Virus record (IMG/VR): IMGVR_UViG_3300034063_000636
Coordinates: 32,001-96,000 of that record
From: a virus
Reading direction: 5' to 3' (one strand)
DNA length: 64,000 nt
Shown: positions 1-64,000 of the stretch, piece after piece
How positions within the stretch are numbered: position 1 is the first letter of the stretch
How the letters are laid out: each line of letters begins with the position of its first letter
Made by a program: the position numbers and the translations under genes
The notes under the pieces: generated by a model
Told to the model about the DNA's origin: nothing
Seen by the model: the letters and a program-made list of their open reading frames with translations, nothing else
The model's database searches: none

Positions 1-27
1 TCAGTCGCAAAAGTTCTTGCTGGCTAA
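1..27 (+). CDS. 3' end of an upstream gene (partial, SVAKVLAG*)
   Basis: Frame 1 is open from the window edge to TAA at 25-27 and is followed by an intergenic leader; too short to identify. Confidence 0.3.
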   Translation, partial: SVAKVLAG

Positions 28-62
28 ATAATACTACCTTTTTCTATTATTGGGAGTATAAT

Positions 63-221
63 ATGTCTGAAGTGAAACAATATCCATGCGCATGCGGACG
101 CAGTCCGACTGGCTATTGCATTGGTTTGCATGCAATGACATCTGAGCAATACAAGAAGTATCTTGAAGAGCAACAGAAATCATTGAATGAACAGACAAAG
201 CCACAGTTTCTAGTTGATTAA
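63..221 (+). CDS. small CDGSH-like iron-sulfur/zinc-binding protein (52 aa)
   Basis: Below the ORF-track cutoff. Translates MSEVKQYPCACGRSPTGYCIGLHAMTSEQYKKYLEEQQKSLNEQTKPQFLVD*. C-x-C-G-R-S-x4-C-x-G-x-H resembles the CDGSH 3Cys-1His motif. SD GGGAG at 52-56. Confidence 0.7.
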   Translation: MSEVKQYPCACGRSPTGYCIGLHAMTSEQYKKYLEEQQKSLNEQTKPQFLVD

Positions 222-500
222 TGGTTGTAAACTGACAATTAAAGGTGTTCTGGACTCGGGTTCGACCCCCGACATCTCCACCAAATGCCCATCACCTCTG
301 CATTAATGTACGTGGTGGCTATCTTATGGGGATGAATTTGGCTTCGACAGGGCAAGTAATAACCTGACAGCAACCAGTGAGGCGACTGACTTAATCAGCG
401 CAAACAAAGTAAACGCAAACGACGATTACTTCGAAATGGCTCTCGCTGCTTAATTGCAGTATGAGATTACCAGAGTTGACCGCTTGGTAACAGAAAGGTC
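222..500 (+). ncRNA. ssrA: two-piece (circularly permuted) tmRNA: acceptor piece ~222-283, intervening segment 284-327, coding piece from 328; tag (A)ANDDYFEMALAA at 415-453
   Basis: T-arm TCGGG-TTCGACC-CCCGA (256-272) then CATCTCC-A-CCA (273-283) lies upstream of GGGGATG (328-334). These pair as a 7-bp acceptor stem with the G3:U70 Ala identity pair. P2-like pairings: CAGGGCA (348-354)/TGTTCTG (246-252) and CAACCA (371-376)/TGGTTG (222-227). Tag ORF runs GCA AAC GAC GAT...CTC GCT GCT TAA. Pseudoknot candidate at 467-500. Outer ends are approximate. Confidence 0.93.
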
Positions 501-502
501 TG

Positions 503-534
503 GGTTGGTGGTGCGAACCACCAACCTTTTCTTT
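503..534 (+). terminator. rho-independent terminator after the tmRNA
   Basis: GGTTGGTGGT-GCGA-ACCACCAACC perfect 10-bp stem with GNRA loop, followed by TTTTCTTT. Confidence 0.85.
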
Positions 535-560
535 CCACTGCAATAATGGAGGCAACTAAC

Positions 561-1199
561 ATGAATGCAGTAGATATATTACATAATGTTGAAAAATATT
601 TTGATCGCAATCACAATTTGTTCTGTATGTGGGGTGGATTATTCTCCCTAATATTTTTCGGAATCTTTATCCCATACAGAATGTTGGCAATACAAGAAGC
701 AAATCTTAATGCTCAATTGTCAGCATACCAAACTCAAAATTCATATCTTGCCACTCAGGTCAATGATATGTCTCATGAAATGAAATTTTTGAAACTCAGT
801 TATGACGAAAAGCAAAACGTCATGCGAGAAGTTGATTGCCTTGCAAAAAACATTTACTTCGAGGCAAAGGGTGAACCACGCGCAGGTAAAATTGCCGTGG
901 CTGAAGTCACAATGAATCGTGTAAAGAGCAAGCAATTCCCTCGTTCTGTTTGTGCAGTAGTTTATCAAAAGACCAAAGGCACTTGCCAATTCTCTTGGGT
1001 GTGTGAGGGAAAGAAAGTAATTCGCAATCGTGCAGCATGGAAAGAGTCTTTGCAAATTGCTGAGACTATATTGATTTTAGACAGGAAGTACGGTATAATT
1101 GGATCTGCAAAGTATTTTCACGCAGACTATGTTGATCCATCTTGGGCAGAGAAAAAGAAACTGATTCGCAAGATTGGCAATCATATATTTTATCATTGA
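561..1199 (+). CDS. SleB/CwlJ-family cell wall hydrolase (Hydrolase_2) with N-terminal membrane anchor and coiled coil
   Basis: CLAKNIYFEAKGEP..G.IAVAEVTMNRV..FP.SVC.VVYQ...QFSW...YFHADYV.P.W...IGNHIFY. GGAGG at 548-552 favours the start at 561 over 546. Confidence 0.9.
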   Translation: MNAVDILHNVEKYFDRNHNLFCMWGGLFSLIFFGIFIPYRMLAIQEANLNAQLSAYQTQNSYLATQVNDMSHEMKFLKLSYDEKQNVMREVDCLAKNIYFEAKGEPRAGKIAVAEVTMNRVKSKQFPRSVCAVVYQKTKGTCQFSWVCEGKKVIRNRAAWKESLQIAETILILDRKYGIIGSAKYFHADYVDPSWAEKKKLIRKIGNHIFYH

Positions 1200-1205
1200 G
1201 GCTTT

Positions 1206-2228
1206 ATGAGAATTATTGAAGACGTTAAGTTGGACTATAAAGATGTCCTCATCACTCCGAAACGTTCTAACCTTTCTTCAAGAAGCGAAGTAAATCTAGA
1301 AAGAATATTCACTTTCAGAAGTGGCAACAGTTGGAAAGGCGTTCCAATTATTGCTGCAAACATGGATGGTATTGGCACTCTAGAGATGGATTTAGAGTTT
1401 GCCAAACATAATTGTATGGTTGCTTTGACCAAACATTATGGTGAGTCTGAATTAAACAGTCACTTTGCGCGAAGATTAGACAGTAGCATCTATTCTCTTG
1501 GCACTTCTGGCGAAGATTTAAAGAAATTCGATGAAGTGTATAATATCGTCGGAAATCGAAACATGAGAGTTTGTATTGATGTTGCGAATGGTTATACACA
1601 AGCCTTTGTAAATTTCGTTCGTCATTTTCGCGATCGTTATCCTTATGTTGTATTGATGGCAGGTAATGTTGTCACACCAGAAATGACAGAAGAACTAATT
1701 ATCGGCGGTGTTGACATCGTGAAAGTTGGTATTGGTCCTGGCTCTGTTTGCACTACACGCAAAAAGACAGGCGTCGGCTACCCGCAGTTGAGTGCAGTGA
1801 TTGAGTGTGCGGATGCTGCTCATGGTCTCAAGGGTCATATCATAGCGGATGGAGGGTGTTCCGTTCCTGGGGACGTTGTGAAAGCATTTGCTGCGGGAGC
1901 CGATTTCGTGATGCTTGGTGGAATGTTGGCAGGTCATAAGGAAGGCGGAGCGAGTGCACTGGGCGGAAATAAATTCTACGGAATGAGTTCTGATACTGCA
2001 ATGGATCTGCATAATGGTGGTGTTGCCAATTACAGAGCATCTGAAGGCAAGACTGTAGAGATTCCATATCGCGGTGAGGTAAAACGAACTATGCAAGATA
2101 TTTTGGGTGGATTACGTTCGGCATGTACTTATGTGGGAGCAAGTGAATTGAAAGAGTTGAGTAAGCGCACAACGTTTGTTCGTGTGACTCAGCAGTTGAA
2201 CAATTCCTTGAGTGAATATGAGATCTAA
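1206..2228 (+). CDS. guaC: GMP reductase (type 1)
   Basis: [71 protein letters not shown]; no CBS domains. Confidence 0.93.
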
Positions 2229-2229
2229 T

Positions 2230-2451
2230 ATGGCAAGTCGCGAAGAAAAAAATAACTTTTCTATGATGATCATGAATTTGGCGATTCAAGAAAAGATTGA
2301 TCACATGGATGCAATCACTTCATACTGCGAGCGTAACAATCTTGAGATTGAAGTTGCTGCAAGTTTGATCAATGATTCTCTAAAGAGTATCATTGAAGGT
2401 GAAGCAATGGAGTTGAGATTCTTGCCGCGAGGAAGTCGATTGCCTCTATGA
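2230..2451 (+). CDS. gp33: late promoter transcription coactivator gp33
   Basis: MDAITSYCERNNLEIEVAASLINDSLKSIIEGEAMELRFL motif; lies immediately before gp59 and gp32 as in T4. Confidence 0.85.
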   Translation: MASREEKNNFSMMIMNLAIQEKIDHMDAITSYCERNNLEIEVAASLINDSLKSIIEGEAMELRFLPRGSRLPL

Positions 2452-3056
2452 ATGGATACGATTTGTATTGCATCTATCAAGCCATCAAGTTGCATTTCAC
2501 TTCAGAGAGTTATAACTTCTTTCAATATGATGGCAAAACTCGAGTATCAGTAGATGCATTTCAAAAACGCCGTGACAAGTTTCTATTCCACCGCCTTGCG
2601 CGCAAGTATCGCGACGATGAGATGGTTCCATTTCTGGTTGCTAATTTTGTACACAGTGATGATAACTGGACCAAGTCATTGCTTGAAGACCAGGCTGAAG
2701 AAACTTATCGGTATTGGAAACGAACCACCGATTCCATGAGCAAAGTATATTTGGAAGATCTGCAGAAGATTTGTCCAGATCCAAAAGAGTTTAACAATTT
2801 ATTTAAAGTTGAAGATGGACAATTTCCAAAATTGTTAGTCGCATTCCTCCAAAAAGATGTAACGATTGAGACTCTTGTGATTCTTAATAACATCTTCAAC
2901 TTTATACAAATTTGGGACAAGAAGATTTCAGATGATATCATCTATCCCAAAGTGTCAAGAAAGGTGCGCAAGTATGGTGCTTTTCTTGCGGTGAACGTTG
3001 ACAAGTATAAGCAATTGACAAAGGAAACTTTACTTGCTGACGAAAATACTATATAA
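2448..3056 (+). CDS. gp59: helicase loader gp59
   Basis: Y.IYQAIKLHFTSESYNFFQYDGK...RRDK.LF..LARKY...FLVANF; synteny 33-59-32. Confidence 0.9.
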   Translation: MNGYDLYCIYQAIKLHFTSESYNFFQYDGKTRVSVDAFQKRRDKFLFHRLARKYRDDEMVPFLVANFVHSDDNWTKSLLEDQAEETYRYWKRTTDSMSKVYLEDLQKICPDPKEFNNLFKVEDGQFPKLLVAFLQKDVTIETLVILNNIFNFIQIWDKKISDDIIYPKVSRKVRKYGAFLAVNVDKYKQLTKETLLADENTI

Positions 3057-3057
3057 T
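3029..3057 (+). promoter_or_regulatory. putative early (sigma70-type) promoter for gp32
   Basis: TTTACT-N17-TATAAT, resembling the T4 early GTTTAC/TATAAT pattern. Confidence 0.5.
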
Positions 3058-3125
3058 GATGTTGTGATGATGAAAAAAGTGGACAAGTCGATATACATTA
3101 ATACTACGCTATACGGAGAATACAA

Positions 3126-4025
3126 ATGAGTCTAGCAAATCTAAAGAACAAGAGTTCTTCTCTTGATAAGTTGAAGAAGGCAGTTGAGCAATCCTCTGCT
3201 GGTAACGGTGGTGGCAAGAACGTTGATGAGCGTTTTTGGCAACCAGAAGTTGACGCTGCTGGCAACGGATACGCAGTTATCCGTTTCCTCGATACGCCAG
3301 CCGTTGACGGTGAAGATGGTCTACCGTGGGTACAAATCTGGTCACACGGTTTCCAAGGTCCAGGTGGTTGGTACATTGAGAATTCTCTCACTACACTTGG
3401 CAAGACCGATCCTGTTTCTGAGTACAACACTGTTCTGTGGAACTCAGGTATCGAAGCAAACAAAGAAATTGCTCGCAAACAAAAGCGCAAGTTGACGTAC
3501 ATTGCAAACGTTCTTGTGATCTCTGACGCCAAGCGTCCGCAAAATGAAGGCAAGGTTTTCTTGTTCAAGTTCGGAAAGAAAATTTTCGACAAGATCAAGG
3601 AGCAACTTGAGCCGCAGTTTGCTGATGAGACTCCAATGAATCCGTTTGACTTCTGGAAGGGTGCGAACTTCAAGGTCAAGATTCGTAACGTCGAAGGCTA
3701 TCGCAACTATGACAAGTCGGAGTTTGAGGCTCCTGCTGCATTGTTGAATGGTGATGATGCGAAGATTGAGCAGGTTTGGAAGTCTGCATATTCACTCAAG
3801 GATTTCCTGAAGCCTGAAAACTTCAAGACCTATGATGAACTTAAAGCGAAGTTGGACAAGGTTCTTGGTGCTGGTGGCGTGTCTGGCGCAACCGCCAAGC
3901 GAGTTGATGATGAGGAAGCAGCCGCTCCTGTCATTCGCTCTGCTCCAGCCAAGAAAGTAACTGCTGAAGAAGTCAGCGTCGATGATGACGATATGGCATT
4001 CTTCGAGAAACTTGCTGCTGAGTAA
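3126..4025 (+). CDS. gp32: single-stranded DNA-binding protein gp32
   Basis: DERFWQPEVD..GNGYAVIRFL, WSHGFQGPGGWYIENSLTTLG, KFGKKIFDKI, NPFDFWKGANFK, YRNYDKSEF, acidic C-terminal tail. Confidence 0.97.
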   Translation: MSLANLKNKSSSLDKLKKAVEQSSAGNGGGKNVDERFWQPEVDAAGNGYAVIRFLDTPAVDGEDGLPWVQIWSHGFQGPGGWYIENSLTTLGKTDPVSEYNTVLWNSGIEANKEIARKQKRKLTYIANVLVISDAKRPQNEGKVFLFKFGKKIFDKIKEQLEPQFADETPMNPFDFWKGANFKVKIRNVEGYRNYDKSEFEAPAALLNGDDAKIEQVWKSAYSLKDFLKPENFKTYDELKAKLDKVLGAGGVSGATAKRVDDEEAAAPVIRSAPAKKVTAEEVSVDDDDMAFFEKLAAE

Positions 4026-4053
4026 TTTCGATTAGAAAACCGTAGATGTTTTC

Positions 4054-4078
4054 AGGGGGACTTCGGTCCCCTTTTTTT
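4054..4078 (+). terminator. rho-independent terminator with cUUCGg tetraloop at a convergent junction
   Basis: GGGGAC-TTCG-GTCCCC followed by T7; second hairpin GAAAAC..GTTTTC at 4035-4053. Confidence 0.9.
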
Positions 4079-5429
4079 ATCTTCCATAACCAATGTATTG
4101 TGGGTGATTAGAGTCTGCACCAGCAAGACGATTGAAAGTATTTTCGTTACTGAATACTCTTTCAGTTTTTGCGTCTGCTGCCTTTGCAGTGATTGTTCTA
4201 TTGTTATTGATTACAATTGGTGCTGACGATTTCTTTTCTTCTGTTGAACTCTTATAATCATCAAGCATTTCTGAGAAAGCATCTAAATCGTCTTTCTCTT
4301 TCTTAGCATTTAAAATTTGTTGTGTGTCAGATGTAATTGGGTTCATCGAAGATTCATCTAAATCTGCTGCAGATGATTCTTCGAGCGATGCATCATATTC
4401 ATTTTCTCGCATCTTGACTTGTTTTAAAATTTCTCCTGCATTATCTCCGCCATAAAAGTCAGCATACAATCGTTTAAATCTTTCCCATGGGTTATTACTT
4501 TCCTCTTCTTCATTTTTTTCTTTCATATCACTAACATCTTTATACACTTTTTTACAATATGATTCTTCTTCTCGTTTCCCACTTACTAAGATATCTTCTA
4601 TATCTTCTTCGTCAGTCAATCCCTCAACATCAATGCTTTCAATTTCTTCAGAAAGATCATCGATATTTTCGTCTTGGGTTTTTCCAATTACAGTAATATC
4701 CTCAATCTCATCATAGATGTCATCTAGAGTATCATCTTGCGTCTTACCAATGACTTTTATTTCTTCAATCTCATCATATATGTTATCTAACGTTTCATTG
4801 AATTTGTCATTAATGTATGATGGTGTAGGTTGCTCTGTGTCATCAGTCGGTGTTTGAACAAAATCTTGTTCTACTAATGAATCTATAATTGGTTGAACAA
4901 ATGGTTCAACTTGTGTTTGTTCTAGAACTGGTTCTTCCTGCGCACTATTTGGCTGAATGTTTTGCAGAAAGTCCCACGTACCATCATTGAAATTGAAATC
5001 TAAACCTTCCAATCCAGCTAATGTTCCAGTGTCTGTTGTTGACAATGCAGCTGCAGCATTTTGCATTGTTGGATCTTGTGCACCAGAATTAAAGGTTTTT
5101 CTCATTGCCTCTTGAATGTCCTCTAAATTAGAGAACGATTGAGGCATTTGACTCGGGTCAAATTGAATGTCTTGTTTTGAATATGTTGGTTCTTCAGCCT
5201 TCTCTGGCATCTCACCCAACCTTTCGTCGATTGCAGATGAAATCATATCGTTGATCATCTTTGTGTCTGTACCAACCGCATCTTTCATCATTTGAGATGC
5301 ATCAGGCTTAAACATGTCAACTAGATCAGCTGATGCAAACGTTCCGCCACCAAATCGTTTGGCAAATCCGTTTTTTAACTGATCACCTTTTTTTGCAAAA
5401 GGAGACATAAATTCTGATCGATCAATCAT
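4077..5429 (-). CDS. acidic tail protein in the tape-measure position (gp29-like), with 21-aa repeats carrying TonB-box-like motifs
   Basis: Follows the gp26/gp51-like pair; C-terminal SAPIVINNN stretch resembles T4-like gp29 termini; very D/E-rich; repeats DEIEEIKVIGK / DEIEDITVIGK. Confidence 0.5.
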   Translation of the reverse strand: MIDRSEFMSPFAKKGDQLKNGFAKRFGGGTFASADLVDMFKPDASQMMKDAVGTDTKMINDMISSAIDERLGEMPEKAEEPTYSKQDIQFDPSQMPQSFSNLEDIQEAMRKTFNSGAQDPTMQNAAAALSTTDTGTLAGLEGLDFNFNDGTWDFLQNIQPNSAQEEPVLEQTQVEPFVQPIIDSLVEQDFVQTPTDDTEQPTPSYINDKFNETLDNIYDEIEEIKVIGKTQDDTLDDIYDEIEDITVIGKTQDENIDDLSEEIESIDVEGLTDEEDIEDILVSGKREEESYCKKVYKDVSDMKEKNEEEESNNPWERFKRLYADFYGGDNAGEILKQVKMRENEYDASLEESSAADLDESSMNPITSDTQQILNAKKEKDDLDAFSEMLDDYKSSTEEKKSSAPIVINNNRTITAKAADAKTERVFSNENTFNRLAGADSNHPQYIGYGR

Positions 5430-5587
5430 TTATTCTTTCTCTGTAATTGTCGTTCTCTTATCTTATCATTTTCTTCTTTCACATGTTGCGCCACTAATGC
5501 AACATATGTCGCTCTTTCCCACGGGAGCATATTTTCGAGTTCACTTAAACTATATCCATGATGCTGCATTAATGCAAAATTAGTCAT
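5426..5587 (-). CDS. gp51: gp51-like baseplate hub assembly protein (53 aa from ATG; probably reached by -1 frameshift from the gp26-like ORF)
   Basis: Below the track cutoff. MTNFALMQHHGYSLSELENMLPWERATYVALVAQHVKEEN is a characteristic T4-like motif; its TGA overlaps the next ATG. Confidence 0.8.
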   Translation of the reverse strand: MTNFALMQHHGYSLSELENMLPWERATYVALVAQHVKEENDKIRERQLQRKNK

Positions 5588-5619
5588 ATAATATGTTTTC
5601 AAACTCTCATTACGAAGGC

Positions 5620-6342
5620 TTATACGAAAAAATCGAGGAGACCCTCCAGTTTGATGGTATGGTTTCTATCACACTTACCACAAACTAATTCATTCTTATA
5701 TCTTAACATTGGCATCTCTAAGAAAAAGTTTTTAATTTTCTTGAATTGCTCAGTGGTTAAATTGTTTATGAATTCATCAAACTCGCCTTGTTGCATCTCA
5801 TTAATATTATACACCTGATTCTCATCGTAAAGATACTCAGTACATTGCTTGATAATTTCTGTTGGAGCATCTTTTGTGTTGAGTTTCTCAACTAATACTT
5901 TAGAGATTTCTATTGTCGGATATCTCAATTTAATTCCAACATTGCTTGTTAACGGAACCAAACTGTTTGAGGGTTTATGTTCATATGCAACTTTAAGTAA
6001 GTCAATATCAAGCTGCATCTTTCCTTTACACTTCTTATTCTTATCCACAATATTTTCACAAACGTATTCTAATGAAACAATTTCTCCAATTGATCTTGCT
6101 CGTAGATTCAAGAACAAATATTCAATCTCATATAATGGTAAAGACTCAACATCTATCTGATCAACAACACAATTGTTGACAATTTGTTTAATTGCATCAA
6201 GACTTGTCTCATAATCTCTGGACTCTAAAGCCATCAAAAGAATTTTTTCTTCTTTGACAACAAAAGGGCGAAAGGTTATGTCTTTGCCTAGAGATTCTAG
6301 TTTAAGTTTAAATGTTGGTAAATCAATTTTTGGTATAGCCAT
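5620..6342 (-). CDS. gp26: gp26-like baseplate hub subunit / assembly chaperone
   Basis: MAIPKIDLPTF..FRPFVVKEEKILLMA..EYLFLNLRARSIGE..GIKLRYPT..CGKC..EGLLDFF. Confidence 0.88.
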   Translation of the reverse strand: MAIPKIDLPTFKLKLESLGKDITFRPFVVKEEKILLMALESRDYETSLDAIKQIVNNCVVDQIDVESLPLYEIEYLFLNLRARSIGEIVSLEYVCENIVDKNKKCKGKMQLDIDLLKVAYEHKPSNSLVPLTSNVGIKLRYPTIEISKVLVEKLNTKDAPTEIIKQCTEYLYDENQVYNINEMQQGEFDEFINNLTTEQFKKIKNFFLEMPMLRYKNELVCGKCDRNHTIKLEGLLDFFV

Positions 6343-6356
6343 AAATCACTCCATAG

Positions 6357-7145
6357 TTATCGTGGGTCGACGTTTCTTCTTCCTCGACCCACCACATCAA
6401 TGCTCGTCAAGACTTCTCTGTCACTTGTTGTTCCTCTGACATCAATATCTGTCAAAACCTCATTTCCATCACCAGTTCTTCCAACAACATCGATACCAGT
6501 AAGAACTTCTCTGTCTGCTGCTCTTCCAACGACCTCAATATCTTCAAGGACTTCTGGTGCCTCGTTATCATTTCGTTCATATCGGTCTGCATTGAAACTT
6601 CTCCAGTAACGATATGAGAAGTTGACATCTATTCTTACTGCTTCTTGCTCAGCCCATGATCCCTTTACTTCACTCACAGCAATCGGAAATACTTCATATA
6701 ATCTCACTCCATATGAAATCCTATTTCCATCTTCGGAGATTTGATACACATCAATTTCTCCGATGTAATCATCTCTATATCTAAAGTCGAATTTATTTTC
6801 TTTTGGATTGATATAATTCAACCAAGCATCAAAGAAGGTTTTTTGACGCATATCATCATCAACTAAGAATGTGGTTGAGACATCTTTATACTCAGAACGA
6901 ACTGGGATGTTCATTTTTGGTCCACCCAAGTAAAGATCGTTTGTGAGTATCTCATATCCTGGAATCAAAACAGACTCAGCATAGTATGTGAGATAATTAT
7001 CTTTATTTTTATAATTCAGAATGTTGACTAGTTCTGTTGGTGGCTTGATTACAATGGCAATCTTATTGAGTCGTGAAAATCCGCTCTTTCGAACCTCTGA
7101 GAGAAAGTTGTTGATGTTTAGTGTTTTTCTTGGATTGAGCGCCAT
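6357..7145 (-). CDS. gp54: gp54-like tail tube initiator (gp19 fold) with four C-terminal EVLxxIDVVGR repeats
   Basis: GFSRLNK..AESVLIPG..TFLVDDD..FFDAW..YRDDY..LYEVFPIAV..VNFSYRYW is typical of tube-fold proteins at this locus. Confidence 0.7.
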   Translation of the reverse strand: MALNPRKTLNINNFLSEVRKSGFSRLNKIAIVIKPPTELVNILNYKNKDNYLTYYAESVLIPGYEILTNDLYLGGPKMNIPVRSEYKDVSTTFLVDDDMRQKTFFDAWLNYINPKENKFDFRYRDDYIGEIDVYQISEDGNRISYGVRLYEVFPIAVSEVKGSWAEQEAVRIDVNFSYRYWRSFNADRYERNDNEAPEVLEDIEVVGRAADREVLTGIDVVGRTGDGNEVLTDIDVRGTTSDREVLTSIDVVGRGRRNVDPR

Positions 7146-7696
7146 TAACCAAAACTCCTCATTCGTTCAACTGGAAGAAATACTGCAGTCTCCCAGAAGT
7201 TTGGTTCTACATATATCAGTGGTGAAACTAGTTGATCATAAAGATATCTTCTATAGCAACTTCGAACAGCACCAGAGAATTGGCTCATGTTGGATAGGAG
7301 ATCATAGGACAATAAAAATCTTGTAGAATCGTCATATTTATCGTTGTTTAAGAACATCGACAATCCATCCAGAATACTCATTCTTTCTCCTGGACCTAGA
7401 AAGTGTAGATTGATGCCAGCGAACCCATCACCATCTACAACCATTGGAAGAACTAGAGGAAATTCATCCCATTGCGAGAGTCTTTCTTTTGTGAGTGGAT
7501 CATATCGAAAGAAGAACATTCTTCCAACTGCAGCGAATGCAGTAACTCGCTTTGCATCGTTCAGAATATTAGATCTATTGGATGGAATTGAGGCTTTGGC
7601 TACCATGCCTTGTATGAACTTTTTGGCTTCTTCAGTTCTTGGCTTGATCCCTTTCTTTGCCATTCCCTTTTCAATTTTTTCGAGTAGTGCTCCCAT
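7145..7696 (-). CDS. gp2: DNA end protector protein gp2
   Basis: GRMFFFRYDP.TK..L..WD.FPLV..GFAGINLHFL..R...CYRRYL..WETAVFLP. Confidence 0.88.
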   Translation of the reverse strand: MGALLEKIEKGMAKKGIKPRTEEAKKFIQGMVAKASIPSNRSNILNDAKRVTAFAAVGRMFFFRYDPLTKERLSQWDEFPLVLPMVVDGDGFAGINLHFLGPGERMSILDGLSMFLNNDKYDDSTRFLLSYDLLSNMSQFSGAVRSCYRRYLYDQLVSPLIYVEPNFWETAVFLPVERMRSFG

Positions 7697-8130
7697 CAGA
7701 TTCCTAATTCATCCTCTGTGATTAGACTAAATCTCCATTTTCTATCCATACAGTATTCATTTGCTGCCTTCCACTTTGCTTCGTTCACACCCCAAGTTGC
7801 AACTTCTTGGATGTATTGCTTTGTGATACGACTCTTTGGTTTAGGAGGAGATGCTTGACTCTTTGGCTTAACTTCTAGAATCATACTTTCTTCTAGACCA
7901 TTTCTATTCTTAACTTTCACGAAAAAGTCTGGAAAGTACCGATGCCATCTTCCATCTACTGGGGATAAATAAGGAATAACGATCTCTTCGTTCGACCATC
8001 CGATTACACTTGGATTTTCATCCAGATGCACCATGACTCGGCGTTCCCATAACGATCGATACCAAATGTTCGTATGGTCACCTAAATATTTACTGATGTT
8101 TTTCGGACTGTATTTGCCGCTGTATGCCAT
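7696..8130 (-). CDS. gp4: head completion nuclease gp4
   Basis: MAYSGKYSPKN..KY.GD..I.YRSLWER..WSNEEIVIPY.SP.D..HRYFPDF..EVKP..N.AKW.AA; ATG at 8130 preferred over TTG at 8133. Confidence 0.92.
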   Translation of the reverse strand: MAYSGKYSPKNISKYLGDHTNIWYRSLWERRVMVHLDENPSVIGWSNEEIVIPYLSPVDGRWHRYFPDFFVKVKNRNGLEESMILEVKPKSQASPPKPKSRITKQYIQEVATWGVNEAKWKAANEYCMDRKWRFSLITEDELGI

Positions 8131-8134
8131 CAAT

Positions 8135-8142
8135 TATTTATA
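8135..8142 (-). promoter_or_regulatory. T4 late promoter TATAAATA for the gp4 operon
   Basis: Perfect TATAAATA on the minus strand, 4 nt before the gp4 ATG. Confidence 0.8.
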
Positions 8143-8152
8143 GGAAATCTCA

Positions 8153-9352
8153 ATGACCGAAGTATTAGAGAACATCGACGTCATAGGTCGACGACCTGGA
8201 GTCGATCGAAGAGGCGATGAAGTCTTGACAGATATTAATGTCATTGGAAGAACTCCTGGTTCTGCTCCGCGAGATGCAGAACTTTTAGAAGGCATCGATG
8301 TAATTGGAAGATCTAGATCAAAATCTGAACCAAAGCATTTAAGATATCCACTTAATATGACTGATCCGAGTGGTGGTTTTAAGAATGCAGTTCGTTTCGT
8401 TGCATATGCACAGCGCAGATCGTTCCTAGATGACCCAAATGAAACACCATCTTTTAAAAATCCGCCAGATCAATTTGATCCTGGAAGACCAAGAAAGTTT
8501 CCTGTAACTCAAGGTGCGTTTAATACTTCTTTTTTGTTTAGAAGTTCACTAGTTCAATCTTCTAAATTTAATATCGGTACAGTTACAGAAGATTTGATTG
8601 GAATTGGAGCAAATGGAATCGAATTTTTTACTGGTGGTCGCGACATTTCCTATGGACAAAGAACAGTTGAATTAGACAGTTCAATCACTTTGTATATGCC
8701 TGATACAGTAATCAATCAAGACAAACATGATTATCAATCAATTTCTATTAATCAGGCTTCAGGTAGAGCAGGACTATATTCCGCAGGATTTCCTGCTGCT
8801 TTAGGTGGACTTGGATCTGCTTTAGGAAGAACAGAAGTATTTGCAGAGCTGGCTGGAAGAGCAGGAATATTTGGGACACGATCAACTGAAGCGATTCTAT
8901 CAGGACTCGGTTATGCATTAAATCCGATGCTTGAAATGACATACGGTGGAACGCAACCAAGATCCTTCTTGTTCCAATTTAGATTTGCTCCAAGAAATTT
9001 AAAAGAAGCAGAAGAAGTTAAGAAAATCATTAAGACCTTCAGATTCCATTCACACTCTGAGAATGCTGGTGGACAGGGCACAGCTGCAGAAGGTAGCGGA
9101 ACTCGATATTTGGTTCCACCAAATCATTTCGAAATTCAGTTCCTTCGTAGAGATAGCACAGGAAAATTTGTAGAAAATTTAGCGATGCCTAGAGTTACGA
9201 CATGCATGATAGCCTCGATCAACACAAACTATGCAGCGCAGTTAGATACCTTTGCAACACACCAAGACGGCACTCCAGTTTCTATAAGCCTTGATCTTGA
9301 ATTTATAGAAAGCGTCGTTCTCACTAAAAACGATATTAAGAACGGTTACTAA
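8153..9352 (+). CDS. gp48: baseplate tail tube cap gp48 with three N-terminal EVLxxIDVIGR repeats
   Basis: LRYPL, ITLYMP, NPMLEMTYGGTQPRSFLFQFRFAPRN.KEA..V..II..FR, C.I.SI..NY, L.FIE. Confidence 0.85.
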   Translation: MTEVLENIDVIGRRPGVDRRGDEVLTDINVIGRTPGSAPRDAELLEGIDVIGRSRSKSEPKHLRYPLNMTDPSGGFKNAVRFVAYAQRRSFLDDPNETPSFKNPPDQFDPGRPRKFPVTQGAFNTSFLFRSSLVQSSKFNIGTVTEDLIGIGANGIEFFTGGRDISYGQRTVELDSSITLYMPDTVINQDKHDYQSISINQASGRAGLYSAGFPAALGGLGSALGRTEVFAELAGRAGIFGTRSTEAILSGLGYALNPMLEMTYGGTQPRSFLFQFRFAPRNLKEAEEVKKIIKTFRFHSHSENAGGQGTAAEGSGTRYLVPPNHFEIQFLRRDSTGKFVENLAMPRVTTCMIASINTNYAAQLDTFATHQDGTPVSISLDLEFIESVVLTKNDIKNGY

Positions 9353-10278
9353 TGTCTTATTTCTCAAAATTTCCAAGAGTATTATACTCTATCAATAAAG
9401 AAGGAACAAATGCAAAAATTGTTCCAGATATGCTCGCTAGAGTTAAATTTATCGACTCTATTCTGTCAAATCAAAGTTTATTTTTTAAATATGAAGTAAA
9501 GGGTGAAGAAACAGCAGAGCAAATTGCGAACAGAGTTTATGGAAATCCTGAGAAACATTGGATTCTTTTTCTTGTCAATCAAATCATTGATCCTCAATTT
9601 GATTGGCCACTAGGTCCATATGACTTTGAAAAATATATCAAACAAAAGTATGGATCAATTAATGTAAGTTTGAGCACTGCGGAGTCGTATGCAACTCCAG
9701 GAACCTATTATACTGCAGGTGAGATTGTCTATCAGGGGGCATCTACTTACGATAAATCAACAGCAGATGCAACAATTGTCGCCTATGATTCAACAAATAA
9801 AGTTTTAAAATTAAAATTTCCTTCTCAGATGTTTGCAAATGGTAGCACCATTAAAGGTGTAACTGCTAACTCGGCAGCGCAAACACATACTGTTATTGCA
9901 ATCACAAACAACTTAGATGGATACCAGTGGGCTGTTAACACTGTAAGTCATTATGAAGTAACAGAGACAAAAACAAACTCAGATGATCCAACATTTTCTG
10001 AAGTCAAAAAGTATAGAATCACAGCAAATGGATTTAATTACTCAACAAATACTGTAATTGCTCTCAACACAAATACTTCTTATTCGAATACATTTAATGT
10101 TGTAAGTTCAGTGACTGGCGGAAATGCTCAAATGACAATTGCAACAACAGTTTCTCCTGTATCATATTATGATTATGAGGTTGAATTAAACGAAGAGCGA
10201 AGAAAAATTATAGTGCCACAGTCTTCAATAATCGGTGCTATTGAGAATCAATTTAGTTCATTAATGCTGGCAAAATAA
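9352..10278 (+). CDS. gp53: baseplate wedge subunit gp53
   Basis: MSYFSKFP..Y.V..E.AEQIA.RVYG..HWILFLVN.IIDPQFDWPL..YDYE..LNEERRKI. Confidence 0.88.
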   Translation: MSYFSKFPRVLYSINKEGTNAKIVPDMLARVKFIDSILSNQSLFFKYEVKGEETAEQIANRVYGNPEKHWILFLVNQIIDPQFDWPLGPYDFEKYIKQKYGSINVSLSTAESYATPGTYYTAGEIVYQGASTYDKSTADATIVAYDSTNKVLKLKFPSQMFANGSTIKGVTANSAAQTHTVIAITNNLDGYQWAVNTVSHYEVTETKTNSDDPTFSEVKKYRITANGFNYSTNTVIALNTNTSYSNTFNVVSSVTGGNAQMTIATTVSPVSYYDYEVELNEERRKIIVPQSSIIGAIENQFSSLMLAK

Positions 10279-10279
10279 T

Positions 10280-11608
10280 ATGAAAGATGTTAATTCGAGC
10301 GGAAGATCAGCTGGTGATGGTCTGTACTCTGAGTATGATTTTTCTTTAACAGAATTAAAGTTAATCAATTGTCTTGGGGTTAACATTGACGTCGATTTCG
10401 TTTTTCAAGAAATAAATTTATACGAGGATCTGTTCAACAATGTCATCAGTGGTGATGCGACTCTTGTTGACTCAAATGATTTGCTAAACAGATTGAAGAT
10501 GCACGGAAACGAATTTATTTCTGTCGCATTTAGCACACCTGGAATGCAAAGGTATCAAAAAGTTTTTAGAATCTACAAGATAAGTGATTATACTTTGCGT
10601 GGAACATCAAATGCAACTTTTAAATTGCATTTCTGCTCTGAAGAATTCATGTTGAATCAACAATACTACATCTCCAAATCATTTAAGGAGAGTAGACTTT
10701 CAGATATTATTAAAATTATTTCTAGAAATTTTTTAAAGATTTCTCCAGAAAAACTAACCGATGATAACATCGAGCAATCAAGCCTACTAATTAATCCAGA
10801 AAAAAGTCCTCTAATTGTTCCAAACTTAAGACCATTTGAGGCTATCAATTGGATTGCATCCTTTGCAATAAATCCAAAAGATTTATCTCCTGGATACATG
10901 TTTTACGAGAACATCAATGGCTTTAATTTTGTTTCCTTGAGCAGTTTATATTCCAGACCAGCAAAGAAAACAATTTATTACTCACCAAAAAATCAAAACT
11001 TCTTAGAATCCATCGGATCAAGACATGATAAATTAGATGAGATGGAATTTAAACAAGTATTTGATGTTTTGGATAGCATGAATAATGGAGCATACGCATC
11101 TGAACTATTGAAACTTGATATTATGAATCGAACGACTGAATACGAACAGTTTGGTGTGAATCAGTCATCTCTTAAACTGTTGAATGAATATTTGCCGTAT
11201 AGTTACGCAAAAAATAGAATGGGCAATTCTTTAAATCAGGCTTCTGGTTATGTTCGCATGTTTCCTAAATTTCAAGACATGCTCACAAGTAAATGGTTAC
11301 TTTCGCGTGCTGCTCGAATAGCTCTCTTAAATAACACAAGATTGCATGTTGATCTGCCAGGGGATAGTTCGTTGTCAGTCGGCGATATTGTGAATGTCAG
11401 TTTGCCTAAAAATGATGCACAAACAGATCCAAATAATATCAAAGAAGACAATATGATGTCAGGAAGATATCTAATCACTGGAATACGTCATCAACTTATT
11501 GAAAATTATTACTATTGTCATGCAGAGCTTTGCAAAGACTCAGTGAATGTCAATATAGGATTTAACCCACAATTTAATTCTGCGTGGAATTTGGTAATTA
11601 ACTCATGA
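10280..11608 (+). CDS. baseplate hub protein (gp27-like)
   Basis: INLYED.F..ISG..DS; PFEAINW; YMFYEN..GFNF.SL; LPGDSSLSVGDIV..SGRYLITGIRH; located between gp53 and gp5. Confidence 0.75.
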   Translation: MKDVNSSGRSAGDGLYSEYDFSLTELKLINCLGVNIDVDFVFQEINLYEDLFNNVISGDATLVDSNDLLNRLKMHGNEFISVAFSTPGMQRYQKVFRIYKISDYTLRGTSNATFKLHFCSEEFMLNQQYYISKSFKESRLSDIIKIISRNFLKISPEKLTDDNIEQSSLLINPEKSPLIVPNLRPFEAINWIASFAINPKDLSPGYMFYENINGFNFVSLSSLYSRPAKKTIYYSPKNQNFLESIGSRHDKLDEMEFKQVFDVLDSMNNGAYASELLKLDIMNRTTEYEQFGVNQSSLKLLNEYLPYSYAKNRMGNSLNQASGYVRMFPKFQDMLTSKWLLSRAARIALLNNTRLHVDLPGDSSLSVGDIVNVSLPKNDAQTDPNNIKEDNMMSGRYLITGIRHQLIENYYYCHAELCKDSVNVNIGFNPQFNSAWNLVINS

Positions 11609-14568
11609 AATTAAGAAAGAATTTTATTGGACAAGACGGATTTCAATGGTGGATTGGCGTCGTTGAAGATCGCAATGATCCAGAAAAGATTGGAAGATGT
11701 CGTGTTCGCATCTTTGGAATACACACAGATGATACTGTTGCAATCCCAACAGAAGATTTACCATGGGCAATTCCAGTATATTCTGTCAATAACAACGAAT
11801 CATTCTCTGCACCAAAAGAAGGCGAGTATGTTGTTGGGTTTTTCCTTGATGGATCATTCGCTCAATCACCAGCCATTCTAGGAGTTCTTCCTGGAATTAA
11901 TAAACAAAATCCTCCAGATGGTCGCGGATTTGGTGACGTTAGAGATGCAAGTAAAATAAGAAACTCACCAAGAAAACCATCAGCCATTGATTATCCTGAG
12001 GCTAGAACTGGAACAGAAAATCCAGTGAGTGCGAATATTATTAATGATGGAATCGGATTATTGAAAATCATTGAGAATAGTATCAAATTGCATGTTCCAT
12101 TGTCTTTAAAAGCCAAACAGTCTCTTACAGAAAGTGATCAGAGTATGATCGGATATGATCATCAGTTTACACAACAAGAATTACGACAAGGTTATGTTTC
12201 AATCAGTTCTTTTGAGACAGTGCCAATTTATGGTATTAATGGAATTGACACTGTTATAACACCACAACAAGCAACAGCACTTCTTCGAATTGATATTAAC
12301 AACTCTATAAATCGCGCTCGAAGTTCAATTAGCGATGGTGTTTGGAACGGATTAAACGTTGCTCAAAAAGCAGGTTTGGCGTTTCATGCGTATCACATCG
12401 GTCTTAATGTGGATTTTGAGAGAATCGGTGTTCGTTCTGCAATCACTTCTGGCGACCTCGTTAGAGCAGCTCAGTTAATCAGTTCCGATAAACTCAAATC
12501 TTCAACTGGGAAATATCTGATCAGTGAAGATTCGCTGTCACATATTGCTGCTAATCTATTCAAATCAATTCCAAAGTCATCATTGGCTGAGCAAAGAAGA
12601 AATACTTTAACAAAAAGAAATCCAATCTCAGCTGCAGGGGCTGGACTTGGTGTTCAAATTCACGAATCAGATTTATCTGCAGATTCAGATGCAAAATCTC
12701 TAAAGTATCCGCTTCCAGAAGAGCAAGGCAAGCCTTCATTGAATGATTTTGCAACCTCATTAGAAAAGAGCGTTACACAAAAATTCCGAGAGCGATCTTC
12801 AATCATTGCAATTGGAGCAAATGATCAATCATGGTCAGAACCTGCCTCTCCATACATAGCTGAATATCCATATAACAAGGCTATGGAAACAGAATCTGGT
12901 CATGTGTTCGAACTTGATGATACTCCTGGAAGTGAGCGTGTTCATCTAGCGCATAGATCTGGAAGTTTTGTTGAATTTTATCCAAGTGGAACTAAAGTAG
13001 AAAAAGTCGTCAAGAGTAATTATAGAATTGTTCTCAACGATGATTATCTTTATGTTGCAGGAAAGGTTAATATTGTCTTAGAATCTAACGCTCATATTAA
13101 AGTCGTTGGTGATTGTTTCTTGCAAGTCGAGAATAATCTAGAGGCAAATGTGAGTGCAAATATGAATGTATCGGTTGGTGGCGCATTTAATATGCGAGCC
13201 AATACTCTGCACTTCGACATTGCAAATACATCGACAATCACTGCTAATAATCAATACATTTCAGTTGATGATAAACTTATTATAAATTCGAATACTTCTA
13301 ACATATCAACTGCGAATGATTTCACTCTTTACTCTAAATCAAATCAATACTTCAACGTTGCGAATACGATTCATTATAGATCTGGAAACGTGGCGATCCA
13401 ATCCTCTGGAAATATCTCAATCAACAGTGTAGGAAATGGATACTTCACTTCAAGTAATGTTCTTCACCTAAAAGGAAGTTCAACTCGAGTCACTGGATCC
13501 TCTGTTGAGATTAATGGATTGTTAAATGCTGGTGCGACCAATATGGAAGCGACAGGATATGATTCGAACGGGGATTCTCATGTTCTATCTGTAGCAGGCA
13601 GCGGAGGAATTGCTGCATTGATACCAGATCCTTCCTTAACTCGCATGCCTGCGATAGATGCAAATGGTATTGTTTACTTGTATCATGAAGATAAAACGAA
13701 CAAGGATAGAATGAGAAGAAATAGCAGTGAAGAGCAATTTGTTCTAATCGAAATCGCTGATCAGTTCCAAATTAATGTAAATCAAGTGCAAGAAGTTGTA
13801 AATGCGACATCTTATCTTGAGAAACCAATTAAATTAGGAACTCCAACTGATACACAAAAACATCTAGAACCAGATAGAATCTTTAGATTTAAAGACTCGA
13901 TAACAGAAGAAAACAATAAGTTATTAAGAGATTATCTTGCAAATCCTTATGCATATTCTTCACCATATTCAAACGTTAAGAGATTTATTGCACCACCATC
14001 AACTTCAGGCTCTGATGTGATCTTTAATGATGTTGTGGGAGAGAGTTTGATTGTGATTAATGATGGTGCGGATATATCTGCTTGGCTGAGAAAACAATTA
14101 GTTCTCGCAGCAAACGGTTATTGGAGAGAAACTGGTGTTGAAATTTCTGGTAGAATCGAACCGTCGAATCCAAATATCACTGATCTCTGGAGAAATCTCG
14201 GATTCTCTAGAGAATTTTGGAATTTGAGCGATCAATCGAGATGGGCAATCGCATTCGTCAACTTCGGATTGAAACAGAATGGCTATCGATATGTTCAGAC
14301 TCCAAATCCAAGAGATCTTGAAATTCGAATCGATGATTATCGTTTCACTCGTGTTAAGCCATCAGATGCTCAGCCTGGAGATGTTGTTTTGTGGAATAAT
14401 GACCATACCAACTTCGTTTATGAAAACATAAATGGATCTCTAACCTTTATCGGAGGATCTCAACCACCGTATAACGGTAATATCGGTGATGGTCGCATTG
14501 GTGACGTCTCTCTTGTCAGCAGCGGAGGTGCGCAAATTGTTGCAATTCTTCGTCCGTCTAAGACATAA
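11605..14568 (+). CDS. gp5: baseplate central spike gp5: OB fold, degenerate lysozyme-like domain, beta-helix, C-terminal degenerate CHAP/NlpC-like domain
   Basis: WWIGVVEDRNDP..GRCRVRIFG.HT..LPWA; YPYNK..ETESGHVFELDDTPG.ER..HRSG; C-terminal WAIAFVN..PGDVVLW..H..FV..GGSQ. Confidence 0.92.
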   Translation: MKLRKNFIGQDGFQWWIGVVEDRNDPEKIGRCRVRIFGIHTDDTVAIPTEDLPWAIPVYSVNNNESFSAPKEGEYVVGFFLDGSFAQSPAILGVLPGINKQNPPDGRGFGDVRDASKIRNSPRKPSAIDYPEARTGTENPVSANIINDGIGLLKIIENSIKLHVPLSLKAKQSLTESDQSMIGYDHQFTQQELRQGYVSISSFETVPIYGINGIDTVITPQQATALLRIDINNSINRARSSISDGVWNGLNVAQKAGLAFHAYHIGLNVDFERIGVRSAITSGDLVRAAQLISSDKLKSSTGKYLISEDSLSHIAANLFKSIPKSSLAEQRRNTLTKRNPISAAGAGLGVQIHESDLSADSDAKSLKYPLPEEQGKPSLNDFATSLEKSVTQKFRERSSIIAIGANDQSWSEPASPYIAEYPYNKAMETESGHVFELDDTPGSERVHLAHRSGSFVEFYPSGTKVEKVVKSNYRIVLNDDYLYVAGKVNIVLESNAHIKVVGDCFLQVENNLEANVSANMNVSVGGAFNMRANTLHFDIANTSTITANNQYISVDDKLIINSNTSNISTANDFTLYSKSNQYFNVANTIHYRSGNVAIQSSGNISINSVGNGYFTSSNVLHLKGSSTRVTGSSVEINGLLNAGATNMEATGYDSNGDSHVLSVAGSGGIAALIPDPSLTRMPAIDANGIVYLYHEDKTNKDRMRRNSSEEQFVLIEIADQFQINVNQVQEVVNATSYLEKPIKLGTPTDTQKHLEPDRIFRFKDSITEENNKLLRDYLANPYAYSSPYSNVKRFIAPPSTSGSDVIFNDVVGESLIVINDGADISAWLRKQLVLAANGYWRETGVEISGRIEPSNPNITDLWRNLGFSREFWNLSDQSRWAIAFVNFGLKQNGYRYVQTPNPRDLEIRIDDYRFTRVKPSDAQPGDVVLWNNDHTNFVYENINGSLTFIGGSQPPYNGNIGDGRIGDVSLVSSGGAQIVAILRPSKT

Positions 14569-14571
14569 ATA
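14564..14571 (+). promoter_or_regulatory. late promoter (CATAAATA) before gp25
   Basis: NATAAATA overlapping the gp5 stop; SD AGGA downstream. Confidence 0.6.
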
Positions 14572-14591
14572 ATCATTTAGAGGACTCATAA

Positions 14592-14984
14592 ATGGCAAGA
14601 GCTGTTCGCGTTTATTCTGATCTGGATCTAAAGTTCACAAAACATCCTGTGACTGGAGATGTTGCACTCAAATTAAACGAAAACGCCATTATTGCATCGG
14701 TTAAAAACATTGTATTGACGAATAAAGGAGAACGTCGGTTTACTCCTTTATTTGGTTCCGATGTGTTTTCGCAGTTATTCGAACCTCTCGATGACATGAC
14801 TGCTATGAACATTAGAGAAGAAATCCTCACAAGTATTACAAATTTTGAGCCAAGAGTAAAAGTAGATTATGTAAGTGTATCGCCTAATTTTGATGCAGAT
14901 GGATTCGATGTTACGATTCGATTCTACTTACTAAACTCTATAAGACCAGTCACAACGGCTATATTTTTGCAAAGGTTAAGATAA
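14592..14984 (+). CDS. gp25: baseplate wedge subunit gp25
   Basis: YSDLDLKF..HPVTGD..AI..SVKNIVLT..GER.F.P.FGS..LFE..NFEPRV. Confidence 0.93.
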   Translation: MARAVRVYSDLDLKFTKHPVTGDVALKLNENAIIASVKNIVLTNKGERRFTPLFGSDVFSQLFEPLDDMTAMNIREEILTSITNFEPRVKVDYVSVSPNFDADGFDVTIRFYLLNSIRPVTTAIFLQRLR

Positions 14985-14985
14985 C

Positions 14986-17061
14986 ATGGCAAATGTCGAA
15001 AGTAAACTCGTTATTTCAGAACCAGATTTCTTTACAATAAAGGCGAGTCTCAAGAACTTTTTGAAGTCTCAGAGTACGTTTGCAGATTACGACTTTGAGG
15101 GATCAACTTTATCTCAATTGATCGATCTATTGTCATATAATACTCATTACCTATCATTCTATATGAATATGATTGCAAATGAGTCGTTTTTAGATACCGC
15201 CGCACTGAGAGACTCTGTTGTTTCTCATGCGAAGATGTTAGGATACACTCCTTCTTCCATTCGCAGTGCTCAAGCAAAAATCGATTTAAGTTTCACATTG
15301 GCAAATAATCCTGGAGTTGGATCCATCACTTCGCTAACTCTTCCGAAGTTCACACGATTTGCATCATCAGCAATTGATGGCGTCAATTATATCTTCACAA
15401 ATTTAGATGAAGTCACTGTAACTAAATCAAATAATGCATTTACCTTTGCAGATCTAGAGATTTATGAAGGCAATCCTGTTTCTCAGGTTTTTGTATACAA
15501 TGAGCTGATCAATCCTCTTCAAGAATTTAAACTTCTAGATCAAAACATTGACACGTCAACTCTTGAAGTGATTGTGCAAAATTCAAGTTTAGATTTAACA
15601 CAAGAAACATATACTCTTGCAACAGATTCAACAATCTTATCTCAAACAAGTAAAGTTTATTTCCTAGACGAAATCACTAATGGAAATTATAAGATTTATT
15701 TTGGAGATGATATTCTTGGAAAGAAACTTTCTGATGGAAATATCGTTATTGTTTCTTATGTCGTAAGTAAAGGCGCAGAAGCAAATAAAGCAAAAGGATT
15801 TAGATTGATGGATTCTGTTGGTGGCTTAACTGAAGGCACCATCGTCGTTGATCAAATTGCTTTGGGCGGTGCCGCTGCAGAGTCAATCGAGAAGATTAAA
15901 AATATCGCACCAAAATCATATGCCTCAAATGGCAGAGCGATAACTAAGAACGATTATATTGCATTGATTCAACAAAGATACCCTGCATTCGAATCAGTAA
16001 ACGTTTGGGGTGGTGAAGAAAATATTCCTCCAGTTTATGGTAAAGTGTTTGTTTCAGCTAAACCTGCAGCTGGATACGAAATTTCTAGAACAGAAAAAGA
16101 CTATATCATTAATACAGTTATTGATCCAATTAGTATTTTGACAGTGACGCCTGAGTTCGTTGATCCAGATTATAACTTCTTAAATTTAAATGTAAAAGTT
16201 ACATATGATCCGACTGCAACGACTTTAACTCCAGGCGAACTCTCAACTCTTGTTCGTGATAAAATTAATGGATATGCAAATACCTACTTGGATCAATTCA
16301 ATTCATACTTTAAGATCTCAAGATTAATGCATGAAATTGACATGGCACATCCATCAATTGTAAGTAATGATGTTGACGTTAAGATCGAAAAACGACTAAC
16401 ACCAATACTTGGTACATCTAGAAGTTACGTCATCAAATACTACACTGAATTAAAACGTTCAACAGGTGCTGATAGAATCAGTTCAAGCCCTGCATATACT
16501 GCATATGACAACGAAGGCATCTTGCGCGAATTCTACTTTGAAGAAGTTCCATTGTCTTCTACTGGTGTCTCTTCAGTTCAAGTTGTTCTTGGTGGTTCTG
16601 GATTAACAACCACGCCAAGACTTGACGTTATTGGTGATGGTATCGGTGCTGAACTTGAGGCTATTGTAACAAACGGAAAGATTACAGCAGTCAATGTTAA
16701 AAAGCCTGGTGCGGATTATACGACTGCAGCAATTAGAGCATATGATCAAGATAATAATTTATTGACAAATATTATCTTAAAACCAATCGTGGAAAACACG
16801 ACTGGCAGATTAAGATCTTACTATTTCGATAATAATAACATCAAAGTGATTTATTCTGATTCTGCAGGTGTGATCGACTATATTACTGGAACAATTACTC
16901 TTACGCAATTTAGCCCAATCGATGTTAGAGATAATTTTAAAATCTTGAAGTTCTATGCAACCCCAAAGAACACTCTGTTTAATTCTGCTCGAAATACAAT
17001 CATTACACTAGACATTGACAATCAATCTCAAGTTTCAATTGATATTGTTAAAGTAACCTAA
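14986..17061 (+). CDS. gp6: baseplate wedge subunit gp6
   Basis: DF..IK..LKNFL..F.DYDFEGS.LS.LIDLLSYNTHY..NESFLDTA..R.SVVSHAK.LGY.P; RAIT..DY; WGGEEN.PP.YGKVF. Confidence 0.95.
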   Translation: MANVESKLVISEPDFFTIKASLKNFLKSQSTFADYDFEGSTLSQLIDLLSYNTHYLSFYMNMIANESFLDTAALRDSVVSHAKMLGYTPSSIRSAQAKIDLSFTLANNPGVGSITSLTLPKFTRFASSAIDGVNYIFTNLDEVTVTKSNNAFTFADLEIYEGNPVSQVFVYNELINPLQEFKLLDQNIDTSTLEVIVQNSSLDLTQETYTLATDSTILSQTSKVYFLDEITNGNYKIYFGDDILGKKLSDGNIVIVSYVVSKGAEANKAKGFRLMDSVGGLTEGTIVVDQIALGGAAAESIEKIKNIAPKSYASNGRAITKNDYIALIQQRYPAFESVNVWGGEENIPPVYGKVFVSAKPAAGYEISRTEKDYIINTVIDPISILTVTPEFVDPDYNFLNLNVKVTYDPTATTLTPGELSTLVRDKINGYANTYLDQFNSYFKISRLMHEIDMAHPSIVSNDVDVKIEKRLTPILGTSRSYVIKYYTELKRSTGADRISSSPAYTAYDNEGILREFYFEEVPLSSTGVSSVQVVLGGSGLTTTPRLDVIGDGIGAELEAIVTNGKITAVNVKKPGADYTTAAIRAYDQDNNLLTNIILKPIVENTTGRLRSYYFDNNNIKVIYSDSAGVIDYITGTITLTQFSPIDVRDNFKILKFYATPKNTLFNSARNTIITLDIDNQSQVSIDIVKVT

Positions 17062-17062
17062 T

Positions 17063-20000
17063 ATGTCGACATTGAATAAAGTATCAACGTTAATTGAGTC
17101 TCAACTTCCTGAGTTTATTCGCTCAGAGTTTCCCACATTTGTTGAGTTTCTACAAAAATATTATGAGTTCTTAGAGCAACCTGGAAATCCTACTTATGAA
17201 ATTAAGTTATTCCAACAAAATCATGATGTTGATTTAACTCGTGAGAGTTTGCTTTCTTATTTCAGAACAAAAGTTCTTCCTTCATTTCCAGAAGAATCTC
17301 AATTAAGCACAGAAAGAATTATTAAAAGTGCAAGAGATTTCTATGCTAAAAAAGGAACTCCTGACTCTTTTAAGTTTCTATTCCATGTTTTATATGATAA
17401 AGATCTAGAAATCTTTTTCCCAAAACTTCAGATTTTTAGAGCATCTGACGGTAAGTGGGTATTACCTCAAGCATTCCGACTAACAATATCTCCTGGCAAC
17501 CAATCAGTTGATTTGAATGCATTGAAAAATAGAAAAGGTATTGGCACAATATCTCGCGCAACTTGCATCATTGAAAGAGTTTATAGATCATATGATGCTG
17601 GCACAAATACTGAAATTTATGAGGCTTATGTTTCTGGCGTTACAAGACCATTCGTAAACGGTGAGACATTAGATATTGAATATGTTGATACTAATGGAAC
17701 AAAATTAGTTTTCACTGAAACGATTATCGGCAGTTTGTCAAATGTTCGTATTAATCCTCGAAAGAGAGGCAGAAGATATGTTACTGGCGATCCTGTCGTA
17801 ATTTACGGTGGATTGGATCCTGGTCTCACATCAAGACAAAAAGCAGTTGCATATGTTAATAACGTAACGAGCGCAAGTATTGACTCAACAACCATTGTTC
17901 GAAGAGGTTATGGTTTTAGAATCGCTCCGAATAGTTACGTTGATATTATCACTAAAAATACATCGTCTGGCGTTTATGATGGTACAGGAAACGGTTCTGG
18001 TGGTAACATTGTTGTCAGCGTCATTGACACAACATCGCCAAATGCTAACATACAACTCAGCTGGGGATTAGATGCTATTCTTCTTTCTGCTAACTTGACA
18101 TTGAACGTTGCATACGATTTACCAAACACAAATCCAGATACAACGTTCTTGGTCACGCCAGCTGGAACAACGCAAACAACTGTCAACATTGCGAATGCTC
18201 CAACAGTAAGTTCCACAAACGACTATTATAATAGTACGATACTTCGAATTCTTTCTGGAACAGCATCAAATGGATTTGGAGCAAATATCAATACTGTTGT
18301 AATCTCAGACTACTATGGTTCAAACACCATGGCTATTCTGAATGCAAACACTCCAATCGAAGGCACTGTGAATATTTCTGGTGTTGAGGTTGTTGGCAAT
18401 ACAACATATCCAAATCTCACCAATTTTATTGGTGGCACACCAGGATTTTATAATTACCTGTACTCTGGAAAGACCATTGAAATTAACGGTGAAGAAAGAG
18501 TGATTGATGTTGTCACAAATGCGAATCACTTAACAGTGACTTCTGCTTTCTCGGGTAGCGCAACGAATAAGAAATTGAATGCAAATTCAATTCTCACAAC
18601 CACACCAGATGTAACAAGTCTAGTTCAAATCAATTCTCTTGGCGATACGAAACTATACAATTCACTTGCGTTTGAAACATTTAATGTCAATCCAATATTG
18701 ACTACAGCAATTATTTCTGGTGGTGCAGATTTCGATAGCGAACCACCAGCGTCATTAAATGTAGTTGCAACGTATGAAACAGACTATTCATCTGATGGAT
18801 TTATTACGATTAATCCAGGAAGTTTCAGCACGTACAATCCAGTAAATGCTTCAATCAAATTAAGTGGTTCTGGATTCTCAACAACTGATGACTGGTATAA
18901 CGGAAGAAGATTGCTTCTTGAAAGTCAATATAGAACCATCATTGATTATGATGGTGCTTCGAAAACTGCTTTCTTAGATAGACAGTTTGAGACGAATATT
19001 AATCAGATAAACATCTTGACAAAAACCATTAGAATGGATAATCGTCCAATCATTCTCGGGATGGGAATTCTTGCCAACGTTGAGGTCATCAATGGTGGAA
19101 CTGGTTATGCAGTCAACGATGTATTAAATTTCACTGGAACTGGAGTTGGTGCTGCTGGTCGCGTTTCTGCAGTGAGTGGTGGATTCATCACGGCTATTGA
19201 ATTGACAAATCGCGGTGAGGGATATCCTATTGCTCCTAATGTTACAGTAAATGGATCTGGAACTGGTGCAATTTTAAAAGCATATTTGTTAGGTGATGGT
19301 GAAGACATCACTCCAACTGCGACGACTCTCGGAGAAATTATCGACTTTAAACTTACAAGTCGCGGCGCAGGATATATCTCAACACCAAACGTTTCCCTTA
19401 AGATTTACGATCTCTATCTTGATCCATCAAGCAACACAACGAATGTTGCCGAGATTCTCGAAAATGATGTTGTGTATCAAGGAACGCCAAGCGCCAAGAC
19501 ATTCACGGGAATTGTTGACGGGCAATGGGGATCAAATAATTTCCTTCGCGTTTATAACTACTCTGGCGCACCAGCAAATGGACAGTTGGTTGTAACAAGA
19601 GCAAATATCACTGGAAACCTTGTGAATGTTCACAATACTGGAATTAATGTTACGGCTACCGTGTTTAATGGAGTAAGTTATCCAAAAACATACGGAAATG
19701 CGAAAGCGAAAGCGAATGCAGAATTCTTGCAAGGACTGATCCGATACAACGGATATTATCTAAACAGTGACGGATTTATCAGTTCTGATAAGAGACTTCA
19801 GGATAAAGAAAGGTATCACAACTTCTCATATGAACTTGTTTCTGAAGAAAGTTTTGACACATACAAGAAAACCATTCTAGATGTGGCTCACCCTGCAGGA
19901 ACTAGACTGCTTCCAACGCACGTCATCCCAGAAGATTATAATCTAGAATTTGAATCAGATATTAGTGCTCATGAAGTTGTACTAACAACGAACAATTTAA

Positions 20001-20506
20001 TCGATAATTGCTCTGTTGCATTTGAATCGAATAACGTGATCAGTGGAGACGGAACGTTTGACACTGTTGCAAATGTGAATGATATCATTGTCATTAATTC
20101 TGCAAACACCTTCCGCGCATTCTCCAAGATTATTACTGGAATCTCTAATAATTACTCACTAAATATTGAAAGTCCTTGCATTCTTGTGGGAGAAGGTAAG
20201 GCGAAAATCAACAGCGGAAATGCAGTTGTTCAAATTGCTGGAAATACGAATCCGATCGCTCGATTTATATCGACTGGCGATCGAATTATGATCAGTGTTG
20301 ATGGAAACTTACTCACGAAAACAATTAATAGCATTTCTGGTAATGCGATCACATTGAATAGCAATACTGGAATCACTAATACAACAAACCTTACGATCGA
20401 CACATCAAATCCAAGAAACTATGGAAATCCAAATGTGCCAGCCATTGTATACTATGTTGTTCCGTCATTCAGTAATGTCGCATATGAGATCGTAAGGACG
20501 ACATGA
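17063..20506 (+). CDS. gp7: baseplate wedge protein (gp7-like)
   Basis: QLPEFIR..F..FL.KYYEF; FY..KGT..SFKFLF; ASDGKW; GYY...GFISS..LQD..YHNFSY..HPAG; between gp6 and gp8. Confidence 0.75.
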   Translation: MSTLNKVSTLIESQLPEFIRSEFPTFVEFLQKYYEFLEQPGNPTYEIKLFQQNHDVDLTRESLLSYFRTKVLPSFPEESQLSTERIIKSARDFYAKKGTPDSFKFLFHVLYDKDLEIFFPKLQIFRASDGKWVLPQAFRLTISPGNQSVDLNALKNRKGIGTISRATCIIERVYRSYDAGTNTEIYEAYVSGVTRPFVNGETLDIEYVDTNGTKLVFTETIIGSLSNVRINPRKRGRRYVTGDPVVIYGGLDPGLTSRQKAVAYVNNVTSASIDSTTIVRRGYGFRIAPNSYVDIITKNTSSGVYDGTGNGSGGNIVVSVIDTTSPNANIQLSWGLDAILLSANLTLNVAYDLPNTNPDTTFLVTPAGTTQTTVNIANAPTVSSTNDYYNSTILRILSGTASNGFGANINTVVISDYYGSNTMAILNANTPIEGTVNISGVEVVGNTTYPNLTNFIGGTPGFYNYLYSGKTIEINGEERVIDVVTNANHLTVTSAFSGSATNKKLNANSILTTTPDVTSLVQINSLGDTKLYNSLAFETFNVNPILTTAIISGGADFDSEPPASLNVVATYETDYSSDGFITINPGSFSTYNPVNASIKLSGSGFSTTDDWYNGRRLLLESQYRTIIDYDGASKTAFLDRQFETNINQINILTKTIRMDNRPIILGMGILANVEVINGGTGYAVNDVLNFTGTGVGAAGRVSAVSGGFITAIELTNRGEGYPIAPNVTVNGSGTGAILKAYLLGDGEDITPTATTLGEIIDFKLTSRGAGYISTPNVSLKIYDLYLDPSSNTTNVAEILENDVVYQGTPSAKTFTGIVDGQWGSNNFLRVYNYSGAPANGQLVVTRANITGNLVNVHNTGINVTATVFNGVSYPKTYGNAKAKANAEFLQGLIRYNGYYLNSDGFISSDKRLQDKERYHNFSYELVSEESFDTYKKTILDVAHPAGTRLLPTHVIPEDYNLEFESDISAHEVVLTTNNLIDNCSVAFESNNVISGDGTFDTVANVNDIIVINSANTFRAFSKIITGISNNYSLNIESPCILVGEGKAKINSGNAVVQIAGNTNPIARFISTGDRIMISVDGNLLTKTINSISGNAITLNSNTGITNTTNLTIDTSNPRNYGNPNVPAIVYYVVPSFSNVAYEIVRTT

Positions 20507-20515
20507 GGACCTAAT

Positions 20516-21928
20516 ATGTCATCACTATTCACTCGAAACTTTGGAACGTTTGCAGCAACTTGCTTTGAGAATTTTATTGCAAGTAACTATGCTTATTTGT
20601 ACATAACAATTGGTCGTCCACAAGAATGGGCGAACACTTCAAACTCATCTATTCTAGATGACATCACTGTTCCAAGTCCAGTTGAATCGTCAAATGCGTT
20701 CTACAATCTCTGGAACGATATGATCGGTATGAAGAGAATCACTTCAGCCGATATGAATCTAGTTGTTCCTCGTGTTGACTGGTCTAACGGAACAACATAC
20801 GTTGAGTACACACAAGATCTAAATCTATTCGCAAAAGCCAACACAGCAAACATCGCATATGATAATAAGTTCTATGCAAGAAATACGAAAGATCAGGTGT
20901 TCAAGTGTTTGTTTAATAACGGAAACATTGCCTCCACGATTATGCCAGACATTGATCTTGGTGGCCAGCTCCCTGAGAACCCATATATTGAAACTTCCGA
21001 TGGATATAAGTGGAAATATATGTACACGATTCCATATGGATTGAAGAAGAAGTTTTTTACGAACGATTATATGCCAATCTATGTTGAGAGTAACGTGGCT
21101 GGAAGTGCTGATAACGGTCGACTTGATATTCTTAAGATTATTACAAGTGGCGCTGGATTTAACGCAAATAATAACAACAACTTCCTAAACATCGTAACTG
21201 TAAATGGCGACGGAACAGACGCCAATATTCGTGTAAATGTCTTTTCAACCGCTGCAAACGGTGGAAATATCACAGGATATACCGTCATCTCTGGTGGTAA
21301 CAACTACACCAGAGCATCTATTTCTCTTATCGACCCAAACAAGACTCCTGGAACTGCAAACGCGAATCTAATCGCAATTATCGGTCCTCCAGGTGGACAT
21401 GGATCTAACGTCGCAAGCGAACTCGGAGCTTCTGCTCTCATGATCAGCGCAACAATTGAGGGAAATGAGAACGAAACTCTTCCTGCAGTTTCAGGTGGTC
21501 AGAATAGATATAGACAAATCTCTGTTCTGAAGAATCCTCAACTCACCTCAAATACTGTAGCGACAGGAACGGTTTATAGAACGACAACTAAATATTTCTT
21601 AGCAAGTCAGGTCGGAAGTTTCCAAAATAGAGAGATTGTTTACTCTGGGTCTACTTTGGCAAATGCGAATCTAACTGCTGTCGTTGATCATTTTGACGGT
21701 GCTAACTCTGCAATATTTGTGAATAATATCGTAAACACTGCAAATATCAATGTGAGCAACTCGTTCTCAATTACTGGAGCAAATTCTGGAGCAACAGCAA
21801 CTGTGACTGCACTAGAAGGAACTACGGTTAAATTGTATTCTGGACAATTGCTCTACGTTCAGAATAGTGCATATATTACTCGAGATCCAACAGAACACCA
21901 GCAATTTAAAATTGTATTAAGGTTTTAG
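20516..21928 (+). CDS. gp8: baseplate wedge subunit gp8
   Basis: YITIGRPQEW; WNDMIGMKRI; VPRVDW; VFKCLFN; DGYKWKYMYTIP; PPGGHGS..ELG; FKIVLRF. Confidence 0.9.
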   Translation: MSSLFTRNFGTFAATCFENFIASNYAYLYITIGRPQEWANTSNSSILDDITVPSPVESSNAFYNLWNDMIGMKRITSADMNLVVPRVDWSNGTTYVEYTQDLNLFAKANTANIAYDNKFYARNTKDQVFKCLFNNGNIASTIMPDIDLGGQLPENPYIETSDGYKWKYMYTIPYGLKKKFFTNDYMPIYVESNVAGSADNGRLDILKIITSGAGFNANNNNNFLNIVTVNGDGTDANIRVNVFSTAANGGNITGYTVISGGNNYTRASISLIDPNKTPGTANANLIAIIGPPGGHGSNVASELGASALMISATIEGNENETLPAVSGGQNRYRQISVLKNPQLTSNTVATGTVYRTTTKYFLASQVGSFQNREIVYSGSTLANANLTAVVDHFDGANSAIFVNNIVNTANINVSNSFSITGANSGATATVTALEGTTVKLYSGQLLYVQNSAYITRDPTEHQQFKIVLRF

Positions 21929-21939
21929 GAATATAACTC

Positions 21940-24900
21940 ATGGCAATAGATTTTAATGTAGAACCATTTTATGACGATTTTAATGCTTCGAACGGAGCCA
22001 AGGAACAGAACTATGTTCGTATCTTGTTTCGTCCTGGGTATGCTGTACAGGCTCGCGAATTAACTCAAATTCAGAGCATTATTCAGAATCAGATTAAACA
22101 ATTCGGTGACCACATTTTTAAGAATGGATCTCCAGTTTTTGGCGGTCACATCACTTATGATCTAAATGTTCCTTACATTAAATTGCAAACTGCTTATAAC
22201 GGTGCTGACGTCGACGTGGAAGATTATGAGAACGCTGTTATTCGCAACATTGCTGGTACATCAAAGGCTAGAGCAAGAGTAATTGCCACAGACGATACTC
22301 AAACTTATCCAACACTAATGGTTAAGTATTTGAGAGGCACTCGATTTATCGACAACGAAGTTATTTCGAACGCAGAATCAGGCGGTAACGAAGCAAAACT
22401 ATTGGCTTCAAGCGCAACAGGAATTGGATCAGTTGCAACGATTCAACCTGGTGTGTTCTATGTTGACGGATACTTTGTTCAGGTTCCACAGCAATCAATC
22501 GTTTTAGATCCATATGCAAGCACTCCGTCATATAAAGTCGGACTTGAAATCGTCGAAACAATTATTGACGAAAGTGCTGATGCAAATCTCCTCGATCCTG
22601 CTCAACAATCATTCAACTACCAAGCTCCTGGTGCGCATCGATACCAATTCTCTTTGGATCTTGCAAAAAGAGCATTAGATTCAGTTGATGACACGAAGTT
22701 CTTCGAACTATTGCGCATCGAAAATGGTGTCATTACAAAACAAGTCAAGTATCCAATTTACTCTGAACTTGAAAAGACACTTGCTCGTCGCACTTACGAT
22801 GAGTCTGGCGATTATACAGTAAGCCCATTTAAAGTCGCGTTTGAAGCAAATACATCAACTGCAGCTGGCAACACCGATAGTTTCATTGCTGTTGTCGCTC
22901 CAGGAAAAGCATATGTAAAAGGATTTGAGTATGAGGCAATCGGTCCACAAAGACTTACGATTCCGAAAGCACGCACAACTCAAATCTCAACAGACTATGA
23001 TCTGTCTTTAGAATATGGCAACTATTTGTATGCAAATTCAATCTTAGCATCAAATACTAGCGGATTCTTAAATTCAGCAAATCTACCAACACTCGAGTTG
23101 CACTGCGTTCCAAAGAACAGTGTCAATTTGACAAATGCTATTACTTACAACGCAACCTTTATGGGTAGCGCAAAATTAAAGCATATCACTCGAAATTCTG
23201 GAGAAGAATTTATTGTTTACTTGAGCGATATGCAATTAACATCGAACACCGTTACTGCTGGAACGACTGGTGCAAATACTCTTGCAATCAATTTCCCAGT
23301 CAACTATGCAAACATCGCTAATGCATACCAAAATGTCTCAGTAAGAATTACTTCTGGTGCATCTTCTGGCGATGTTCGTCGTATTGTTGATTACAACTCA
23401 ACAACAAGAGTTGGTGTTGTTGATGTTCCATTTACTGGATTGATTGGATCTGGTCAAACATTCTCGCTTCTATACAGCACTCGAGATATTGATTCTCTTA
23501 TTCAAGCAAATGCAGCCAAAACAGCATTCAATGTTTCAATGAATGTTTCGAATAATAGTAAAGACGTCACTGGTCGAACTATTGTTTACGACTCAAATAG
23601 AAAAACTTTATTATTCAAATTCCCAGATGTTCAAATTGAGCGTGGTTCAATTGACAATGCTGATTATGTGACAAATCGATTCTTCGAAGCGCAATCATTT
23701 AATTCAAGTGGTGTTTCAACGCTCACTTTGACTGGTAATGAAGTGCTCGATTTTGGATCTGACGGCAGCACGATTTCTTCCACACTACTTGGTCAAAATT
23801 TCATCTTTGTAATTAAAACTCTTGGGACTGCAACGGCATATAGCGGAAACTCTACTCCAGTTGCAAATGGACAAATCTTTACACCATCAAGTGTTACAAG
23901 AACGTCATCAACAGGGTTAAGTATCACCTCTGGAATCAATGGATCTTTCACTGCTGACATCTATGTCAGAGTCAAGATGGAAAATTCTGAGAACAGCGGA
24001 AACAATGTTCGTAGTAAGACAAGAGTTGGCAACGTTGCAAATACAACACTGTTGGCAACAGATAGTTACACGCCACACACTACAGTTACTGGATGCACTT
24101 CAGTTTATATTGACTCTTCAAATGGTCGTATTTGGTTCACAGATCCAGCGAGTACAATTAATAAAACTTCTGGTGGCAACACATCACTCTATATTCCAGA
24201 CGTTTATAAACTTATTAAGGTTTATACTTCTGGAAATCCTGCATACATGCCGAACACGACAAATGCAATTGATGTGACAAATAACTTTATGCTTGATACT
24301 GGACAAACAGCAGAATACTATGATCATTCTAAGTTAGTCCTCAAGCCAGGAAGAACAGCCCCAAGTGGTCAGACAGTGGTCTTTGTTGAATACTATCAAC
24401 ACGCCACAACAACTGGATACTTCAGCGTTGATTCTTATCCAGAGACACAGTATTCGAACGGTCAAATCGGTATCTTTAAATCTGGTGATGGTGTTGAATA
24501 CGTTCTTAGAGATTGTATTGATTTCCGTCCAACGAGAACACTCGGAACAACAGCCAACACATTCTTCGGCGCAAGAATTCCATTACCATATGAGCCAATG
24601 GAATTGACTTATGAATACTATCTCCCAAGAAGAGATAAGATTGTATTGACGTCGTCAAAAGAATTGAAGGTTGTCAGCGGTATTCCGAATAAAGATCCAA
24701 AGTATCCGCCAGATCAAAGTGATGCTATGACTTTGTTTACGATGGATATTCCAGCCTACACAAGTTCACATACTCATGTCACAGCAAGAGCTCTTGATCA
24801 TAAGAGATATACAATGCGTGACATTGGTAAACTTGAACAGCGAATCAGAAACGTTGAATACTATTCTGCACTTACTTTAGCTGAAACAAAGGCTAAAGAC

Positions 24901-25848
24901 TCTGCAATTCTATATGAAGACAACGCAACGCAGAAAGAGAAGTATGGCATTATTGTAGACAACTTTACAGGGTTTAAAGTTGGTGATAGCACCAGTGGAG
25001 ACTTTGTGTGCTCTATTGATGGTGGTAAATTAAAACCATATGCTAAAACAACTAATATTAATTTAGTTCCACAATCTAAGACATACACAACGCCAGATTA
25101 TCCAACCATGCCTAAGAAAGTCATGTGGACAATTCCTGGAACAGAAAAGATTATTAATGCTCAAACAGCGGCAACAAAAAACACTGCAATCATTCCACCA
25201 GTTCTTGCTGGTAAGTTTGAGGGTGATGTGCATTTGTTCCCATCAACGGATCATTACTATTCTGTGATGCTTCCACCTGTGCTCAATTCAGATACAGAAA
25301 TTGTTCCACCACCATCAATACATTATGTTCCAGAACTTATTAAATGTGATCCTCCAGTGAAATTTGTGGAACCACCACCTGTTATTGATGTTTACTCTCC
25401 AGTTCTTGATACTCGAGTTGAACCAGTATTGCCGCCAGCAGTACCAGTTCCAGCTATCGTCTTTGAGCCTGTAGCACCTCCAGCATACTTGATTCCAACT
25501 CAAACAGTGGATCCACCAACAGCATATCCACAAATTGTGATGGATCCAGTTCCATATCCAGATCCAGCAACGATTGGTCAGGTTTTGGTACTTCCACAAC
25601 CACCAGCTCCAGTGTCTCCACCAACTCCGCCACCAATCTACATTGACGGAGTGGGAACGATTTCATTAATCGATTTTGTGCCACCTCCACTAGATCCTAT
25701 TCCAGCGGATATTACGGGCTTGGCTCCAATCGTATCAACTGTTGATACCTGGTATGCTGCACCAGTTAGTACCGATCCAGAAATCTCCATCGGCGGTGGC
25801 GGAATGTTGAGAGATCTTGTTTATGAAGATAGAATAGCATTACATTAA
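21940..25848 (+). CDS. DUF4815/VrlC-like virion structural protein, N-terminal part, with Pro-rich tail
   Basis: FNVEPFYDDF..ILFRPGYAVQARELTQIQSI.QNQI..FG..IFKNGS; APGAHR; LARRTYDESGDY; DCIDFRP; RYTMRDIGKLE.RI. Confidence 0.8.
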   Translation: MAIDFNVEPFYDDFNASNGAKEQNYVRILFRPGYAVQARELTQIQSIIQNQIKQFGDHIFKNGSPVFGGHITYDLNVPYIKLQTAYNGADVDVEDYENAVIRNIAGTSKARARVIATDDTQTYPTLMVKYLRGTRFIDNEVISNAESGGNEAKLLASSATGIGSVATIQPGVFYVDGYFVQVPQQSIVLDPYASTPSYKVGLEIVETIIDESADANLLDPAQQSFNYQAPGAHRYQFSLDLAKRALDSVDDTKFFELLRIENGVITKQVKYPIYSELEKTLARRTYDESGDYTVSPFKVAFEANTSTAAGNTDSFIAVVAPGKAYVKGFEYEAIGPQRLTIPKARTTQISTDYDLSLEYGNYLYANSILASNTSGFLNSANLPTLELHCVPKNSVNLTNAITYNATFMGSAKLKHITRNSGEEFIVYLSDMQLTSNTVTAGTTGANTLAINFPVNYANIANAYQNVSVRITSGASSGDVRRIVDYNSTTRVGVVDVPFTGLIGSGQTFSLLYSTRDIDSLIQANAAKTAFNVSMNVSNNSKDVTGRTIVYDSNRKTLLFKFPDVQIERGSIDNADYVTNRFFEAQSFNSSGVSTLTLTGNEVLDFGSDGSTISSTLLGQNFIFVIKTLGTATAYSGNSTPVANGQIFTPSSVTRTSSTGLSITSGINGSFTADIYVRVKMENSENSGNNVRSKTRVGNVANTTLLATDSYTPHTTVTGCTSVYIDSSNGRIWFTDPASTINKTSGGNTSLYIPDVYKLIKVYTSGNPAYMPNTTNAIDVTNNFMLDTGQTAEYYDHSKLVLKPGRTAPSGQTVVFVEYYQHATTTGYFSVDSYPETQYSNGQIGIFKSGDGVEYVLRDCIDFRPTRTLGTTANTFFGARIPLPYEPMELTYEYYLPRRDKIVLTSSKELKVVSGIPNKDPKYPPDQSDAMTLFTMDIPAYTSSHTHVTARALDHKRYTMRDIGKLEQRIRNVEYYSALTLAETKAKDSAILYEDNATQKEKYGIIVDNFTGFKVGDSTSGDFVCSIDGGKLKPYAKTTNINLVPQSKTYTTPDYPTMPKKVMWTIPGTEKIINAQTAATKNTAIIPPVLAGKFEGDVHLFPSTDHYYSVMLPPVLNSDTEIVPPPSIHYVPELIKCDPPVKFVEPPPVIDVYSPVLDTRVEPVLPPAVPVPAIVFEPVAPPAYLIPTQTVDPPTAYPQIVMDPVPYPDPATIGQVLVLPQPPAPVSPPTPPPIYIDGVGTISLIDFVPPPLDPIPADITGLAPIVSTVDTWYAAPVSTDPEISIGGGGMLRDLVYEDRIALH

Positions 25849-25863
25849 TTAGGGATACCAATT

Positions 25864-28713
25864 ATGGGATATATACCAAGAACAATTTTTGAGCCTTCTA
25901 TTCGACGCCAGTACGAGGACGTTGGGCTACAAAGAACACTCGGGTTCGTTAACGATGACATGCAAACGTCATTTCAAGACAATGAGTCGCAAAGAGCCCA
26001 GTATACTCGCTTCATGCGAAATCAAGAAATCACATTTGTTTCAAATGGTTTATGTCCAGACGCTAATGCAAATATTTTCTTCGATAAGGTCAACGTAAAT
26101 CGCTTTACGCAAAAGGCGAACAAACTGACTGTGACGAATATGTCAGTGCCGTTCTTTCAAGATGAAGAAATTATCAATTCAACAACTAATGCGTACGCAA
26201 AAGTTCTAACATCTTCGAATAACTTCGTTTATGTTAATGAAAACTTTATTAATGTGAATATTGCTCCATATGGATCTAACTCATTGAGTACAACCACAGG
26301 AGTTAATTTAACTGTGGTTTATGAAGATGACGTCATCTATCAAACATCATCTAACAATTATTCTGGTCCAATTACTTTTGCTGGAACTGTTGAGCGTTAC
26401 GAAAGAACAACCAATCAACATGCCTATCTTGTAATCAAGCCTATTGCTGGATCATTTAGAAAATTCTCAGCCAATTCAGTAATTTTCTTTAGAGACGATA
26501 ACTCAAAGAGAGTGAATGTTGCTGCAGTTCAAACAGCAGGCAACAATTTCCCAGCAGGATCAACAATCTATAGTAAGCGAGATATTACAAAAACAGCAAA
26601 CGTTGCTTCGCATAATCATTACTCTGGTGTAGTGTCGTATGCAAGCAGCAATAGCACAACTGAGATTCATCTATCTGGAAATGTTGCTCCTGCTGTTGGT
26701 GAGACACTTAGAATTGCCTCAGGAGCTGGTATTGCTTCTGAAAGAACAATCAATAGCGTTTCTTCAAATGGATTTATGGTCACATTGAATGCTGCAGTGT
26801 CAGTAACATCCAACTCCAAATATTCTTATGGAAAGCATGAAGTTGATGATTTTGGTGTTCTTGCTGGTTTGTTCCATATTCCAGAAGTTTCTGATGCGTA
26901 TTTCTCAGCTGGCAAGAGACTTCTTACGATCACTGACGCTGCATCTAGCGACAGTACAGATTATAAGATGAGAGCATTTAACTATTACTCTGTAGTGGGT
27001 AATATGGGTCTCATGTCTGATTATGCAAGAGTCGCATATGACACAATTGCGCCTTCGAAAGAAGTTGCACTTAATGCTAATGACATTTTAAAGAATAATA
27101 GAAAGTTCTTCCCACTTTCTCAAACATTCTTTACTCCATCATCATCAAATACTCACTCAGATGGCATCACATCAGAATTTAACGTACTGCAAATTAGTGG
27201 TATTGATTTGTTCTTTGCTGAGAAACCAACCAGTGGTGATTTACAGCTTCCTGTAAAAGTTACGATCAATGAAGTGGAAAACGATCTTCCATCTACGAAG
27301 GTTCTTGGTCAAAGCATCGTCGAAGCAAAAGATATTAATACCTCATTGATTCCAGACTCATCTCAGATTACAACAGTGACAACATTTAGATTCTCTCCAC
27401 CAGTCATCGTGAAGCCATCTAAAGAGTATGCGATCACAGTGTCAACTTCTTCACCAGACTACGCATTGTTTGTTGCAGAAGTTGGTGGAGAAATTCTAGG
27501 AACAACTCCTGCAAGAAGAGTCTCAGAGCAACCATATATTGGAGATCTCTTCAAGGCGCAAAATGCATCAAATTGGTCACCAATCCCGAACGAGGATTTG
27601 ATGTTCCGTGTTCGTTATGCAAATTGGAGTGGTGCAACATCAAATACGATCACCTTTGTTCCAGAGAATATTCTATCTAATGTTAATGTTGACTCTATTT
27701 TGATTCACAGCACAGATTATAATTTCAAGCCAACAAGCATCAATTATGCGTTTAAGACAACGAACATCGATGGATCGTTTGATGATGGTTGGAAAAATGT
27801 TAGACCAGGAAAGATCTTTGACTTCAGCGAAGATTTTGAGACATCTACAAAATCATCTAATCGCAGAAGAAGAATCATTGCAGGTAATAATGAATCGCTA
27901 CTTGTGAAGGCAGATTTGTCAACTACTGATGAAAACATTGCACCATTGGTTGACATGGAAAGAATCAGTGCGGTTGCCTTTGAATATATTATCAATGATG
28001 CTGGTATTTCTGCATCTGATATTACCTTTACAAATCTTGGTAGACATTCAAATGTGTCCAATATCACCATCACTTTCTCTGCACCTGATCGTTCAGACGG
28101 CGTGACTGCAAATGCTTATGTTGCTGCTCTTGTAAATGCAACTTCGTATGTGTCAAATACATTCCCTTCATATTCTGCCAATATTGCGATGATTGTAGTT
28201 GACGAACCAGGCTCTGGGTATTATACTGCTCCTACGATCACAATTTCTGAGGTCGGAAGTACAGATAATGCGACAGCTGTCGTTGCTGGTGAAAATGGAG
28301 CATCAGGTGGTAACTGTAAGGCGAAGTATGTAACAAAAACAATTACTCTTGCTGACGGATTCGATGCTGGCGATATTCGAGTTTACTTGGATTGCAATCG
28401 CCCTGTTGGCACAGATGTGAATGTTTATTATAAGGTCAAGTCTGGAGACGATACAGATCCATTCGAAAATAAAAAATGGCAACGTATGTCAAAAGTCAAT
28501 GATAATTTCTCGAAGGATCAAAATCAGGTCATCGAGTTAGAATATCGTGCAAGTCTTGATGTAAATAGAGTTTCTTATGTTGAGAATGGCGTGACTTATC
28601 CGCTTGGTGGGAAGTTTAAATACTATGCAATCAAGATCGTGATGACTGCTGCCAGTTCATCTGTCATCCCTTATATCGCAAACTTTAGAGCAATTGCAAC
28701 TCCTGCAGGTTGA
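25864..28713 (+). CDS. DUF4815/VrlC-like virion structural protein, C-terminal part
   Basis: FMRNQEI.F..GL.P; PLSQTF; GIDLFF..KP; QPYIG.LFKAQN..W..EDLMF; AKYVTK.ITL; IKIVM..NFRAIA; SD AGGGA upstream. Confidence 0.75.
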   Translation: MGYIPRTIFEPSIRRQYEDVGLQRTLGFVNDDMQTSFQDNESQRAQYTRFMRNQEITFVSNGLCPDANANIFFDKVNVNRFTQKANKLTVTNMSVPFFQDEEIINSTTNAYAKVLTSSNNFVYVNENFINVNIAPYGSNSLSTTTGVNLTVVYEDDVIYQTSSNNYSGPITFAGTVERYERTTNQHAYLVIKPIAGSFRKFSANSVIFFRDDNSKRVNVAAVQTAGNNFPAGSTIYSKRDITKTANVASHNHYSGVVSYASSNSTTEIHLSGNVAPAVGETLRIASGAGIASERTINSVSSNGFMVTLNAAVSVTSNSKYSYGKHEVDDFGVLAGLFHIPEVSDAYFSAGKRLLTITDAASSDSTDYKMRAFNYYSVVGNMGLMSDYARVAYDTIAPSKEVALNANDILKNNRKFFPLSQTFFTPSSSNTHSDGITSEFNVLQISGIDLFFAEKPTSGDLQLPVKVTINEVENDLPSTKVLGQSIVEAKDINTSLIPDSSQITTVTTFRFSPPVIVKPSKEYAITVSTSSPDYALFVAEVGGEILGTTPARRVSEQPYIGDLFKAQNASNWSPIPNEDLMFRVRYANWSGATSNTITFVPENILSNVNVDSILIHSTDYNFKPTSINYAFKTTNIDGSFDDGWKNVRPGKIFDFSEDFETSTKSSNRRRRIIAGNNESLLVKADLSTTDENIAPLVDMERISAVAFEYIINDAGISASDITFTNLGRHSNVSNITITFSAPDRSDGVTANAYVAALVNATSYVSNTFPSYSANIAMIVVDEPGSGYYTAPTITISEVGSTDNATAVVAGENGASGGNCKAKYVTKTITLADGFDAGDIRVYLDCNRPVGTDVNVYYKVKSGDDTDPFENKKWQRMSKVNDNFSKDQNQVIELEYRASLDVNRVSYVENGVTYPLGGKFKYYAIKIVMTAASSSVIPYIANFRAIATPAG

Positions 28714-28715
28714 TC

Positions 28716-28940
28716 ATGTTAGTTAAGATAAAAGACAATGATGATCTTGCAAGAGATGTGAAGTCAAGAGCAATCTTGAATGTTAATAAAAACGTTTTGC
28801 TTAAAGATCAGATGTATCAAGAGAAACTAAAGAAACAACAAGAGGTAGAGTCCTCAATAAATACTCTCAGAGAAGAAGTATCTTCGATTAAAGGCGACAT
28901 TTCTAAGATTCTAGAAATGTTGAGTTCCAGAGGTAAATAA
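28716..28940 (+). CDS. small coiled-coil virion-associated protein
   Basis: VKIKD..DL.RD..S.AILN followed by a coiled coil; this type of gene usually follows VrlC-like genes in T4-like phages. Confidence 0.65.
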   Translation: MLVKIKDNDDLARDVKSRAILNVNKNVLLKDQMYQEKLKKQQEVESSINTLREEVSSIKGDISKILEMLSSRGK

Positions 28941-29983
28941 TGGCGAACACAAATATTTCACATGTCCAATTAGTGAACACCTTTAATGAGTGGCGTGCAG
29001 CAACTAATGACTTAATTGAAGATAGAAATATTCTTCGAAATGCTCATTATGTCAAAGATAATTCTTCTTTTGACATTGCAAACGGAACCATGACGATCAG
29101 CCGTTCAAGCAACGGCACAGTTCTAACAGTCGCAAACTCTGGTAACGTTGCTGTCGGTGGTTGGGTCAATGCAAATACTCTTGCAACAAACTCAGAACTC
29201 TGGTTTGGATTAAGAACTAGCGACATTGCTTCTGTCATTAAGATGACACAAGAGCCAGCAAATACTGTAGAGGCTGGAAACGCAACTTGGTATACTGCAA
29301 ATCAGAAATCAAATAATCCATATTACGGATTCACCTTCCACTCCAATGGCACAATGGTCATTGCGAATGAAGAGGAGAATGCAACTCAAGTGGTTGTCAT
29401 CGGTGACTCTGCTTACAATGTTTCTCCGACCAAAAATGGTACGATTTTTGGTGTCAGTACAATCGTTGGAACATCAGCACCAACAACAGGATATGAATCT
29501 GGTTGGCAACCCGTTCTAGACCTTCGAAGCAATTCTCTATTCATCATGCCAGTTGCTTCTGCAAATGCAGGCAATTGTTTGTATTACAACGTAACAACTG
29601 GCGAAATCACATACTCAACTGCGCCAAGCGGTAATGTTCTTGCTGGTGATCCAATTCTAATCAACACTGCAGTTGATTCTGCAAACACTGTAAGACTAAA
29701 TGTGTCAAACTGGTTCAAGTATACATTGACAGGATCATCTGGCAATCGTAATTTGACATTCACAAATCCTCCTGCTTCTGGCAATGCATATACGTTCACA
29801 ATGATTGTGATTCAAGATGGAACAGGCGGTAAAACTCCAAATTGGACAAATACAGTGTATTGGGCTGGTGGACAAATTCCTCCGCCAACAACTGACGCAA
29901 GCGCACAGGATATCTGGACATTTACCACATATGATGGTGGAACAACATATATTGGCACACTTGCTGTTAAAGACGCGAGATAA
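28940..29983 (+). CDS. short tail fibre / adhesin-carrier protein
   Basis: N-terminal NTFNEWRAATN fibre anchor; C-terminal LTFTNPPASG..QDGTGG..W..VYWAGG..DIWTF.TYDGG domain, similar to the C-terminus of 47971..49983. Confidence 0.7.
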   Translation: MANTNISHVQLVNTFNEWRAATNDLIEDRNILRNAHYVKDNSSFDIANGTMTISRSSNGTVLTVANSGNVAVGGWVNANTLATNSELWFGLRTSDIASVIKMTQEPANTVEAGNATWYTANQKSNNPYYGFTFHSNGTMVIANEEENATQVVVIGDSAYNVSPTKNGTIFGVSTIVGTSAPTTGYESGWQPVLDLRSNSLFIMPVASANAGNCLYYNVTTGEITYSTAPSGNVLAGDPILINTAVDSANTVRLNVSNWFKYTLTGSSGNRNLTFTNPPASGNAYTFTMIVIQDGTGGKTPNWTNTVYWAGGQIPPPTTDASAQDIWTFTTYDGGTTYIGTLAVKDAR

Positions 29984-29985
29984 TC

Positions 29986-31935
29986 ATGCCGAATAGTTTT
30001 GGCTTAAACAAAACTTGGATTCCTGGTCCTTCCAGAGGAACAACGACATTCAATACTACTGGCAATATTAATATTGCTTATGGTAGAAATAAAACCACAG
30101 TTTCAGGTCGTGGTGGTTCTGGTTCAGGTGCTTCATACAACACTGTTCCAGGAACAACTAATCCCACTACATTTCCATACACACCAGCATCGTATAATAC
30201 GGTTCCTGGAAATTTAAATCCAACAACTTATCCGTTTACTCCAGCATCATATAATACAGTGCCTGGAACGACAAATCCTACAACGTTTCCCTTTGTTCCT
30301 GCTAGTTATAATACTGTGCCTGGAAATACAAATCCACCAAACTATCCTTACACACCAGATAGTTACAACACTGTTCCTGGAACAACCAATCCAACAGTGT
30401 ATCCATATACTCCAGAAAGTTATAACACTGTTCCAGGAAATAGTAATCCGCCAAATTATCCATTTACTCCTGAATCATACAATACAGTGCCAGGAAACTT
30501 AAATCCAACCAATTATCCATACACACCAGCTTCGTACAATACAGTTCCTGGAAACACTAATCCAACTAACTACCCATTCGTTCCTGCATCATATAATACT
30601 GTTCCTGGTAATTTGAATCCAACAGTGTATCCATATACACCAGAGAGTTACAACACTGTTCCTGGAAATACAAATCCAACAAACTATCCATATACACCAG
30701 CTTCCTATAATACTGTTCCTGGAAATACTAATCCAACTAACTATCCATATACCCCAGAAAGTTATAACACAGTTCCTGGAAATACAAATCCAACGAATTA
30801 TCCGTACACTCCAGAGAGTTATAACACTGTAACAAACTATCCATATACTCCAGGCTCATATAACGCACCAACAGGTGTTAGTTGGAATTTGACTGCAATC
30901 GGACCAAGTTACGGTGGTGTTGCAACAATAATTGGTGACGGATTTGATACAAATTGCCCATCACCATATAGCACACCAACTCCGTTTGGTCCAGACGAAT
31001 TCACATATGAATGTTTCCCAGCTGGAAATACTGAAAATCCTGCGAGTTATAACACAGTTACCAATTATCCATATACACCTGCGTCGTATAATACAGTTCC
31101 AGGAAATGTAAATCCAACCAATTATCCGTTTACCCCTGCATCGTACAATACAGTCCCAGGAAATTTAAATCCAACGAACTATCCTTATGTTCCTGCAAGT
31201 TATAACACTGTTCCTGGCAATTTAAATCCAACCAATTATCCATACACACCAGCATCGTATAATACAGTTCCTGGAAACTTAAATCCAACGAACTATCCTT
31301 ATGTTCCTGCAAGTTATAACACTGTTCCAGGAAATGTAAATCCGACAGTGTATCCATATACTCCAGAAAGTTATAATACAGTTCCTGGTAACTTGAATCC
31401 GACTAATTATCCGTTTACTCCTGCATCGTATAATACGGTTCCTGGTAACAGCAATCCACCAACTTATCCATACACACCAGCGTCTTACAATACTGTTCCT
31501 GGGACAACAAATCCAACCAATTATCCGTATACACCAGCATCGTATAACACAGTATCAGGAAACTTAAATCCAACCAATTATCCATTCGTTCCTGCAAGTT
31601 ATAACACGGTTCCAGGAACGACAAATCCACCGTCGTATCCATTCGTGCCTGCAAGTTATAATACTGTGCCAGGAACAACAAATCCAACAGTGTATCCATT
31701 CGTCCCTGCAAGTTATAATACTGTGCCAGGAACAACAAATCCAACAGTGTATCCATTTACTCCAGGAGTTCCTGGAACACCAACAACTGTTCTTGGTGTA
31801 TACTTCCCAGGCGGTGTTGCTGGCGTTGCTCCATATGTTCCAGAAACTGTAGTGAATTATTGGGACTATCCAGATAATGCGACCTATCCAGTCACTGTTC
31901 CAACAGGTGCATACATAGTAGTGAAGATTGAATAA
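29986..31935 (+). CDS. Pro/Thr/Tyr/Asn repeat adhesin with symmetric 19-aa repeats around a 2-Cys central domain
   Basis: 649 aa = 49-aa N-term + 12x19 + 13 + 63-aa centre + 13 + 12x19 + 55-aa C-term. Confidence 0.8.
   Translation: MPNSFGLNKTWIPGPSRGTTTFNTTGNINIAYGRNKTTVSGRGGSGSGASYNTVPGTTNPTTFPYTPASYNTVPGNLNPTTYPFTPASYNTVPGTTNPTTFPFVPASYNTVPGNTNPPNYPYTPDSYNTVPGTTNPTVYPYTPESYNTVPGNSNPPNYPFTPESYNTVPGNLNPTNYPYTPASYNTVPGNTNPTNYPFVPASYNTVPGNLNPTVYPYTPESYNTVPGNTNPTNYPYTPASYNTVPGNTNPTNYPYTPESYNTVPGNTNPTNYPYTPESYNTVTNYPYTPGSYNAPTGVSWNLTAIGPSYGGVATIIGDGFDTNCPSPYSTPTPFGPDEFTYECFPAGNTENPASYNTVTNYPYTPASYNTVPGNVNPTNYPFTPASYNTVPGNLNPTNYPYVPASYNTVPGNLNPTNYPYTPASYNTVPGNLNPTNYPYVPASYNTVPGNVNPTVYPYTPESYNTVPGNLNPTNYPFTPASYNTVPGNSNPPTYPYTPASYNTVPGTTNPTNYPYTPASYNTVSGNLNPTNYPFVPASYNTVPGTTNPPSYPFVPASYNTVPGTTNPTVYPFVPASYNTVPGTTNPTVYPFTPGVPGTPTTVLGVYFPGGVAGVAPYVPETVVNYWDYPDNATYPVTVPTGAYIVVKIE
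30133..31767 (+). repeat. coding 57-nt tandem repeat (SYNTVPGxxNPxxYPYTPA): 24 full and 2 truncated units in two arms
   Basis: Counted from the translation; synonymous positions vary among units. Confidence 0.95.
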
Positions 31936-31937
31936 AC

Positions 31938-31966
31938 TTGAAATTTTTTATAGATTGTAGTATAAT
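31938..31966 (+). promoter_or_regulatory. sigma70-type promoter for the oxygenase/glycosyltransferase operon
   Basis: TTGAAA-N17-TATAAT; SD GGAG at 31979-31982 before the ATG at 31990. Confidence 0.75.
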
Positions 31967-31989
31967 GATTTAAATCTTGGAGTTATATT

Positions 31990-32580
31990 ATGCCATCATT
32001 CACAAAGTACATAAAACCACTTCCTCAGTTTTGTATTGTTGATAATTATTTCACTGAAGAAGAAGTCGATAAAATTATTGATCTTGAAGAATTGCAAGAA
32101 TTCAGTGAGGGTAAGATGGGAACTGGTCCATCAACAACCACTAATAAACAATATCGCGACAGTGACATTTCTTGGTTGAAATGGAGCCCAGATTCTAGAT
32201 GGATATTTGATAAATTTGGTTCATTGATGGGTCAAGTAAACCACTCTCACTTCATGTATGATATTGATGGTTTTGATGCGTTTCAATACACCAAGTATAA
32301 ACCAAAGCAACATTATAATTGGCACTTTGATGCCTTCACAGAATTTCATGGCTTCGAACGAAAGATTAGTGCAGTGGTAATTTTATCAGACCCCAAAAAA
32401 TATTCTGGTGGAGAATTTCAAATTGTTGCGGATGGAAATATAGAAAAACCGCACTCAATAAAACCACCAAAAGGTTCTGTAATATTCTTTGCTTCTTGGA
32501 TGCCGCATAGAGTTGCGCCAGTTAAATCTGGAGTTCGTAAATCTTTGGTTGCTTGGATTATGGGTAAAAGAGTATGCTAA
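31990..32580 (+). CDS. 2OG-Fe(II) oxygenase, prolyl 4-hydroxylase/PKHD-like
   Basis: YNWHFD (HxD)..RKIS..YSGGEF..G.VIFF.S..PHRV.PV..G.RKSLVAW. Confidence 0.9.
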   Translation: MPSFTKYIKPLPQFCIVDNYFTEEEVDKIIDLEELQEFSEGKMGTGPSTTTNKQYRDSDISWLKWSPDSRWIFDKFGSLMGQVNHSHFMYDIDGFDAFQYTKYKPKQHYNWHFDAFTEFHGFERKISAVVILSDPKKYSGGEFQIVADGNIEKPHSIKPPKGSVIFFASWMPHRVAPVKSGVRKSLVAWIMGKRVC

Positions 32581-33302
32581 ACAAATTGATTCGTGTTTTT
32601 AAAAATGATGTGATTGAATTTTACTGTCACCCAAAGTTTGAGAATGTCATTCCTGAACCAAAGCCAGCAATCAAATATTTGCCTGAGTGGTTTAGAATTA
32701 TTCCTCCAGTTTCAAAGACTCGGAGAGATGAATACAATGACTTTGCGATGAATGCTAAAAAGTGTTTCCCAATGATTGATGCAATGTCTTTGGGATATAC
32801 AATACCATTGTGTGGTGATATTCATGTCATGGTCAATAACGATATGACAGAAATGAAGTATACAAGCCCACCAGAAATGAAATTGGCAGATAGCCATAAC
32901 GTTGAACAAATTGGTGGAGAGTCAGCCCCAGGATTTCCAATCAATCCGATCAAGTTTATCAATTATTGGATTATTAAGACTGCTCCAGGCTGGTCGACAT
33001 TGTTTATTCCTCCAATTAATCATGTTGGAACTCCATTTACTTGTTTGGGTGGATTAGTTGACACTGATAGATATCCAAAGGAAGTTAATTTTCCAGCAAT
33101 TTGGAATCAGCCTGGTTTTGATGGATTAATTCGTGCAGGAACTCCTCTGGTGACTGCAATCCCAATTAAGAGAAATTCATTTCCGAAAAAACCAAAAGTC
33201 AGAAAAATTAAAGATAAAGAATTTAATGAGATTGAATTGATTCGAAAGAAACAAGTGACCAGAAAAAATGTATACACAAATGAATTGAGAGATGAACGAT
33301 GA
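32574..33302 (+). CDS. hypothetical protein, DUF6065-like (possible dUTPase-like fold)
   Basis: P.PA..LPEWF..KKC.P.IDAMS.GY.IP..W.IKT.PG.S.LF..P.N..G.VDTD..NFP..I.AGTPL...IP.KR. Confidence 0.6.
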   Translation: MLNKLIRVFKNDVIEFYCHPKFENVIPEPKPAIKYLPEWFRIIPPVSKTRRDEYNDFAMNAKKCFPMIDAMSLGYTIPLCGDIHVMVNNDMTEMKYTSPPEMKLADSHNVEQIGGESAPGFPINPIKFINYWIIKTAPGWSTLFIPPINHVGTPFTCLGGLVDTDRYPKEVNFPAIWNQPGFDGLIRAGTPLVTAIPIKRNSFPKKPKVRKIKDKEFNEIELIRKKQVTRKNVYTNELRDER

Positions 33303-34117
33303 AATTTTTTGATTTTTTTAAACCTAAAGAAACATTTAATGATTCGATTGACGATGAGATTAAGGAAATCTCAAACACTTCTGTTGTTCAATCGACTATT
33401 GGTAGAAACAAGTTAGAATTTATCGATTCATCAGAACTCGTATTTGCTAGTTTACCAATTCAATTAGCAAAAGATGTTCCTGTAAACTCGCAAGCACATG
33501 TAGAAAAGCTCGGAAATAAGTTCACATTTCCAGTCTGCCCTGGCATGTTTGACTATTCGCGACTTGGCTACATTGTTCCAGCCTGGTCAGACTATCATTT
33601 TAAGATAAATAAAGCTGGATGTGCTGCATTAGTTGGTGGGGGACAAAAAGCATCTCCATTTAAGCCTCCAGTTCCGATGGCAACTGATGTTGTCGATGGT
33701 CTTTTTAAATTAAGCGACGGAATTCCACTTAAAACATATAATATCAATTCTCCTTGGAAAATATTTTCTTACGACAAAGATATATCAGCATTACTTCTTC
33801 CTGCTTGGTATCATGCAGACGTAGAGTTTTTAGATAATTTTTATGTTTATCCTGGAGTTGTTGATTATAATACATTTCATACTATGAATGTCATTCTTTC
33901 TCCAAAAAGAAAGTGTGAGTATACGATTAAAGCGGGAGATCCTTTATTACACGTCATTCCGTTTTATAATAAACAAATTGAATGTGGTTATGGACCACCA
34001 AACATAGAACAAAAAAGCATATTATCATACGATCCTAAAATCCACGAAACGCAATTTTATCGAAAGAATCATATGATTAAAAAGAGTTTCGCACTAGAAG
34101 AAAGCAATAAAGAATGA
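33299..34117 (+). CDS. hypothetical protein, distant paralog of 32574..33302
   Basis: CPGMFDY..GYIVPAW..SPW..PGVVD..IKAGDPL.HVIPF shares the pattern of the upstream gene. Confidence 0.6.
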   Translation: MKFFDFFKPKETFNDSIDDEIKEISNTSVVQSTIGRNKLEFIDSSELVFASLPIQLAKDVPVNSQAHVEKLGNKFTFPVCPGMFDYSRLGYIVPAWSDYHFKINKAGCAALVGGGQKASPFKPPVPMATDVVDGLFKLSDGIPLKTYNINSPWKIFSYDKDISALLLPAWYHADVEFLDNFYVYPGVVDYNTFHTMNVILSPKRKCEYTIKAGDPLLHVIPFYNKQIECGYGPPNIEQKSILSYDPKIHETQFYRKNHMIKKSFALEESNKE

Positions 34118-35061
34118 AGATATTTGTAAGCATATGCTCATACAGAGACCCTCTGTTAGTATACACTCTAAAAGCATTAATGCAGACCAAGTCTGCAATT
34201 ACAGAAGTTGTGTACGGCATATTTGAACAAAATGAAAAAGAAAATAGTTTAGAAACTCTATTTCCAGATCTAGTCGCCAGAAGCGATGTAAAATATAAAC
34301 GAATCGATCCACAATACTCGGAAGGTGTTGGTTGGGCTCGAAATATTAATGCTCTCCAGTTAACTGACGAGGATTTTTATTATCAGATCGACTCTCACAT
34401 GGTTTTCGATAAGAATTGGGATCGCGATTTAATTAACGATTATAAAGAAGGCTGTAGAGCGATCGAGTCAAACAGAGTCATTATCAGTTCGAACTGTAAA
34501 AATTTCGAGATGGTCGATGGTAATGTCGTTTTAGAGCATGGCATGGACTATACATGCAGAGCAAGATTCTATCAGTTTAATCCAAATCTTTGGCTTTTTG
34601 CTCACGGCGAACATATTCCTCCAACTGAAACCGTGATGCCAGCGATACACATCTTTGCTGGAAATATGTTTACACACTCTGATTGGGTTCGAAATGTCGG
34701 AATCAATCCTAGAATATTCTTTCATGGAGAGGAGCAAGCGATAACTCTCTCATCGTTTGCTGCAGGATATCGATTTTTCCACGGAAAGAGGATGTCGTGC
34801 TATCACTATAAAGGATCTAATGAACATACATCAAAGCAGGACTTTAAACCTGTTGTTCCTTTAGAGATCATTGAAGAGAGAAAACGTAGATCAGAAATTG
34901 AATTTAGAGCATTTTTAGACTCTCTCGAGGACGATTTACTCGAGGAATACCGAGTCTACTCTGGCGTGAATTATATAAATAAGAAAATAGAAGAACGTGC
35001 CATAACCCGAGTGATTAAACCAAGCATCGATATTGACTGGGAAGTAGGCGATTCTGAATAA
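34114..35061 (+). CDS. GlcNAc-transferase-like glycosyltransferase (GT60/Gnt1-like, GT-A fold)
   Basis: IFVSICSYRDP..G(V)GWAR..E.FYYQIDSHM.F..WD (DxH motif)..FFHGEE..S..AG..YHY. Confidence 0.8.
   Translation: MKIFVSICSYRDPLLVYTLKALMQTKSAITEVVYGIFEQNEKENSLETLFPDLVARSDVKYKRIDPQYSEGVGWARNINALQLTDEDFYYQIDSHMVFDKNWDRDLINDYKEGCRAIESNRVIISSNCKNFEMVDGNVVLEHGMDYTCRARFYQFNPNLWLFAHGEHIPPTETVMPAIHIFAGNMFTHSDWVRNVGINPRIFFHGEEQAITLSSFAAGYRFFHGKRMSCYHYKGSNEHTSKQDFKPVVPLEIIEERKRRSEIEFRAFLDSLEDDLLEEYRVYSGVNYINKKIEERAITRVIKPSIDIDWEVGDSE
34974..34981 (+). promoter_or_regulatory. late promoter TATAAATA inside the glycosyltransferase 3' end, upstream of the long-fibre operon
   Basis: Perfect consensus about 105 nt before the ATG at 35087. 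Confidence 0.6.
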
Positions 35062-35086
35062 AAAACATAGTTCATAGAGAATTTTC

Positions 35087-35419
35087 ATGCCATACGCAGA
35101 GTTAACGGTTGATCAGGGCACAACTTTCGAAACTTCTATAGATTTAGTTGGCGATGATGGCGCTGCGATCAATATCGCAGGGTGCGTTTTCTTGGGTCAA
35201 GTTCGCAAATCTTATTATTCTTCCAATGTAACTGCAAATCTGACAATTACCACTTTAAGTAATACAGGTGGAAATCTAATCATGTCTTTAAATTCAGCAG
35301 TCACTGCAAACATTAGAGCAGGTCGTTATCTTTATGACGTAAAGATGACTGATACAGATAACATAACAACTCGAGTCGTAGAAGGTATTCTAACTGTGAC
35401 ACCACAGGTGTCCAGATAA
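35087..35419 (+). CDS. small Ig-like fibre attachment protein
   Basis: ELTVDQGTTF..QVRKSY..LIMSL...TANI.AGRYLYDV..TRVVEG.LTV.PQV; immediately precedes the giant fibre. Confidence 0.7.
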   Translation: MPYAELTVDQGTTFETSIDLVGDDGAAINIAGCVFLGQVRKSYYSSNVTANLTITTLSNTGGNLIMSLNSAVTANIRAGRYLYDVKMTDTDNITTRVVEGILTVTPQVSR

Positions 35420-38400
35420 TGAAGATAACGATTACGAATAATAATCAGATCGGTAAGGTTACTTTCGGCAAAGTGACGAGAGTCGGCGATCTATATGCAA
35501 ACGATATTCTAGATCTTATAAACACAGTCGTTTATAGATCAGGCTCAACGATGACAGGCAACTTAAATGTTGCTGCGACAATTATTACGCAAAACGTAAT
35601 TCCGTCTGTCAATAATACATACAATCTTGGTAGTCCAACTTATCGATACAAAGATGCATACTTTGGTGGTAACACTGTATACATCGGCGACTCTATACTA
35701 TCAGCACAAGCAAACAGTCTTTTAACAAATACATTTATTGCTACAACATCATTTGTTAGTGGTGGCTTAAACGTTCTAGACCAAGCAAATGCTGCATATG
35801 CTGAAGCCAACTTAAAACTCGGTCTTGGTGGCGGTACAATTACAGGAAGTCTTACTGTAACTGGAAACCTCGAAGTTCTCGGTAATACAACAACACTTAA
35901 TGTTGAAACATTGTCACTCGAAGACAATGAAATTATTCTCAATTCAAATGTAACTGGTCCACCATTACTTGACTCGTTCATAACGATCAATCGTGGATCA
36001 ATGACAAATGCTGTTCTTAAGTGGGATGAAAGCACTGATCAATGGAAGTGGTCGGATGGCAATGGCGTATATTATGCACTAGATTCTTCTTTGGGCGCAT
36101 ATGCTCAAGCCAACGGAGCGTATGCACAAGCCAATGGTGCCTATGCTCAAGCAAACGGAGCCTATTCTCAAGCCAATGGTGCATTTGCGCAAGCAAACGG
36201 AGCATATGCTCAGGCTAACGGTGCTTACGCCCAAGCAAACGGAGCGTATGCGCAAGCAAATGCAGCAAGCGATAATGCAAACACGAGAGTTCTAAAAGCT
36301 GGCGATACAATGACTGGTCAGCTGAACATCAGTTCAGGCGGTCTTGTTGTCACTGGCAATATTGTTACAACTGGTGCAAGTGGCGACATAACTGGCGTCA
36401 ATACCATTTATGCTGGAACATTCTCAACAACAGCTGGATTAAATGTTACTGCTCAAGCAGCAAATGCTTACGAGCAAGCCAATAATGCTAGAACAACAGC
36501 AAATGGTGCATACTTACAAGCCAACGGCGCTTATGCACAGGCTAATGGGGCTTACGCTCAGGCAAATGGCGCATACGCTCAGGCAAATGGTGCTTATGCG
36601 CAAGCCAATGGTGCCTATGCACAAGCGAATGGTGTTTATGCTCACGCTAATGGAATTTATGATGTTGCAAACGCTGCATATGCTCAAGCCAATGCAGACT
36701 ATCAACCTGCTGTAACAAGATTTGATGTGACCTCTAGCGGAACATCAGCATACAGATTCGATCAATATGGCTCAATCGTTGACGATCCAACACTTTATGT
36801 TCGTGCTGGTGAAACTCTTGCATTCAATTTGAATGTAGTTGGGCATCCATTCATGATCCGCCAATCAAATGGTGGAGCAAATTATAATACTGGATTGACT
36901 CACGTTGAAACTACAGGTGTAATTTCTACAGGGGCGAGTGCACAAGGTAAAACAACAGGTGTTCTTTATTGGAAAGTTCCATTTGAACTTCAAGGCAACA
37001 CTTACGTTTATCAATGTCAAGTGCATTCTGCGATGGTTGGCAATATTGTTATTGAGCCACCATCAACGATCATTTATGCTCAAGCGAATGTTGCATTTGA
37101 TACTGCCAATGGTGCGTACTCACAAGCAAATGGTGCATATAGCCAAGCCAATGGCGCTTATGCACAAGCCAACGGTGCGTATGCGCAGGCAAATGGTGCC
37201 TATGCTCAAGCCAACTCAGCATATGCTCATGCAAACATAGTTTACGCTCAAGCCAACGCAAGTTTTGATCAAGCGAATACTGCTAGAACAACAGCAAATG
37301 ATGCATATGAGCAAGCAAACACTGCAAGAAGCACAGCCAACGATTCATATGCTCAAGCGAATACGGCACGTGATACTGGCAACAACGCATATGCTCAAGC
37401 AAACACCGCTCGCGATACAGCAAATGATTCTTACGCTCAAGCAAACACCGCTAGAGACACTGGTAACAATGCTTATCTGCAAGCCAATACTGCTAGAGAC
37501 ACTGGCAACAACGCATATGCTCAGGCGAATACCGCTAGAGATACTGGTAACGATGCATATAGTCAAGCGAACACTGCTCGCAATACTGCTAATGATGCAT
37601 ACTTACAAGCCAATAATGCATACGCTGAAGCCAATATAAAACTTAACATCTCTGGTGGATCGATCACTGGTGATTTGATCGTTTCTGGAAATCTAGAAGT
37701 TCTAGGAAACAGCACAACATTAAATGTTGAAACTCTTGCAATTGAAGACAATGAGATTATTCTCAACTCAAATGTAACTGGATCACCAACACTTGATGGC
37801 TTTATTACAATCAATCGTGGCAGCAACACAAATGCTTCGATTAAGTGGGATGAAAATACGAATCAGTGGAAGTGGACGGATGGTGATACATTCTTCTATG
37901 CATTTGACTCTGCTTTAGATGCTTATGCTCAAGCAAATACTGCACGTGATCAAGCCAATACCGCTAGAGAAACTGGCAATGATGCCTATGGTCAAGCCAA
38001 CACTGCAAGAACAACAGCAAACGACGCTTACCTTCAAGCCAATACTGCTCGCGACCAGGCAAATACGGCACGTGATACTGGCAACAATGCTTACGCTCAA
38101 GCGAATACAGCTCTTGATACCGCTAATGGTGCATACGCTCAAGCAAATGGCGCCTATGCTCAAGCCAACGGAGCGTATGCACAAGCAAATCTAGCATTTG
38201 GTCAAGCCAATGGTGCATACGCTCAAGCAAATGGTGCTTATGCGCATGCTAATATTGTTTACGCTCAAGCAAATGCTGCATTCAATCAGGCAAATACTGG
38301 AAATGACTCTGCAAATGCAGCCTATGCACAAGCAAATACTGCACGCGATACTGGCAACAATGCATATGGACAAGCGAACACAGCTCGCACAACTGCCAAT

Positions 38401-41400
38401 GACGCATATGCTCAAGCAAATACTGCTCTAGATACGGCAAACGGCGCATATGCCCAAGCAAATGGGGCTTATGCTCACGCAAATATTGTATATGCTCAAG
38501 CAAATACGGCTCGTGATACTGCAAATGCCGCTTATGGTCAAGCAAATGGTGCATTCGATCAAGCGAACGCTGCTTATAATCAAGCAAACACTGCCAGAAC
38601 AACTGCGAATGACGCTTATGGTCAGGCAAATAGCGCATTTAATCAAGCGAATGCAGCATATGACAAAGCCAATACTGCTCTAGACACAGCGAATGGAGCA
38701 TATGCCCAAGCAAATGGAGCCTACGCTCACGCTAACATTGTCTACGCTCAAGCCAATAATGCATACGATACAGCCAATCTAAAACTTAATATTGCTGGCG
38801 GTACAATTAATGGTTCATTGAACGTTTCTGGTAATTTAAGCATAACTGGTAATACAACATATTACAATGTGGCAACTTATGCTGTTGATGACCCATTAAT
38901 TTATCTTGGCGCAAATAATATTCTGAATGATATTGTTGATATAGGATTTATTGCCACGAAAAATACCAGCGGCAACTTGAGTCATACTGGGTTTGCTCGC
39001 GATGCTGGAGATGCTACTTGGTATTTGTTTGATAATCTATTAGATTCTGGTCACCAAAATAACATAGTCGACTTCGCAAATACCACACTCGCAACACTTC
39101 GCGCAAACATTGCTGCAAATAGCATACTCTTGATGGGTAATGTTGTTGCGACTCAAGCAAATCTAACACTCGCTCATAATCAAGCCAATACTGCAAATAA
39201 TACTGCGAATGGTGCATATTCTCAAGCCAATGGAGCCTATGCTCACGCTAATATAGTTTATGCACAAGCCAATGCTGCATTTAATCAAGCCAACGCTGCT
39301 TATGATAAGGCAAATGGCGCATTTGATACTGCTAATGGTGCATATTCTCAAGCGAACGGTGCTTATGCCCACGCGAATATTGTTTATGCTCAGGCTAACG
39401 CTGCATATGATAATGCAAATACCAGAGTTCTAAAATCTGGCGATACAATGACAGGCAATCTCAATGTGAGTGCCTTCATCATTACTAATAATGTTCAGCC
39501 AAATTTAAATGTTACATACGACCTTGGTTCACCAACCAAGAGATATAAGAATCTTTATCTTTCAAATAATGCACTACATTTGGGTGATGCGGTAATCACA
39601 TCAAATGGATCAACACTAGTTGTTTCTGGTGTTGAAATTGATGGCAGTGGAAATCTAATCGCTGCGTTTGATTCTTATGACCAAGCAAATACTGCTAGAG
39701 ATACTGCCAATGCTGCATACAATCAAGCAAACGGTGCGTTCAATCAGGCGAACGGTGCATATGCGCATGCTAACATAGTATATGCTCAGGCAAATGCTGC
39801 TTATGACCAAGCCAATACTGCTCGTGGAACTGCTAACGATGCGTATGCTCAAGCAAATACTGCACGTGATACTGGTAACAATGCATATGCTCAAGCCAAT
39901 ACTGCTCGAGACACAGCAAACGATGCTTATGGTCAAGCAAATACCGCCAGAACAACCGCGAATGATTCTTATAATCAAGCAAACACAGCGCGCACTACAG
40001 CCAATGATGCTTATGGTCAGGCAAACACAGCGCGTGGAACTGCGAATGATGCATATGGTCAAGCAAATGCTGCTTATCTCCAAGCCAATAATGCATATGA
40101 TGAGGCAAATCTAAAAGTTAATATTTCTGGTGGAACCATTTCTGGTGATTTGGTTGTTTCTGGTAATCTTTCTGTACTCGGAAATAGCACCACACTTAAT
40201 GTTGAAACTTTAAAAATTGAAGATAACGAAATTATCCTCAATTCGAATGTTACTGGATCGCCAACTCTTGATAGTTTCATCACAATCAATCGCGGCAGTT
40301 CAACAAACGCTGTCATTAAGTGGGATGAGAATACTGATCAATGGAAGTGGTCAGACGGCGACACATTCTTCTATGCGTTTGATTCTGCGTTGGATGCTTA
40401 TGCTCAAGCAAATACGGCACGCGCGACCGCCAATGATGCATATGGACAAGCCAACGTTGCTCGTGCGACTGCCAATGACTCGTATTTGCAAGCGAACACT
40501 GCTCGCGATACTGCAAATGCATCTTACGATCAAGCGAATACTGCAAGAACTACTGCCAATGACGCATACGGTCAAGCGAATACAGCTCGTACGACCGCTA
40601 ACGATTCTTATGCTCAAGCCAATACTGCAAGAAATACGGCTAACGACTCTTACGCTCAGGCGAATACTGCTCGAACAACAGCTAATGATGCTTATGCTCA
40701 GGCGAACACAGCACGCACTACTGCGAATGATTCCTATGCGCAGGCAAACACTGCTCGTAATACAGCCAATGATTCTTACGCTCAAGCAAATACCGCTCGC
40801 GCTACGGCAAATGATGCATACGGACAAGCGAACGCTGCGTATAACACAGCAAATACTGCAAACGCAACGGCAAATCTAGCATATGCTCAAGCCAATTCAA
40901 ATTACCAACCTGCAGTCACACGACTCAACGTAACAAACTCTGGCTTCTCTGCATATTTACTTGATCAATATCCTGGCAATAATCCAACTGTATACGTTAG
41001 AGGCGGTGAAACATTAGCGTTCGATCTAAACGTTTCTGGTCACCCATTCATGATTCGTCAGTCAAGCGGCGGAGCAAATTATAACACTGGATTGACTCAC
41101 GTTTCTTCAACTGGTGTTGTTTCTACTGACGGTAGCGCTCAGGGGCAAGTTTCAGGAACATTGTATTGGAAGGTTCCGTATAATATTGTTGGCAACACTT
41201 ATGTTTATCAGTGTTCAATTCATGGTGGTATGGTTGGCAACATTGTTATTGAACCATCAGTGATTGTTGCTTATGCTCAAGCGAATGCAGCATTTGATAC
41301 CGCCAACGGTGCATATGCCCATGCAAATATTGTCTATGCACAAGCAAATGCTGCATACAATGATGCAAACGGCGCATATGCGCAAGCCAACGGTGCTTAT

Positions 41401-42831
41401 GCTCAAGCAAATGGAGCTTATTCTCAAGCCAATGGTGCCTATGCACAGGCTAACGGTGCATACGCTCAAGCGAATATCGTTTATGCTCAAGCAAATGCAG
41501 CGTATGAAAAGGCAAATGCGCCAATCACCGTTAAGGAAATTTATGCTGGCAATTCAACAGTAGTCAATACTTACACCAATATCAATACAATTCAATTTGA
41601 TTCTGACTCTGGAATGGCAGTTGTAAATGCTGCTTCGAACACAGTCACGATTCAGTTGAATAGTACATTCAAGAATTGGAACGTAGATGGAAATGCTGGA
41701 CTTGTTGCAGTTGGTCTTGATACTGTAAACTTTATTGCTGGCAGTGGAATTTCGATTGCTGCAAACAATAATGCATCACCAAAATCTATTACATTCACCA
41801 GTACTGGTGGTGGCGGTGGCGCAGCTAACGTTATCGTTAAAGACGAAGGAACAACTCTTACATCAGCTGTAACTTCGATTGACTTTACTGGTGGTGGTGT
41901 AACTGCAACAGCAAGTGGAAGTAATGTAACAATTTCTGTTCCAGTTGGATTGTCAAATACAATCATCAAAACTGTTTCTTATACTTCCACAAATGCTGCA
42001 GCAAATTTAACGTATGCTCTACCATTAACACCATCAGATCCTTCATATATCTTTGTGATTAAGAACGGTATTGTTCTTACACCAAATACGGATTATAGCC
42101 TCAGTGGAAATACACTTACTGTAATCGAATCTGGTGCGGCAAACGATGCGATCGAAGTTCGTTATTTTGATCAAGTTAATATTGTAGAGTATCCAAATAC
42201 AAAAATTGAAGTTGATTCAAACACTGTCGCTTCGCAAACGAATACATTCTATGTCACGAGTAATGTTGCTGCAATAAGCCGACTCTCTATCTCTAAGAAT
42301 GGTTTGTTGCTCACACCAAATCTACACTTCACAGTGACTGGAAATACTGTAACGTTAAATACAGCTGCTGAGATTAACGATGTATTGACCTTTACACATA
42401 TTCGTGATTTGGGACCATTAGAAGGTTCTGGTTTAACAGAATACAACTATAACACAAGCACATCTTCTGTTGAAACAGTCGATTCTTGGTCTAAGAATAC
42501 CTATCGCAGCGGTAAGTATCAAGTTCAAGTTGAAAGTGGCGCTGGATATTATGCCACTGAAATCATGATTATTCATGATGACTCTACTACAAATTTAATA
42601 CAGTATGGAACATCTTCTTTTGGTTCGAATGTTGGCGTGTTTTCTTCTGACATAAGCGGAAGCAACGTTCGACTATTGTTTACTGCAACTGATTCCACTT
42701 CGTTTGTAACTTATAATAGAGTTCTTTTGACAAAGAGATCTTCTGAATCGTTACCGACAGATTTGATGACTGGAAGCGATGCGTATGATCTCATGTTGAC
42801 TCTACCATTTAACCCAACAGACCTCAATTAA
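35419..42831 (+). CDS. giant long tail fibre (2470 aa): Ala-rich heptad coiled coils, repeated beta knots, two cupredoxin-like domains
   Basis: Many AYAQANG and AYAQANTARDTAND repeats; LKAGDTMTG motifs; three copies of the GNLEVLGN.TTLNVETL.IEDNEIILN..KWDE.T.QWKW.DG domain; two GHPF...YQCxxHxxMVG domains. Confidence 0.85.
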   Translation: MKITITNNNQIGKVTFGKVTRVGDLYANDILDLINTVVYRSGSTMTGNLNVAATIITQNVIPSVNNTYNLGSPTYRYKDAYFGGNTVYIGDSILSAQANSLLTNTFIATTSFVSGGLNVLDQANAAYAEANLKLGLGGGTITGSLTVTGNLEVLGNTTTLNVETLSLEDNEIILNSNVTGPPLLDSFITINRGSMTNAVLKWDESTDQWKWSDGNGVYYALDSSLGAYAQANGAYAQANGAYAQANGAYSQANGAFAQANGAYAQANGAYAQANGAYAQANAASDNANTRVLKAGDTMTGQLNISSGGLVVTGNIVTTGASGDITGVNTIYAGTFSTTAGLNVTAQAANAYEQANNARTTANGAYLQANGAYAQANGAYAQANGAYAQANGAYAQANGAYAQANGVYAHANGIYDVANAAYAQANADYQPAVTRFDVTSSGTSAYRFDQYGSIVDDPTLYVRAGETLAFNLNVVGHPFMIRQSNGGANYNTGLTHVETTGVISTGASAQGKTTGVLYWKVPFELQGNTYVYQCQVHSAMVGNIVIEPPSTIIYAQANVAFDTANGAYSQANGAYSQANGAYAQANGAYAQANGAYAQANSAYAHANIVYAQANASFDQANTARTTANDAYEQANTARSTANDSYAQANTARDTGNNAYAQANTARDTANDSYAQANTARDTGNNAYLQANTARDTGNNAYAQANTARDTGNDAYSQANTARNTANDAYLQANNAYAEANIKLNISGGSITGDLIVSGNLEVLGNSTTLNVETLAIEDNEIILNSNVTGSPTLDGFITINRGSNTNASIKWDENTNQWKWTDGDTFFYAFDSALDAYAQANTARDQANTARETGNDAYGQANTARTTANDAYLQANTARDQANTARDTGNNAYAQANTALDTANGAYAQANGAYAQANGAYAQANLAFGQANGAYAQANGAYAHANIVYAQANAAFNQANTGNDSANAAYAQANTARDTGNNAYGQANTARTTANDAYAQANTALDTANGAYAQANGAYAHANIVYAQANTARDTANAAYGQANGAFDQANAAYNQANTARTTANDAYGQANSAFNQANAAYDKANTALDTANGAYAQANGAYAHANIVYAQANNAYDTANLKLNIAGGTINGSLNVSGNLSITGNTTYYNVATYAVDDPLIYLGANNILNDIVDIGFIATKNTSGNLSHTGFARDAGDATWYLFDNLLDSGHQNNIVDFANTTLATLRANIAANSILLMGNVVATQANLTLAHNQANTANNTANGAYSQANGAYAHANIVYAQANAAFNQANAAYDKANGAFDTANGAYSQANGAYAHANIVYAQANAAYDNANTRVLKSGDTMTGNLNVSAFIITNNVQPNLNVTYDLGSPTKRYKNLYLSNNALHLGDAVITSNGSTLVVSGVEIDGSGNLIAAFDSYDQANTARDTANAAYNQANGAFNQANGAYAHANIVYAQANAAYDQANTARGTANDAYAQANTARDTGNNAYAQANTARDTANDAYGQANTARTTANDSYNQANTARTTANDAYGQANTARGTANDAYGQANAAYLQANNAYDEANLKVNISGGTISGDLVVSGNLSVLGNSTTLNVETLKIEDNEIILNSNVTGSPTLDSFITINRGSSTNAVIKWDENTDQWKWSDGDTFFYAFDSALDAYAQANTARATANDAYGQANVARATANDSYLQANTARDTANASYDQANTARTTANDAYGQANTARTTANDSYAQANTARNTANDSYAQANTARTTANDAYAQANTARTTANDSYAQANTARNTANDSYAQANTARATANDAYGQANAAYNTANTANATANLAYAQANSNYQPAVTRLNVTNSGFSAYLLDQYPGNNPTVYVRGGETLAFDLNVSGHPFMIRQSSGGANYNTGLTHVSSTGVVSTDGSAQGQVSGTLYWKVPYNIVGNTYVYQCSIHGGMVGNIVIEPSVIVAYAQANAAFDTANGAYAHANIVYAQANAAYNDANGAYAQANGAYAQANGAYSQANGAYAQANGAYAQANIVYAQANAAYEKANAPITVKEIYAGNSTVVNTYTNINTIQFDSDSGMAVVNAASNTVTIQLNSTFKNWNVDGNAGLVAVGLDTVNFIAGSGISIAANNNASPKSITFTSTGGGGGAANVIVKDEGTTLTSAVTSIDFTGGGVTATASGSNVTISVPVGLSNTIIKTVSYTSTNAAANLTYALPLTPSDPSYIFVIKNGIVLTPNTDYSLSGNTLTVIESGAANDAIEVRYFDQVNIVEYPNTKIEVDSNTVASQTNTFYVTSNVAAISRLSISKNGLLLTPNLHFTVTGNTVTLNTAAEINDVLTFTHIRDLGPLEGSGLTEYNYNTSTSSVETVDSWSKNTYRSGKYQVQVESGAGYYATEIMIIHDDSTTNLIQYGTSSFGSNVGVFSSDISGSNVRLLFTATDSTSFVTYNRVLLTKRSSESLPTDLMTGSDAYDLMLTLPFNPTDLN

Positions 42832-42842
42832 GGACTTCTTAC

Positions 42843-42850
42843 GATAAATA
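42843..42850 (+). promoter_or_regulatory. late promoter GATAAATA; equivalent NATAAATA sites at 47940, 50890, 54004, 57163 and 59433
   Basis: NATAAATA recurs in the short intergenic gaps at the start of most adhesin cassettes. Confidence 0.65.
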
Positions 42851-42876
42851 ATTGTACGATTTAAGAGAGAACTAAA

Positions 42877-43371
42877 ATGCCAACAACATTACAATTTAGA
42901 CGTTATGGAACTGCAGCCACTGCATCAGTTACTGGTGCAAATGGTGAATTGACGATTGATACTGATAAAGAAACAGTCGTCGTTCATGACGGATCCACGG
43001 CTGGTGGGTATGCGCTCGTAAGAGATGGCGCTGCAACGATCAGCGACACGTTCGGAAATCTTCGTGGAATTCCGATTTCTGGTTCAGAAAAATCTACCAG
43101 TTATACGCTCGCTGCAAATGATGTTGGTCGTTTGGTGATCGTAACAACTAGCGGAAGCATTACAGTTCCGAACACCACATTTGGTGGTGGTAATGTTGTT
43201 TCAGTTTACAATAACACAAGCAGCAACGTTGTGCTTACATTGAGCACTGCGGCAGCATATGTTTCTGGCAATAATACAAATAGAACATCTCTTAATCTAG
43301 CAACTCGCGGCATTGCAACAGTTCTTTATATTAGTTCAAATTCTTGCGTAATTACAGGAAGCGTATCATAA
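42877..43371 (+). CDS. fibre connector with Mtd_N-like N-terminus
   Basis: MPTTLQFRR..T......G..GELTIDTDK.TVVVHDGSTAGG; C-terminal small beta domain SYTL..ND.G..ITVP. Confidence 0.7.
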   Translation: MPTTLQFRRYGTAATASVTGANGELTIDTDKETVVVHDGSTAGGYALVRDGAATISDTFGNLRGIPISGSEKSTSYTLAANDVGRLVIVTTSGSITVPNTTFGGGNVVSVYNNTSSNVVLTLSTAAAYVSGNNTNRTSLNLATRGIATVLYISSNSCVITGSVS

Positions 43372-43372
43372 G

Positions 43373-45043
43373 ATGGGTGGTATTCATTTAGCATTGATGG
43401 CTTCGTTTTCTACCACTGGTGTCAGTTTCGGCACAGGAACTGTCATTCAATCATTCACATCAACTGGTTCTTGGACATGCCCAACAGGCGTTACTTCTGT
43501 TGAATGTCTTTTAGTTGCTGGTGGTGGCGGTGGAACAAATGACCTTGCTGGCGGAGCAGGTGCAGGTGGAGTTGTATACAATAATTCAGTTTCAGTAACA
43601 CCAGGAACAACATATACAATTACAGTTGGTGCTGGTGGAGCTGCTGCCAGCAATGGTGTGAATTCAAGTGCATTCAGTATGACAACAGCTGTTGGTGGTG
43701 GGACAAGCGGTGCTTATAATGGTGGATCAGGATCTGCTGGTAAAAATGGCGGATCAGGTGGAGGTGGCGGCGCAACACCATCATACAGTGGTCCAGGCGG
43801 TAGCGCTGTATATCCAGGATCCCCATTTATTAGTGCAACAAGACAAGGATATGATGGCGGTCAGGGAACTGCAGGTGGTGGTTCTGGTGGTTATGGCAGA
43901 TCTGGCGGTGGCGGTGGAGCTGGAGAAGCAGGTAAAGCAGGATCAGCTGGAAGCGGTGGTGGAGCAGGAACCAATGTACACAGCACGTTACTTCAATCTG
44001 CTGGTTTTGGTGTATTGTCTGGTGGATTATATTACATAGCAGGTGGTGGTGGCGGCGCTGAAGATGGCGGACCAGGAGGAGTTGGTGGTGGTGGAAATGG
44101 CGGATATCGAAACGGCGCACTCGCAACTGCAGGTCAAACAAACACTGGTGGTGGAGGAGGTGGGAATTGGTATGCTGCAGCTGGCGGTGCTGGTGGTTCT
44201 GGATTAGCAATTATTAAGTACACCCAACCAACTGTTGTTGGAACTGTTTATACATTTACCACATCTGGAACTTGGACTGCTCCAACTGGCGTCACTTCCG
44301 TTGATTATCTCGTTGTTGCTGGTGGTGGAGGAGGTGGAACTATTGGCGGAGGCGGTGGTGCTGGTGGATACCGAACAGGGACTGGATTTGCAGTTACACC
44401 TGGAAACACTTATACCATTACTGTCGGATCTGGTGGTGCAGGATCACCAAATAGTGTTAGTTCAACTAATCCACAAGCATCCAATGGATCTAGTTCAGTT
44501 TTTGATACAATAACGTCTGCAGGTGGCGGCGGTGGCGGATCGTATAATGCTCCTGCAGGTGCTGGCAATAATGGACGTGCTGGTGGATCAGGCGGTGGTG
44601 GCGGTTTAAATGGTGGACCATCGTCAGGTGGTGCTGGCAATACTCCATCAACATCACCATCTCAAGGAAATAATGGTGGAGCAGCAACACCTTCTGCTGC
44701 AGCGGGTCAGGGCGCAGGTGGCGGAGGTGGAGCTGGAGCGGCAGGTGATAGTGGTGGAACAGCACCTTCTGCTGGTGGTAATGGCGGTAATGGTGCAGCA
44801 TCTACGATCACAGGCACATCTGTAACTTACGCTGGTGGCGGTGGTGGAGCTGGCAACGTTGCCCCAGCTCCTGCAGGCACTGGCGGATCAGGTGGTGGTG
44901 GTGCTGGATCAAATACTCTTAACGGGACAAATGGAGCCGCTGGTCTTGGTGGTGGCGGCGGTGGCGGTGGCAATGGTCCTTCTGGTTATATGGGTGGCGG
45001 CACTGGTGGATCAGGTATAGTAATCATTAAGGTTGCAGCATAA
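43373..45043 (+). CDS. glycine-rich adhesin (2 polyglycine domains)
   Basis: Two copies of FTS.G.WT.P.GVTSV..L.VAGGGGG...GGSG..IIKY with poly-Gly runs. Confidence 0.8.
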   Translation: MGGIHLALMASFSTTGVSFGTGTVIQSFTSTGSWTCPTGVTSVECLLVAGGGGGTNDLAGGAGAGGVVYNNSVSVTPGTTYTITVGAGGAAASNGVNSSAFSMTTAVGGGTSGAYNGGSGSAGKNGGSGGGGGATPSYSGPGGSAVYPGSPFISATRQGYDGGQGTAGGGSGGYGRSGGGGGAGEAGKAGSAGSGGGAGTNVHSTLLQSAGFGVLSGGLYYIAGGGGGAEDGGPGGVGGGGNGGYRNGALATAGQTNTGGGGGGNWYAAAGGAGGSGLAIIKYTQPTVVGTVYTFTTSGTWTAPTGVTSVDYLVVAGGGGGGTIGGGGGAGGYRTGTGFAVTPGNTYTITVGSGGAGSPNSVSSTNPQASNGSSSVFDTITSAGGGGGGSYNAPAGAGNNGRAGGSGGGGGLNGGPSSGGAGNTPSTSPSQGNNGGAATPSAAAGQGAGGGGGAGAAGDSGGTAPSAGGNGGNGAASTITGTSVTYAGGGGGAGNVAPAPAGTGGSGGGGAGSNTLNGTNGAAGLGGGGGGGGNGPSGYMGGGTGGSGIVIIKVAA

Positions 45044-45219
45044 TGGCAAAACCAAAACAATATCAAGTTCAAGAATTACAAACAGATCTTGGAACAATAC
45101 ACACTCAAGCAAACACTGCTTATGGTCAAGCCAACGCTGCATATGCTGCAGCGAATAATGCATATGCTGCAGCAAATAGTGCTAGTGGTGGATTCGCAAA
45201 AGTCTTTTTCAGTTTATAA
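45043..45219 (+). CDS. mini connector peptide (58 aa)
   Basis: Below the track cutoff: MAKPKQYQVQELQTDLGTIHTQANTAYGQANAAYAAANNAYAAANSASGGFAKVFFSL*; ATG overlaps the upstream TAA; same heptads as the giant fibre. Confidence 0.8.
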   Translation: MAKPKQYQVQELQTDLGTIHTQANTAYGQANAAYAAANNAYAAANSASGGFAKVFFSL

Positions 45220-45231
45220 CAGGACATTACA

Positions 45232-45558
45232 ATGGCAGAAAGATATAAAATTCTAGGACAAGTGGCTGGAACAACTGCGTTTGCAAATGTCTACACAGTT
45301 CCAGCAGCAACATCAACAGTAGTCTCATCAATTATTGTCACGAATCGATCTTCTTCAAATACGAATTATAGAATCGCAGTGCTTCCTGCAGGTGCTGCTG
45401 TTGCAAATCAATATTATATTGCCTATGATTCTGTAATTGCAGGAAGCGATGCGATTGGTTTATCACTTGGATTAACTCTTGGCAACACTGATGTGATCAC
45501 TGTAAATGCATCTTCAAATGTAATCACGTTCAGCGTGTTCGGAACAGAAATTACCTAA
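45232..45558 (+). CDS. adhesin adaptor protein (108 aa)
   Basis: YKILGQ..NVYTVPAAT..VVS.I..TNR..YIAYD..LGLTLGNTDVI..FG.EIT; close paralog of 51119..51445. Confidence 0.75.
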   Translation: MAERYKILGQVAGTTAFANVYTVPAATSTVVSSIIVTNRSSSNTNYRIAVLPAGAAVANQYYIAYDSVIAGSDAIGLSLGLTLGNTDVITVNASSNVITFSVFGTEIT

Positions 45559-45559
45559 T

Positions 45560-47932
45560 ATGGCTTCGAAGTTATTTGCCTTTCAAAGTTTTGCATCAAG
45601 CACGAGAATTTTCAATTCTCGCGCGACACCTGCCGCAGTTGGAGCGCAAGAAATTGTTGTAGAAACTTTCGCCAATACAACTACATGGACTGCACCAGAA
45701 GGCGTCACATCAGTTGAATATCTTGTTATTGGCGGTGGAGGCGGAGGGGGTGGAAGATTCGTCGGTGGTGGCGGGGGTGCTGGCGGATTTCGAGCAGGCA
45801 CTGGTTATGCTGTAACACCAAATACTTCTTATACAATCACTGTGGGCGCTGGCGGTAATGGTGCAACCTCACCAAGCATATATGGATCAAATGGATCATC
45901 TTCTGTATTTGATACGATTACATCTGCTGGCGGTGGTGCAGGAGCTGGATTAGACAATTCTGCACCAGGAACTGCTCAAAATGGACGCGCAGGTGGCTCT
46001 GGCGGCGGCGGAAGTGGTTTTGCAGGAGGGGCTGGCGGCACTGGAAACACCCCTTCAACTTCTCCATCGCAAGGTAATAACGGTGGAAATGGTAGTTCTT
46101 CTGCTCCTTTCTATGCTGGAGGCGGTGGTGGCGGTGCGGGTGCTGTTGGAACTAATGGCAGCGGATCAAGCGCAGGTACTGGTGGAAATGGAACAGCATC
46201 TTCAATTACTGGAACTTCTGTAACTTATGCAGGTGGAGGTGGGGGTGGTTCAGATGTTTCTGGTGGTTCTGGTGGAACTGGAGGTGGAGCCAATGGTGGA
46301 GCAGGCGGTTCAAATGCTCCGAGCGCAGCACCAGCAAGCACTGGCAGCGGTGGTGGTGGATCTGGTGGTGGACCTTCTCCAAGTGGATATAACGGCAGCA
46401 GTGGCGGTTCAGGCGTAGTAATTTTAAAATACACAAAACCAAACGTAAGTGCAAATGCCAATGTCTGGGTATTCAGAACATCAACATCATGGACTGCGCC
46501 AACAGGAGTCTCGCTGATCGATTATTTGATCGTCGGTGGTGGCGGTGGTGGAGCTGGTTATGGTGCAGGCGGTGCAGGTGGGTTTAGAACAGGCACTGGA
46601 TACTCAGTATCACCAGCAACATCTTATACTATTACAGTCGGATCAGGTGGTGCTGCAGGTGATATTTCAAATAGAGGCGCAAATGGTGCTGCCTCTATTT
46701 TTGCATTAACATCAAATACATCAGCAAATGTTTCTTCTGCTGGTGGCGGTGGTGGTGGATGCAATTCAGGAACACAAACTGGATTAAGTGGCGGAAGCGG
46801 TGGTGGCGGTGGTGGCGGAACATCTCCTGCTGGTGCTGGTGGAACAGGTAATACACCTGCAGTTGCACCAGCACAAGGTAACAATGGTGGCACTGGTGGA
46901 GTTTCTCCTGGAAATTCAGGTGGAGGTGGTGGTGGTGCTGCAGCTGCAGGATCTAATGGAGCAACAAATACTGGTGGTAATGGCGGAAACGGTACTGCTT
47001 CTACATTGTCTGGTTCTTCGGTAACTTATGCTGGCGGTGGTGGTGGTGGAACTAATAATGGAAGCCCTGCTACAGCTGGTAATGGTGGAACTGGTGGTGG
47101 TGGAAATGGAAGTAATGGCAATCCAAGTTCTATTGCCCAAGCTGGCACCGCAAATCTTGGCGGAGGTGGTGGAGGAGGAGGATTCCCTAGCAATCAAACA
47201 GGAAATACTGGCGGCTCTGGTATCGTTATTATCAAAGCATATGCAACCGCAAACGCAAACCTTGCAACATTCACTTCATCTGGAACATGGACAGCACCCA
47301 CTGGAGCAACACAAGTTGAATACCTTGTGATTGCTGGCGGAGCTGGCGGTAATGGCGGTGGTGGTGGTGCTGGTGGATTGAGAACAGGTTCTGGATTATC
47401 AGTTTCGCCTGGATCATCATATACAGTTACAATTGGTGGCGGTGGTGCTGCAGGAAGTAATGGAACTAACTCAGTGTTTAGCACTATTACATCACTCGGT
47501 GGTGGTGTTGATAGTGCTGGTGGAAGACAAGTAACAGGTGGTTCTGGTGGTGGTGCTGAAAGACAATATCCATCAACAGTTGGTCTCGGTACTCCAGGTC
47601 AAGGATTTAATGGTGGCACTGGAAATGCTCCTGCTAATGCATCTGGTGGAGGCGGCGGAGCTGGTGGTGTTGGCGGAAATGCATCTTCAACTGGCGGCGT
47701 AGGTGGACCAGGAGCATTCTCGACGATCAGCGGATCATCAGCAATTTATGCTGGTGGTGGTGGCGGTGGTGGTCAAAGTGGCGGAGGATCAGGAGGAGCT
47801 GGTGGTGGTGCATCGGGTGGTGTTGGTCCAGCAAGTTCTGCATCACCTAATACTGGTGGTGGTGGCGGAGGAATTTACACCAGTGGTGCTGGTGCAGGTG
47901 GTTCTGGTATTGTTATTATTCGTTGGTCGTAA
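45560..47932 (+). CDS. glycine-rich adhesin (3 polyglycine domains)
   Basis: Three WTAPxG..EYLV.GGGG...GGSG.VI units; GNTPSTSPSQGNNGG motif. Confidence 0.8.
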   Translation: MASKLFAFQSFASSTRIFNSRATPAAVGAQEIVVETFANTTTWTAPEGVTSVEYLVIGGGGGGGGRFVGGGGGAGGFRAGTGYAVTPNTSYTITVGAGGNGATSPSIYGSNGSSSVFDTITSAGGGAGAGLDNSAPGTAQNGRAGGSGGGGSGFAGGAGGTGNTPSTSPSQGNNGGNGSSSAPFYAGGGGGGAGAVGTNGSGSSAGTGGNGTASSITGTSVTYAGGGGGGSDVSGGSGGTGGGANGGAGGSNAPSAAPASTGSGGGGSGGGPSPSGYNGSSGGSGVVILKYTKPNVSANANVWVFRTSTSWTAPTGVSLIDYLIVGGGGGGAGYGAGGAGGFRTGTGYSVSPATSYTITVGSGGAAGDISNRGANGAASIFALTSNTSANVSSAGGGGGGCNSGTQTGLSGGSGGGGGGGTSPAGAGGTGNTPAVAPAQGNNGGTGGVSPGNSGGGGGGAAAAGSNGATNTGGNGGNGTASTLSGSSVTYAGGGGGGTNNGSPATAGNGGTGGGGNGSNGNPSSIAQAGTANLGGGGGGGGFPSNQTGNTGGSGIVIIKAYATANANLATFTSSGTWTAPTGATQVEYLVIAGGAGGNGGGGGAGGLRTGSGLSVSPGSSYTVTIGGGGAAGSNGTNSVFSTITSLGGGVDSAGGRQVTGGSGGGAERQYPSTVGLGTPGQGFNGGTGNAPANASGGGGGAGGVGGNASSTGGVGGPGAFSTISGSSAIYAGGGGGGGQSGGGSGGAGGGASGGVGPASSASPNTGGGGGGIYTSGAGAGGSGIVIIRWS

Positions 47933-47970
47933 TTGCGCAGATAAATATTCAATAAATCTAAGAGTGTTAA

Positions 47971-49983
47971 ATGTCTGAACCAATTATAAGAATAGCCCAA
48001 GTTGCGAATCTAGAGAATCGTCTAGCATCCGCAGTTGCGAACATTTCTGTTTCTTCAAATGGTGTGTTCTCGACCAATGCAAATGGGTTCAACTTTGTTA
48101 ACACTGCAACAGTTCAAATAACTGTTGCTCCTGGTGCAAACGGTAATGCAAATATTTCTTTTGCATCAAGTGGTGGAACAGTAGTTGTTCGCGATAACTT
48201 TACTGGCGATGGAAATACAGTAAACTTCACACTTTCGACAGAACCAGAAGATCAAACTCATACTCTTGTGTTTGTTGATCTTGTATTCCAGAGTGAAACA
48301 GCATATTCTATTAGTGGAAGTACGCTTACATTCGGAACTGCTCCTGATAATGGCGCGAATGTCGATGTTTACATCTACGGTGGTGGTGTTGGTTCAACAG
48401 TCGTAACATCTGATGTGTTTACTGGAACTGGCGCATGCACTAGTTATCAATTAACACAAACAGCAACAACATCAAGAACGTTTATATATCTCGATGGCGT
48501 TGCTCAGCGTCCAGAATATGATTATCAAGTTAGCGGAACAACGTTGTCATTTAATGTTGCTCCAGCAAACGCAACAGTAATCGAAGCTCGAACACTCAGC
48601 GCATTTGATACTGTTGACATCAACGTTGCACCAGTTTCGTTGTATTCAGACAAATTCACGGGAACTGGTTCTTGCACTCAGTTTACTTTATCTCAAACAG
48701 GCACAACTGATTCGACGTTTGTATTCTTAAACGGTGTTTCACAAAAACCTGGAACTGACTTTACAGTTGGTGGTGTGAGTAATACAACACTTACATTAAC
48801 AAGTCCACCTGCCAATGGGTCTGTTCTTGAAGTTAGAACAGTCGGTGCGTTTAGATTATCTGAAAATCAATCAAGAATTGAATCAGATATCTTTACTGGC
48901 GATGGTAATACTGTATCGTTCACGATGTCAACAGTCAGTACGACTAAAAAGACATTCGCATTTATTGATGGTGTCGCACAAAAGCCTGTAACAGATTATT
49001 CTGTCGGTGGCAATATTATTACATTTACTGAAGCACCACCATCAGGAACATTTATTGAAGTTCGATCAGTTGCTCCGTTTATATTTGCAACCTCTACTGG
49101 TGATCTTGCATACGGTCAAGCCAATCTTGCATACAATACAGCAATTGCGGCGTATAGCCAAGCAAATAATGCAGCTGCTGTTGCTGCGAATGCTGTATTA
49201 AAAGCTGGTGATACGATGACAGGGAACTTAACGTTCTCTGGATCAGGATTAAGAATTTTTGGTGACTTCAGCAATACAACAGTTGCTAATCGATTGATGT
49301 TCCAGACAACATCAGCATCGTCTGCAACACGTGTTGATGCTATACCAACGAGCGGAACAACAACAGCAGAATTTGGTGCATTTAATAATAGTGATCCAAC
49401 TAATGCGAGTCGTGTCACACTTACCGTCACATCAACTGATGCTAGACTCCAATCAACTAATACTGGAACTGGCGATTATCTACCTTTGAACATTTATACT
49501 GGTGGAGTTGCAAGATTACATGTTGATAATATTGGCAACATTGGTATTGGCACAACATCGCCCAACACCAGACTTCATGTAAACGGCACGATAACTCTTG
49601 AAGAAGTTTTAGAAAAGTCTAATATTACTGCAACTGCAATGGGCGCGAATGTCAACTTTGATGTTCTTGATTGCGCAGTGGTTTACTACACAGCAAATAC
49701 AACTGCGAATAGCACATTGAACATTCGTGGAAATACAACAGTCAATCTAAACAGCGTGATGTCAACGAATCAGGCTATGACAATCGCCTTTGCTGTTACA
49801 ACTGGCGCTACTGCACATAGAGTTGCGAATGTTCAAATTGATGGAACATCAATCACACCTAAATGGTCAGGTGGTTCTGCTCCAACAGCATCAGCGAATT
49901 CAATTGATGTGTATTCGTTTACAATTTTTAAAACTGCCTCGGCAACTTATACTGTTCTTGGTTCCAAAACTCAGTTTGCATAA
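47971..49983 (+). CDS. tail fibre with four beta-sandwich repeats and C-terminal adhesin-carrier domain
   Basis: Four copies of D.FTG.G...F.L..F...DGV.Q.P..DY.V.G..LTF..AP..G..EVR; LKAGDTMTG; GNIGIGTTSP; C-terminal PKWSGGSAP..DVYSFTIFKT. Confidence 0.8.
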   Translation: MSEPIIRIAQVANLENRLASAVANISVSSNGVFSTNANGFNFVNTATVQITVAPGANGNANISFASSGGTVVVRDNFTGDGNTVNFTLSTEPEDQTHTLVFVDLVFQSETAYSISGSTLTFGTAPDNGANVDVYIYGGGVGSTVVTSDVFTGTGACTSYQLTQTATTSRTFIYLDGVAQRPEYDYQVSGTTLSFNVAPANATVIEARTLSAFDTVDINVAPVSLYSDKFTGTGSCTQFTLSQTGTTDSTFVFLNGVSQKPGTDFTVGGVSNTTLTLTSPPANGSVLEVRTVGAFRLSENQSRIESDIFTGDGNTVSFTMSTVSTTKKTFAFIDGVAQKPVTDYSVGGNIITFTEAPPSGTFIEVRSVAPFIFATSTGDLAYGQANLAYNTAIAAYSQANNAAAVAANAVLKAGDTMTGNLTFSGSGLRIFGDFSNTTVANRLMFQTTSASSATRVDAIPTSGTTTAEFGAFNNSDPTNASRVTLTVTSTDARLQSTNTGTGDYLPLNIYTGGVARLHVDNIGNIGIGTTSPNTRLHVNGTITLEEVLEKSNITATAMGANVNFDVLDCAVVYYTANTTANSTLNIRGNTTVNLNSVMSTNQAMTIAFAVTTGATAHRVANVQIDGTSITPKWSGGSAPTASANSIDVYSFTIFKTASATYTVLGSKTQFA

Positions 49984-49995
49984 GGTGAATAAACT

Positions 49996-50889
49996 ATGCC
50001 AATGATTGGAACATTTGGTGCTGGATCAATAGGAAGTTATGGAAGGCGTGGTGGACGTGCTGGTCCAGCTCCTGGAACTTTGATTTTAGGTGTTACCAGT
50101 GGGTCATCGTCATTTACAATACCAGTCGGCGTGGCACAAATTAAAGTTTATGGTGCTGCAGGAGGCGGTGGTGGATCAGACTCGAGCCCATCAACTTCTA
50201 ACGGCGGTGCTGGTGGCGGTGGTGGTGAATCGCAAATTGTCGGATATACAATAAACGTCACTCCTGGAGAAACATTAACATATTCTGTTGGTTCAGGTGG
50301 TTCGGGTGGCGTTGATGCTGATGGAAGTGCTGGCGGATCTACGATTATTCAAAGATCTGGCTCAACCATATTCTCGTTGGCTGGTGGTGGCGGCGGTTCT
50401 GTCAGTCAAACTGGTGGCACTGGCGGCACACTAGGATCATTTGGAAGTCATGGTGGTGGTCCAGGTGGATCGGGTGGACCAAGATTTAATCCTGGTGGTT
50501 CAGGCACTTCTGGCGTAGGAGCAAGAGGTGGCGGTGGTGGCGGTGGATTCGGTGACAACTCGCCACCTATTAATGGTGCGGCAGGTGGTTCTGGTGGAAG
50601 TTCTACAGATACGAGCACTTTCCCAGGAAGTCTTGCATTAGGTACTAGCGGTGGTGGTGGCGGACCAGCGCAAAATGATGGAACTAGTGTTCCTGCTGCG
50701 ACTGCTGGTCGTGGTGGAATTTATTTTTACTCAGGTGGCGGTGGTGGTGCTGGCGCAGGGGTTAGATTCCCTGTTGTTTCGTCGCTATACTTTGGAGGCG
50801 GCGGTGGTGGAACTGGCGGTATTGATGGAGGTCTTAACCCATCAGGTGGTGCTGGAGCGCCAGGAATTTTATATGTGGTAGTGGCATAA
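49996..50889 (+). CDS. glycine-rich adhesin (1 domain)
   Basis: SFTIPVGV.QIKV..AAGGGGG..VTPGETLTY.VG.GG..GAGAPG. Confidence 0.75.
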   Translation: MPMIGTFGAGSIGSYGRRGGRAGPAPGTLILGVTSGSSSFTIPVGVAQIKVYGAAGGGGGSDSSPSTSNGGAGGGGGESQIVGYTINVTPGETLTYSVGSGGSGGVDADGSAGGSTIIQRSGSTIFSLAGGGGGSVSQTGGTGGTLGSFGSHGGGPGGSGGPRFNPGGSGTSGVGARGGGGGGGFGDNSPPINGAAGGSGGSSTDTSTFPGSLALGTSGGGGGPAQNDGTSVPAATAGRGGIYFYSGGGGGAGAGVRFPVVSSLYFGGGGGGTGGIDGGLNPSGGAGAPGILYVVVA

Positions 50890-50907
50890 AATAAATAGGA
50901 ATAGAAA

Positions 50908-51117
50908 ATGTCAACAACAGTCGCAACAATAGATGTCGGTGGAACAGGAGCGAATACAGCTGCTGCAGCTCGCGTCAATCTTGGTGTTACAAATTATAAT
51001 TTCGTGAACACTGGAACTGTTCAAGTGACTGTAACGAATACAACAACAGGAAACGCGAATGTTTCCTTTACCGCTGCAGATGCAGGGTTCAATCCATTTT
51101 TATTAGCAGGTATGTAA
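50908..51117 (+). CDS. mini connector peptide (69 aa)
   Basis: GGTGANTAAAARVNLG fibre motif, NFVNTGTVQVTV segment, C-terminal GFNPFLLAGM. Confidence 0.75.
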   Translation: MSTTVATIDVGGTGANTAAAARVNLGVTNYNFVNTGTVQVTVTNTTTGNANVSFTAADAGFNPFLLAGM

Positions 51118-51118
51118 G

Positions 51119-51445
51119 ATGCCAACAAATTATAAAGTATTAGGGCAAGCAGCAGTAACAACAGCGGTAGCAAATGTCTATACTGTCCCTGCTGCAACTC
51201 AAGCAGTTGTTTCAACGGTTGTGATTACAAATAGAACAAGTTCAAATGTAAACTACAGACTCGCAGTTCAACCTGCTGGAGCAGCATTAGCCAATCAGCA
51301 CTACATTGCTTATGATGCAATTGCTGCAGCAAGCGATTCAATTGCTTTGACTTTGGGGCTCACTCTTGGCAACACTGATGTGATTTCAGCAAACGCATCA
51401 GCAAACAGTTTATCAATTAGCATCTTCGGTTCAGAAATCACCTAA
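51119..51445 (+). CDS. adhesin adaptor protein (108 aa)
   Basis: Paralog of 45232..45558. Confidence 0.75.
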   Translation: MPTNYKVLGQAAVTTAVANVYTVPAATQAVVSTVVITNRTSSNVNYRLAVQPAGAALANQHYIAYDAIAAASDSIALTLGLTLGNTDVISANASANSLSISIFGSEIT

Positions 51446-54003
51446 TGGCAACAAAGTCGTTTCTCCTCAACACACTTCGAAGTTCTTCGCGAATACTAAA
51501 TCCGCGAGGGGCAACGCCAGCACCAACTGTTTTTGAAATTGTTGTAGAAACATTTGCCAATACTACTACATGGACTGCACCAGAAGGTGTGACAAGTGTT
51601 GAATATTTGGTTGTTGGTGGCGGTGGAGCTGGTGGTTCTGGACCAGGAGTTGTTGGTCATGGTGGCGGCGGTGCTGGTGGATTCAGAACAGGCACTGGAT
51701 TTGCAGTGACTCCAGGTAACACATATACAGTAACTGTTGGTGCTGGTGGAAGTGGTGGATATAACAGTTCAACTAACGGATCGAGTTCTATATTTTCCAC
51801 CATCACATCTGCTGGCGGCGGTTATGGTGGAAGTTATAATGGAACTCCATCAAATATAAAGGGGGCGGACGGCGGTTCTGGTGGTGGTGCAAATTGGGAC
51901 GGTTCTACAGGAACACCAAATATATTTGGTTTAGGCAATGTCCCTTCTGTAAGTCCGTCGCAAGGAAATAATGGGGGCACATCAAATAATAATTTTCCAG
52001 CATCTCGTGGCGGTGGTGGTGGCGGTGGAGCTGGTGGTGTTGGTGGCAACGCAAGTCCAAGCACAAATATTGCAGGCGCAGGTGGTGACGGTACTACATC
52101 TACAATTTTAGGTTCTAGTGTAACTTATGCTGGTGGTGGAGGAGGCGGTGCTGCTCCTGGAACTGCAGGTCCTGGTGGTTCTGGTGGAGGTGGAACTGGA
52201 AGTACAAATGGCGGTGCAGTAACTGCTGGAACAACAAACACTGGCGGCGGTGGCGGTGGGGGAAGTTCTCCTGGTCCATCAACATCTGGTGCCGTAGTTG
52301 GTGGTGCTGGCGGTTCTGGTATAGTTATTCTTAAATACACAAAATCAAACGCAAACGCTAATGCCAATGTTTGGGTCTTCAGAACATCAACAACTTGGAC
52401 TGCTCCAGCTGGAACAACATTGATTGATTATTTGGTGGTTGGTGGTGGCGGCGGTGGCGGCGGCAATTGGGGAGGCGGCGGTGGCGCAGGTGGATTCCGT
52501 ACTGGAACTGGATATACAGTTACATCAAATACATCTTACACAGTTACAGTGGGCGCTGGTGGATCTGGTGGTAACGGTGGAACATATCCTTCGGCTGGTG
52601 ACGCCAATGCAAGAGGAGCAAACGGCTCTGTATCTATTTTTGCGCTTACATCAAACTCCTCAGCAAATGTCTCATCTTCTGGCGGAGGGGGAGGAGCAAA
52701 TGGCAATAATCCTGGATCACCAGGAGCTCCTGGAAATATTGGTTTAGCAGGTGGTTCTGGTGGTGGATCAGGTTGGAGTAACTCAGGTGCTTCTGGAAAT
52801 GTGCCAGGAACTGCACCATCGCAAGGTAATAATGGGGGAAACGGTGGTCCAGGCGCGCCAAATTATGGTGGCGGCGGTGGCGGTGGTGCTGGTGCAGTTG
52901 GCAGTAATGGAATCTCTACGGCTGGTGGAGCAGGTGGAACAGGAACTGCATCATCATTATCTGGCACCTCAGTAACATACGCTGGCGGCGGTGGTGGAGG
53001 TTCTCAAAACGGCACAAATGGTGCTGGTGGAGCTGGTGGCGGAGGAGCAGGTGCGCCTTCTCCTTCTAGCACAACTACTGCCGCTTCAGGAACAGCAGGA
53101 ACAGGCGGTGGCGGCGGCGGCGGTGGATTTACTCCTGGTCCAAATGTTGGCGGAATAGGTGGTGCTGGTGGTTCAGGTATTGTTATTATTAAAGCAGTTT
53201 CTGGTGCTAACGCAAACGTAGCAACATTTACATCCTCTGGTTCTTGGACTGCACCTACTGGAGCAACGCAAGTCGAATATCTCGTTGTTGCTGGTGGTGG
53301 CGGTGGTGGAGCATGGGTTGGTGGTGGCGGTGGTGCTGGTGGTTTAAGAACAGGAACTAATCTTGCTGTTACTCCTGGACAAACATACACAGTAACTGTT
53401 GGTGGCGGCGGAACTGGTTGGAGTTTAGGTCCAAGTGGCAGTTTAACAACAACAGGTACAGTAGGAAGCAACAGTACATTTAATGCAGTTACTTCTATTG
53501 GCGGAGGATTTGGTGGTGGATACGGACCAAATAATCCTGCTGCGTCATCAGGAGGTTCTGGTGGCGGCGCTGGTGGTGGTGATGGTTATTCTACCACAGG
53601 ATCAGCAGGAACTCCAGGACAAGGAAATAGTGGTGGTAATGGAACAGGTCAGCCGCTGTATTGTGGAGGCGGCGGTGGAGGCGCAGGTGCCGCAGGAAGT
53701 AATGGTGCATCAAACCAAGGTGGCAATGGTGGCGCAGGATTAAGTTCAACCATCACTGGTGCAGCAGTTACATATGCTGGTGGTGGAGGCGGTGGCAACA
53801 ATCCAAATCCAGGAGGCAATGCAGGAGCAGGTGGAACTGGCGGTGGTGGCGCAGGTGCTGCTTCAACACCATCTGGTGCAATTGCAACAGCAGGAACAGC
53901 AGGACTCGGTGGTGGCGGTGGTGGATCAGGTCAAAGCAGTTCACAACCACAATCTATAGGCGGCAATGGTGGCTCTGGAATCGTCATCCTTCGTTGGTCA
54001 TAA
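51445..54003 (+). CDS. glycine-rich adhesin (3 domains)
   Basis: Paralog of 45560..47932 with the same domain junctions (EIVVETFANTTTWTAP, NANVWVFRTST.WTAP, ANVATFTSSG.WTAP). Confidence 0.8.
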   Translation: MATKSFLLNTLRSSSRILNPRGATPAPTVFEIVVETFANTTTWTAPEGVTSVEYLVVGGGGAGGSGPGVVGHGGGGAGGFRTGTGFAVTPGNTYTVTVGAGGSGGYNSSTNGSSSIFSTITSAGGGYGGSYNGTPSNIKGADGGSGGGANWDGSTGTPNIFGLGNVPSVSPSQGNNGGTSNNNFPASRGGGGGGGAGGVGGNASPSTNIAGAGGDGTTSTILGSSVTYAGGGGGGAAPGTAGPGGSGGGGTGSTNGGAVTAGTTNTGGGGGGGSSPGPSTSGAVVGGAGGSGIVILKYTKSNANANANVWVFRTSTTWTAPAGTTLIDYLVVGGGGGGGGNWGGGGGAGGFRTGTGYTVTSNTSYTVTVGAGGSGGNGGTYPSAGDANARGANGSVSIFALTSNSSANVSSSGGGGGANGNNPGSPGAPGNIGLAGGSGGGSGWSNSGASGNVPGTAPSQGNNGGNGGPGAPNYGGGGGGGAGAVGSNGISTAGGAGGTGTASSLSGTSVTYAGGGGGGSQNGTNGAGGAGGGGAGAPSPSSTTTAASGTAGTGGGGGGGGFTPGPNVGGIGGAGGSGIVIIKAVSGANANVATFTSSGSWTAPTGATQVEYLVVAGGGGGGAWVGGGGGAGGLRTGTNLAVTPGQTYTVTVGGGGTGWSLGPSGSLTTTGTVGSNSTFNAVTSIGGGFGGGYGPNNPAASSGGSGGGAGGGDGYSTTGSAGTPGQGNSGGNGTGQPLYCGGGGGGAGAAGSNGASNQGGNGGAGLSSTITGAAVTYAGGGGGGNNPNPGGNAGAGGTGGGGAGAASTPSGAIATAGTAGLGGGGGGSGQSSSQPQSIGGNGGSGIVILRWS

Positions 54004-54027
54004 AATAAATACAAAGAGGTTACATTC

Positions 54028-54195
54028 ATGCCAGTAGTCGTATCAGTAGCACAAGGTGGAACAGGAGCAAATACATCAGCAGCAGCATTGACTGCTCTTG
54101 GTGCTGCGCCAACGGCTGCTTATGTACAGGCAAATAATGCATATGCGCAAGCAAACACAAAAGCATCAATCGGACTCGTCATCGCGTTGTCCTAA
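54028..54195 (+). CDS. mini connector peptide (55 aa)
   Basis: Below the track cutoff: MPVVVSVAQGGTGANTSAAALTALGAAPTAAYVQANNAYAQANTKASIGLVIALS*; SD GAGG upstream. Confidence 0.8.
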   Translation: MPVVVSVAQGGTGANTSAAALTALGAAPTAAYVQANNAYAQANTKASIGLVIALS

Positions 54196-54207
54196 TCGGA
54201 GTCAATA

Positions 54208-54543
54208 ATGGCAGAAACATTTAAATTTGTAAACGCAACGCTAACGACAGCAGCGATTACTTCACAAAACCTTTATACTTCCCCAGCACTTACAACTTCG
54301 ATTGTGTTCATGGGGCAGATTGCAAATAGTGATGGCGCGAATGCTGCAATGTTCTCTGTCACTGCAACTGATGCCAGTGGAGCAAGCACAAAGTATTTGG
54401 CAAGAGACATTCCTGTTCCTGCTGATTCTGCAACGACATTCTTGACTGGCAAACTCGTTCTCGAAGCTGGCGATTATATCTCCGCAAATGCAAATTCTAA
54501 CGCACACATCGATGTTTCACTCAGCATTCTTCAATTGACATGA
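54208..54543 (+). CDS. adhesin adaptor protein, second subtype (111 aa)
   Basis: MAETFK..LYTSP..TTSIV...IAN..IPVPADS..GKLVLEAGD..DVSLSIL. Confidence 0.72.
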   Translation: MAETFKFVNATLTTAAITSQNLYTSPALTTSIVFMGQIANSDGANAAMFSVTATDASGASTKYLARDIPVPADSATTFLTGKLVLEAGDYISANANSNAHIDVSLSILQLT

Positions 54544-57167
54544 GTTATCTTTTCCTTGGTAAACGCAATTTGCTAGGCAGTAATGCTGCAAATACAGCAG
54601 GCATTTGGCGTGCTGAAGATATTACGCAGATGCGATATTATGATTTTATTAGAGGACCAGTCGCCGCACAAGAAATTATTGTTGAAGTATTCGCTAATAC
54701 AACTACGTGGACAGCACCAACAGGTGTAAGCGAAGTCGAATATCTTGTTGTCGGTGGTGGAGGTGGTGGTGGGGCTGGACCTTCATCTGGCTATGGTGGA
54801 GGTGGCGGCGGTGCTGGTGGATTTAGAACAGGCACTGGATATTCTGTAACTCCTGGCGTATCTTATACAGTAACTGTTGGAGCAGGTGGAAATGGCGTTT
54901 CTCCTGCTACTAATGCACTTGGTTCAAATGGATCTTCTTCTGTATTTGGTAATTCTCCAAATGCGATAACATCGGCGGGTGGTGGAGGTGGCGGTGCTGC
55001 TGCATCACCACTACACATAGGATTAAGTGGTGGCTCAGGCGGTGGCGGCGGCGGATCAACCACAAGCAACGGTGGTGTCGGAAATACGCCAAGCACATCT
55101 CCATCGCAAGGAAACAATGGTGGCACAGGAGCTGCTGGTCCATTAGGTGGAGCTGGTGGTGGAGGTGGCGCAGGAGCAGTTGGCAATAATGGATCATCAC
55201 CAGGAGTTGGTGGTAATGGCGGTGCTGGATCCTCCTCTACAATTGCTGGTGCTTCTGTAACTTACGCTGGTGGTGGTGCTGGCGGCGCAACATTTGCTGC
55301 AGGAGCTAGCACTGGTGGTGCTGGTGGTGGTGGAAATTCTGTTCCTAACGGCACAGCCAATAACGGCACTGCAAGTACAGGTGGTGGTGGAGGTGGTGGT
55401 AGCACAAATCCAGGAACAACTTATGCTTCTGGTTCAGGTGGCTCTGGCGTCGTAGTCATCAAATACACAAGACCAAACGCAAATGCTGCTGCCAATGTCT
55501 GGGTCTTCAGAACATCAACAACTTGGACTGCTCCAGCCAATACAACTTTAATCGATTATCTTGTAGTTGGTGGCGGAGCTGGTGGAGGATTTTTAGGTGG
55601 TGGTGGAGGAGCAGGTGGGTTCAGAACTGGATCTGGATACTCAGTTACACCAGCAACATCATATACAATTACAGTGGGTGCTGGTGGTAATGGTGGATTA
55701 TATCCATCATCAACTGCTGCATCAAATGGTAGCGTATCTATTATTGCTCTTACAAGCAATGCATCATCAAACGTGTTTTCTTCTGGTGGCGGCGGTGGAG
55801 GCAGTCACAATTCTCCAGCTGCAGGTTCGCCGAATCTAGGATTTAATGGTGCATCGGGTGGTGGTGGTGGATCATCTGGTGGTTCTGGTCCAGGCGGAAC
55901 AGGAAATATACCTGCTGTAAGTCCATCACAAGGAAATAATGGCGGCAATGCAGCTGGAAATGCACCACCTGGATATGGTGGAGGCGGAGGAGGTGGCGGA
56001 GGAGCATCAGGTAATACTGGAACTAGTTCTGCAGGTGGAAATGGTGGAATTGGCATAGCATCTACGATGTCTGGTGTTTCTACTTTTTATTCTGGTGGCG
56101 GTGGTGGTGGTTCACAGCAAAATACAACACGTGGGGTTGGTGGTGCTGGCGGTGGCGGCGATGGGAATTCTGGAAACCCAGCAACAGTTCCATATGCAGG
56201 AAATAATGCAATAACAAACACTGGCGGTGGTGGCGGTGGCGGTGGATGGAATCCTAACACCTATGGCGCGGGTGGTGCTGGCGGATCTGGAATAGTTATC
56301 ATCAAAGCAATCTCTGGTGCGAATGCAAATCTAGCCACGTTTACTTCTTCAGGTTCATGGACTGCACCAACAGGCGCGACACAGGTTGAATATCTCGTTG
56401 TTGCTGGCGGAGGCGGTGGTGGTTGGTTAAGTGCAGGTGGTGGTGGTGCAGGAGGTCTTCGCGTTGGAAGTGGGTTATCTGTAACTGCAGGTCAAACTTA
56501 TACTGTTACTGTGGGTGCTGGCGGTACTGCAGCAACTGGTTCAACTGGTAGTCCTTATGCAACATCAAGCGGCGGTTCTGGAGGCAACTCAACATTTAGC
56601 ACAATTACATCTAATGGTGGTGGTGGTGGTGGAGCATATAATTCTGCTGGTCCTGCTTATCAAAATGGAGTTGCTGGTGGTTCTGGTGGCGGTGGCGCCA
56701 TAGGTGAACCATCTCTCGGTGGGGTTGGAGGCGCAGGAAATACGCCAGCAACTTCTCCGTCGCAAGGAAATGGTGGCGGAACTGCAAATTATAATTCACC
56801 AGGTGGAACTTATTCTGGTGGTGGTGGAGGAGGTGCAGGTGCAAATGGAACATCTGCAGCAGCTGCAACTGGCGCTGGTTCTGGTGGTTCAGGAGTATCC
56901 TCTACAATCACAGGTATTGCAGTAAATTATGCTGGTGGCGGTGGTGGTGGCTGTCATAATAGTAGCACCAATAACACACTAGGTGGCGTTGGTGGCACTG
57001 GAGGCGGTGGTAATGGCGCAGTTGGTCCAGGATTTGTAAGCACTTCAGCCACAACCAATACAGGTGGCGGTGGTGGAGGTGGTGGCTGGAATCCAGGTGG
57101 ACCTAATTCCAATGGCGCTCAAGGTGGAACTGGTGGCTCAGGTATTGTCATTCTCCGCTGGTCATAA
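54540..57167 (+). CDS. glycine-rich adhesin (3 domains)
   Basis: Paralog of the 790-aa and 852-aa proteins with a different N-terminal 40 aa (AGIWRAED). Confidence 0.8.
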   Translation: MSYLFLGKRNLLGSNAANTAGIWRAEDITQMRYYDFIRGPVAAQEIIVEVFANTTTWTAPTGVSEVEYLVVGGGGGGGAGPSSGYGGGGGGAGGFRTGTGYSVTPGVSYTVTVGAGGNGVSPATNALGSNGSSSVFGNSPNAITSAGGGGGGAAASPLHIGLSGGSGGGGGGSTTSNGGVGNTPSTSPSQGNNGGTGAAGPLGGAGGGGGAGAVGNNGSSPGVGGNGGAGSSSTIAGASVTYAGGGAGGATFAAGASTGGAGGGGNSVPNGTANNGTASTGGGGGGGSTNPGTTYASGSGGSGVVVIKYTRPNANAAANVWVFRTSTTWTAPANTTLIDYLVVGGGAGGGFLGGGGGAGGFRTGSGYSVTPATSYTITVGAGGNGGLYPSSTAASNGSVSIIALTSNASSNVFSSGGGGGGSHNSPAAGSPNLGFNGASGGGGGSSGGSGPGGTGNIPAVSPSQGNNGGNAAGNAPPGYGGGGGGGGGASGNTGTSSAGGNGGIGIASTMSGVSTFYSGGGGGGSQQNTTRGVGGAGGGGDGNSGNPATVPYAGNNAITNTGGGGGGGGWNPNTYGAGGAGGSGIVIIKAISGANANLATFTSSGSWTAPTGATQVEYLVVAGGGGGGWLSAGGGGAGGLRVGSGLSVTAGQTYTVTVGAGGTAATGSTGSPYATSSGGSGGNSTFSTITSNGGGGGGAYNSAGPAYQNGVAGGSGGGGAIGEPSLGGVGGAGNTPATSPSQGNGGGTANYNSPGGTYSGGGGGGAGANGTSAAAATGAGSGGSGVSSTITGIAVNYAGGGGGGCHNSSTNNTLGGVGGTGGGGNGAVGPGFVSTSATTNTGGGGGGGGWNPGGPNSNGAQGGTGGSGIVILRWS

Positions 57168-57203
57168 ATAGTTTCTTTAATATGTAATTGGGAGTATAAT
57201 TGT

Positions 57204-57461
57204 ATGACTGACAAAATTTATCGTATGTATGGAATTAATACTGCAGTTGAACTCTTGCGTCCAGGCGCAAAGTGGGAATGGACTGGTGGCGTAGGTTTCT
57301 CTCGTTGGGAAGATCCAAGACCAGTTCCTACAAAAGAAGAAGTCGAAGAGACAATGGAAAAGATCAAAGCATTTGAAGATTCCATTAATACAGTATGGAC
57401 CGAGGAACAAATCAAAGAGATCCGCGGATATGAACAACAAATACAGGATGCTACAACTTGA
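57204..57461 (+). CDS. small fibre-associated protein (XkdW-like)
   Basis: GINTAVELLRPGAKWE..W.DPRP.PT.EE; SD GGGAG. Confidence 0.55.
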   Translation: MTDKIYRMYGINTAVELLRPGAKWEWTGGVGFSRWEDPRPVPTKEEVEETMEKIKAFEDSINTVWTEEQIKEIRGYEQQIQDATT

Positions 57462-58066
57462 ATATTTTTACATTATTTCCAACAGCAGTCGGTAAGTTTC
57501 AATTAGATAGAGAATTAACAAAGCAAGAATTAAAGTTTATTGCTGATGCAGAACGTCGTCCAAATATGGGCAATCAAACAAGCGTAAACAATTACGTCTT
57601 GAAAGAAAAGCCTTTAAAGAAACTTGGCGATTTTCTACTTGAGTCAGCAAATAAATACTTGACTGAGATATACAAACCAAGAGATGATGTGAAACTATAT
57701 ATCACTCAATCTTGGTTGAATTATACTGAGAAAGGCGGCTATCATCACAAGCATGCACATCCGAATAGTTTTGTTTCTGGTGTGTTTTATGTAAATGCTG
57801 ATGTCACCAAAGATAAGATCTTTTTTTATGGTAATGAGCAGTACAAACAAATTAAGTTAGATCCAATCGAATTTAATTTGTATAATTCTGAATCATGGTG
57901 GTTAGAGGTAGGTGTGGGAGTATTATATCTTTTCCCATCTTCTTTGACTCACATGGTTGAGACTGTTCAGCATGAGGAAACGAGGATTAGTTTATCCTTC
58001 AATACTTTTTTGAAGGGAACTATTGGTAGTAATCACAATTTAACAGAGTTATTGATAGAGGAATAA
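57458..58066 (+). CDS. putative 2OG-Fe(II) oxygenase (TIGR02466-like)
   Basis: LFPT..ITQSWLN..HHKHAHPNSFVSGVFYV..LFPS.L.H.V..RISLSFN; TTG start overlapping the upstream TGA. Confidence 0.8.
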   Translation: MNIFTLFPTAVGKFQLDRELTKQELKFIADAERRPNMGNQTSVNNYVLKEKPLKKLGDFLLESANKYLTEIYKPRDDVKLYITQSWLNYTEKGGYHHKHAHPNSFVSGVFYVNADVTKDKIFFYGNEQYKQIKLDPIEFNLYNSESWWLEVGVGVLYLFPSSLTHMVETVQHEETRISLSFNTFLKGTIGSNHNLTELLIEE

Positions 58067-58068
58067 AA

Positions 58069-58440
58069 ATGGCACACTTTGCAGAATTAGACGCAAATAA
58101 TGTTGTTTTACGAGTCATCGTTGTAGGAAATGCAGACACATCAGATGCCAGCGGTGTTGAAAAGGAACACATTGGCGCTGCTTTCTGCGAAAAACTATTT
58201 GGTGGCACTTGGAAGAAAACATCTTACAACGGTAACATTCGCAAGCGTTATGCTGGCGTTGGCTACACATACAATGCTGATCTAGACGCTTTCGTCCCAC
58301 CAAAGCCATATGCTTCATGGACTTTGAACAACACCACTGCTGATTGGGAAGCACCAGTCGCAATGCCTGTTGAAGAAGGCAAAATGTTCTCATGGAACGA
58401 AGAAACAGGCGCATGGGTTGAAACTCCAGGCATGGTCTAA
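58069..58440 (+). CDS. fibre-associated protein (possible adhesin chaperone)
   Basis: MAHFAELD.NNVV.RVIVV..WK.TSYN..RK.YAG.GYTY..DAF.PPKPY.SW.L..WEAP; as I recall, this family occurs next to Gly-rich adhesins. Confidence 0.65.
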   Translation: MAHFAELDANNVVLRVIVVGNADTSDASGVEKEHIGAAFCEKLFGGTWKKTSYNGNIRKRYAGVGYTYNADLDAFVPPKPYASWTLNNTTADWEAPVAMPVEEGKMFSWNEETGAWVETPGMV

Positions 58441-58457
58441 AATAGGAAGTATTCGTT

Positions 58458-59033
58458 ATGATGTCAATGAACGTGAAAGATTATGTGAAAATCTATGATG
58501 ATTTTCTTGATAAGAAACTATGTAAAGCAGTTGCCAAGAAGTTAAAGAAAGCTGATTGGCAACTGCATACATTTTATCAAGCAACCACTGGCGAATTTAT
58601 TAGTTACGATAAAGAACTCTCGATTTCTTATGGTAAAGATCTAGAAGAAACTCAAGAGATTCAGAAGAAAATTTGGTTTGCGATTGAGCAATATGTGATG
58701 AAAGATCATGCGCATATGGCTGATTGGTTTAGTGGTTGGAATGGTTATACTCAGGTTCGATATAATCGTTATAACACTGACACGCAAATGAAATTGCACT
58801 GTGATCATATTCATAGTATGTTTGACGGAACACGAAAAGGTATTCCGACTCTTTCTATTCTAGGATCGTTAAACGATGATTATGAAGGCGGTGAGTTAGT
58901 ATTTTGGGAAAGCGAAGCGATTCATCTCAAAGCAGGATCGATTATGATTTTCCCAAGTAACTTTATGTATCCGCATAAGGTTATGCCTGTGACAAAGGGA
59001 ACAAGATATTCATATGTCTCATGGGCATGGTAA
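58458..59033 (+). CDS. 2OG-Fe(II) oxygenase, prolyl 4-hydroxylase-like
   Basis: MKLHCDH (HxD)..LNDDYEGGEL..G.I.IFPSNFMYPHKV.PVTKGTRYS.VSW. Confidence 0.9.
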   Translation: MMSMNVKDYVKIYDDFLDKKLCKAVAKKLKKADWQLHTFYQATTGEFISYDKELSISYGKDLEETQEIQKKIWFAIEQYVMKDHAHMADWFSGWNGYTQVRYNRYNTDTQMKLHCDHIHSMFDGTRKGIPTLSILGSLNDDYEGGELVFWESEAIHLKAGSIMIFPSNFMYPHKVMPVTKGTRYSYVSWAW

Positions 59034-59044
59034 AATACAAGTAG

Positions 59045-59437
59045 ATGGCAGACAAACTTCACGGTCGAGCAATTCAAACTAATTCGATTCCTGTCGATAG
59101 AATAGTGCCAGGGACAATTACTCTTGATCAATGCGACGCCACGATTGATAACTATGTCAACGATGGTGGTCGACCTTTTATAAGATCTATTAGTTACTTC
59201 GGTTCAAATACAACAGCTGCAACTAGCGGTGGTCAAACTGTTCGATTGACAGGCAGCAATTTCGCAGCGAACATCCAGATTTATGTAAACACTTCTGCTG
59301 CCCCTGCAGTCTCCAGAACTAATGCCAATTCCGTTTCCTTTACAACTCCAGGAAACGAAGCAGGAACTTATTTGGTTTATGCTATTAATCCTGATGGAGG
59401 ATTTGCGATTCTAGTGCCTGGAATTGTTTATGCATAA
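59045..59437 (+). CDS. IPT/TIG-like domain protein, paralog of the N-terminus of the next gene
   Basis: MADKL.G.AI..N.IP..I..GTIT..GG..V...GS.F..N.Q.Y.N..AGTYLVY.IN..GG.AILVPGI.Y. Confidence 0.7.
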   Translation: MADKLHGRAIQTNSIPVDRIVPGTITLDQCDATIDNYVNDGGRPFIRSISYFGSNTTAATSGGQTVRLTGSNFAANIQIYVNTSAAPAVSRTNANSVSFTTPGNEAGTYLVYAINPDGGFAILVPGIVYA

Positions 59438-59463
59438 ATAAAGAAAAATCATAGGATTTTCGA

Positions 59464-62400
59464 ATGGCAGACAAATTAGACGGCGGTGCAATTGTAGCCA
59501 ATACAATTCCTGGCACAAAAATCCAATCTGGCACAATCACAACGACGCAGTTAGATCCTGCAATTGCTGCTGCTGTTACCGTACCATTACATCCTAAAAT
59601 TTCTTCGATCACTTATCCTGGGAATGATACTGCTGCAAACACAGGCGGCGGTGATTCGATTGTCATCAATGGTTCTGGATTCGGAACTAACGTTCAGGTC
59701 TATATCAACGGAACTGCTGCTCCGTCAGTAACTCGCAACAATGCGAATGCAGTCACAATTACAACTGCTGCTCAATCTGCTGGAACTTATCTAGTCTATT
59801 TGATCAACACCGATGACGGCGGTACTGCTATTCTTGTTCCTGGTATTCAGTATTCTGGAATGCCAACATGGGTTACAACATCACCACTTACTGGTCAAGA
59901 AGCAGCTGTTGCTTGGAGCATTTCACTCTCAGCAACAGGTGATTCACCAATTACTTATGCACTACAAGCAGGAAGCTCGTTACCTGCTGGAATTACATTG
60001 GCTGCAAATGGATTAATCAGCGGTACAATGACCTCTCCGCCAGAAAGCGACACAACATATAATTTTACAGTACTTGCAACCGACCCACAATCCCAAGACA
60101 CACCTAAAGCATTTAGTGTTTCTGTAACTGTTGTTGTTGATCCGCAGTTTCAATACACGACTTTGTTATTACAAGCTGACGGAACAAACAACGGCAACAA
60201 TCATGCGTTTTTAGATTCTAGCAATAATAATTTCACGATTACTCGAAATGGAAACGCAACTCAAGGTTCGTTCACGCCATTCAGTCCGACTGGGTGGAGT
60301 AATTATTTTGATGGAACGGGAGATTATTTGACATGGAGTGGATCCACACTTTCTGGAGATTTTACAGTTGAATGTTGGGTTTTCAAAACTGCTGTAGATG
60401 CGAGTGGATACACAAATGTGTTTTCAGGTTCTAATGGCAATCATCAGTTATTCATAGACGCTACAACAGCGGGATCAATAGGGCTCGTAATCGGAGCATC
60501 TACAATAATTGCTGGAAGCGGTGTTGCTGTTACTCCTAATATGTGGCATCATTTGGCATGGGTTAGAGAAGGATCTACTTGTCGCGTTTATGTAGACGGA
60601 ATTCAACAGGGAACTGGATCAAGTTCAACCTCATTTGCATTAGGTGTGATTGGTCGATATTATGAAGGCGGATATGAAATGAATGGATACATTTCTAACG
60701 CCCGTATTGTTGCTGGAACTTGTTTATATCCAAGTGGAACTACATTCACACCACCAACATCACCATTGACTGCTGTTTCTAACACCGCATTGTTAACATG
60801 CCAGAGCAATCGTTTTCGCGACGCAAGCACCAATAATTTTGCAATCACACGCAATGGCGATGTTTCTGTTCAAACCTTCTCTCCATTCGCAACAACTACT
60901 GCATATTCACCAGCAACACATGGCGGGTCAGCATTCTTTGATGGGAGTGGGGATTATCTTGAAACCACTAGTTCTCAAATCATTCCTAGCGGAAACTTTA
61001 CGATTGAGGCGTGGGCTTACATAACAAACAGTAGTTCCACGCAAACCATCGTTGCACAAGGGACTGGCGTAGGCGATGGCGCACGAACATGGATGGGAAT
61101 TGAAAACAGCAGCGGTGCAAAGTGGGCTGTTCAAGTAGGTGGGACACAGGCTATCAGCAGCGTTACGCCAGTTTTAAACGCATGGCATTACCTTGCTATG
61201 GTTTACAGCGGATCAACCATAAAGATGTACCTAAACGGTACAGAAATAGCCTCAGCCTCTTCAACAACAAACGCATCAAATACGACGCTAAAGATTGGAA
61301 CTAACTGGGGCGGTTACATTACGACTGGATTTTTATCCAATATCCGTATTTCTAACACCGCAAGAACAATTAGCGCAGTCCCGTCATCGTTGTTGGCGGC
61401 AGATGCAAATACAGTTTTTCTTGCCAATTTCACCAACGCACAAATTTATGATGCAGCAGCAGGAGCTGTTCTTGAATGTATTGGCGATGCGAAAGTCAAC
61501 ACAGCGATCAAGAAGTATGGCGCAGGATCAATTACGTTTGATGGAAATGGAGATTATTTGATAACGAATGCGCCTTCTACAGAAACAACCAATCTTGGAT
61601 CTGGTGACTTTACTGTAGAATTGTGGGTTTACTTTAATGGTGTATCTTCAGTTCAAACATTTGTTGATTGGCGTGATGCATCTACAGTTGCTGCATATCC
61701 TCTATTAGTGTTGAACTCAGATGCAACCATACTTTGGTCTCATTCTAACAACACTAGAATTACCAGCTCTCCAATATCAGCAAATACATGGTATCATGTT
61801 GCGGTTTGTCGTGCTGGTGGACAAACTAAACTGTTTATTAATGGAACTCAAAGCGGGTCAACATATTCTGATTCTACAACATATCTTACCACTTCTGGTG
61901 CACCGAGAATTGGAATCGATAGAAGAGCTGCACCATCTTATTACTTTAATGGTTACATCGATGATCTTCGTATCTCCAAAGGTCTTGCTCGTTATCGATA
62001 CCCATTCACTCCACCAACACGTGCATTTCCAACAAAGGGTGGAACAGCACCAGCAGCTACTGCTGATGAGTATTTTGACTATACAACACTGTTATTGCCA
62101 GGAAACGGAACGAACAATCAAAACAACCATACATTCTTAGATTCTTCGAATAATAATTTTACTATCACAAGAAATGGCAATGCAACTCAAGGAACATTTA
62201 GTCCGTTCAGTCAAACTGGATGGAGTAATTACTTTGATGGAAGCGGAGATCGCTTAACTGGAGCATCGCCAATACCAGGGCTTTCGTTTGGAACAGGCGA
62301 TTTTACTACAGAATATTGGGTATATAAAACAAATTCTGGAGTCAATGCAGTCGTATTTGACGCCAGATCAAGCGCATCAGCTTCTCCTTGGGTATTGGCT

Positions 62401-64000
62401 ATAGACACAAATAATTGCCCTTATTTTTATGATGGAAGCACATATACTTCTAGTTTACCAATACAAATAAATTTTTGGAATCATGTTGCAACAGTAAGAA
62501 CTTCAAGTACCTTAAAAATATTCGTTAATGGTGTTCAAGGATATTCAGCTTCATATAGTACAAATTTAGACAGAACTGCTGGATTTGTAATTGGCGATAC
62601 CGTGCACGCAGCTGCTCCTCTATCAGGATATTTGTCGAATTTGCGCATCATTAAGGGCACAGCAATTTATACATCAGAATTTACTCCATCAACGTCACCT
62701 TTAACTGCTATATCAAATACTTCCTTATTAACATGCCAATCAAGTCGTTTTATAGATAATAGCGCCAATAATCTAACAATTACTCGAGCTGGTGATGTTT
62801 CTGTCCAAGCCTTCTCTCCATTCGCACCAACAGCATCATATGCTGCAGCGAATGTTGGTGGTAGTGGATACTTTGATGGAAGTGGAGACAGACTTTCACT
62901 CAGCGGAAATTCTGCATTCGACATTTCCAGCGGTGATTTTACGATAGAGGGATGGATTTATCCTCAAAGTAACGCCGCAACACAAGGTCTTTTTGTGCTG
63001 TTTACCGCAACAAACAGCAATTATGCTGGGATGACTTGCTATGTCTCACGCAACACTAATTCAACAATAACAGTCGAGGGGGCTTCGCCGTCTATTGGGG
63101 GTGGCTCTCCAGCCATTTCAATTACAACTACCGCAACTGCCTTGCCAAATACTTGGACACACATAGCGGTTACGAGAAGTGGCAGCACCTTCACATGCTG
63201 GCTAAATGGTGTTTCTGCTGGAACTGCAACCTTCGCGGGGACTTTGTATTGGTCTCCTCCAAATCTATATGTGGGTTCTGGGAACGATAGCGCAACGAAT
63301 TACTTTACGGGATACATCAGCAATGTTCGTATTGCAAAAGGCACGGCTGTTTACACGACAACCTTTACTCCCCCTACTGCTCCACTTACTGCCATAAGCA
63401 ACACTTCGTTCTTACTAAACTTCACCAACGCAGGCATCACTGACGCGACAGCCAAAACTATTTTTGAAACTGTTGGTGATGCAAAGATTAGCACAGCGCA
63501 GAGCAAATTTGGTGGATCGTCGATGTATTTCGATGGCACTGGCGATCTTTTGCTTGCGAAAAATAATAATAATTTTGATTTTGGAACAGGAGATTTCACA
63601 GTTGAGTTTTGGATAAATGCATCAGCTTCTGGAACATATAATCAAGTTGTTGGAACACAAAATTCTAATGCGGATAATGGTGCATGGAGAGTTGGTAATC
63701 GTTTCAATAGCGCAAATGTGCTTTATTTCGCGAGAGGAAATGGATCGAGTTTTGATGAGTTTACTGCAGCAGTAAACGTCAATGACGGCAGCTGGCATCA
63801 TGTTGCAGTTGCAAGGGCTTCTGGTTCAGTAAGAATATTTGTTGATGGTGTTTTTGCAAACAGCTCAACAATAAGTGGAACTTGCACATCAGGAAATGAT
63901 TTGCGAATTGGATTTAATCCAAGAGATAGTTCATATGTCACTGGTTATGTTGATGATCTTCGCATCACCAAAGGCATCGCTCGTTACACTCAAAACTTCG
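59464..64000 (+). CDS. large lectin-like fibre (partial, >1500 aa): IPT + Ig-like + six or more LamG/ConA-like domains
   Basis: Absent from the ORF track, consistent with no stop in the window; open in frame 1 from ATG 59464 in the stretches I translated. Repeated YFDG.GDYL..GDFT.E.W..W.H.A..R..GYI.N.RI units form two triads, each starting TTLLL..GTNN.NNH.FLDSS.NNFTITRNGNATQG. Confidence 0.88.
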   Translation, partial: MADKLDGGAIVANTIPGTKIQSGTITTTQLDPAIAAAVTVPLHPKISSITYPGNDTAANTGGGDSIVINGSGFGTNVQVYINGTAAPSVTRNNANAVTITTAAQSAGTYLVYLINTDDGGTAILVPGIQYSGMPTWVTTSPLTGQEAAVAWSISLSATGDSPITYALQAGSSLPAGITLAANGLISGTMTSPPESDTTYNFTVLATDPQSQDTPKAFSVSVTVVVDPQFQYTTLLLQADGTNNGNNHAFLDSSNNNFTITRNGNATQGSFTPFSPTGWSNYFDGTGDYLTWSGSTLSGDFTVECWVFKTAVDASGYTNVFSGSNGNHQLFIDATTAGSIGLVIGASTIIAGSGVAVTPNMWHHLAWVREGSTCRVYVDGIQQGTGSSSTSFALGVIGRYYEGGYEMNGYISNARIVAGTCLYPSGTTFTPPTSPLTAVSNTALLTCQSNRFRDASTNNFAITRNGDVSVQTFSPFATTTAYSPATHGGSAFFDGSGDYLETTSSQIIPSGNFTIEAWAYITNSSSTQTIVAQGTGVGDGARTWMGIENSSGAKWAVQVGGTQAISSVTPVLNAWHYLAMVYSGSTIKMYLNGTEIASASSTTNASNTTLKIGTNWGGYITTGFLSNIRISNTARTISAVPSSLLAADANTVFLANFTNAQIYDAAAGAVLECIGDAKVNTAIKKYGAGSITFDGNGDYLITNAPSTETTNLGSGDFTVELWVYFNGVSSVQTFVDWRDASTVAAYPLLVLNSDATILWSHSNNTRITSSPISANTWYHVAVCRAGGQTKLFINGTQSGSTYSDSTTYLTTSGAPRIGIDRRAAPSYYFNGYIDDLRISKGLARYRYPFTPPTRAFPTKGGTAPAATADEYFDYTTLLLPGNGTNNQNNHTFLDSSNNNFTITRNGNATQGTFSPFSQTGWSNYFDGSGDRLTGASPIPGLSFGTGDFTTEYWVYKTNSGVNAVVFDARSSASASPWVLAIDTNNCPYFYDGSTYTSSLPIQINFWNHVATVRTSSTLKIFVNGVQGYSASYSTNLDRTAGFVIGDTVHAAAPLSGYLSNLRIIKGTAIYTSEFTPSTSPLTAISNTSLLTCQSSRFIDNSANNLTITRAGDVSVQAFSPFAPTASYAAANVGGSGYFDGSGDRLSLSGNSAFDISSGDFTIEGWIYPQSNAATQGLFVLFTATNSNYAGMTCYVSRNTNSTITVEGASPSIGGGSPAISITTTATALPNTWTHIAVTRSGSTFTCWLNGVSAGTATFAGTLYWSPPNLYVGSGNDSATNYFTGYISNVRIAKGTAVYTTTFTPPTAPLTAISNTSFLLNFTNAGITDATAKTIFETVGDAKISTAQSKFGGSSMYFDGTGDLLLAKNNNNFDFGTGDFTVEFWINASASGTYNQVVGTQNSNADNGAWRVGNRFNSANVLYFARGNGSSFDEFTAAVNVNDGSWHHVAVARASGSVRIFVDGVFANSSTISGTCTSGNDLRIGFNPRDSSYVTGYVDDLRITKGIARYTQNF

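Follow-up and report, generated by a model that had tools for sequence, protein, structure and literature searches.

In an uncultured freshwater T4-like phage, one short peptide is repeated in tandem in each of three proteins placed at the distal end of the tail tube. The best explanation we can offer, and one to which we give an even chance, is that these repeats are TonB-box mimics, exposed to the periplasm after contraction and borne on flexible tails by the proteins that make up, or occupy, the distal tube end. The TonB box is a strand-forming peptide of TonB-dependent outer-membrane transporters, such as BtuB (DTLVVTA), FhuA, and FepA. In relatives of the phage the peptide reads like this TonB-engaging tag of importers; thus, these phages may latch onto TonB as their DNA enters. 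A literature search for TonB-box-like repeats on phage tail-tip proteins found no published description.

Distribution of the Repeats

The window analyzed here is a stretch of 64,000 nt, corresponding to positions 32,001-96,000 of the IMG/VR record IMGVR_UViG_3300034063_000636. The earlier note had proposed that a single motif is repeated in three unrelated proteins. The translations and a six-frame regex scan with [DE]-x-[LI]-x-x-I-x-V-x-G located all 11 of the 11 copies where they had been reported, in three proteins at the distal tail-tube end, and the six-frame translation of the 64-kb window contained no copy beyond them. A looser pattern, [DE]x[LIV]xx[LIV]xVxG, gave 11 matches as well, every one inside the same three ORFs, against 0-4 matches in each of 20 triplet-shuffled windows. 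The word "unrelated" has to be qualified: gp48 and the gp54-like protein are both tube-fold relatives, but the motif itself lies outside the tube fold. The features considered are the following:

4077..5429, minus strand: acidic 450-aa protein in the tape-measure slot, putative tape measure protein (TMP); synteny, common C-terminal motif
4575..4775, minus strand: four central repeats of the TMP-slot protein; translation, regex scan
4743-4775, minus strand: TMP-slot repeat DEIEEIKVIGK
4680-4712, minus strand: TMP-slot repeat DEIEDITVIGK
4617-4649, minus strand: TMP-slot repeat EEIESIDVEGL
4575-4607, minus strand: TMP-slot repeat EDIEDILVSGK
5620..6342, minus strand: gp26 baseplate hub subunit; Pfam T4_baseplate E 9e-58, phrog_150
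6357..7145, minus strand: tube-fold paralog, 262 aa, gp54-like (tube initiator) by elimination; phrog_45 E 1e-31
6384..6554, minus strand: four C-terminal repeats of the gp54-like protein; translation, regex scan
6522-6554, minus strand: gp54-like repeat EVLEDIEVVGR
6477-6509, minus strand: gp54-like repeat EVLTGIDVVGR
6429-6461, minus strand: gp54-like repeat EVLTDIDVRGT
6384-6416, minus strand: gp54-like repeat EVLTSIDVVGR
7145-7696, minus strand: gp2 DNA end protector; phrog_429/phrog_218 (pair gp2, gp4)
7696-8133, minus strand: gp4 head completion; phrog_429/phrog_218 (pair gp2, gp4)
8153..9352, plus strand: gp48 homolog, baseplate tail tube cap (distal tube end), 399 aa; phrog_230, Pfam T4_tail_cap, hhalign
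8159..8311, plus strand: three TonB-box-like N-terminal repeats of gp48 with Pro/Gly/Arg linkers; translation, regex scan
8159-8191, plus strand: gp48 repeat 1, EVLENIDVIGR
8219-8251, plus strand: gp48 repeat 2, EVLTDINVIGR
8279-8311, plus strand: gp48 repeat 3, ELLEGIDVIGR
9352-10278, plus strand: gp53-like wedge, opening the rest of the hub module (9352..14568)
10280-11608, plus strand: phrog_350 tail protein, hub module
11605-14568, plus strand: gp5-like hub/lysozyme, hub module

The repeats of gp48 and of the tube paralog fall beyond the profile matches (gp48 is matched by PHROG 230 from residue 54 to 398, and the paralog by phrog_45 from residue 5 to 192), which bears out the proposal that they are appended outside the conserved fold. 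The repeats lie outside the PHROG/Pfam envelopes, and their flanking linkers are Pro/Gly/Arg-rich or acidic, as in flexible segments. In a low-confidence AF2 model of the gp54-like protein (mean pLDDT 47), residues 186-262 have a pLDDT <50. Moreover, where gp48 and gp54-like copies share identical residues, their third codon positions are often different; hence, the likeness is maintained at the peptide level and does not reflect recent DNA copying.

Assignment of the Three Proteins

The three names in the earlier note fared unequally. That of gp48 is firm: the protein matches phrog_230 over residues 54-398 (E 6.6e-49), Pfam T4_tail_cap (PF11091) with 20.3 bits (cut-off 20.2), and T4 gp48 by hhalign (E 0.0011). 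Furthermore, gp53 and then gp5 lie downstream of it, as in T4-like genomes.

The gp54-like assignment holds in outline, by elimination. Each of the complete T4-like genomes tested (T4, S-CAM3, HTVC008M, Cr30, and AF3) has exactly three phrog_45 genes; the third class, whose genes lie close to the head genes, is the best match of T4 gp3, and T4 gp19 falls with the tube class, so that the remaining class, to which the window's protein belongs, would be gp54 rather than gp3 or gp19. Against this, the hhalign score of the protein is higher with T4 gp3 (38.3) than with T4 gp54 (22.7), and its gene adjoins gp2-gp4, where gp3 sits in T4; in G000 (63% complete), moreover, this single phrog_45 gene is the only one present.

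The tape measure is putative and its name derives only from synteny and a shared C-terminal motif. The gene occupies the TMP slot in the hub module, between gp26/gp51 and the next module, where HTVC008M and Cr30 have their annotated TMPs, and AF3 and S-CAM3 have long ORFs; its C-terminal ENTFNRL..HP motif is common to the slot proteins of two further contigs (L253 and L257). Searches for homology retrieved no Pfam, PHROG, or PDB match and no similarity to T4 gp29, and the protein is without a hydrophobic segment (maximum KD(19) 0.65 vs 1.8-2.2 in T4, HTVC008M, AF3, and S-CAM3). For these reasons, we refer to it as the TMP-slot protein.

Conservation and Co-Variation of the Repeats

A survey of gp48, gp54, and tape-measure homologs, as the earlier note had suggested, revealed repeats in all three proteins of 16 related IMG/VR contigs (gp48 identity 52-100%), the N-terminal repeats of gp48 being conserved at all 16 loci. 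Positions L3, V8, and G10 are invariant among these relatives, while the linkers vary freely; the copy number ranges from 2 to 5 overall and from 3 to 5 at the C-terminus of the gp54-like protein. Two flavors can be recognized: lineage A has I6 and a polar residue at position 7, whereas lineage B (the sister lineage L014-L018, the most distant relatives of the window phage) has V6, [VT]7, T9, and T11. The switch is concerted across all three proteins, which points to a single shared partner.

These patterns bear on the idea that the repeats have no specific function and arose by neutral expansion of low-complexity sequence in disordered tails. They do occur in disordered, repeat-prone regions, their number is variable, and two close outgroups (P0008 and P0009) retain only a degenerate remnant. 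Against this stand the invariant residues between freely varying linkers, the synonymous differences alongside conserved residues, and the presence on three separate genes of one motif that changes in step; accordingly, we disfavor neutrality and regard it as very improbable.

Comparison with Receptor TonB Boxes

The resemblance to TonB boxes is strong in lineage B, judged from sequence. Its repeats read D-x-L-D-E-V-V-V-T-G-T-R, with the consensus D-x-L-[DE]-[EG]-V-[VT]-V-T-G-T-R, and TonB boxes of the LDEVVVTGTR type are found in Caulobacterales, Sphingomonadales, Bacteroidota, and Xanthomonadales. As a reference, we used 30 unselected Plug-domain genes from five genomes; a phage-borne beta-type tmRNA is the only clue to the host, whose own boxes may differ from these. 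The motif obtained de novo from the 30 genes, A-D-[LV]-[DE]-E-V-V-V-T-[AG]-[ST]-R, agrees with the lineage-B consensus in the same register at 10 of 12 positions, the D-x-L and G-T-R flanks among them. The lineage-B matrix, in turn, had its top match at the true TonB box, 15-27 residues upstream of the Plug domain, in 23/30 receptors, whereas column-shuffled controls averaged 3.8 and reached 14 (of 30) at most. Of 49 complete ORFs with the octamer EVVVTGT[RS] in bacterial genomes, 42 were at least 550 aa long and had it among their first 150 residues. Conserved positions 6, 8, and 10 of the repeats presumably correspond, by comparison with the BtuB-TonB and FhuA-TonB structures, to L8, V10, and A12 of BtuB, on the TonB-facing side of the strand, with the variable positions 7 and 9 facing away.

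The TonB-box likeness put forward in the earlier note thus stands for the sister lineage and is weak for the window's own I-D-V variant. In that variant the central residue is Asp, Asn, or Glu, and the agreement with real TonB boxes is poor: the matrix built from it found the box in 9/30 receptors (control mean 4.1, maximum 13). With the receptor-derived matrix, two TMP-slot repeats rank 5th and 6th of the 75,234 12-mers of the window, and those of gp48 and the gp54-like protein rank from 360th to 8730th; the best match of all falls within a gp6-like wedge protein, so single matches can be spurious. A word search of long proteins with gp48 residues 1-60 retrieved none, and hence no known receptor carrying this exact flavor.

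This departure from canonical boxes is what would be expected if, in the window's lineage, TonB were not involved and the repeats bound, through strand addition or charge, some other component of the envelope. Candidates would include a different periplasmic protein anchored in the inner membrane, proteins associated with peptidoglycan, and a partner that the phage itself encodes. The window repeats are, however, positionally homologous to the canonical boxes of lineage B, and intermediates exist (e.g., P0007). Moreover, we know of no other short docking motif that fits the repeats, and their invariant positions are those that we take to matter in TonB boxes. Altogether, we find such a partner rather unlikely. 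A precedent is offered by the T4 spike tip, which is reported to contact the inner-membrane-anchored chaperone PpiD (PMC7600766), so that tail tips can apparently use other periplasmic partners. The present case would resemble it, the tail tip of a myovirus again making contact with a periplasmic host protein that is anchored in the inner membrane, but the T4 contact concerns the gp5 tip and a different host protein, with no short linear motif.

Occurrence in Other Phage Lineages

Other T4-like lineages also have single TonB-box-like peptides, placed terminally on their gp48, gp54-like, and gp5-like proteins: at the N-terminus of gp48 (P0152, P0020, L247, and L254), at the N-terminus of the gp54-like protein (L216, L242/244/245, and L257), and in a gp5-like protein (L245). 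Furthermore, the exact octamer is present in unrelated tape measure proteins, three of them strong cases and one weak (L225/229, L233, L228, and L222/226). Depending on the lineage, the boxes are N- or C-terminal, and they extend to siphovirus-type tape measures, belonging to a different tail architecture.

A Possible Structural Role within the Virion

The same peptides might act within the virion, as assembly or locking strands laid onto baseplate, sheath, or tube subunits or onto each other, holding the tube and the lumen protein in the extended baseplate. According to the T4 preprint of Roa-Eguiara et al. [quoted passage not shown] The window repeats occupy the position of this loop, in the same family and ahead of the core, both preceding the [YF]P core motif, and hhalign pairs the first gp54-like repeat with the T4 gp54 segment LEWLESAAINGI. 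The repeats would then be an enlarged anchor loop, and their TonB-box likeness a by-product of beta-strand chemistry, the alternating hydrophobic pattern being typical of any edge beta-strand and the window variant being a poor TonB box. The T4 loop differs from the repeats in having neither TonB-box-like sequence nor repetition, and its known role is purely intra-virion.

Several observations argue against such a role. By analogy with T4, the TMP-slot protein should lie in the lumen and the gp48 N-terminus outside the tube, so that a single virion partner is hard to reconcile with a motif that co-varies on all three proteins, and a common partner is more easily external. The agreement of lineage B with the receptor consensus, flanks included, exceeds generic strand chemistry; the terminus bearing the box differs by lineage and siphovirus-type tape measures have it too; and 2 to 5 copies are unusual for a fixed structural contact. 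Hence, a purely structural function appears to us unlikely, though it is the main rival, and the comparative data, that is, flavor co-variation and recurrence in other lineages and in unrelated tape measures, favor a shared external partner.

Proposed TonB-Box Mimicry and Known Systems

If the repeats are TonB-box mimics, we can depict the following scenario. In the extended virion the peptides would be stowed, and the N-terminus of gp48 might be lodged between baseplate and sheath, as it is in T4. Once the tail has contracted and shed the gp5-gp27 spike, the end of the tube, with gp48 foremost and the gp54-like ring behind it, would come to lie in the periplasm, and the TMP-slot protein would be exposed while extruding; this exposure is deduced from T4, where departure of the hub leaves the gp48 ring as the distal tube end and the TMP is partly extruded (10.64898/2026.03.06.709160). 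The C-terminal domain of host TonB, a protein tied to the inner membrane via ExbB-ExbD, might take up about 50-65 exposed boxes by beta-strand addition, so that the tube tip would be tethered to that membrane. A TonB pull driven by the proton motive force could, in turn, extract the lumen protein, which in this clade would have lost the membrane-inserting hydrophobic segment of T4-type tape measures. We infer both the binding of TonB and any pulling; the uncapping of the tube put forward in the earlier note is hypothetical as well.

Like transporter TonB boxes, the phage peptides are 7-12 residues long, lie in a flexible segment, begin with an acidic residue, have an alternating hydrophobic face, and place Thr/Ser-Arg after Gly/Ala, the lineage-B copies being in register. 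In contrast to them, they reside on virion proteins without Plug or barrel, in tandem (2-5 per chain on three chains) and at N-terminal, C-terminal, or internal positions, and the central residue of the window variant is acidic or polar. Group B colicins and TonB-dependent pyocins and other bacteriocins (colicins B, D, Ia, and M; pyocin S2) exploit TonB-ExbBD through a TonB box in a disordered region. They too are parasitic proteins with a TonB box, and the tube-tip repeats would exploit the same motor; however, the colicin box serves outer-membrane crossing via a receptor, whereas the phage tube is already across, and its boxes, multivalent and part of the virion, would dock or extract in the periplasm. 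The T4 preprint likens TMPs to pore-forming colicins (Roa-Eguiara et al. 2026, 10.64898/2026.03.06.709160). Phages T1, phi80, and H8 also need the host TonB system, as proposed here, according to the works cited in PMC9294509; there, the dependence is ascribed to the energized receptor (FhuA or FepA), not to a phage-borne TonB box.

Implications

How a contractile tube bridges the periplasm, how the inner membrane is opened, and why DNA entry needs an energized membrane are still being worked out. The newest T4 work assigns this bridging and opening to hydrophobic helices of the tape measure (10.64898/2026.03.06.709160). A clade in which the TMP-slot protein is devoid of hydrophobic helices but bears TonB-box-like tags, which are also found on both tube-end rings, suggests a second route via a host motor, so far known only for bacteriocins. 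A broader proposal, somewhat less probable than an even chance in our judgment, is that TonB boxes on the tail parts entering the periplasm (tube-end rings, hub, and tape measure) are widespread among phages of Gram-negative bacteria, and perhaps arose repeatedly, coupling DNA entry to TonB-ExbBD, docking the tip at the inner membrane, pulling the lumen protein with the proton motive force, and, in this clade, replacing the membrane segment of the TMP. If true, TonB, ExbB, or ExbD would be predicted as post-adsorption host factors and resistance loci, the motif flavors would be explained as host-range determinants, and, single boxes being present elsewhere among T4-like phages and in unrelated tape measures, the motif would serve as a simple sequence marker.

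Genomic Context of the Repeat-Bearing Genes

The window is taken from an IMG/VR virus record that is 108 kb long and 63% complete according to CheckV; it belongs to a divergent T4-like myovirus. On one side, the region under study embeds gp59, gp32, an acidic 450-aa ORF, a 58-aa ORF, gp26, a tube-fold paralog, gp2, and gp4; on the other, it includes gp48, gp53, a phrog_350 tail protein, a gp5-like gene, and the wedge genes. This gene order is common to Pelagibacter phage HTVC008M, cyanophages, Caulobacter phage Cr30, and Rhizobium phage AF3, with an identity below 30%; no close cultured phage was found. The features discussed here are the following:

169-529, plus strand, full-length permuted (two-piece) tmRNA of the betaproteobacterial type (RF01850, 137.9 bits with a gathering score of 84, E 1.3e-43; RF04321, 138 bits)
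4077-5429, minus strand, acidic 450-aa product in the tape-measure slot (slot protein)
6357-7145, minus strand, tube paralog (gp54-like)
8153-9352, plus strand, gp48

The tmRNA, whose tag peptide according to ARAGORN is ANDDYFEMALAA, hints at a betaproteobacterial host. Probing 400 genomes of the class by BLASTN matched the tRNA-like arm only, and an RF01850 search of 150 genomes of the class retrieved nothing over the cut-off. The IMG sample numbers of related contigs fall in the range of Lake Mendota MAG labels, which may point to a freshwater habitat.

Other features of the window were also recorded. The gp4 head-completion homolog (7696-8133, minus strand) also matches the Pfam family Tn7_TnsA-like_N, an endonuclease fold (E 2.3e-23), and downstream of 2OG-Fe(II) oxygenase and glycosyltransferase-like genes there is a single ORF of 2470 aa (35419-42831, plus strand). 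The stretch 44000-58000 (plus strand) has a G+C content of 47-53% versus about 38% in the rest of the window and contains several large paralogous ORFs (45560-47932, 51445-54003, and 54540-57167), likely fibre or structural paralogs; they have in common the motif [ST]-[QESV]-V-[ED]-Y-L-V-V-[AG]-G-G-G, which recurs at 44294, 51592, 53266, 54729, and 56379.

Identity of the Three Proteins

The assignment of gp48 is secure. The tube paralog is a member of phrog_45, as are T4 gp19, gp3, and gp54, and exactly three phrog_45 genes are present in each of T4, S-CAM3, HTVC008M, Cr30, and AF3. T4 gp19 pairs with one class, and the best partner of T4 gp3 is a second one, located near head genes; the class adjoining gp26, which includes the protein of the window, is left without a partner of either kind. 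Since the gp19 and gp3 classes are taken, this third class would be, by elimination, the gp54 equivalent, and we refer to it as gp54-like with the caveat that its hhalign score is higher for T4 gp3 than for T4 gp54. A gp3 identity is considered less probable and was rejected as the simplest reading because T4 gp3 is better partnered in every complete genome tested. In the hhalign alignment, the first gp54-like repeat (PEVLEDIEVVGR, 6519-6554) faces LEWLESAAINGI of T4 gp54 (L199:8754-9716), just past the tube fold, which may be either a faint ancestral trace or chance.

The slot protein occupies the position of the annotated tape measure of HTVC008M and Cr30, and its C-terminal ENTFNRL..HP motif recurs in the corresponding proteins of other T4-like contigs. 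It did not match any named family, and nothing was retrieved with T4 gp29, the PDB, or the ESM Atlas. The protein is extremely acidic (102 D+E versus 43 K+R) and lacks any hydrophobic segment, with a maximum KD19 of 0.65, whereas T4 gp29 and the syntenic proteins of HTVC008M, AF3, and S-CAM3 reach 1.8-2.2.

Copies and Placement of the Motif

The earlier note had reported 11 copies of a TonB-box-like motif in the gp48 N-terminus, the gp54-like C-terminus, and the slot protein. All of them were confirmed at the stated places by translation and by a six-frame scan of the window for [DE]-x-[LI]-x-x-I-x-V-x-G, and the pattern is absent elsewhere in its six-frame translation; a loose version of it gave 11 matches in the window versus 0-4 in triplet-shuffled windows. 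None of the copies falls within a family envelope, the gp48 profile match starting at residue 54 and that of the tube paralog ending at residue 192. The AF2 model of the gp54-like protein is poor (mean pLDDT 47), with its C-terminal 77 residues unstructured. Only a chance match was obtained when a repeat region was compared with PDB sequences by phmmer, and a homology search among longer proteins with residues 1-60 of gp48 found nothing.

The codons for the residues common to the copies often differ between genes at their third positions. On this ground a recent copying of the repeats between genes at the DNA level was rejected, and, the residues being shared, the difference argues that selection acts on the peptide.

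Conservation and Co-Variation in Relatives

A gp48 with 52-100% identity is encoded in 16 IMG/VR loci. Across the related loci, the repeats are kept in all three proteins wherever the genes are present, in 2-4 copies in gp48, 3-5 in the gp54-like protein, and 2-4 in the slot protein. Motif positions 3 (L/I), 8 (V), and 10 (G) stay practically unchanged, and the linkers drift. The flavour of the motif switches in step across the three proteins between two lineages: in lineage A (the window and loci L003-L013), position 6 is I and position 7 is polar (Asp, Asn, or another such residue), and in its sister lineage B (L014-L018), position 6 is V, position 7 is V or T, and positions 9 and 11 are T. 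That the repeats are simply neutral appears very improbable.

Of 150 gp48-family representatives examined, N-terminal boxes are found only in P0007, which is lineage-B-like, and in the distant P0152 and P0020. The nearest relatives lacking the motif, P0008 (45% identity) and P0009 (38%), have APKDAQKLENI and APKDVKALENV, respectively, where the window has APRDAELLEGIDVIGR; this segment looks like the last repeat, either decayed or not yet formed.

Comparison with Receptor TonB Boxes

The lineage-B octamer EVVVTGT[RS] was searched in one genome per prokaryote species. Among the matches listed, 42 of the 49 complete ORFs are at least 550 aa long and carry it within their first 150 residues, and 31 of these 42 end in F, W, or Y; an N-terminal octamer in a long ORF with an aromatic end is the signature of TonB-dependent receptors. 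For a second set, Plug score rather than the motif was used to pick 30 Plug-domain genes in five of those genomes. The motif found de novo upstream of their Plug domain, A-D-[LV]-[DE]-E-V-V-V-T-[AG]-[ST]-R, has the same register as that of the phage. With the lineage-B matrix (18 distinct copies), the single best match fell on the box in 23 out of 30 receptors, versus a mean of 3.8 and a maximum of 14 for column-shuffled controls; the lineage-A matrix gave 9 out of 30 (control mean 4.1, maximum 13).

In the reverse direction, the receptor-derived matrix ranked two copies of the slot protein 5th and 6th among the 75,234 12-mers of the window, and those of gp48 and of the gp54-like protein from 360th to 8730th. 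The resemblance to TonB boxes is therefore strong in the sister lineage, whose repeats are homologous, and weak in the repeats of the window itself. The top match of the same matrix in the window, TNLDEVTVTKSN (15397-15432, plus strand), falls in a gp6-like wedge gene (14986-17061), and the gp6-like ORF of locus L256 carries a similar SNLKEVTVTKSN; this match probably reflects a structural strand and cautions that single matches can mislead. We take the never-varying positions 6, 8, and 10 to correspond to L8, V10, and A12 of BtuB, on the strand side facing TonB in the solved complexes; positions 7 and 9, which differ between lineages, presumably face away from it.

Recurrence in Other Phages

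The loci retrieved with P0152 and P0020 harbor single boxes at the N-terminus of gp48 (L247 and L254) and of gp54-like proteins (L242, L244, L245, and L257), and a gp5-like hub protein (L245) has a single box in its C-terminal part. In IMG/VR, the exact octamer has 26 matches. Some are in tape measure proteins of phages unrelated to each other (three clear cases and a weak one), and others lie at the N-terminus of a further phrog_45 tube paralog or in several unknown proteins; those in terminase, inside a Dit fold, and in short wrong-frame ORFs look like chance. When a cultured relative of a box-bearing tape measure was sought, only the conserved N-terminal domain was matched and not the box region. 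The motif is absent from HTVC008M, Cr30, AF3, and Paraglaciecola GD1. The literature search did not turn up a description of TonB boxes on tail proteins of phages.

Probable Location in the Virion and Possible Role of the Repeats

In T4, the gp48 ring becomes the tube's distal end after the departure of the gp5-gp27 hub, and in the extended state the sheath and gp53 hold between them an anchor loop made of gp48 residues 7-32, which contraction frees (2026 preprint, 10.64898/2026.03.06.709160). Part of the T4 tape measure extrudes from the tube, and its transmembrane helices build the inner-membrane conduit (10.64898/2026.03.06.709160). The gp48 repeats of the window sit where T4 gp48 has its anchor loop, a position that cuts both ways. 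By analogy, it makes a role within the virion plausible, the repeats acting as anchor strands; however, a single virion partner would hardly serve both a lumen protein and an external loop, and the flavour switch is common to the three proteins, so that we consider this explanation rather unlikely. The same position would also place the gp48 repeats on the part of the tube ending in the periplasm. That they bind a periplasmic partner other than TonB we judge less likely still.

Mimicry of the TonB box is the reading we favour among these, and we regard it as about equally likely to be right or wrong. Given that the flavours co-change in proteins that could hardly meet the same virion component, a host partner encountered after contraction is the simpler explanation; the repeats would engage this partner once the tail has contracted, and TonB is the only candidate to which the sequences point.

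What the first reader, a model, noticed from the sequence alone, without database searches (positions are those of the whole stretch)
29986..31935. Mirror-symmetric stalk-and-knob adhesin: 12+12 repeats around a two-Cys tip
Seen: exactly 12 full 19-aa repeats plus one 13-aa truncated unit, a unique 63-aa domain holding the protein's only two Cys (30856-31044), then one 13-aa truncated unit plus exactly 12 full repeats. Variants partly mirror each other: the rare GNSNPP unit is 6th from the outer end in both arms, and GTT units occupy positions 1, 3 and 5 from both ends. The termini (TTTFNTTGNI..SGRGGSG and GAYIVVKIE) resemble the two halves of the beta-sandwich base of the Gly-rich adhesins. 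Inference: a single chain forms a long antiparallel hairpin stalk projecting a disulfide-bonded receptor-binding knob; arm lengths must co-evolve, which is unusual for tandem repeats.
Basis: partly seen in the sequence, partly recalled or inferred. Interest (0 to 1): 0.8.

Follow-up and report, generated by a model that had tools for sequence, protein, structure and literature searches.

The report
Fold-back phage fibre with pairing arms
A T4-like phage encodes a 649-residue protein whose two 12-repeat arms most likely zip together back-to-front into a thin stalk with a small cysteine-pair knob at its tip, and about 130 uncharacterised relatives keep the two arms matched segment by segment.

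Summary
ORF 29986-31935 encodes 12 x 19-aa units, a 13-aa unit, a 63-aa insert with the only two Cys, a 13-aa unit, then 12 x 19-aa units.

The fold-back reading is strongly supported by comparison, not by a structure:
- **Base:** AlphaFold folds the first ~47 and last ~55 residues into one confident beta-sandwich.
- **Arm lengths:** 129 distinct full-length relatives have inserts of about 25 to 744 aa. Arm lengths covary (r = 0.95, median difference 5 aa).
- **Near-isogenic allele:** a phage with 98-100% identical flanking proteins has 11+11 units.
- **Pairing rule:** relatives with irregular arms are "reverse-complementary" at segment level. YN-type segments face YP-type segments. In a second subfamily, NTNY faces IANQP. 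Shuffles essentially never reach this.

Weaker or open points:
- Residue-level mirroring inside this protein is weak.
- The proposed link to the neighbouring Gly-rich proteins is not significant.
- The stalk's atomic structure, oligomeric state and ligand are unknown.
- Knobs are swapped among arm types.
- A prolyl-hydroxylase-like oxygenase and a GlcNAc-type transferase follow the gene in nearly all ~30 loci where the downstream region is present.

No Pfam, PHROG, PDB or GenBank-phage match was found. This scan has already noted similar fold-back fibres on other DNA.

The parts
29986..31935 (+). Whole gene, 649 aa plus stop: fold-back fibre protein
   Evidence: ORF. Full-length relatives in 31 viral loci and 143 database representatives.
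29986..30132 (+). N-terminal half of the base (aa 1-49; motif KTWxPGxSRGTxTFNxxGN...SGRGGSG)
   Evidence: Conserved in all relatives. AF2 pLDDT is about 80-98, with three strands that pack with the C-terminal half.
30133..30816 (+). Arm 1: 12 x 19-aa units (aa 50-277). Each unit is an S segment (SYNTVPG), a linker (NxNPT) and a Y segment (NYPYTPA).
   Evidence: AF2 gives no confident structure, pLDDT 30-40.
30817..30855 (+). 13-aa unit lacking the linker (aa 278-290), next to the knob
   Evidence: The same short unit is found at the mirrored place in arm 2 and in L002.
30856..31044 (+). Knob (aa 291-353), carrying the only two Cys: C324 at nt 30955-30957 and C343 at nt 31012-31014
   Evidence: AF2 pLDDT is about 70-90, with four strands. 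The same knob type sits on unrelated arms in L017 and P0001.
31045..31083 (+). 13-aa unit lacking the linker (aa 354-366), mirror partner of 30817-30855
31084..31767 (+). Arm 2: 12 x 19-aa units (aa 367-594)
   Evidence: The token string of the whole protein is 79/81 self-complementary under reversal with the S<->Y swap.
31768..31932 (+). C-terminal half of the base (aa 595-649; motif PGxPGxPTxVLGVYFPGG...YWDYPD...VPxGxxIVVKIE)
   Evidence: Conserved in all relatives. AF2 pLDDT is about 80-98.
28940..29983 (+). Upstream neighbour whose C-terminus matches tail-fibre PHROGs. It ends 3 nt before the target's start codon.
   Evidence: phrog_9017, E = 1.6e-13. The adjacency is kept in most loci.
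31990..32580 (+). 2OG-Fe(II) oxygenase of the prolyl-hydroxylase type: first gene of the conserved downstream cassette
   Evidence: PF13640, E = 1.4e-18. Nearest solved relatives are PKHD-type and prolyl hydroxylases, including 4iw3 and 5c5t. It lies downstream of the target in nearly all loci whose downstream region is present.
32574..34117 (+). Two paralogous genes of unknown function (phrog_7084, weak DUF6065), part of the same cassette
34114..35061 (+). Glycosyltransferase of the Pfam 'GlcNAc' family, last gene of the cassette
   Evidence: PF11397, E = 8e-32. Conserved in the loci.

Best explanation
The gene encodes a fibre-like appendage protein of an uncultured T4-like phage, probably a cyanophage.

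**Proposed fold.**
- The first ~47 and last ~55 residues fold together into one small beta-sandwich base.
- The 546 residues between them leave the base as arm 1 and form a ~60-residue knob with one Cys pair.
- The chain then returns as arm 2, which lies antiparallel to arm 1 and pairs with it segment by segment.
- Each Tyr/Asn-type segment (SYNTVPG) faces a Tyr/Pro-type segment (NYPYTPA). Each linker (GNxNPT) faces a linker.
- The knob is therefore held at the far end of a thin stalk. If the arms are fully extended, 241 residues per arm would give roughly 75 nm.

**What is shown.** The repeat anatomy; the one-domain base, as a prediction; arm-length covariation; the pairing rule across relatives; swapping of knob modules; and the conserved gene neighbourhood.

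**What is inferred.**
- The base docks on the virion.
- The knob binds a host-surface ligand.
- The Cys pair is a disulfide.
- The adjacent prolyl-hydroxylase-like oxygenase and glycosyltransferase modify the arms' prolines.
For: 1. **Anatomy.** It is exact.
2. **One base domain.** AF2 models the N and C parts with pLDDT 80-98 in both the 649-aa protein and its 159-aa natural mini-version P0028, which has pTM 0.67. Single-domain beta-sandwiches align to 80-90 residues spanning both halves, more than either half holds alone.
3. **Base kept, insert varies.** 129 distinct full-length relatives keep the base while the insert varies from about 25 to 744 aa.
4. **Arm lengths covary.** Using Cys positions, n = 47, r = 0.955, slope 0.88. 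Taking the knob as the longest non-repetitive stretch, n = 69, r = 0.95, median difference 5 aa; members without Cys give r = 0.97.
5. **Near-isogenic allele.** L002 has flanking proteins 98-100% identical but is 11+11 instead of 12+12, with two 57-nt indels at mirrored places.
6. **Pairing rule in irregular arrays.** L003 is 64/66 tokens self-complementary and L006 is 40/43, each with 0 of 100,000 shuffles reaching that.
7. **Second subfamily.** Base-to-tip unit pairs always follow WNVE<->WVIE, WNVIE<->WNVIE and WVE<->WVE. L017 fits at 11/11, L017b at 11/11 and L013 at 8/8. Unit-order shuffles within arms reach this 0/5000, 0/5000 and 9/5000 times.
8. **Other subfamilies.** Two different repeat types fill the two arms in matched numbers. 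P0047 is 3+3. P0146 tokenises as four of one type, the Cys pair, then four of the other. P0048 and P0109 have roughly equal runs, 5-7 by a crude tokeniser.
9. **No DNA palindrome**.
10. **Context.** T4-type baseplate and fibre genes lie around the gene. Knobs and arms recombine independently.
Against: - No confident structure of the arms was obtained. pLDDT is 30-40 in the full protein and 49-62 in the mini-version, so the physical nature of the pairing is unknown.
- Residue-level mirroring within this protein is weak.
- For a perfectly regular (S-L-Y)n array, self-complementarity follows from equal counts alone. For this particular protein the rule therefore rests on its relatives.
- The slot rule for the second subfamily was chosen after seeing the data, though the nulls used the same rule. 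Two members, L010 and L016, fit poorly with my tokeniser.
- Relatives are not independent samples.
- There is no evidence that the protein is in the virion, and none for a ligand.
Confidence: 0.78

Rival explanations
1. The fold-back topology is the same, but the pairing occurs within an oligomer. One option is three chains forming a six-stranded interwoven stalk like the T4 gp37 needle. Another is swapped pairing, with arm 1 of one chain against arm 2 of another.
For: Phage fibres are usually trimers. In the gp37 tip each chain runs to the tip and turns back, with both termini in the collar (PMC9603124, read). The base resembles C1q/TNF-type jelly rolls only weakly, Z about 4. Monomer AF2 could not fold the arms, which might mean partners are missing. 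L029 splits the protein into two genes, so pairing in trans is possible.
Against: AF2 folds the base confidently as a monomer from one chain's two ends. The protein has no His at all, so gp37-type HxH iron sites are absent. There is no sequence relation to gp37.
Confidence: 0.25
2. The arms pair as two layers of a compact sandwich or solenoid-like stack, each 7-residue segment being a short cross-strand. The result would be a short, thick rod of one to a few tens of nanometres rather than a long two-stranded stalk.
For: The units break into 7-residue half-segments that can occur alone: SYNTxPA and SYPYxPx in L003 and P0028. This would suit short strands or polyproline-type segments packed side by side. 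The neighbouring Gly-rich proteins (PF21722) suggest that the phage uses packed short-segment domains.
Against: Proline occurs every 3-7 residues and there are no Gly-rich faces for tight packing. AF2 predicts no strands in the arms. Mirror complementarity is compatible with this model but does not require it.
Confidence: 0.15
3. The arms do not pair. They are disordered, possibly glycosylated, extensin- or mucin-like spacers, and the symmetry is a historical accident of duplication.
For: The composition is Pro/Thr/Asn/Tyr-rich and AF2 confidence is low. Two relatives give compositional hits to Extensin_1. Hydroxylase and glycosyltransferase genes lie next door.
Against: This cannot explain mirrored, complementary unit order in irregular arrays, matched arm lengths over 20-340 aa, or the 12+12 to 11+11 change. 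DNA of the two arms is no more alike than that of units within an arm.
Confidence: 0.04
4. The protein is a parallel solenoid or a linear trimeric shaft with the termini at opposite ends and the 63-aa segment as a mid-shaft bulge.
For: Many phage shafts are linear repeats.
Against: AF2 puts the two termini in one domain, and the shortest relatives (133-160 aa) are little more than that domain. Arm symmetry and complementarity have no rationale in a linear shaft.
Confidence: 0.03

Closest known systems
Streptococcal antigen I/II adhesins (SpaP, SspB, BspA)
   Same: One chain folds back so that two different repeat regions flanking a variable head domain associate into a long thin stalk of more than 50 nm, presenting the head at the tip. 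Pairing uses Tyr residues against PxxP pockets, or an Asn seam against the Pro-rich strand, and the N and C ends lock together (PMC7732690). Here too, Tyr/Asn-rich segments face Pro-bearing segments.
   Different: In AgI/II one arm is an Ala-rich alpha-helix. Here both arms carry Pro every few residues and no helix is predicted. There is no LPXTG anchor, no lectin-like V domain and no sequence similarity. The host is a phage, not a Gram-positive cell wall.
Needle (domains D10-D11) of the T4 long tail fibre protein gp37
   Same: It is a phage fibre in which each chain runs from a collar to the tip and turns back, so both termini lie in the collar and the stem is an insertion into it (PMC9603124). 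The phage type is also T4-like.
   Different: The gp37 needle is about 20 nm long, an interwoven homotrimer, and held by His-coordinated iron sites (PMC6957217). This protein has no His, has arms up to ten times longer, carries a separate knob domain, and shows no sequence match.
Bovine ultralong CDR H3 'stalk and knob' (from my own knowledge; lead from an earlier scan note)
   Same: A two-stranded antiparallel stalk from a single chain carries a small disulfide-bonded knob that does the binding.
   Different: The antibody stalk has about 10-20 residues per strand and is not repetitive. Context and origin are unrelated. Not tested here.
Glycine-rich domain proteins (Pfam PF21722) of the same phage, window 43373-57167
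   Same: They lie in the same genome region. The start motif (TFxxxGxxxxPxG...GGxG) and end motif (GGxIxVxK) look alike by eye. Gly-rich domain proteins recur among non-significant BFVD rows.
   Different: No significant profile match: hhalign E = 0.07-0.39 and no Pfam hit at E <= 1 in 86 members. The inserted part is Pro/Asn/Tyr repeats plus a knob instead of Gly-rich loops.
CUB domains of alpha2-macroglobulin and complement proteins (CD109, A2M, C5)
   Same: These are the best structural rows for the base: a beta-sandwich whose chain is interrupted by a large inserted domain (Z 4.9-5.6, about 82 residues).
   Different: The Z values lie in the range of chance fold resemblance. There is no sequence similarity. 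Only the split-sandwich topology is comparable.

Membership tests
T4 gp37 needle-type fold-back fibre tip | The chain runs to the tip and returns, with both termini in one basal domain | tested here: met
   AF2 places the N and C parts in one domain. Arm covariation and mirror complementarity support the return path. All of this is indirect, not a structure.
T4 gp37 needle-type fold-back fibre tip | Repeated His-x-His motifs coordinating iron along the stem | tested here: not met
   The 649-aa protein contains no His (composition).
T4 gp37 needle-type fold-back fibre tip | Sequence relationship to gp37 or related fibre families | tested here: not met
   No Pfam, PHROG or PDB sequence hit.
T4 gp37 needle-type fold-back fibre tip | Interwoven homotrimer | not testable with these tools
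   The oligomeric state needs a physical measurement.
Streptococcal antigen I/II adhesins | An Ala-rich alpha-helical arm pairing with a Pro-rich PPII arm | tested here: not met
   Ala is 28 of 649 residues. Both arms are Pro-rich, and AF2 predicts no helix of four or more residues anywhere.
Streptococcal antigen I/II adhesins | LPXTG cell-wall anchor and AgI/II Pfam domains | tested here: not met
   The protein ends ...IVVKIE and has no Pfam hit.
Streptococcal antigen I/II adhesins | Matched numbers of the two kinds of repeat flanking an apical domain | tested here: met
   12+12 here and 11+11 in L002. Complementary repeat types occur in matched numbers in other subfamilies. This is a resemblance in how it works, not membership.
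Pfam PF21722 Gly_rich_2 | Match to the family profile | tested here: not met
   No hit in the target or in any of 86 relatives at E <= 1. The window's own Gly-rich proteins hit at 1e-39 to 1e-73.
Pfam PF21722 Gly_rich_2 | Remote homology of the first and last strands | tested here: inconclusive
   hhalign gives E = 0.34, 0.065 and 0.39, with the N-terminal motifs aligned in the expected register. BFVD rows are non-significant.
C1q/TNF-like jelly-roll | Fold match of the base domain | tested here: inconclusive
   Z 4.0-4.7 over 82-90 residues, tied with many unrelated sandwiches.

The most novel reading that the evidence does not exclude
These phage proteins use a modular protein-protein pairing code. 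Short Tyr/Asn segments zip against short Pro-bearing segments, so a single chain forms a stem-and-loop like an RNA hairpin, tens of nanometres long. The length is set by the number of paired units, the tip carries an exchangeable knob, and the stalk is stiffened by phage-encoded proline hydroxylation and glycosylation. This would be a stalk structure with no solved precedent and could serve as a programmable rod for protein design.
Probability: 0.35. Interest if true: 0.9.

Novelty: new variant of a known kind. Interest (0 to 1): 0.8.

Why it matters
**A structural rule read from sequence.** Optional segments in one arm are always matched by specific partner segments at the mirrored place in the other arm, much as covariation reveals RNA stems. 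This gives a family of about 130 uncharacterised phage proteins a testable architecture: a base, a stalk of adjustable length and an exchangeable tip.

**Host range.** The gene sits in the host-recognition region of T4-like phages. It differs between phages that are otherwise almost identical, so it is a candidate determinant of which cells these uncultured phages attach to.

**A candidate modification system.** The invariable neighbourhood of a prolyl-hydroxylase-like enzyme and a GlcNAc-type transferase points to a possible hydroxyproline-glycosylation system in bacteriophages. That would be unusual.

**Design.** The stalk could offer a new building block of defined length.

Tried and rejected
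- **Full-length searches of GenBank phages.** DNA and protein queries found nothing. The base-dominated query P0028 also found nothing. The family is absent from 50,697 named phage records, at least at this sensitivity.
- **Family and structure libraries.** Pfam and PHROGs gave no family. PDB sequence searches gave only chance hits. The ESM Atlas gave no usable hit.
- **AF2 on the arms.** The full protein and the 159-aa mini-version both gave confident bases but unmodelled arms. No statement on the stalk's atomic structure is possible.
- **Three copies of P0028 in complex prediction.** The verdict was 'no answer', score 0.00. This is not evidence either way.
- **Link to Gly_rich_2.** Three profile-profile attempts were not significant.
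- **Whole-unit mirror identity within the window protein.** Marginal, so not used as the main argument.
- **Crude A/B tokeniser.** It only gave rough counts for other subfamilies. The W/N/V/I/E tokeniser fits L010 and L016 poorly.
- **DNA palindrome as the cause of the mirror pattern.** Rejected.
Full report
**What is there.** The window is bases 32001-96000 of a 108-kb IMG/VR viral contig, estimated about 63% complete. The genes around the finding are T4-type baseplate and fibre genes. The 1147-aa neighbour matches baseplate wedge proteins, mostly in cyanophage records. The gene just upstream has a tail-fibre-type C-terminus. ORF 29986-31935 (+) encodes 649 aa. The protein has no His or Gln, and 51% of it is Pro, Thr or Asn.

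**How much of the internal mirror is real.** The equal count and the mirrored 13-aa units are exact. The rare GNSNPP unit is 6th from the outside in both arms. Overall, though, variants mirror each other only weakly: P = 0.065 for whole units and none at DNA level; P = 0.01 for the linker segments alone. Units share about 73% DNA identity and about 81% protein identity, and the two arms are no closer to each other than units within an arm. No long inverted DNA repeat exists. The symmetry is therefore old and maintained at protein level.

**A family with a constant base and a variable insert.**
- A word-based search found 17 relatives. A profile search of 1.84 billion representatives found 143. 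A scan of viral contigs found 31 loci.
- Small HMMs for the N and C parts show 129 distinct full-length members. Their lengths run from 133 to 866 aa and their inserts from about 25 to 744 aa.
- None has a name, and no Pfam, PHROG, PDB or GenBank-phage match exists.
- AF2 models the N and C parts confidently in the window protein (pLDDT about 80-93) and in the natural 159-aa mini-version P0028 (92-98, pTM 0.67).
- The knob is modelled at 70-90. The arms are not modelled: 30-40 in the full protein and 49-62 in P0028.
- Single-domain beta-sandwiches align to 80-90 residues spanning both halves, so the halves form one domain in the model. All matches are weak (Z <= 5.6), and the best are CUB domains that are themselves split by an inserted domain.

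- Across 47 representatives with exactly two Cys, the distance from base to first Cys and from second Cys to base correlate with r = 0.955 and slope 0.88, over 23-278 aa.
- A Cys-independent definition takes the knob as the longest non-repetitive stretch. It gives r = 0.95 and a median difference of 5 aa for 69 members with 0 or 2 Cys, and r = 0.97 for the 24 without Cys.
- Examples: 247/242 here, 228/223 in L002, 252/253 in L017, 309/311 in L019.
- L002 comes from a phage whose flanking proteins are 98-100% identical to the window's. Its allele is 11 + short unit + knob + short unit + 11.
- The two alleles are 100% identical over the first 456 nt. They then diverge, with two 57-nt indels at mirrored places.
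- So both arms changed together in a nearly isogenic background.

**A pairing rule.**
- The 19-aa unit is composite: an S segment (SYNTVPG), a linker (NxNPT) and a Y segment (NYPYTPA). Relatives use these pieces separately.
- P0028 reads S-Y-Y-Y then S-S-S-Y.
- L003 has irregular mixtures of 7-aa S units, 7-aa Y units and 13-aa SY units. Reversing its token string and swapping S with Y reproduces the string at 64 of 66 positions. L006 gives 40 of 43. In both cases 0 of 100,000 shuffles do as well.
- A second subfamily has quite different units: AWTINY (W), NTNY (N), NVAYP (V), IANQP (I) and EAARP (E), with N and I optional.
- Read from base to tip, a WNVE unit in one arm always faces WVIE in the other, WNVIE faces WNVIE, and WVE faces WVE. 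This holds for 11/11 units in L017, 11/11 in its tandem paralog L017b and 8/8 in L013.
- Shuffling unit order within each arm, which keeps composition, reaches this fit 0/5000, 0/5000 and 9/5000 times.
- Further subfamilies put two different repeat types in the two arms in matched numbers.
- In every case a Tyr/Trp/Asn-rich piece faces a piece ending in Pro.
- This is what one expects if the arms lie antiparallel and in register. A linear shaft, unpaired spacers or a DNA-level cause cannot easily explain it.

**Caveats.**
- For the perfectly regular window protein, the rule reduces to equal counts.
- The slot rule of the second subfamily was fixed after inspection.
- L010 and L016 fit poorly with my tokeniser.
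- Relatives are not independent samples.

**Knob and modularity.** Cys counts in the insert are even in 123 of 129 members: 0 in 48, 2 in 57, 4 in 14. This is consistent with disulfide pairs but does not prove them. Knobs move independently of the base and arms. L003 shares 85% of the base but has an unrelated knob. L017 (64% base) and P0001 (69% base) carry the window's knob type at 57-58% identity on different arms. Some members have two knobs, some none, and one lineage has 22-24 Cys in the arms.

**Neighbourhood.** In about 30 loci the order is: large structural protein, small protein, fibre-like protein, this gene (sometimes two tandem copies), a 2OG-Fe(II) oxygenase, two paralogous unknowns, and a glycosyltransferase. 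The oxygenase is PF13640 and its nearest solved relatives are PKHD-type and prolyl hydroxylases. The transferase is PF11397, the 'GlcNAc' family. Modification of the arms' prolines is a reasonable inference but was not tested.

**Comparison with what is known.**
- In how it works, the closest analogue is the streptococcal antigen I/II stalk. There, repeat regions on either side of a head domain associate, through Tyr-PxxP or Asn-seam contacts, into a stalk of more than 50 nm (PMC7732690).
- The T4 gp37 needle is also close: each chain runs to the tip and turns back (PMC9603124).
- It is a member of neither. There is no helix-forming Ala-rich arm, no LPXTG, no His for iron sites and no sequence similarity.
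- The proposed kinship with the phage's Gly-rich (PF21722) proteins is not significant.

**Earlier scan notes.** This scan had already described fold-back fibres with mirror-complementary arms in other, mostly marine, T4-like phages. Whether they share this base was not tested. I treat those notes as agreement, not as evidence.

**Verdict.** Fold-back topology with co-evolving, complementary arms is strongly supported by comparative evidence (about 0.8). The stalk's physical structure, its oligomeric state, the disulfide, the receptor-binding role and the modification remain inferences.

Noticed in passing
L029:5980-9581: A two-gene form of the family. ORF1 (738 aa) has the N-base, arms and a Cys knob, and ends in a Hint/intein-type module (PF01079, 30.2 bits; starts CFVAGTLV, ends NYFANGVLVG). 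ORF2 (461 aa) starts at ORF1's stop and carries more arms, two knobs and the C-base. Whether the Hint domain cleaves, ligates or is a remnant is unknown.
   Followed up: partly
L017:6001-10267: Two tandem paralogs of the fibre gene (679 and 734 aa) with different knobs. Each obeys the arm-pairing rule on its own. L007, L010-L012, L016 and L026 also have about 2 kb between the target and the oxygenase.
   Followed up: partly
window 31990-35061: A conserved four-gene cassette directly downstream of the fibre gene: a prolyl-hydroxylase-like 2OG oxygenase, two phrog_7084/DUF6065-like paralogs, and a PF11397 GlcNAc-type glycosyltransferase. It is kept in about 30 viral loci.
   Followed up: partly
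window 32574-33302: The unknown cassette gene (phrog_7084) has its best named relatives in haloarchaeal tailed viruses (HF1, HRTV and HSTV series; 32-36% identity over 96% of its length), with only three cyanophage records.
   Followed up: no
window 42877-43371: A 164-aa protein whose N-terminus matches PF18454 (Mtd_N, major tropism determinant N-terminal domain; E = 2e-9), just upstream of the series of multi-domain Gly_rich_2 proteins (43373-57167).
   Followed up: no
window 35419-42831: A 2470-aa protein made largely of AYAQANG/TARDTAND-type heptad-like repeats. It contains two copies of a segment with a cupredoxin-like ligand pattern (GHPF ... YQC.xH..M.G).
   Followed up: no
P0011 and L023:5992-7560: A lineage of the same family whose arms carry 22-24 Cys in a regular pattern, instead of Tyr/Pro units. 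This suggests a disulfide-laddered version of the stalk.
   Followed up: no

What the first reader, a model, noticed from the sequence alone, without database searches (positions are those of the whole stretch)
29986..35061. Candidate phage hydroxyproline/O-GlcNAc modification system for a virion fibre
Seen: right after the Pro/Thr-rich repeat adhesin is a four-gene operon with overlapping reading frames: a P4H-like 2OG-Fe(II) oxygenase, two paralogous DUF6065-like proteins and a GT60-like transferase (SYRDP, QIDSH, FHGEE). Known: in Dictyostelium, the prolyl hydroxylase PhyA and the GT60 enzyme Gnt1 hydroxylate and then GlcNAcylate a Skp1 proline; trypanosomatid GT60 enzymes GlcNAcylate Thr in mucins. 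Inference: the phage hydroxylates and glycosylates its own extensin/mucin-like stalk for rigidity, protease resistance or shielding, with the DUF6065-like pair as accessory factors.
Basis: partly seen in the sequence, partly recalled or inferred. Interest (0 to 1): 0.82.

Follow-up and report, generated by a model that had tools for sequence, protein, structure and literature searches.

The report
Phage fibre-protein hydroxylase and glycosyltransferase cassette
An uncultured T4-like water phage encodes, inside its tail-fibre genes, a repeat protein followed by an iron oxygenase, two dUTPase-fold proteins and a protein-type sugar transferase; the set recurs in dozens of related phages, so the phage probably decorates its own fibre protein, though no chemistry has been shown.

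Summary
At 29986-35061 a 649-aa repeat protein is followed by four tightly packed genes. These are a 2OG-Fe(II) oxygenase (PF13640), two paralogous DUF6065-like proteins and a GT60-type glycosyltransferase (PF11397).

In 58 of 60 informative IMG/VR loci found through the transferase, all three other genes are present. In 25 of 25 informative loci found through the repeat protein's C-terminus, the oxygenase lies directly downstream. This linkage makes the repeat protein the most likely substrate.

The invariant core is the repeat protein, the oxygenase and the two DUF6065 proteins. The transferase is facultative. Some relatives carry a sulfotransferase instead, some fuse the transferase to an FkbM methyltransferase, and some have the transferase alone. 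An obligatory hydroxyproline-GlcNAc relay is therefore not shown.

Across the family the repeats are Asn/Tyr/Pro/Thr-rich with almost no Lys, His or Asp. Pro or Asn are therefore the plausible hydroxylation sites.

The DUF6065 pair has the dUTPase fold and keeps relics of dUTPase motifs III and IV. Its role is unknown.

Earlier follow-ups in this scan reached similar readings on other genomes. Iyer et al. 2010 had already noted the dUTPase-fold/dioxygenase link in cyanophage Syn9.

The parts
28940..29983 (+). Tail-fibre protein whose C-terminal ~100 aa match tail-fibre families. It lies directly upstream of the repeat protein and is syntenic in relatives.
   Evidence: phrog_9017 1.6e-13 and phrog_7760; conserved upstream neighbour in most related loci.
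29986..31935 (+). Asn/Tyr/Pro/Thr-rich repeat protein (649 aa), the presumed substrate. The N-terminal ~50 aa and C-terminal ~50 aa are conserved. Between them are 12+1 units of 19 aa, a 63-aa core with two Cys, and 1+12 units.
   Evidence: Family termini are aligned. There is no Pfam or PHROG hit and no homologue in cultured phages.
31938..31966 (+). Sigma-70-like promoter site, TTGAAA-17 nt-TATAAT, in the 54-nt gap before the oxygenase gene.
   Evidence: Best site of the region at 11 of 12 positions, but the total number of sites is no higher than in shuffles. A -10-like element sits at the same place in many relatives. It is a consensus match only.
31990..32580 (+). 2OG-Fe(II) oxygenase of the P4H/PKHD type (196 aa).
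   Evidence: PF13640 1.4e-18; phrog_61 3.9e-40. H112-x-D114, H173 and R183 are invariant in 21 orthologues. Best solved relatives are PKHD hydroxylase 3dkq (4e-8), PPHD 4iw3 and vCPH 5c5t (6e-5).
32574..33302 (+). DUF6065-like protein a (242 aa) with a dUTPase-superfamily fold, invariant Cys64 and a conserved G-x-V-D-T-D-x-Y motif.
   Evidence: phrog_7084 7.5e-48. AF2 model pLDDT 88.7. VIA-align Z 10.4; the top 22 rows are almost all dUTPases or dCTP deaminases, two being herpesvirus proteins pp71 and ORF10. hhalign against E. coli Dut aligns motifs III-IV, E 3.5e-4. 44 of 55 relatives hit PF19541.
33299..34117 (+). DUF6065-like protein b (272 aa), a diverged paralogue that lacks several residues conserved in a (His108, Asp165).
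   Evidence: phrog_7084 2.1e-17; joint alignment A2; BLASTP against paralogue a E 0.002; DUF6065 profile 1.1e-13.
34114..35061 (+). GT60-type polypeptide glycosyltransferase (315 aa), apparently without a signal peptide or lectin domain (read from the sequence and model; neither was tested with a predictor).
   Evidence: PF11397 8e-32. D93-S-H95 is invariant in 22 homologues. AF2 model pLDDT 91.9. The top Foldseek hits are all GT27 polypeptide GalNAc-transferases, E about 1e-11.
35087..35419 (+). Small protein resembling a tail-fibre assembly protein (LtfC-like); conserved downstream neighbour.
   Evidence: phrog_3304 4.4e-18 and phrog_1084 2.3e-21; syntenic in most loci.
35419..42831 (+). Giant 2470-aa fibre protein with alanine-zipper repeats. 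It gives genomic context and is an alternative substrate.
   Evidence: PF11839 3e-23; homologues downstream in relatives.

Best explanation
This is a virion-protein tailoring cassette in the tail-fibre region of an uncultured T4-like aquatic myovirus.

Proposed mechanism (inferred):
1. The adjacent Asn/Tyr/Pro/Thr-rich repeat protein is made in the host cytoplasm.
2. The 2OG/Fe(II) oxygenase hydroxylates residues in its repeats. Pro is most likely and Asn is the alternative.
3. The GT60 enzyme, which resembles polypeptide GalNAc/GlcNAc transferases, adds a HexNAc from a host UDP-sugar. The acceptor is either the new hydroxyl or Thr/Ser directly.
4. In related phages the same core instead carries a sulfotransferase, or a GT60-methyltransferase fusion. 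The decoration therefore varies while the core stays.
5. The two dUTPase-fold DUF6065 paralogues form a heteromer. One looks catalytically better preserved than the other. They belong to the hydroxylation core, either as a substrate-docking or nucleotide-binding subunit, or as a further enzyme of unknown activity.

Shown: the gene families, intact catalytic motifs, the folds and the conserved linkage. Inferred: the substrate, the residue, the sugar, the order of steps and the role of the DUF6065 pair.
For: - Families and motifs are confirmed.
- The GT60 model is closest to mucin-type polypeptide GalNAc-transferases. GT60 is known from protein O-GlcNAc transfer to Hyp or Thr (PMC6939170, PMC8724618).
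- Oxygenase, D65a, D65b and GT60 occur together in 58 of 60 informative GT60-anchored loci.
- A repeat protein with the same conserved termini lies directly upstream of the oxygenase. This holds even where GT60 has moved about 3 kb away.
- The reciprocal search with the repeat protein's C-terminus gave 25 of 25 informative loci with the oxygenase directly downstream.
- The variable additions are a sulfotransferase (PF03567) and an FkbM methyltransferase fused to GT60. These fit tailoring of a hydroxyl or a sugar, not DNA chemistry.
- The central regions of 34 distinct family members are rich in N (17.5%), Y, P (11.5%) and T. K, H and D are each below 1%, which leaves Pro and Asn as conventional acceptors.
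- The whole neighbourhood is baseplate and fibre genes.
- Iyer et al. 2010 (PMC2938197) predicted hydroxylation followed by sulfation of co-encoded collagen-like or tail-collar proteins in bacterial operons.
Against: - There are no biochemical or proteomic data, and the phage is uncultured.
- The repeat protein is not shown to be in the virion.
- The oxygenase is nearest to PKHD-type enzymes of unknown substrate.
- GT60 and the oxygenase each occur without the other in some relatives. A Hyp-to-GlcNAc relay is therefore not required.
- The dUTPase fold of the core pair hints at nucleotide chemistry.
- Many of the related loci are near-duplicates, so the counts overstate independent events.
- Gene adjacency could reflect shared regulation only.
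Confidence: 0.6

Rival explanations
1. The cassette and substrate are as proposed, but the chemistry differs from the first reader's. The oxygenase hydroxylates Asn (or another residue) rather than Pro. GT60 glycosylates Thr/Ser directly, independently of hydroxylation, as the trypanosome and Dictyostelium mucin-type GT60 enzymes do.
For: - Asn is the commonest residue of the repeats, and the dipeptide YN is enriched 2.5- to 6-fold in nearly all family members.
- GT60 occurs without any oxygenase next to a 2042-aa fn3-repeat protein.
- The oxygenase core occurs without GT60.
- GT60 includes Thr-specific enzymes (PMC8724618).
Against: - Known protein Asn hydroxylases belong to other families (JmjC/FIH and AspH types; general knowledge).
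- This enzyme matches the P4H-type PF13640 model and hits viral collagen prolyl hydroxylase 5c5t and PPHD 4iw3.
- Pro is present in nearly every 25-aa stretch of the repeats.
Confidence: 0.25
2. The enzymes tailor a different target. Candidates are another fibre protein (for example the 2470-aa giant fibre or the Gly-rich proteins) or a host envelope component. The repeat protein would then be only a neighbour.
For: - The region holds many other large fibre proteins.
- Two further 2OG oxygenases lie at 57458-59033 beside other fibre genes.
- GT60 alone follows an fn3 giant protein in L061.
Against: - The repeat protein is the one neighbour that stays immediately upstream of the oxygenase. This holds when GT60 moves and when the other neighbours differ.
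- The enzymes appear to lack a signal peptide and would act in the cytoplasm (read from the sequence; no predictor was run).
Confidence: 0.1
3. This is a nucleotide or DNA modification pathway. An oxygenase, dUTPase-like nucleotide enzymes and a glycosyltransferase would make a hydroxylated, glycosylated base, as in base J or T4 glucosyl-hydroxymethylcytosine.
For: - The DUF6065 pair has the dUTPase/dCTP deaminase fold (Z 10.4) and relics of motifs III and IV, including the catalytic-Asp position.
- T4-like phages are known for hypermodified DNA (general knowledge).
Against: - The oxygenase matches the P4H/PKHD-type models. No TET/JBP or AlkB family was among its Pfam hits.
- The transferase is GT60, with polypeptide GalNAc-transferases as its nearest folds.
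- Relatives add a sulfotransferase or an FkbM methyltransferase.
- The genes sit among fibre genes and track the repeat protein.
- dUTPase motifs I, II and V were not recovered.
Confidence: 0.05
4. The cassette makes a small-molecule or peptide secondary metabolite. Iyer et al. 2010 proposed this for the Syn9-type cyanophage clusters of dioxygenases, halogenases and a dUTPase-fold protein.
For: The same dUTPase-fold family with a conserved Cys sits in the cyanophage S-RIM44 cluster. That cluster has two Trp halogenases, several 2OG oxygenases and a JmjC protein (PMC2938197).
Against: - No peptide synthetase or precursor-peptide machinery was seen among the annotated neighbours.
- The cassette is tightly linked to a large repeat protein with fibre-gene neighbours.
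- The transferase is of the polypeptide type.
Confidence: 0.05

Closest known systems
Skp1 hydroxyproline glycosylation pathway of Dictyostelium and Toxoplasma (prolyl 4-hydroxylase PhyA plus GT60 enzyme Gnt1; PMC3515798, PMC6939170)
   Same: A cytoplasmic P4H-superfamily 2OG oxygenase is paired with a soluble GT60 enzyme acting on a protein.
   Different: - The oxygenase here is PKHD-like and not shown to be a PhyA/EGLN orthologue.
- The presumed substrate is a long repeat protein with dozens of sites, not a single Pro of Skp1.
- Coupling is not obligatory in the phage family.
- A dUTPase-fold pair is part of the core.
- No further Skp1-type glycosyltransferase was seen in the cassette.
Mucin-type polypeptide alpha-GlcNAc transferases (GT60) of Trypanosoma cruzi and Dictyostelium, and GT27 polypeptide GalNAc-transferases (PMC8724618)
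   Same: GT-A fold, D-x-H motif, repeat-rich Thr/Pro substrates. The nearest solved folds are GT27 enzymes.
   Different: The phage enzyme is cytoplasmic (no membrane anchor or lectin domain seen; no predictor run) and prokaryotic-viral. Its donor and acceptor are unknown.
Chlorovirus PBCV-1 prolyl 4-hydroxylase (vCPH, PDB 5c5t) with the virus's Pro-rich repeat proteins
   Same: A virus-encoded P4H-type enzyme presumed to act on the virus's own repeat proteins. There is weak sequence similarity, 6e-5.
   Different: That is a eukaryotic virus. It has no linked GT60 or dUTPase-fold partners (general knowledge). Similarity is lower than to bacterial PKHD hydroxylases.
Syn9/S-RIM44-type cyanophage cluster of tandem dioxygenases, Trp halogenases and a dUTPase-fold protein with a conserved cysteine (Iyer et al. 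2010, PMC2938197)
   Same: The same dUTPase-fold family (conserved Cys) is linked to classical 2OG oxygenases within T4-like phage structural regions.
   Different: Here there are no halogenases or JmjC proteins. There are two paralogues of the dUTPase-fold protein, a GT60, and a dedicated repeat protein upstream. The 2010 paper read the clusters as metabolite synthesis.
Mycobacteriophage virion glycosylation by phage-encoded glycosyltransferases (the phrase occurs in papers listed; the primary paper was not read here)
   Same: A phage encodes glycosyltransferases that are thought to decorate its own virion proteins.
   Different: The transferase families and the targets (capsid and tail tube) differ, and there is no hydroxylase step (general knowledge, not tested here).

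Membership tests
CAZy GT60 / Pfam PF11397 (polypeptide GlcNAc transferase) | Match to the family model above its curated cut-off | tested here: met
   111.5 bits against a cut-off of 21, E 8e-32. All 120 listed homologues carry PF11397.
CAZy GT60 / Pfam PF11397 (polypeptide GlcNAc transferase) | GT-A fold with a D-x-H/D-x-D metal motif, related to GT27 but without the ricin-like lectin domain | tested here: met
   D93-S94-H95 is invariant in 22 sequences. Model pLDDT 91.9. The top Foldseek hits are all GT27 catalytic domains. The protein is only 315 aa, with no extra domain.
CAZy GT60 / Pfam PF11397 (polypeptide GlcNAc transferase) | Transfers alpha-GlcNAc from UDP-GlcNAc to Hyp or Thr of a protein | not testable with these tools
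   Needs an enzyme assay or glycoproteomics.
Prolyl 4-hydroxylase-type 2OG-Fe(II) oxygenase (PF13640) | Family model match and H-x-D...H iron triad plus a basic 2OG-binding residue | tested here: met
   68 bits against a cut-off of 27. H112, D114, H173 and R183 are invariant in 21 orthologues.
Prolyl 4-hydroxylase-type 2OG-Fe(II) oxygenase (PF13640) | Specific relationship to enzymes proven to hydroxylate peptidyl proline | tested here: inconclusive
   The best solved and NCBIfam relatives are PKHD-type hydroxylases (3dkq 4e-8; NF003974 far below its cut-off) whose substrates are not named in their PDB or NCBIfam entries. Next come PPHD 4iw3 (5.5e-7) and vCPH 5c5t (6e-5).
DUF6065 (PF19541) | Match to the family model | tested here: met
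   Protein a scores 22.8 bits, just under the cut-off of 26.6. However, 44 of 55 of its relatives match, best 7e-14. The ESM Atlas structure neighbours are 'DUF6065 family protein' at TM 0.82. Protein b is reached only through phrog_7084 and the profile.
dUTPase / dCTP deaminase superfamily | The beta-barrel fold of trimeric dUTPases | tested here: met
   VIA-align Z 10.4-5.9 for the top 22 rows. These are almost all dUTPases or dCTP deaminases; two are herpesvirus proteins pp71 and ORF10. The next row drops to Z 4.8. Foldseek E 3e-4.
dUTPase / dCTP deaminase superfamily | The five conserved dUTPase motifs, including the C-terminal Gly-rich motif V | tested here: not met
   hhalign recovers only motifs III-IV. 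Protein a residues 156-198 align with E. coli Dut residues 83-123, E 3.5e-4, probability 37%. The C-terminus is helical with a conserved Tyr, and no Gly-rich arm is present. It shares the fold and is probably homologous, but it is not a canonical dUTPase.
Skp1-type hydroxyproline-GlcNAc pathway | The GT60 step depends on, and always accompanies, the prolyl hydroxylase step | tested here: not met
   At gene level the two are separable. L087-L089 and L094-L095 have the oxygenase and DUF6065 pair but no GT60 within about -6 to +3 kb (0.9 kb downstream in L087). L060 and L061 have GT60 but no oxygenase. Dependence in this particular phage cannot be tested.
Syn9-type cyanophage dioxygenase cluster (Iyer et al. 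2010) | A dUTPase-fold protein with a conserved Cys, co-clustered with classical 2OG oxygenases in a T4-like phage | tested here: met
   Cys64 is invariant. The S-RIM44 homologue lies beside 2OG oxygenases, a JmjC protein and halogenases. The description is in PMC2938197. Halogenases and JmjC are absent here.

The most novel reading that the evidence does not exclude
The two DUF6065 proteins form a single-site heterodimer derived from dUTPase, analogous to the tandem-domain herpesvirus dUTPases. This heterodimer would be a new kind of protein-modifying enzyme. For example, it could use the retained motif III aspartate to transfer a nucleotidyl or other group to the Tyr/Asn-rich repeats, or act together with the oxygenase. 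On this reading, many aquatic T4-like phages, and the haloarchaeal HF1-like viruses that also carry the family, would chemically rebuild their host-recognition fibres in a way not yet known for any virus.
Probability: 0.12. Interest if true: 0.88.

Novelty: new variant of a known kind. Interest (0 to 1): 0.68.

Why it matters
T4-like cyanophages and their marine relatives carry many 2OG-Fe(II) oxygenase genes. Their role has been guessed at since at least 2010, as 2OG/nitrogen signalling, DNA repair or metabolite synthesis (PMC3037559, PMC2938197). This cassette gives one of these oxygenases a concrete, testable substrate: a hypervariable repeat protein encoded right next to it among the fibre genes.

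If confirmed, it would show that abundant aquatic phages hydroxylate, glycosylate or sulfate their own appendages. That bears on host recognition, virion stability and the phage-host arms race. It would also give a first function to DUF6065, a dUTPase-fold family found in bacteria, phages and archaeal viruses. Finally, it places the P4H plus GT60 pairing, known from protist oxygen sensing, in a prokaryotic virus.

Tried and rejected
Contexts therefore came from the search for related loci instead.
- The DNA-level search of cultured phages found nothing.
- The single-protein scan of viral contigs with GT60 found nothing. It worked only with an alignment.
- Alignments A3 and A4 were too diverse for pattern scans.
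- The genome search 'relatives' is not available for a virus record.
- Bacterial (Planctomycetota) neighbourhoods of DUF6065 showed no conserved partner and gave no functional clue.
- The HF1 halovirus context shows only that the gene lies beside the tail module.
- The repeat protein's termini look by eye like the ends of a Gly_rich_2 domain. hhalign did not support this, so it is not claimed.
- A DUF6065 profile against PDB sequences found no relative. Only fold comparison and a direct hhalign with E. coli Dut showed the dUTPase link.
- No paper mentions DUF6065, and no relevant paper combines GT60 with phage.
- The T4 late-promoter motif TATAAATA is not enriched in the window.
I could not test whether the conserved residues cluster in space.

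Full report
**What is there**

The window is bases 32001-96000 of a 108-kb IMG/VR virus record, estimated 63% complete. The genes before the finding are T4-type baseplate and tail genes: baseplate hub, wedge subunits and gp6-like proteins. The nearest cultured relatives by the gp6-like protein are Methylophilales phage Melnitz and Pelagibacter phage Mosig, at about 41% identity. No cultured phage matches the region at the DNA level.

- 29986-31935: the repeat protein (649 aa).
- 31990-32580, 32574-33302, 33299-34117 and 34114-35061: four genes overlapping by 7, 4 and 4 nt.

The cassette is flanked upstream by a protein with a tail-fibre C-terminal domain (28940-29983, phrog_9017). Downstream are an LtfC-like tail-fibre assembly protein (35087-35419) and a 2470-aa alanine-zipper fibre.

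**Families**

*Oxygenase.*
- It matches PF13640 at 1.4e-18 and phrog_61 at 3.9e-40.
- H112-x-D114, H173 and R183 are invariant in 21 orthologues, so it looks active.
- Its closest solved or curated relatives are PKHD-type hydroxylases (3dkq 4e-8; PiuC; NF003974, well below its cut-off). Next are Pseudomonas PPHD (4iw3) and the chlorovirus collagen prolyl hydroxylase 5c5t at 6e-5.
- It is 35-38% identical to the many '2OG-Fe(II) oxygenase' genes of cultured cyanophages. The function of those genes is still open (PMC3037559).

*Transferase.*
- It matches PF11397, the GT60 family, at 8e-32.
- D93-S-H95 is invariant.
- A confident model (pLDDT 91.9) has mucin-type polypeptide GalNAc-transferases (GT27) as all its top solved matches. 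This is as expected for GT60 (PMC8724618).

*The two middle proteins.*
- They are paralogues. Both hit phrog_7084, BLASTP between them gives E 0.002, and a DUF6065 profile finds both.
- Protein a falls just under the PF19541 cut-off. However, 44 of 55 relatives match it, and the Atlas structural neighbours are DUF6065 clusters.

**The DUF6065 pair has a dUTPase fold**

- The model of protein a (pLDDT 88.7) matches dUTPases and dCTP deaminases at Z 10.4 to 5.9 over the top 22 rows. Two of those rows are herpesvirus proteins, pp71 and ORF10. The next row drops to Z 4.8. Foldseek agrees weakly.
- A direct profile comparison with E. coli Dut aligns residues 156-198 of protein a to Dut 83-123. That stretch is dUTPase motifs III and IV, including the catalytic-Asp position (E 3.5e-4, probability 37%).
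- Motifs I, II and V were not recovered, so it is not a canonical dUTPase.
- Protein a keeps an invariant Cys64 and near-invariant His108 and Asp165. Protein b has lost several of these. This suggests an active and a degenerate partner.
- Fused tandem forms of about 480 aa exist. That fits a heteromer and recalls the tandem-domain herpesvirus dUTPases that also appear among the fold hits.
- Iyer et al. [quoted passage not shown]
- I found the same arrangement in cyanophage S-RIM44. There the DUF6065-like gene lies next to two Trp halogenases, several 2OG oxygenases and a JmjC protein.
- The family is also a conserved gene of HF1-like haloarchaeal viruses. In HF1 it lies beside the tail module.

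**Conserved linkage**

This is the main new evidence.

*Search anchored on GT60.* An alignment of GT60 homologues retrieved 67 IMG/VR loci.
- In 58 of them the oxygenase, D65a, D65b and GT60 are all present.
- Seven are cut by a contig end.
- Only two (L060 and L061) truly lack the other three genes.
- In most loci the ORF directly upstream of the oxygenase has the same conserved N-terminal (~50 aa) and C-terminal (~50 aa) segments as the window's repeat protein.
- This stays true where GT60 has moved about 3 kb upstream (L007-L012, L066).

*Reciprocal search anchored on the repeat protein's C-terminus.* This gave 26 loci, 8 of them on contigs not seen before.
- All 25 with downstream sequence have the oxygenase directly after the repeat protein, followed by D65a and D65b wherever the sequence reaches that far.
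- Five of these (L087-L089, L094-L095) have no GT60 within about -6 to +3 kb (only 0.9 kb downstream in L087). L094/L095 have a Sulfotransfer_2 gene between the oxygenase and D65a; L087-L089 have an unassigned gene of similar size there.

*Other variants.*
- Some loci have both the sulfotransferase and GT60 (L016/L017; L014 has a similar upstream gene without a Pfam hit).
- In L062-L065 GT60 is fused to an FkbM methyltransferase.
- In L061 GT60 stands alone right after a 2042-aa fn3-repeat protein.

*Reading.* The invariant core is therefore the repeat protein, the oxygenase and the two DUF6065 proteins. GT60, the sulfotransferase and the methyltransferase are interchangeable decorations. Many loci are near-duplicates, so these are not 58 independent events. 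Even so, 34 distinct repeat-protein sequences were seen.

**The repeat protein**

- In the window it consists of 12 units of 19 aa plus one short unit, a 63-aa core with two Cys, and one short unit plus 12 units.
- Across the family the unit length varies. The leading periods found were 7, 10, 14, 18, 19, 22, 23, 27 and 36 aa.
- The enzymes are far better conserved than the repeats. In L003, for example, the enzymes are 70-75% identical and the repeat protein 54%.
- The dipeptide YN is enriched about 2- to 6-fold in the family members.
- The pooled composition of the central regions is N 17.5%, A 13.1%, Y 12.6%, P 11.5% and T 10.8%, with K 0.1%, H 0.1% and D 0.6%.
- Of the residues that protein 2OG oxygenases are known to hydroxylate, only Pro and Asn are available, and both occur in almost every 25-aa stretch.
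- The enzyme's family favours Pro. The composition does not exclude Asn.
- The protein has no Pfam or PHROG match and no homologue in cultured phages. That it is a virion fibre component is inferred from its neighbours only.

**How it most likely works**

The best reading is a tailoring cassette for the adjacent repeat protein (confidence about 0.6).
- The oxygenase hydroxylates the repeats.
- GT60 adds a HexNAc, either to the new hydroxyl or directly to Thr/Ser. In relatives the product is instead sulfated or methylated.
It is not required by the gene distribution.
- The DUF6065 pair belongs to the hydroxylation core rather than to the sugar step, because it persists without GT60. Its role is open: docking subunit, nucleotide-binding partner or new enzyme.

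A sigma-70-like site (TTGAAA-17 nt-TATAAT, 11 of 12 positions) precedes the oxygenase gene. Similar -10 elements sit at the same place in many relatives. The enzymes may therefore be transcribed separately from the substrate gene. This is a consensus match only.

**Rivals**

- *DNA or nucleotide modification.* The dUTPase fold suggests it. The oxygenase and transferase families, the sulfotransferase and methyltransferase variants and the fibre-gene context all speak against it.
- *Secondary-metabolite synthesis.* This was the 2010 reading of the cyanophage clusters. Here no peptide-synthesis machinery was seen among the annotated neighbours.
- *Another fibre protein or a host structure as target.* This cannot be excluded, but it does not explain why this particular neighbour is always kept.

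**Novelty**

- The parts are known kinds: viral P4H (PBCV-1), the protist P4H plus GT60 pairing, phage virion glycosylation in mycobacteriophages, and the dioxygenase/dUTPase-fold association noted in 2010.
- I found no paper describing this cassette or its link to a dedicated repeat protein.
- Other follow-ups in this scan reached similar conclusions on other genomes. My results were obtained independently, except that one of those notes pointed me to the Iyer paper, which I then read.
- I class the finding as a new variant of a known kind, with an unexplained and potentially novel component in the DUF6065 pair.

Noticed in passing
window 57458-58066 and 58458-59033: There are two more 2OG-Fe(II) oxygenase genes (PF13759 1.2e-21; PF13640 2.4e-14). 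They lie between the Gly-rich fibre-like proteins and a protein of more than 1512 aa with Laminin_G_3 repeats (59464-63999). They have no DUF6065 or GT60 partner. The phage therefore has three oxygenases, all inside its appendage gene region.
   Followed up: partly
window 43373-57167: Five proteins carry Gly_rich_2 domains (PF21722, up to 3.9e-73). They lie in a stretch of raised G+C (up to 0.53) and strong GC skew. A small protein with an Mtd_N (major tropism determinant N-terminal) domain precedes them at 42877-43371.
   Followed up: no
L094:6768-7469 (also L095; L016:1860-2552 and L017): A Sulfotransfer_2 gene sits inside the cassette of related phages. In L094/L095 it accompanies loss of GT60 and in L016/L017 it occurs with GT60. 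L087-L089 and L014 have a gene of similar size at the same place without a Pfam hit.
   Followed up: partly
L062:2022-3692 (also L063-L065): GT60 is fused to a C-terminal FkbM-type methyltransferase domain (556 aa). The gene order is GT60, oxygenase, D65a, D65b.
   Followed up: partly
L061:3779-10897: A GT60 gene stands alone directly after a 2042-aa fn3-repeat protein, with no oxygenase or DUF6065 genes nearby.
   Followed up: partly
L043:5643-6347: One related phage has a third, more diverged DUF6065-like gene (37% identity to protein a) about 2 kb upstream of its cassette.
   Followed up: no
proteins P0134, P0146, P0206, P0217, P0260, P0266: Metagenomic proteins of 450-500 aa contain two DUF6065 domains in tandem. 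They are natural fusions of the kind of pair encoded separately here.
   Followed up: partly
L002 (Halophage HF1 48119-49003) and about 50 related haloarchaeal virus records: A DUF6065-like gene (30-36% identity) is conserved in HF1/HF2/HRTV-type haloarchaeal tailed viruses. In HF1 it lies next to the baseplate and tail genes, with no oxygenase or glycosyltransferase annotated among its neighbours.
   Followed up: partly
window 31938-31966 and the same gap in L003, L005, L007, L019, L026, L028, L036, L041 and others: A sigma-70-like -35/-10 pair, or at least a TATAAT-like element, recurs between the repeat-protein gene and the oxygenase gene.
   Followed up: partly
window 29986-30135 and 31783-31932: The conserved ends of the repeat protein look by eye like the first and last strands of a Gly_rich_2 domain, with the repeats inserted between them. 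hhalign gave no support.
   Followed up: yes
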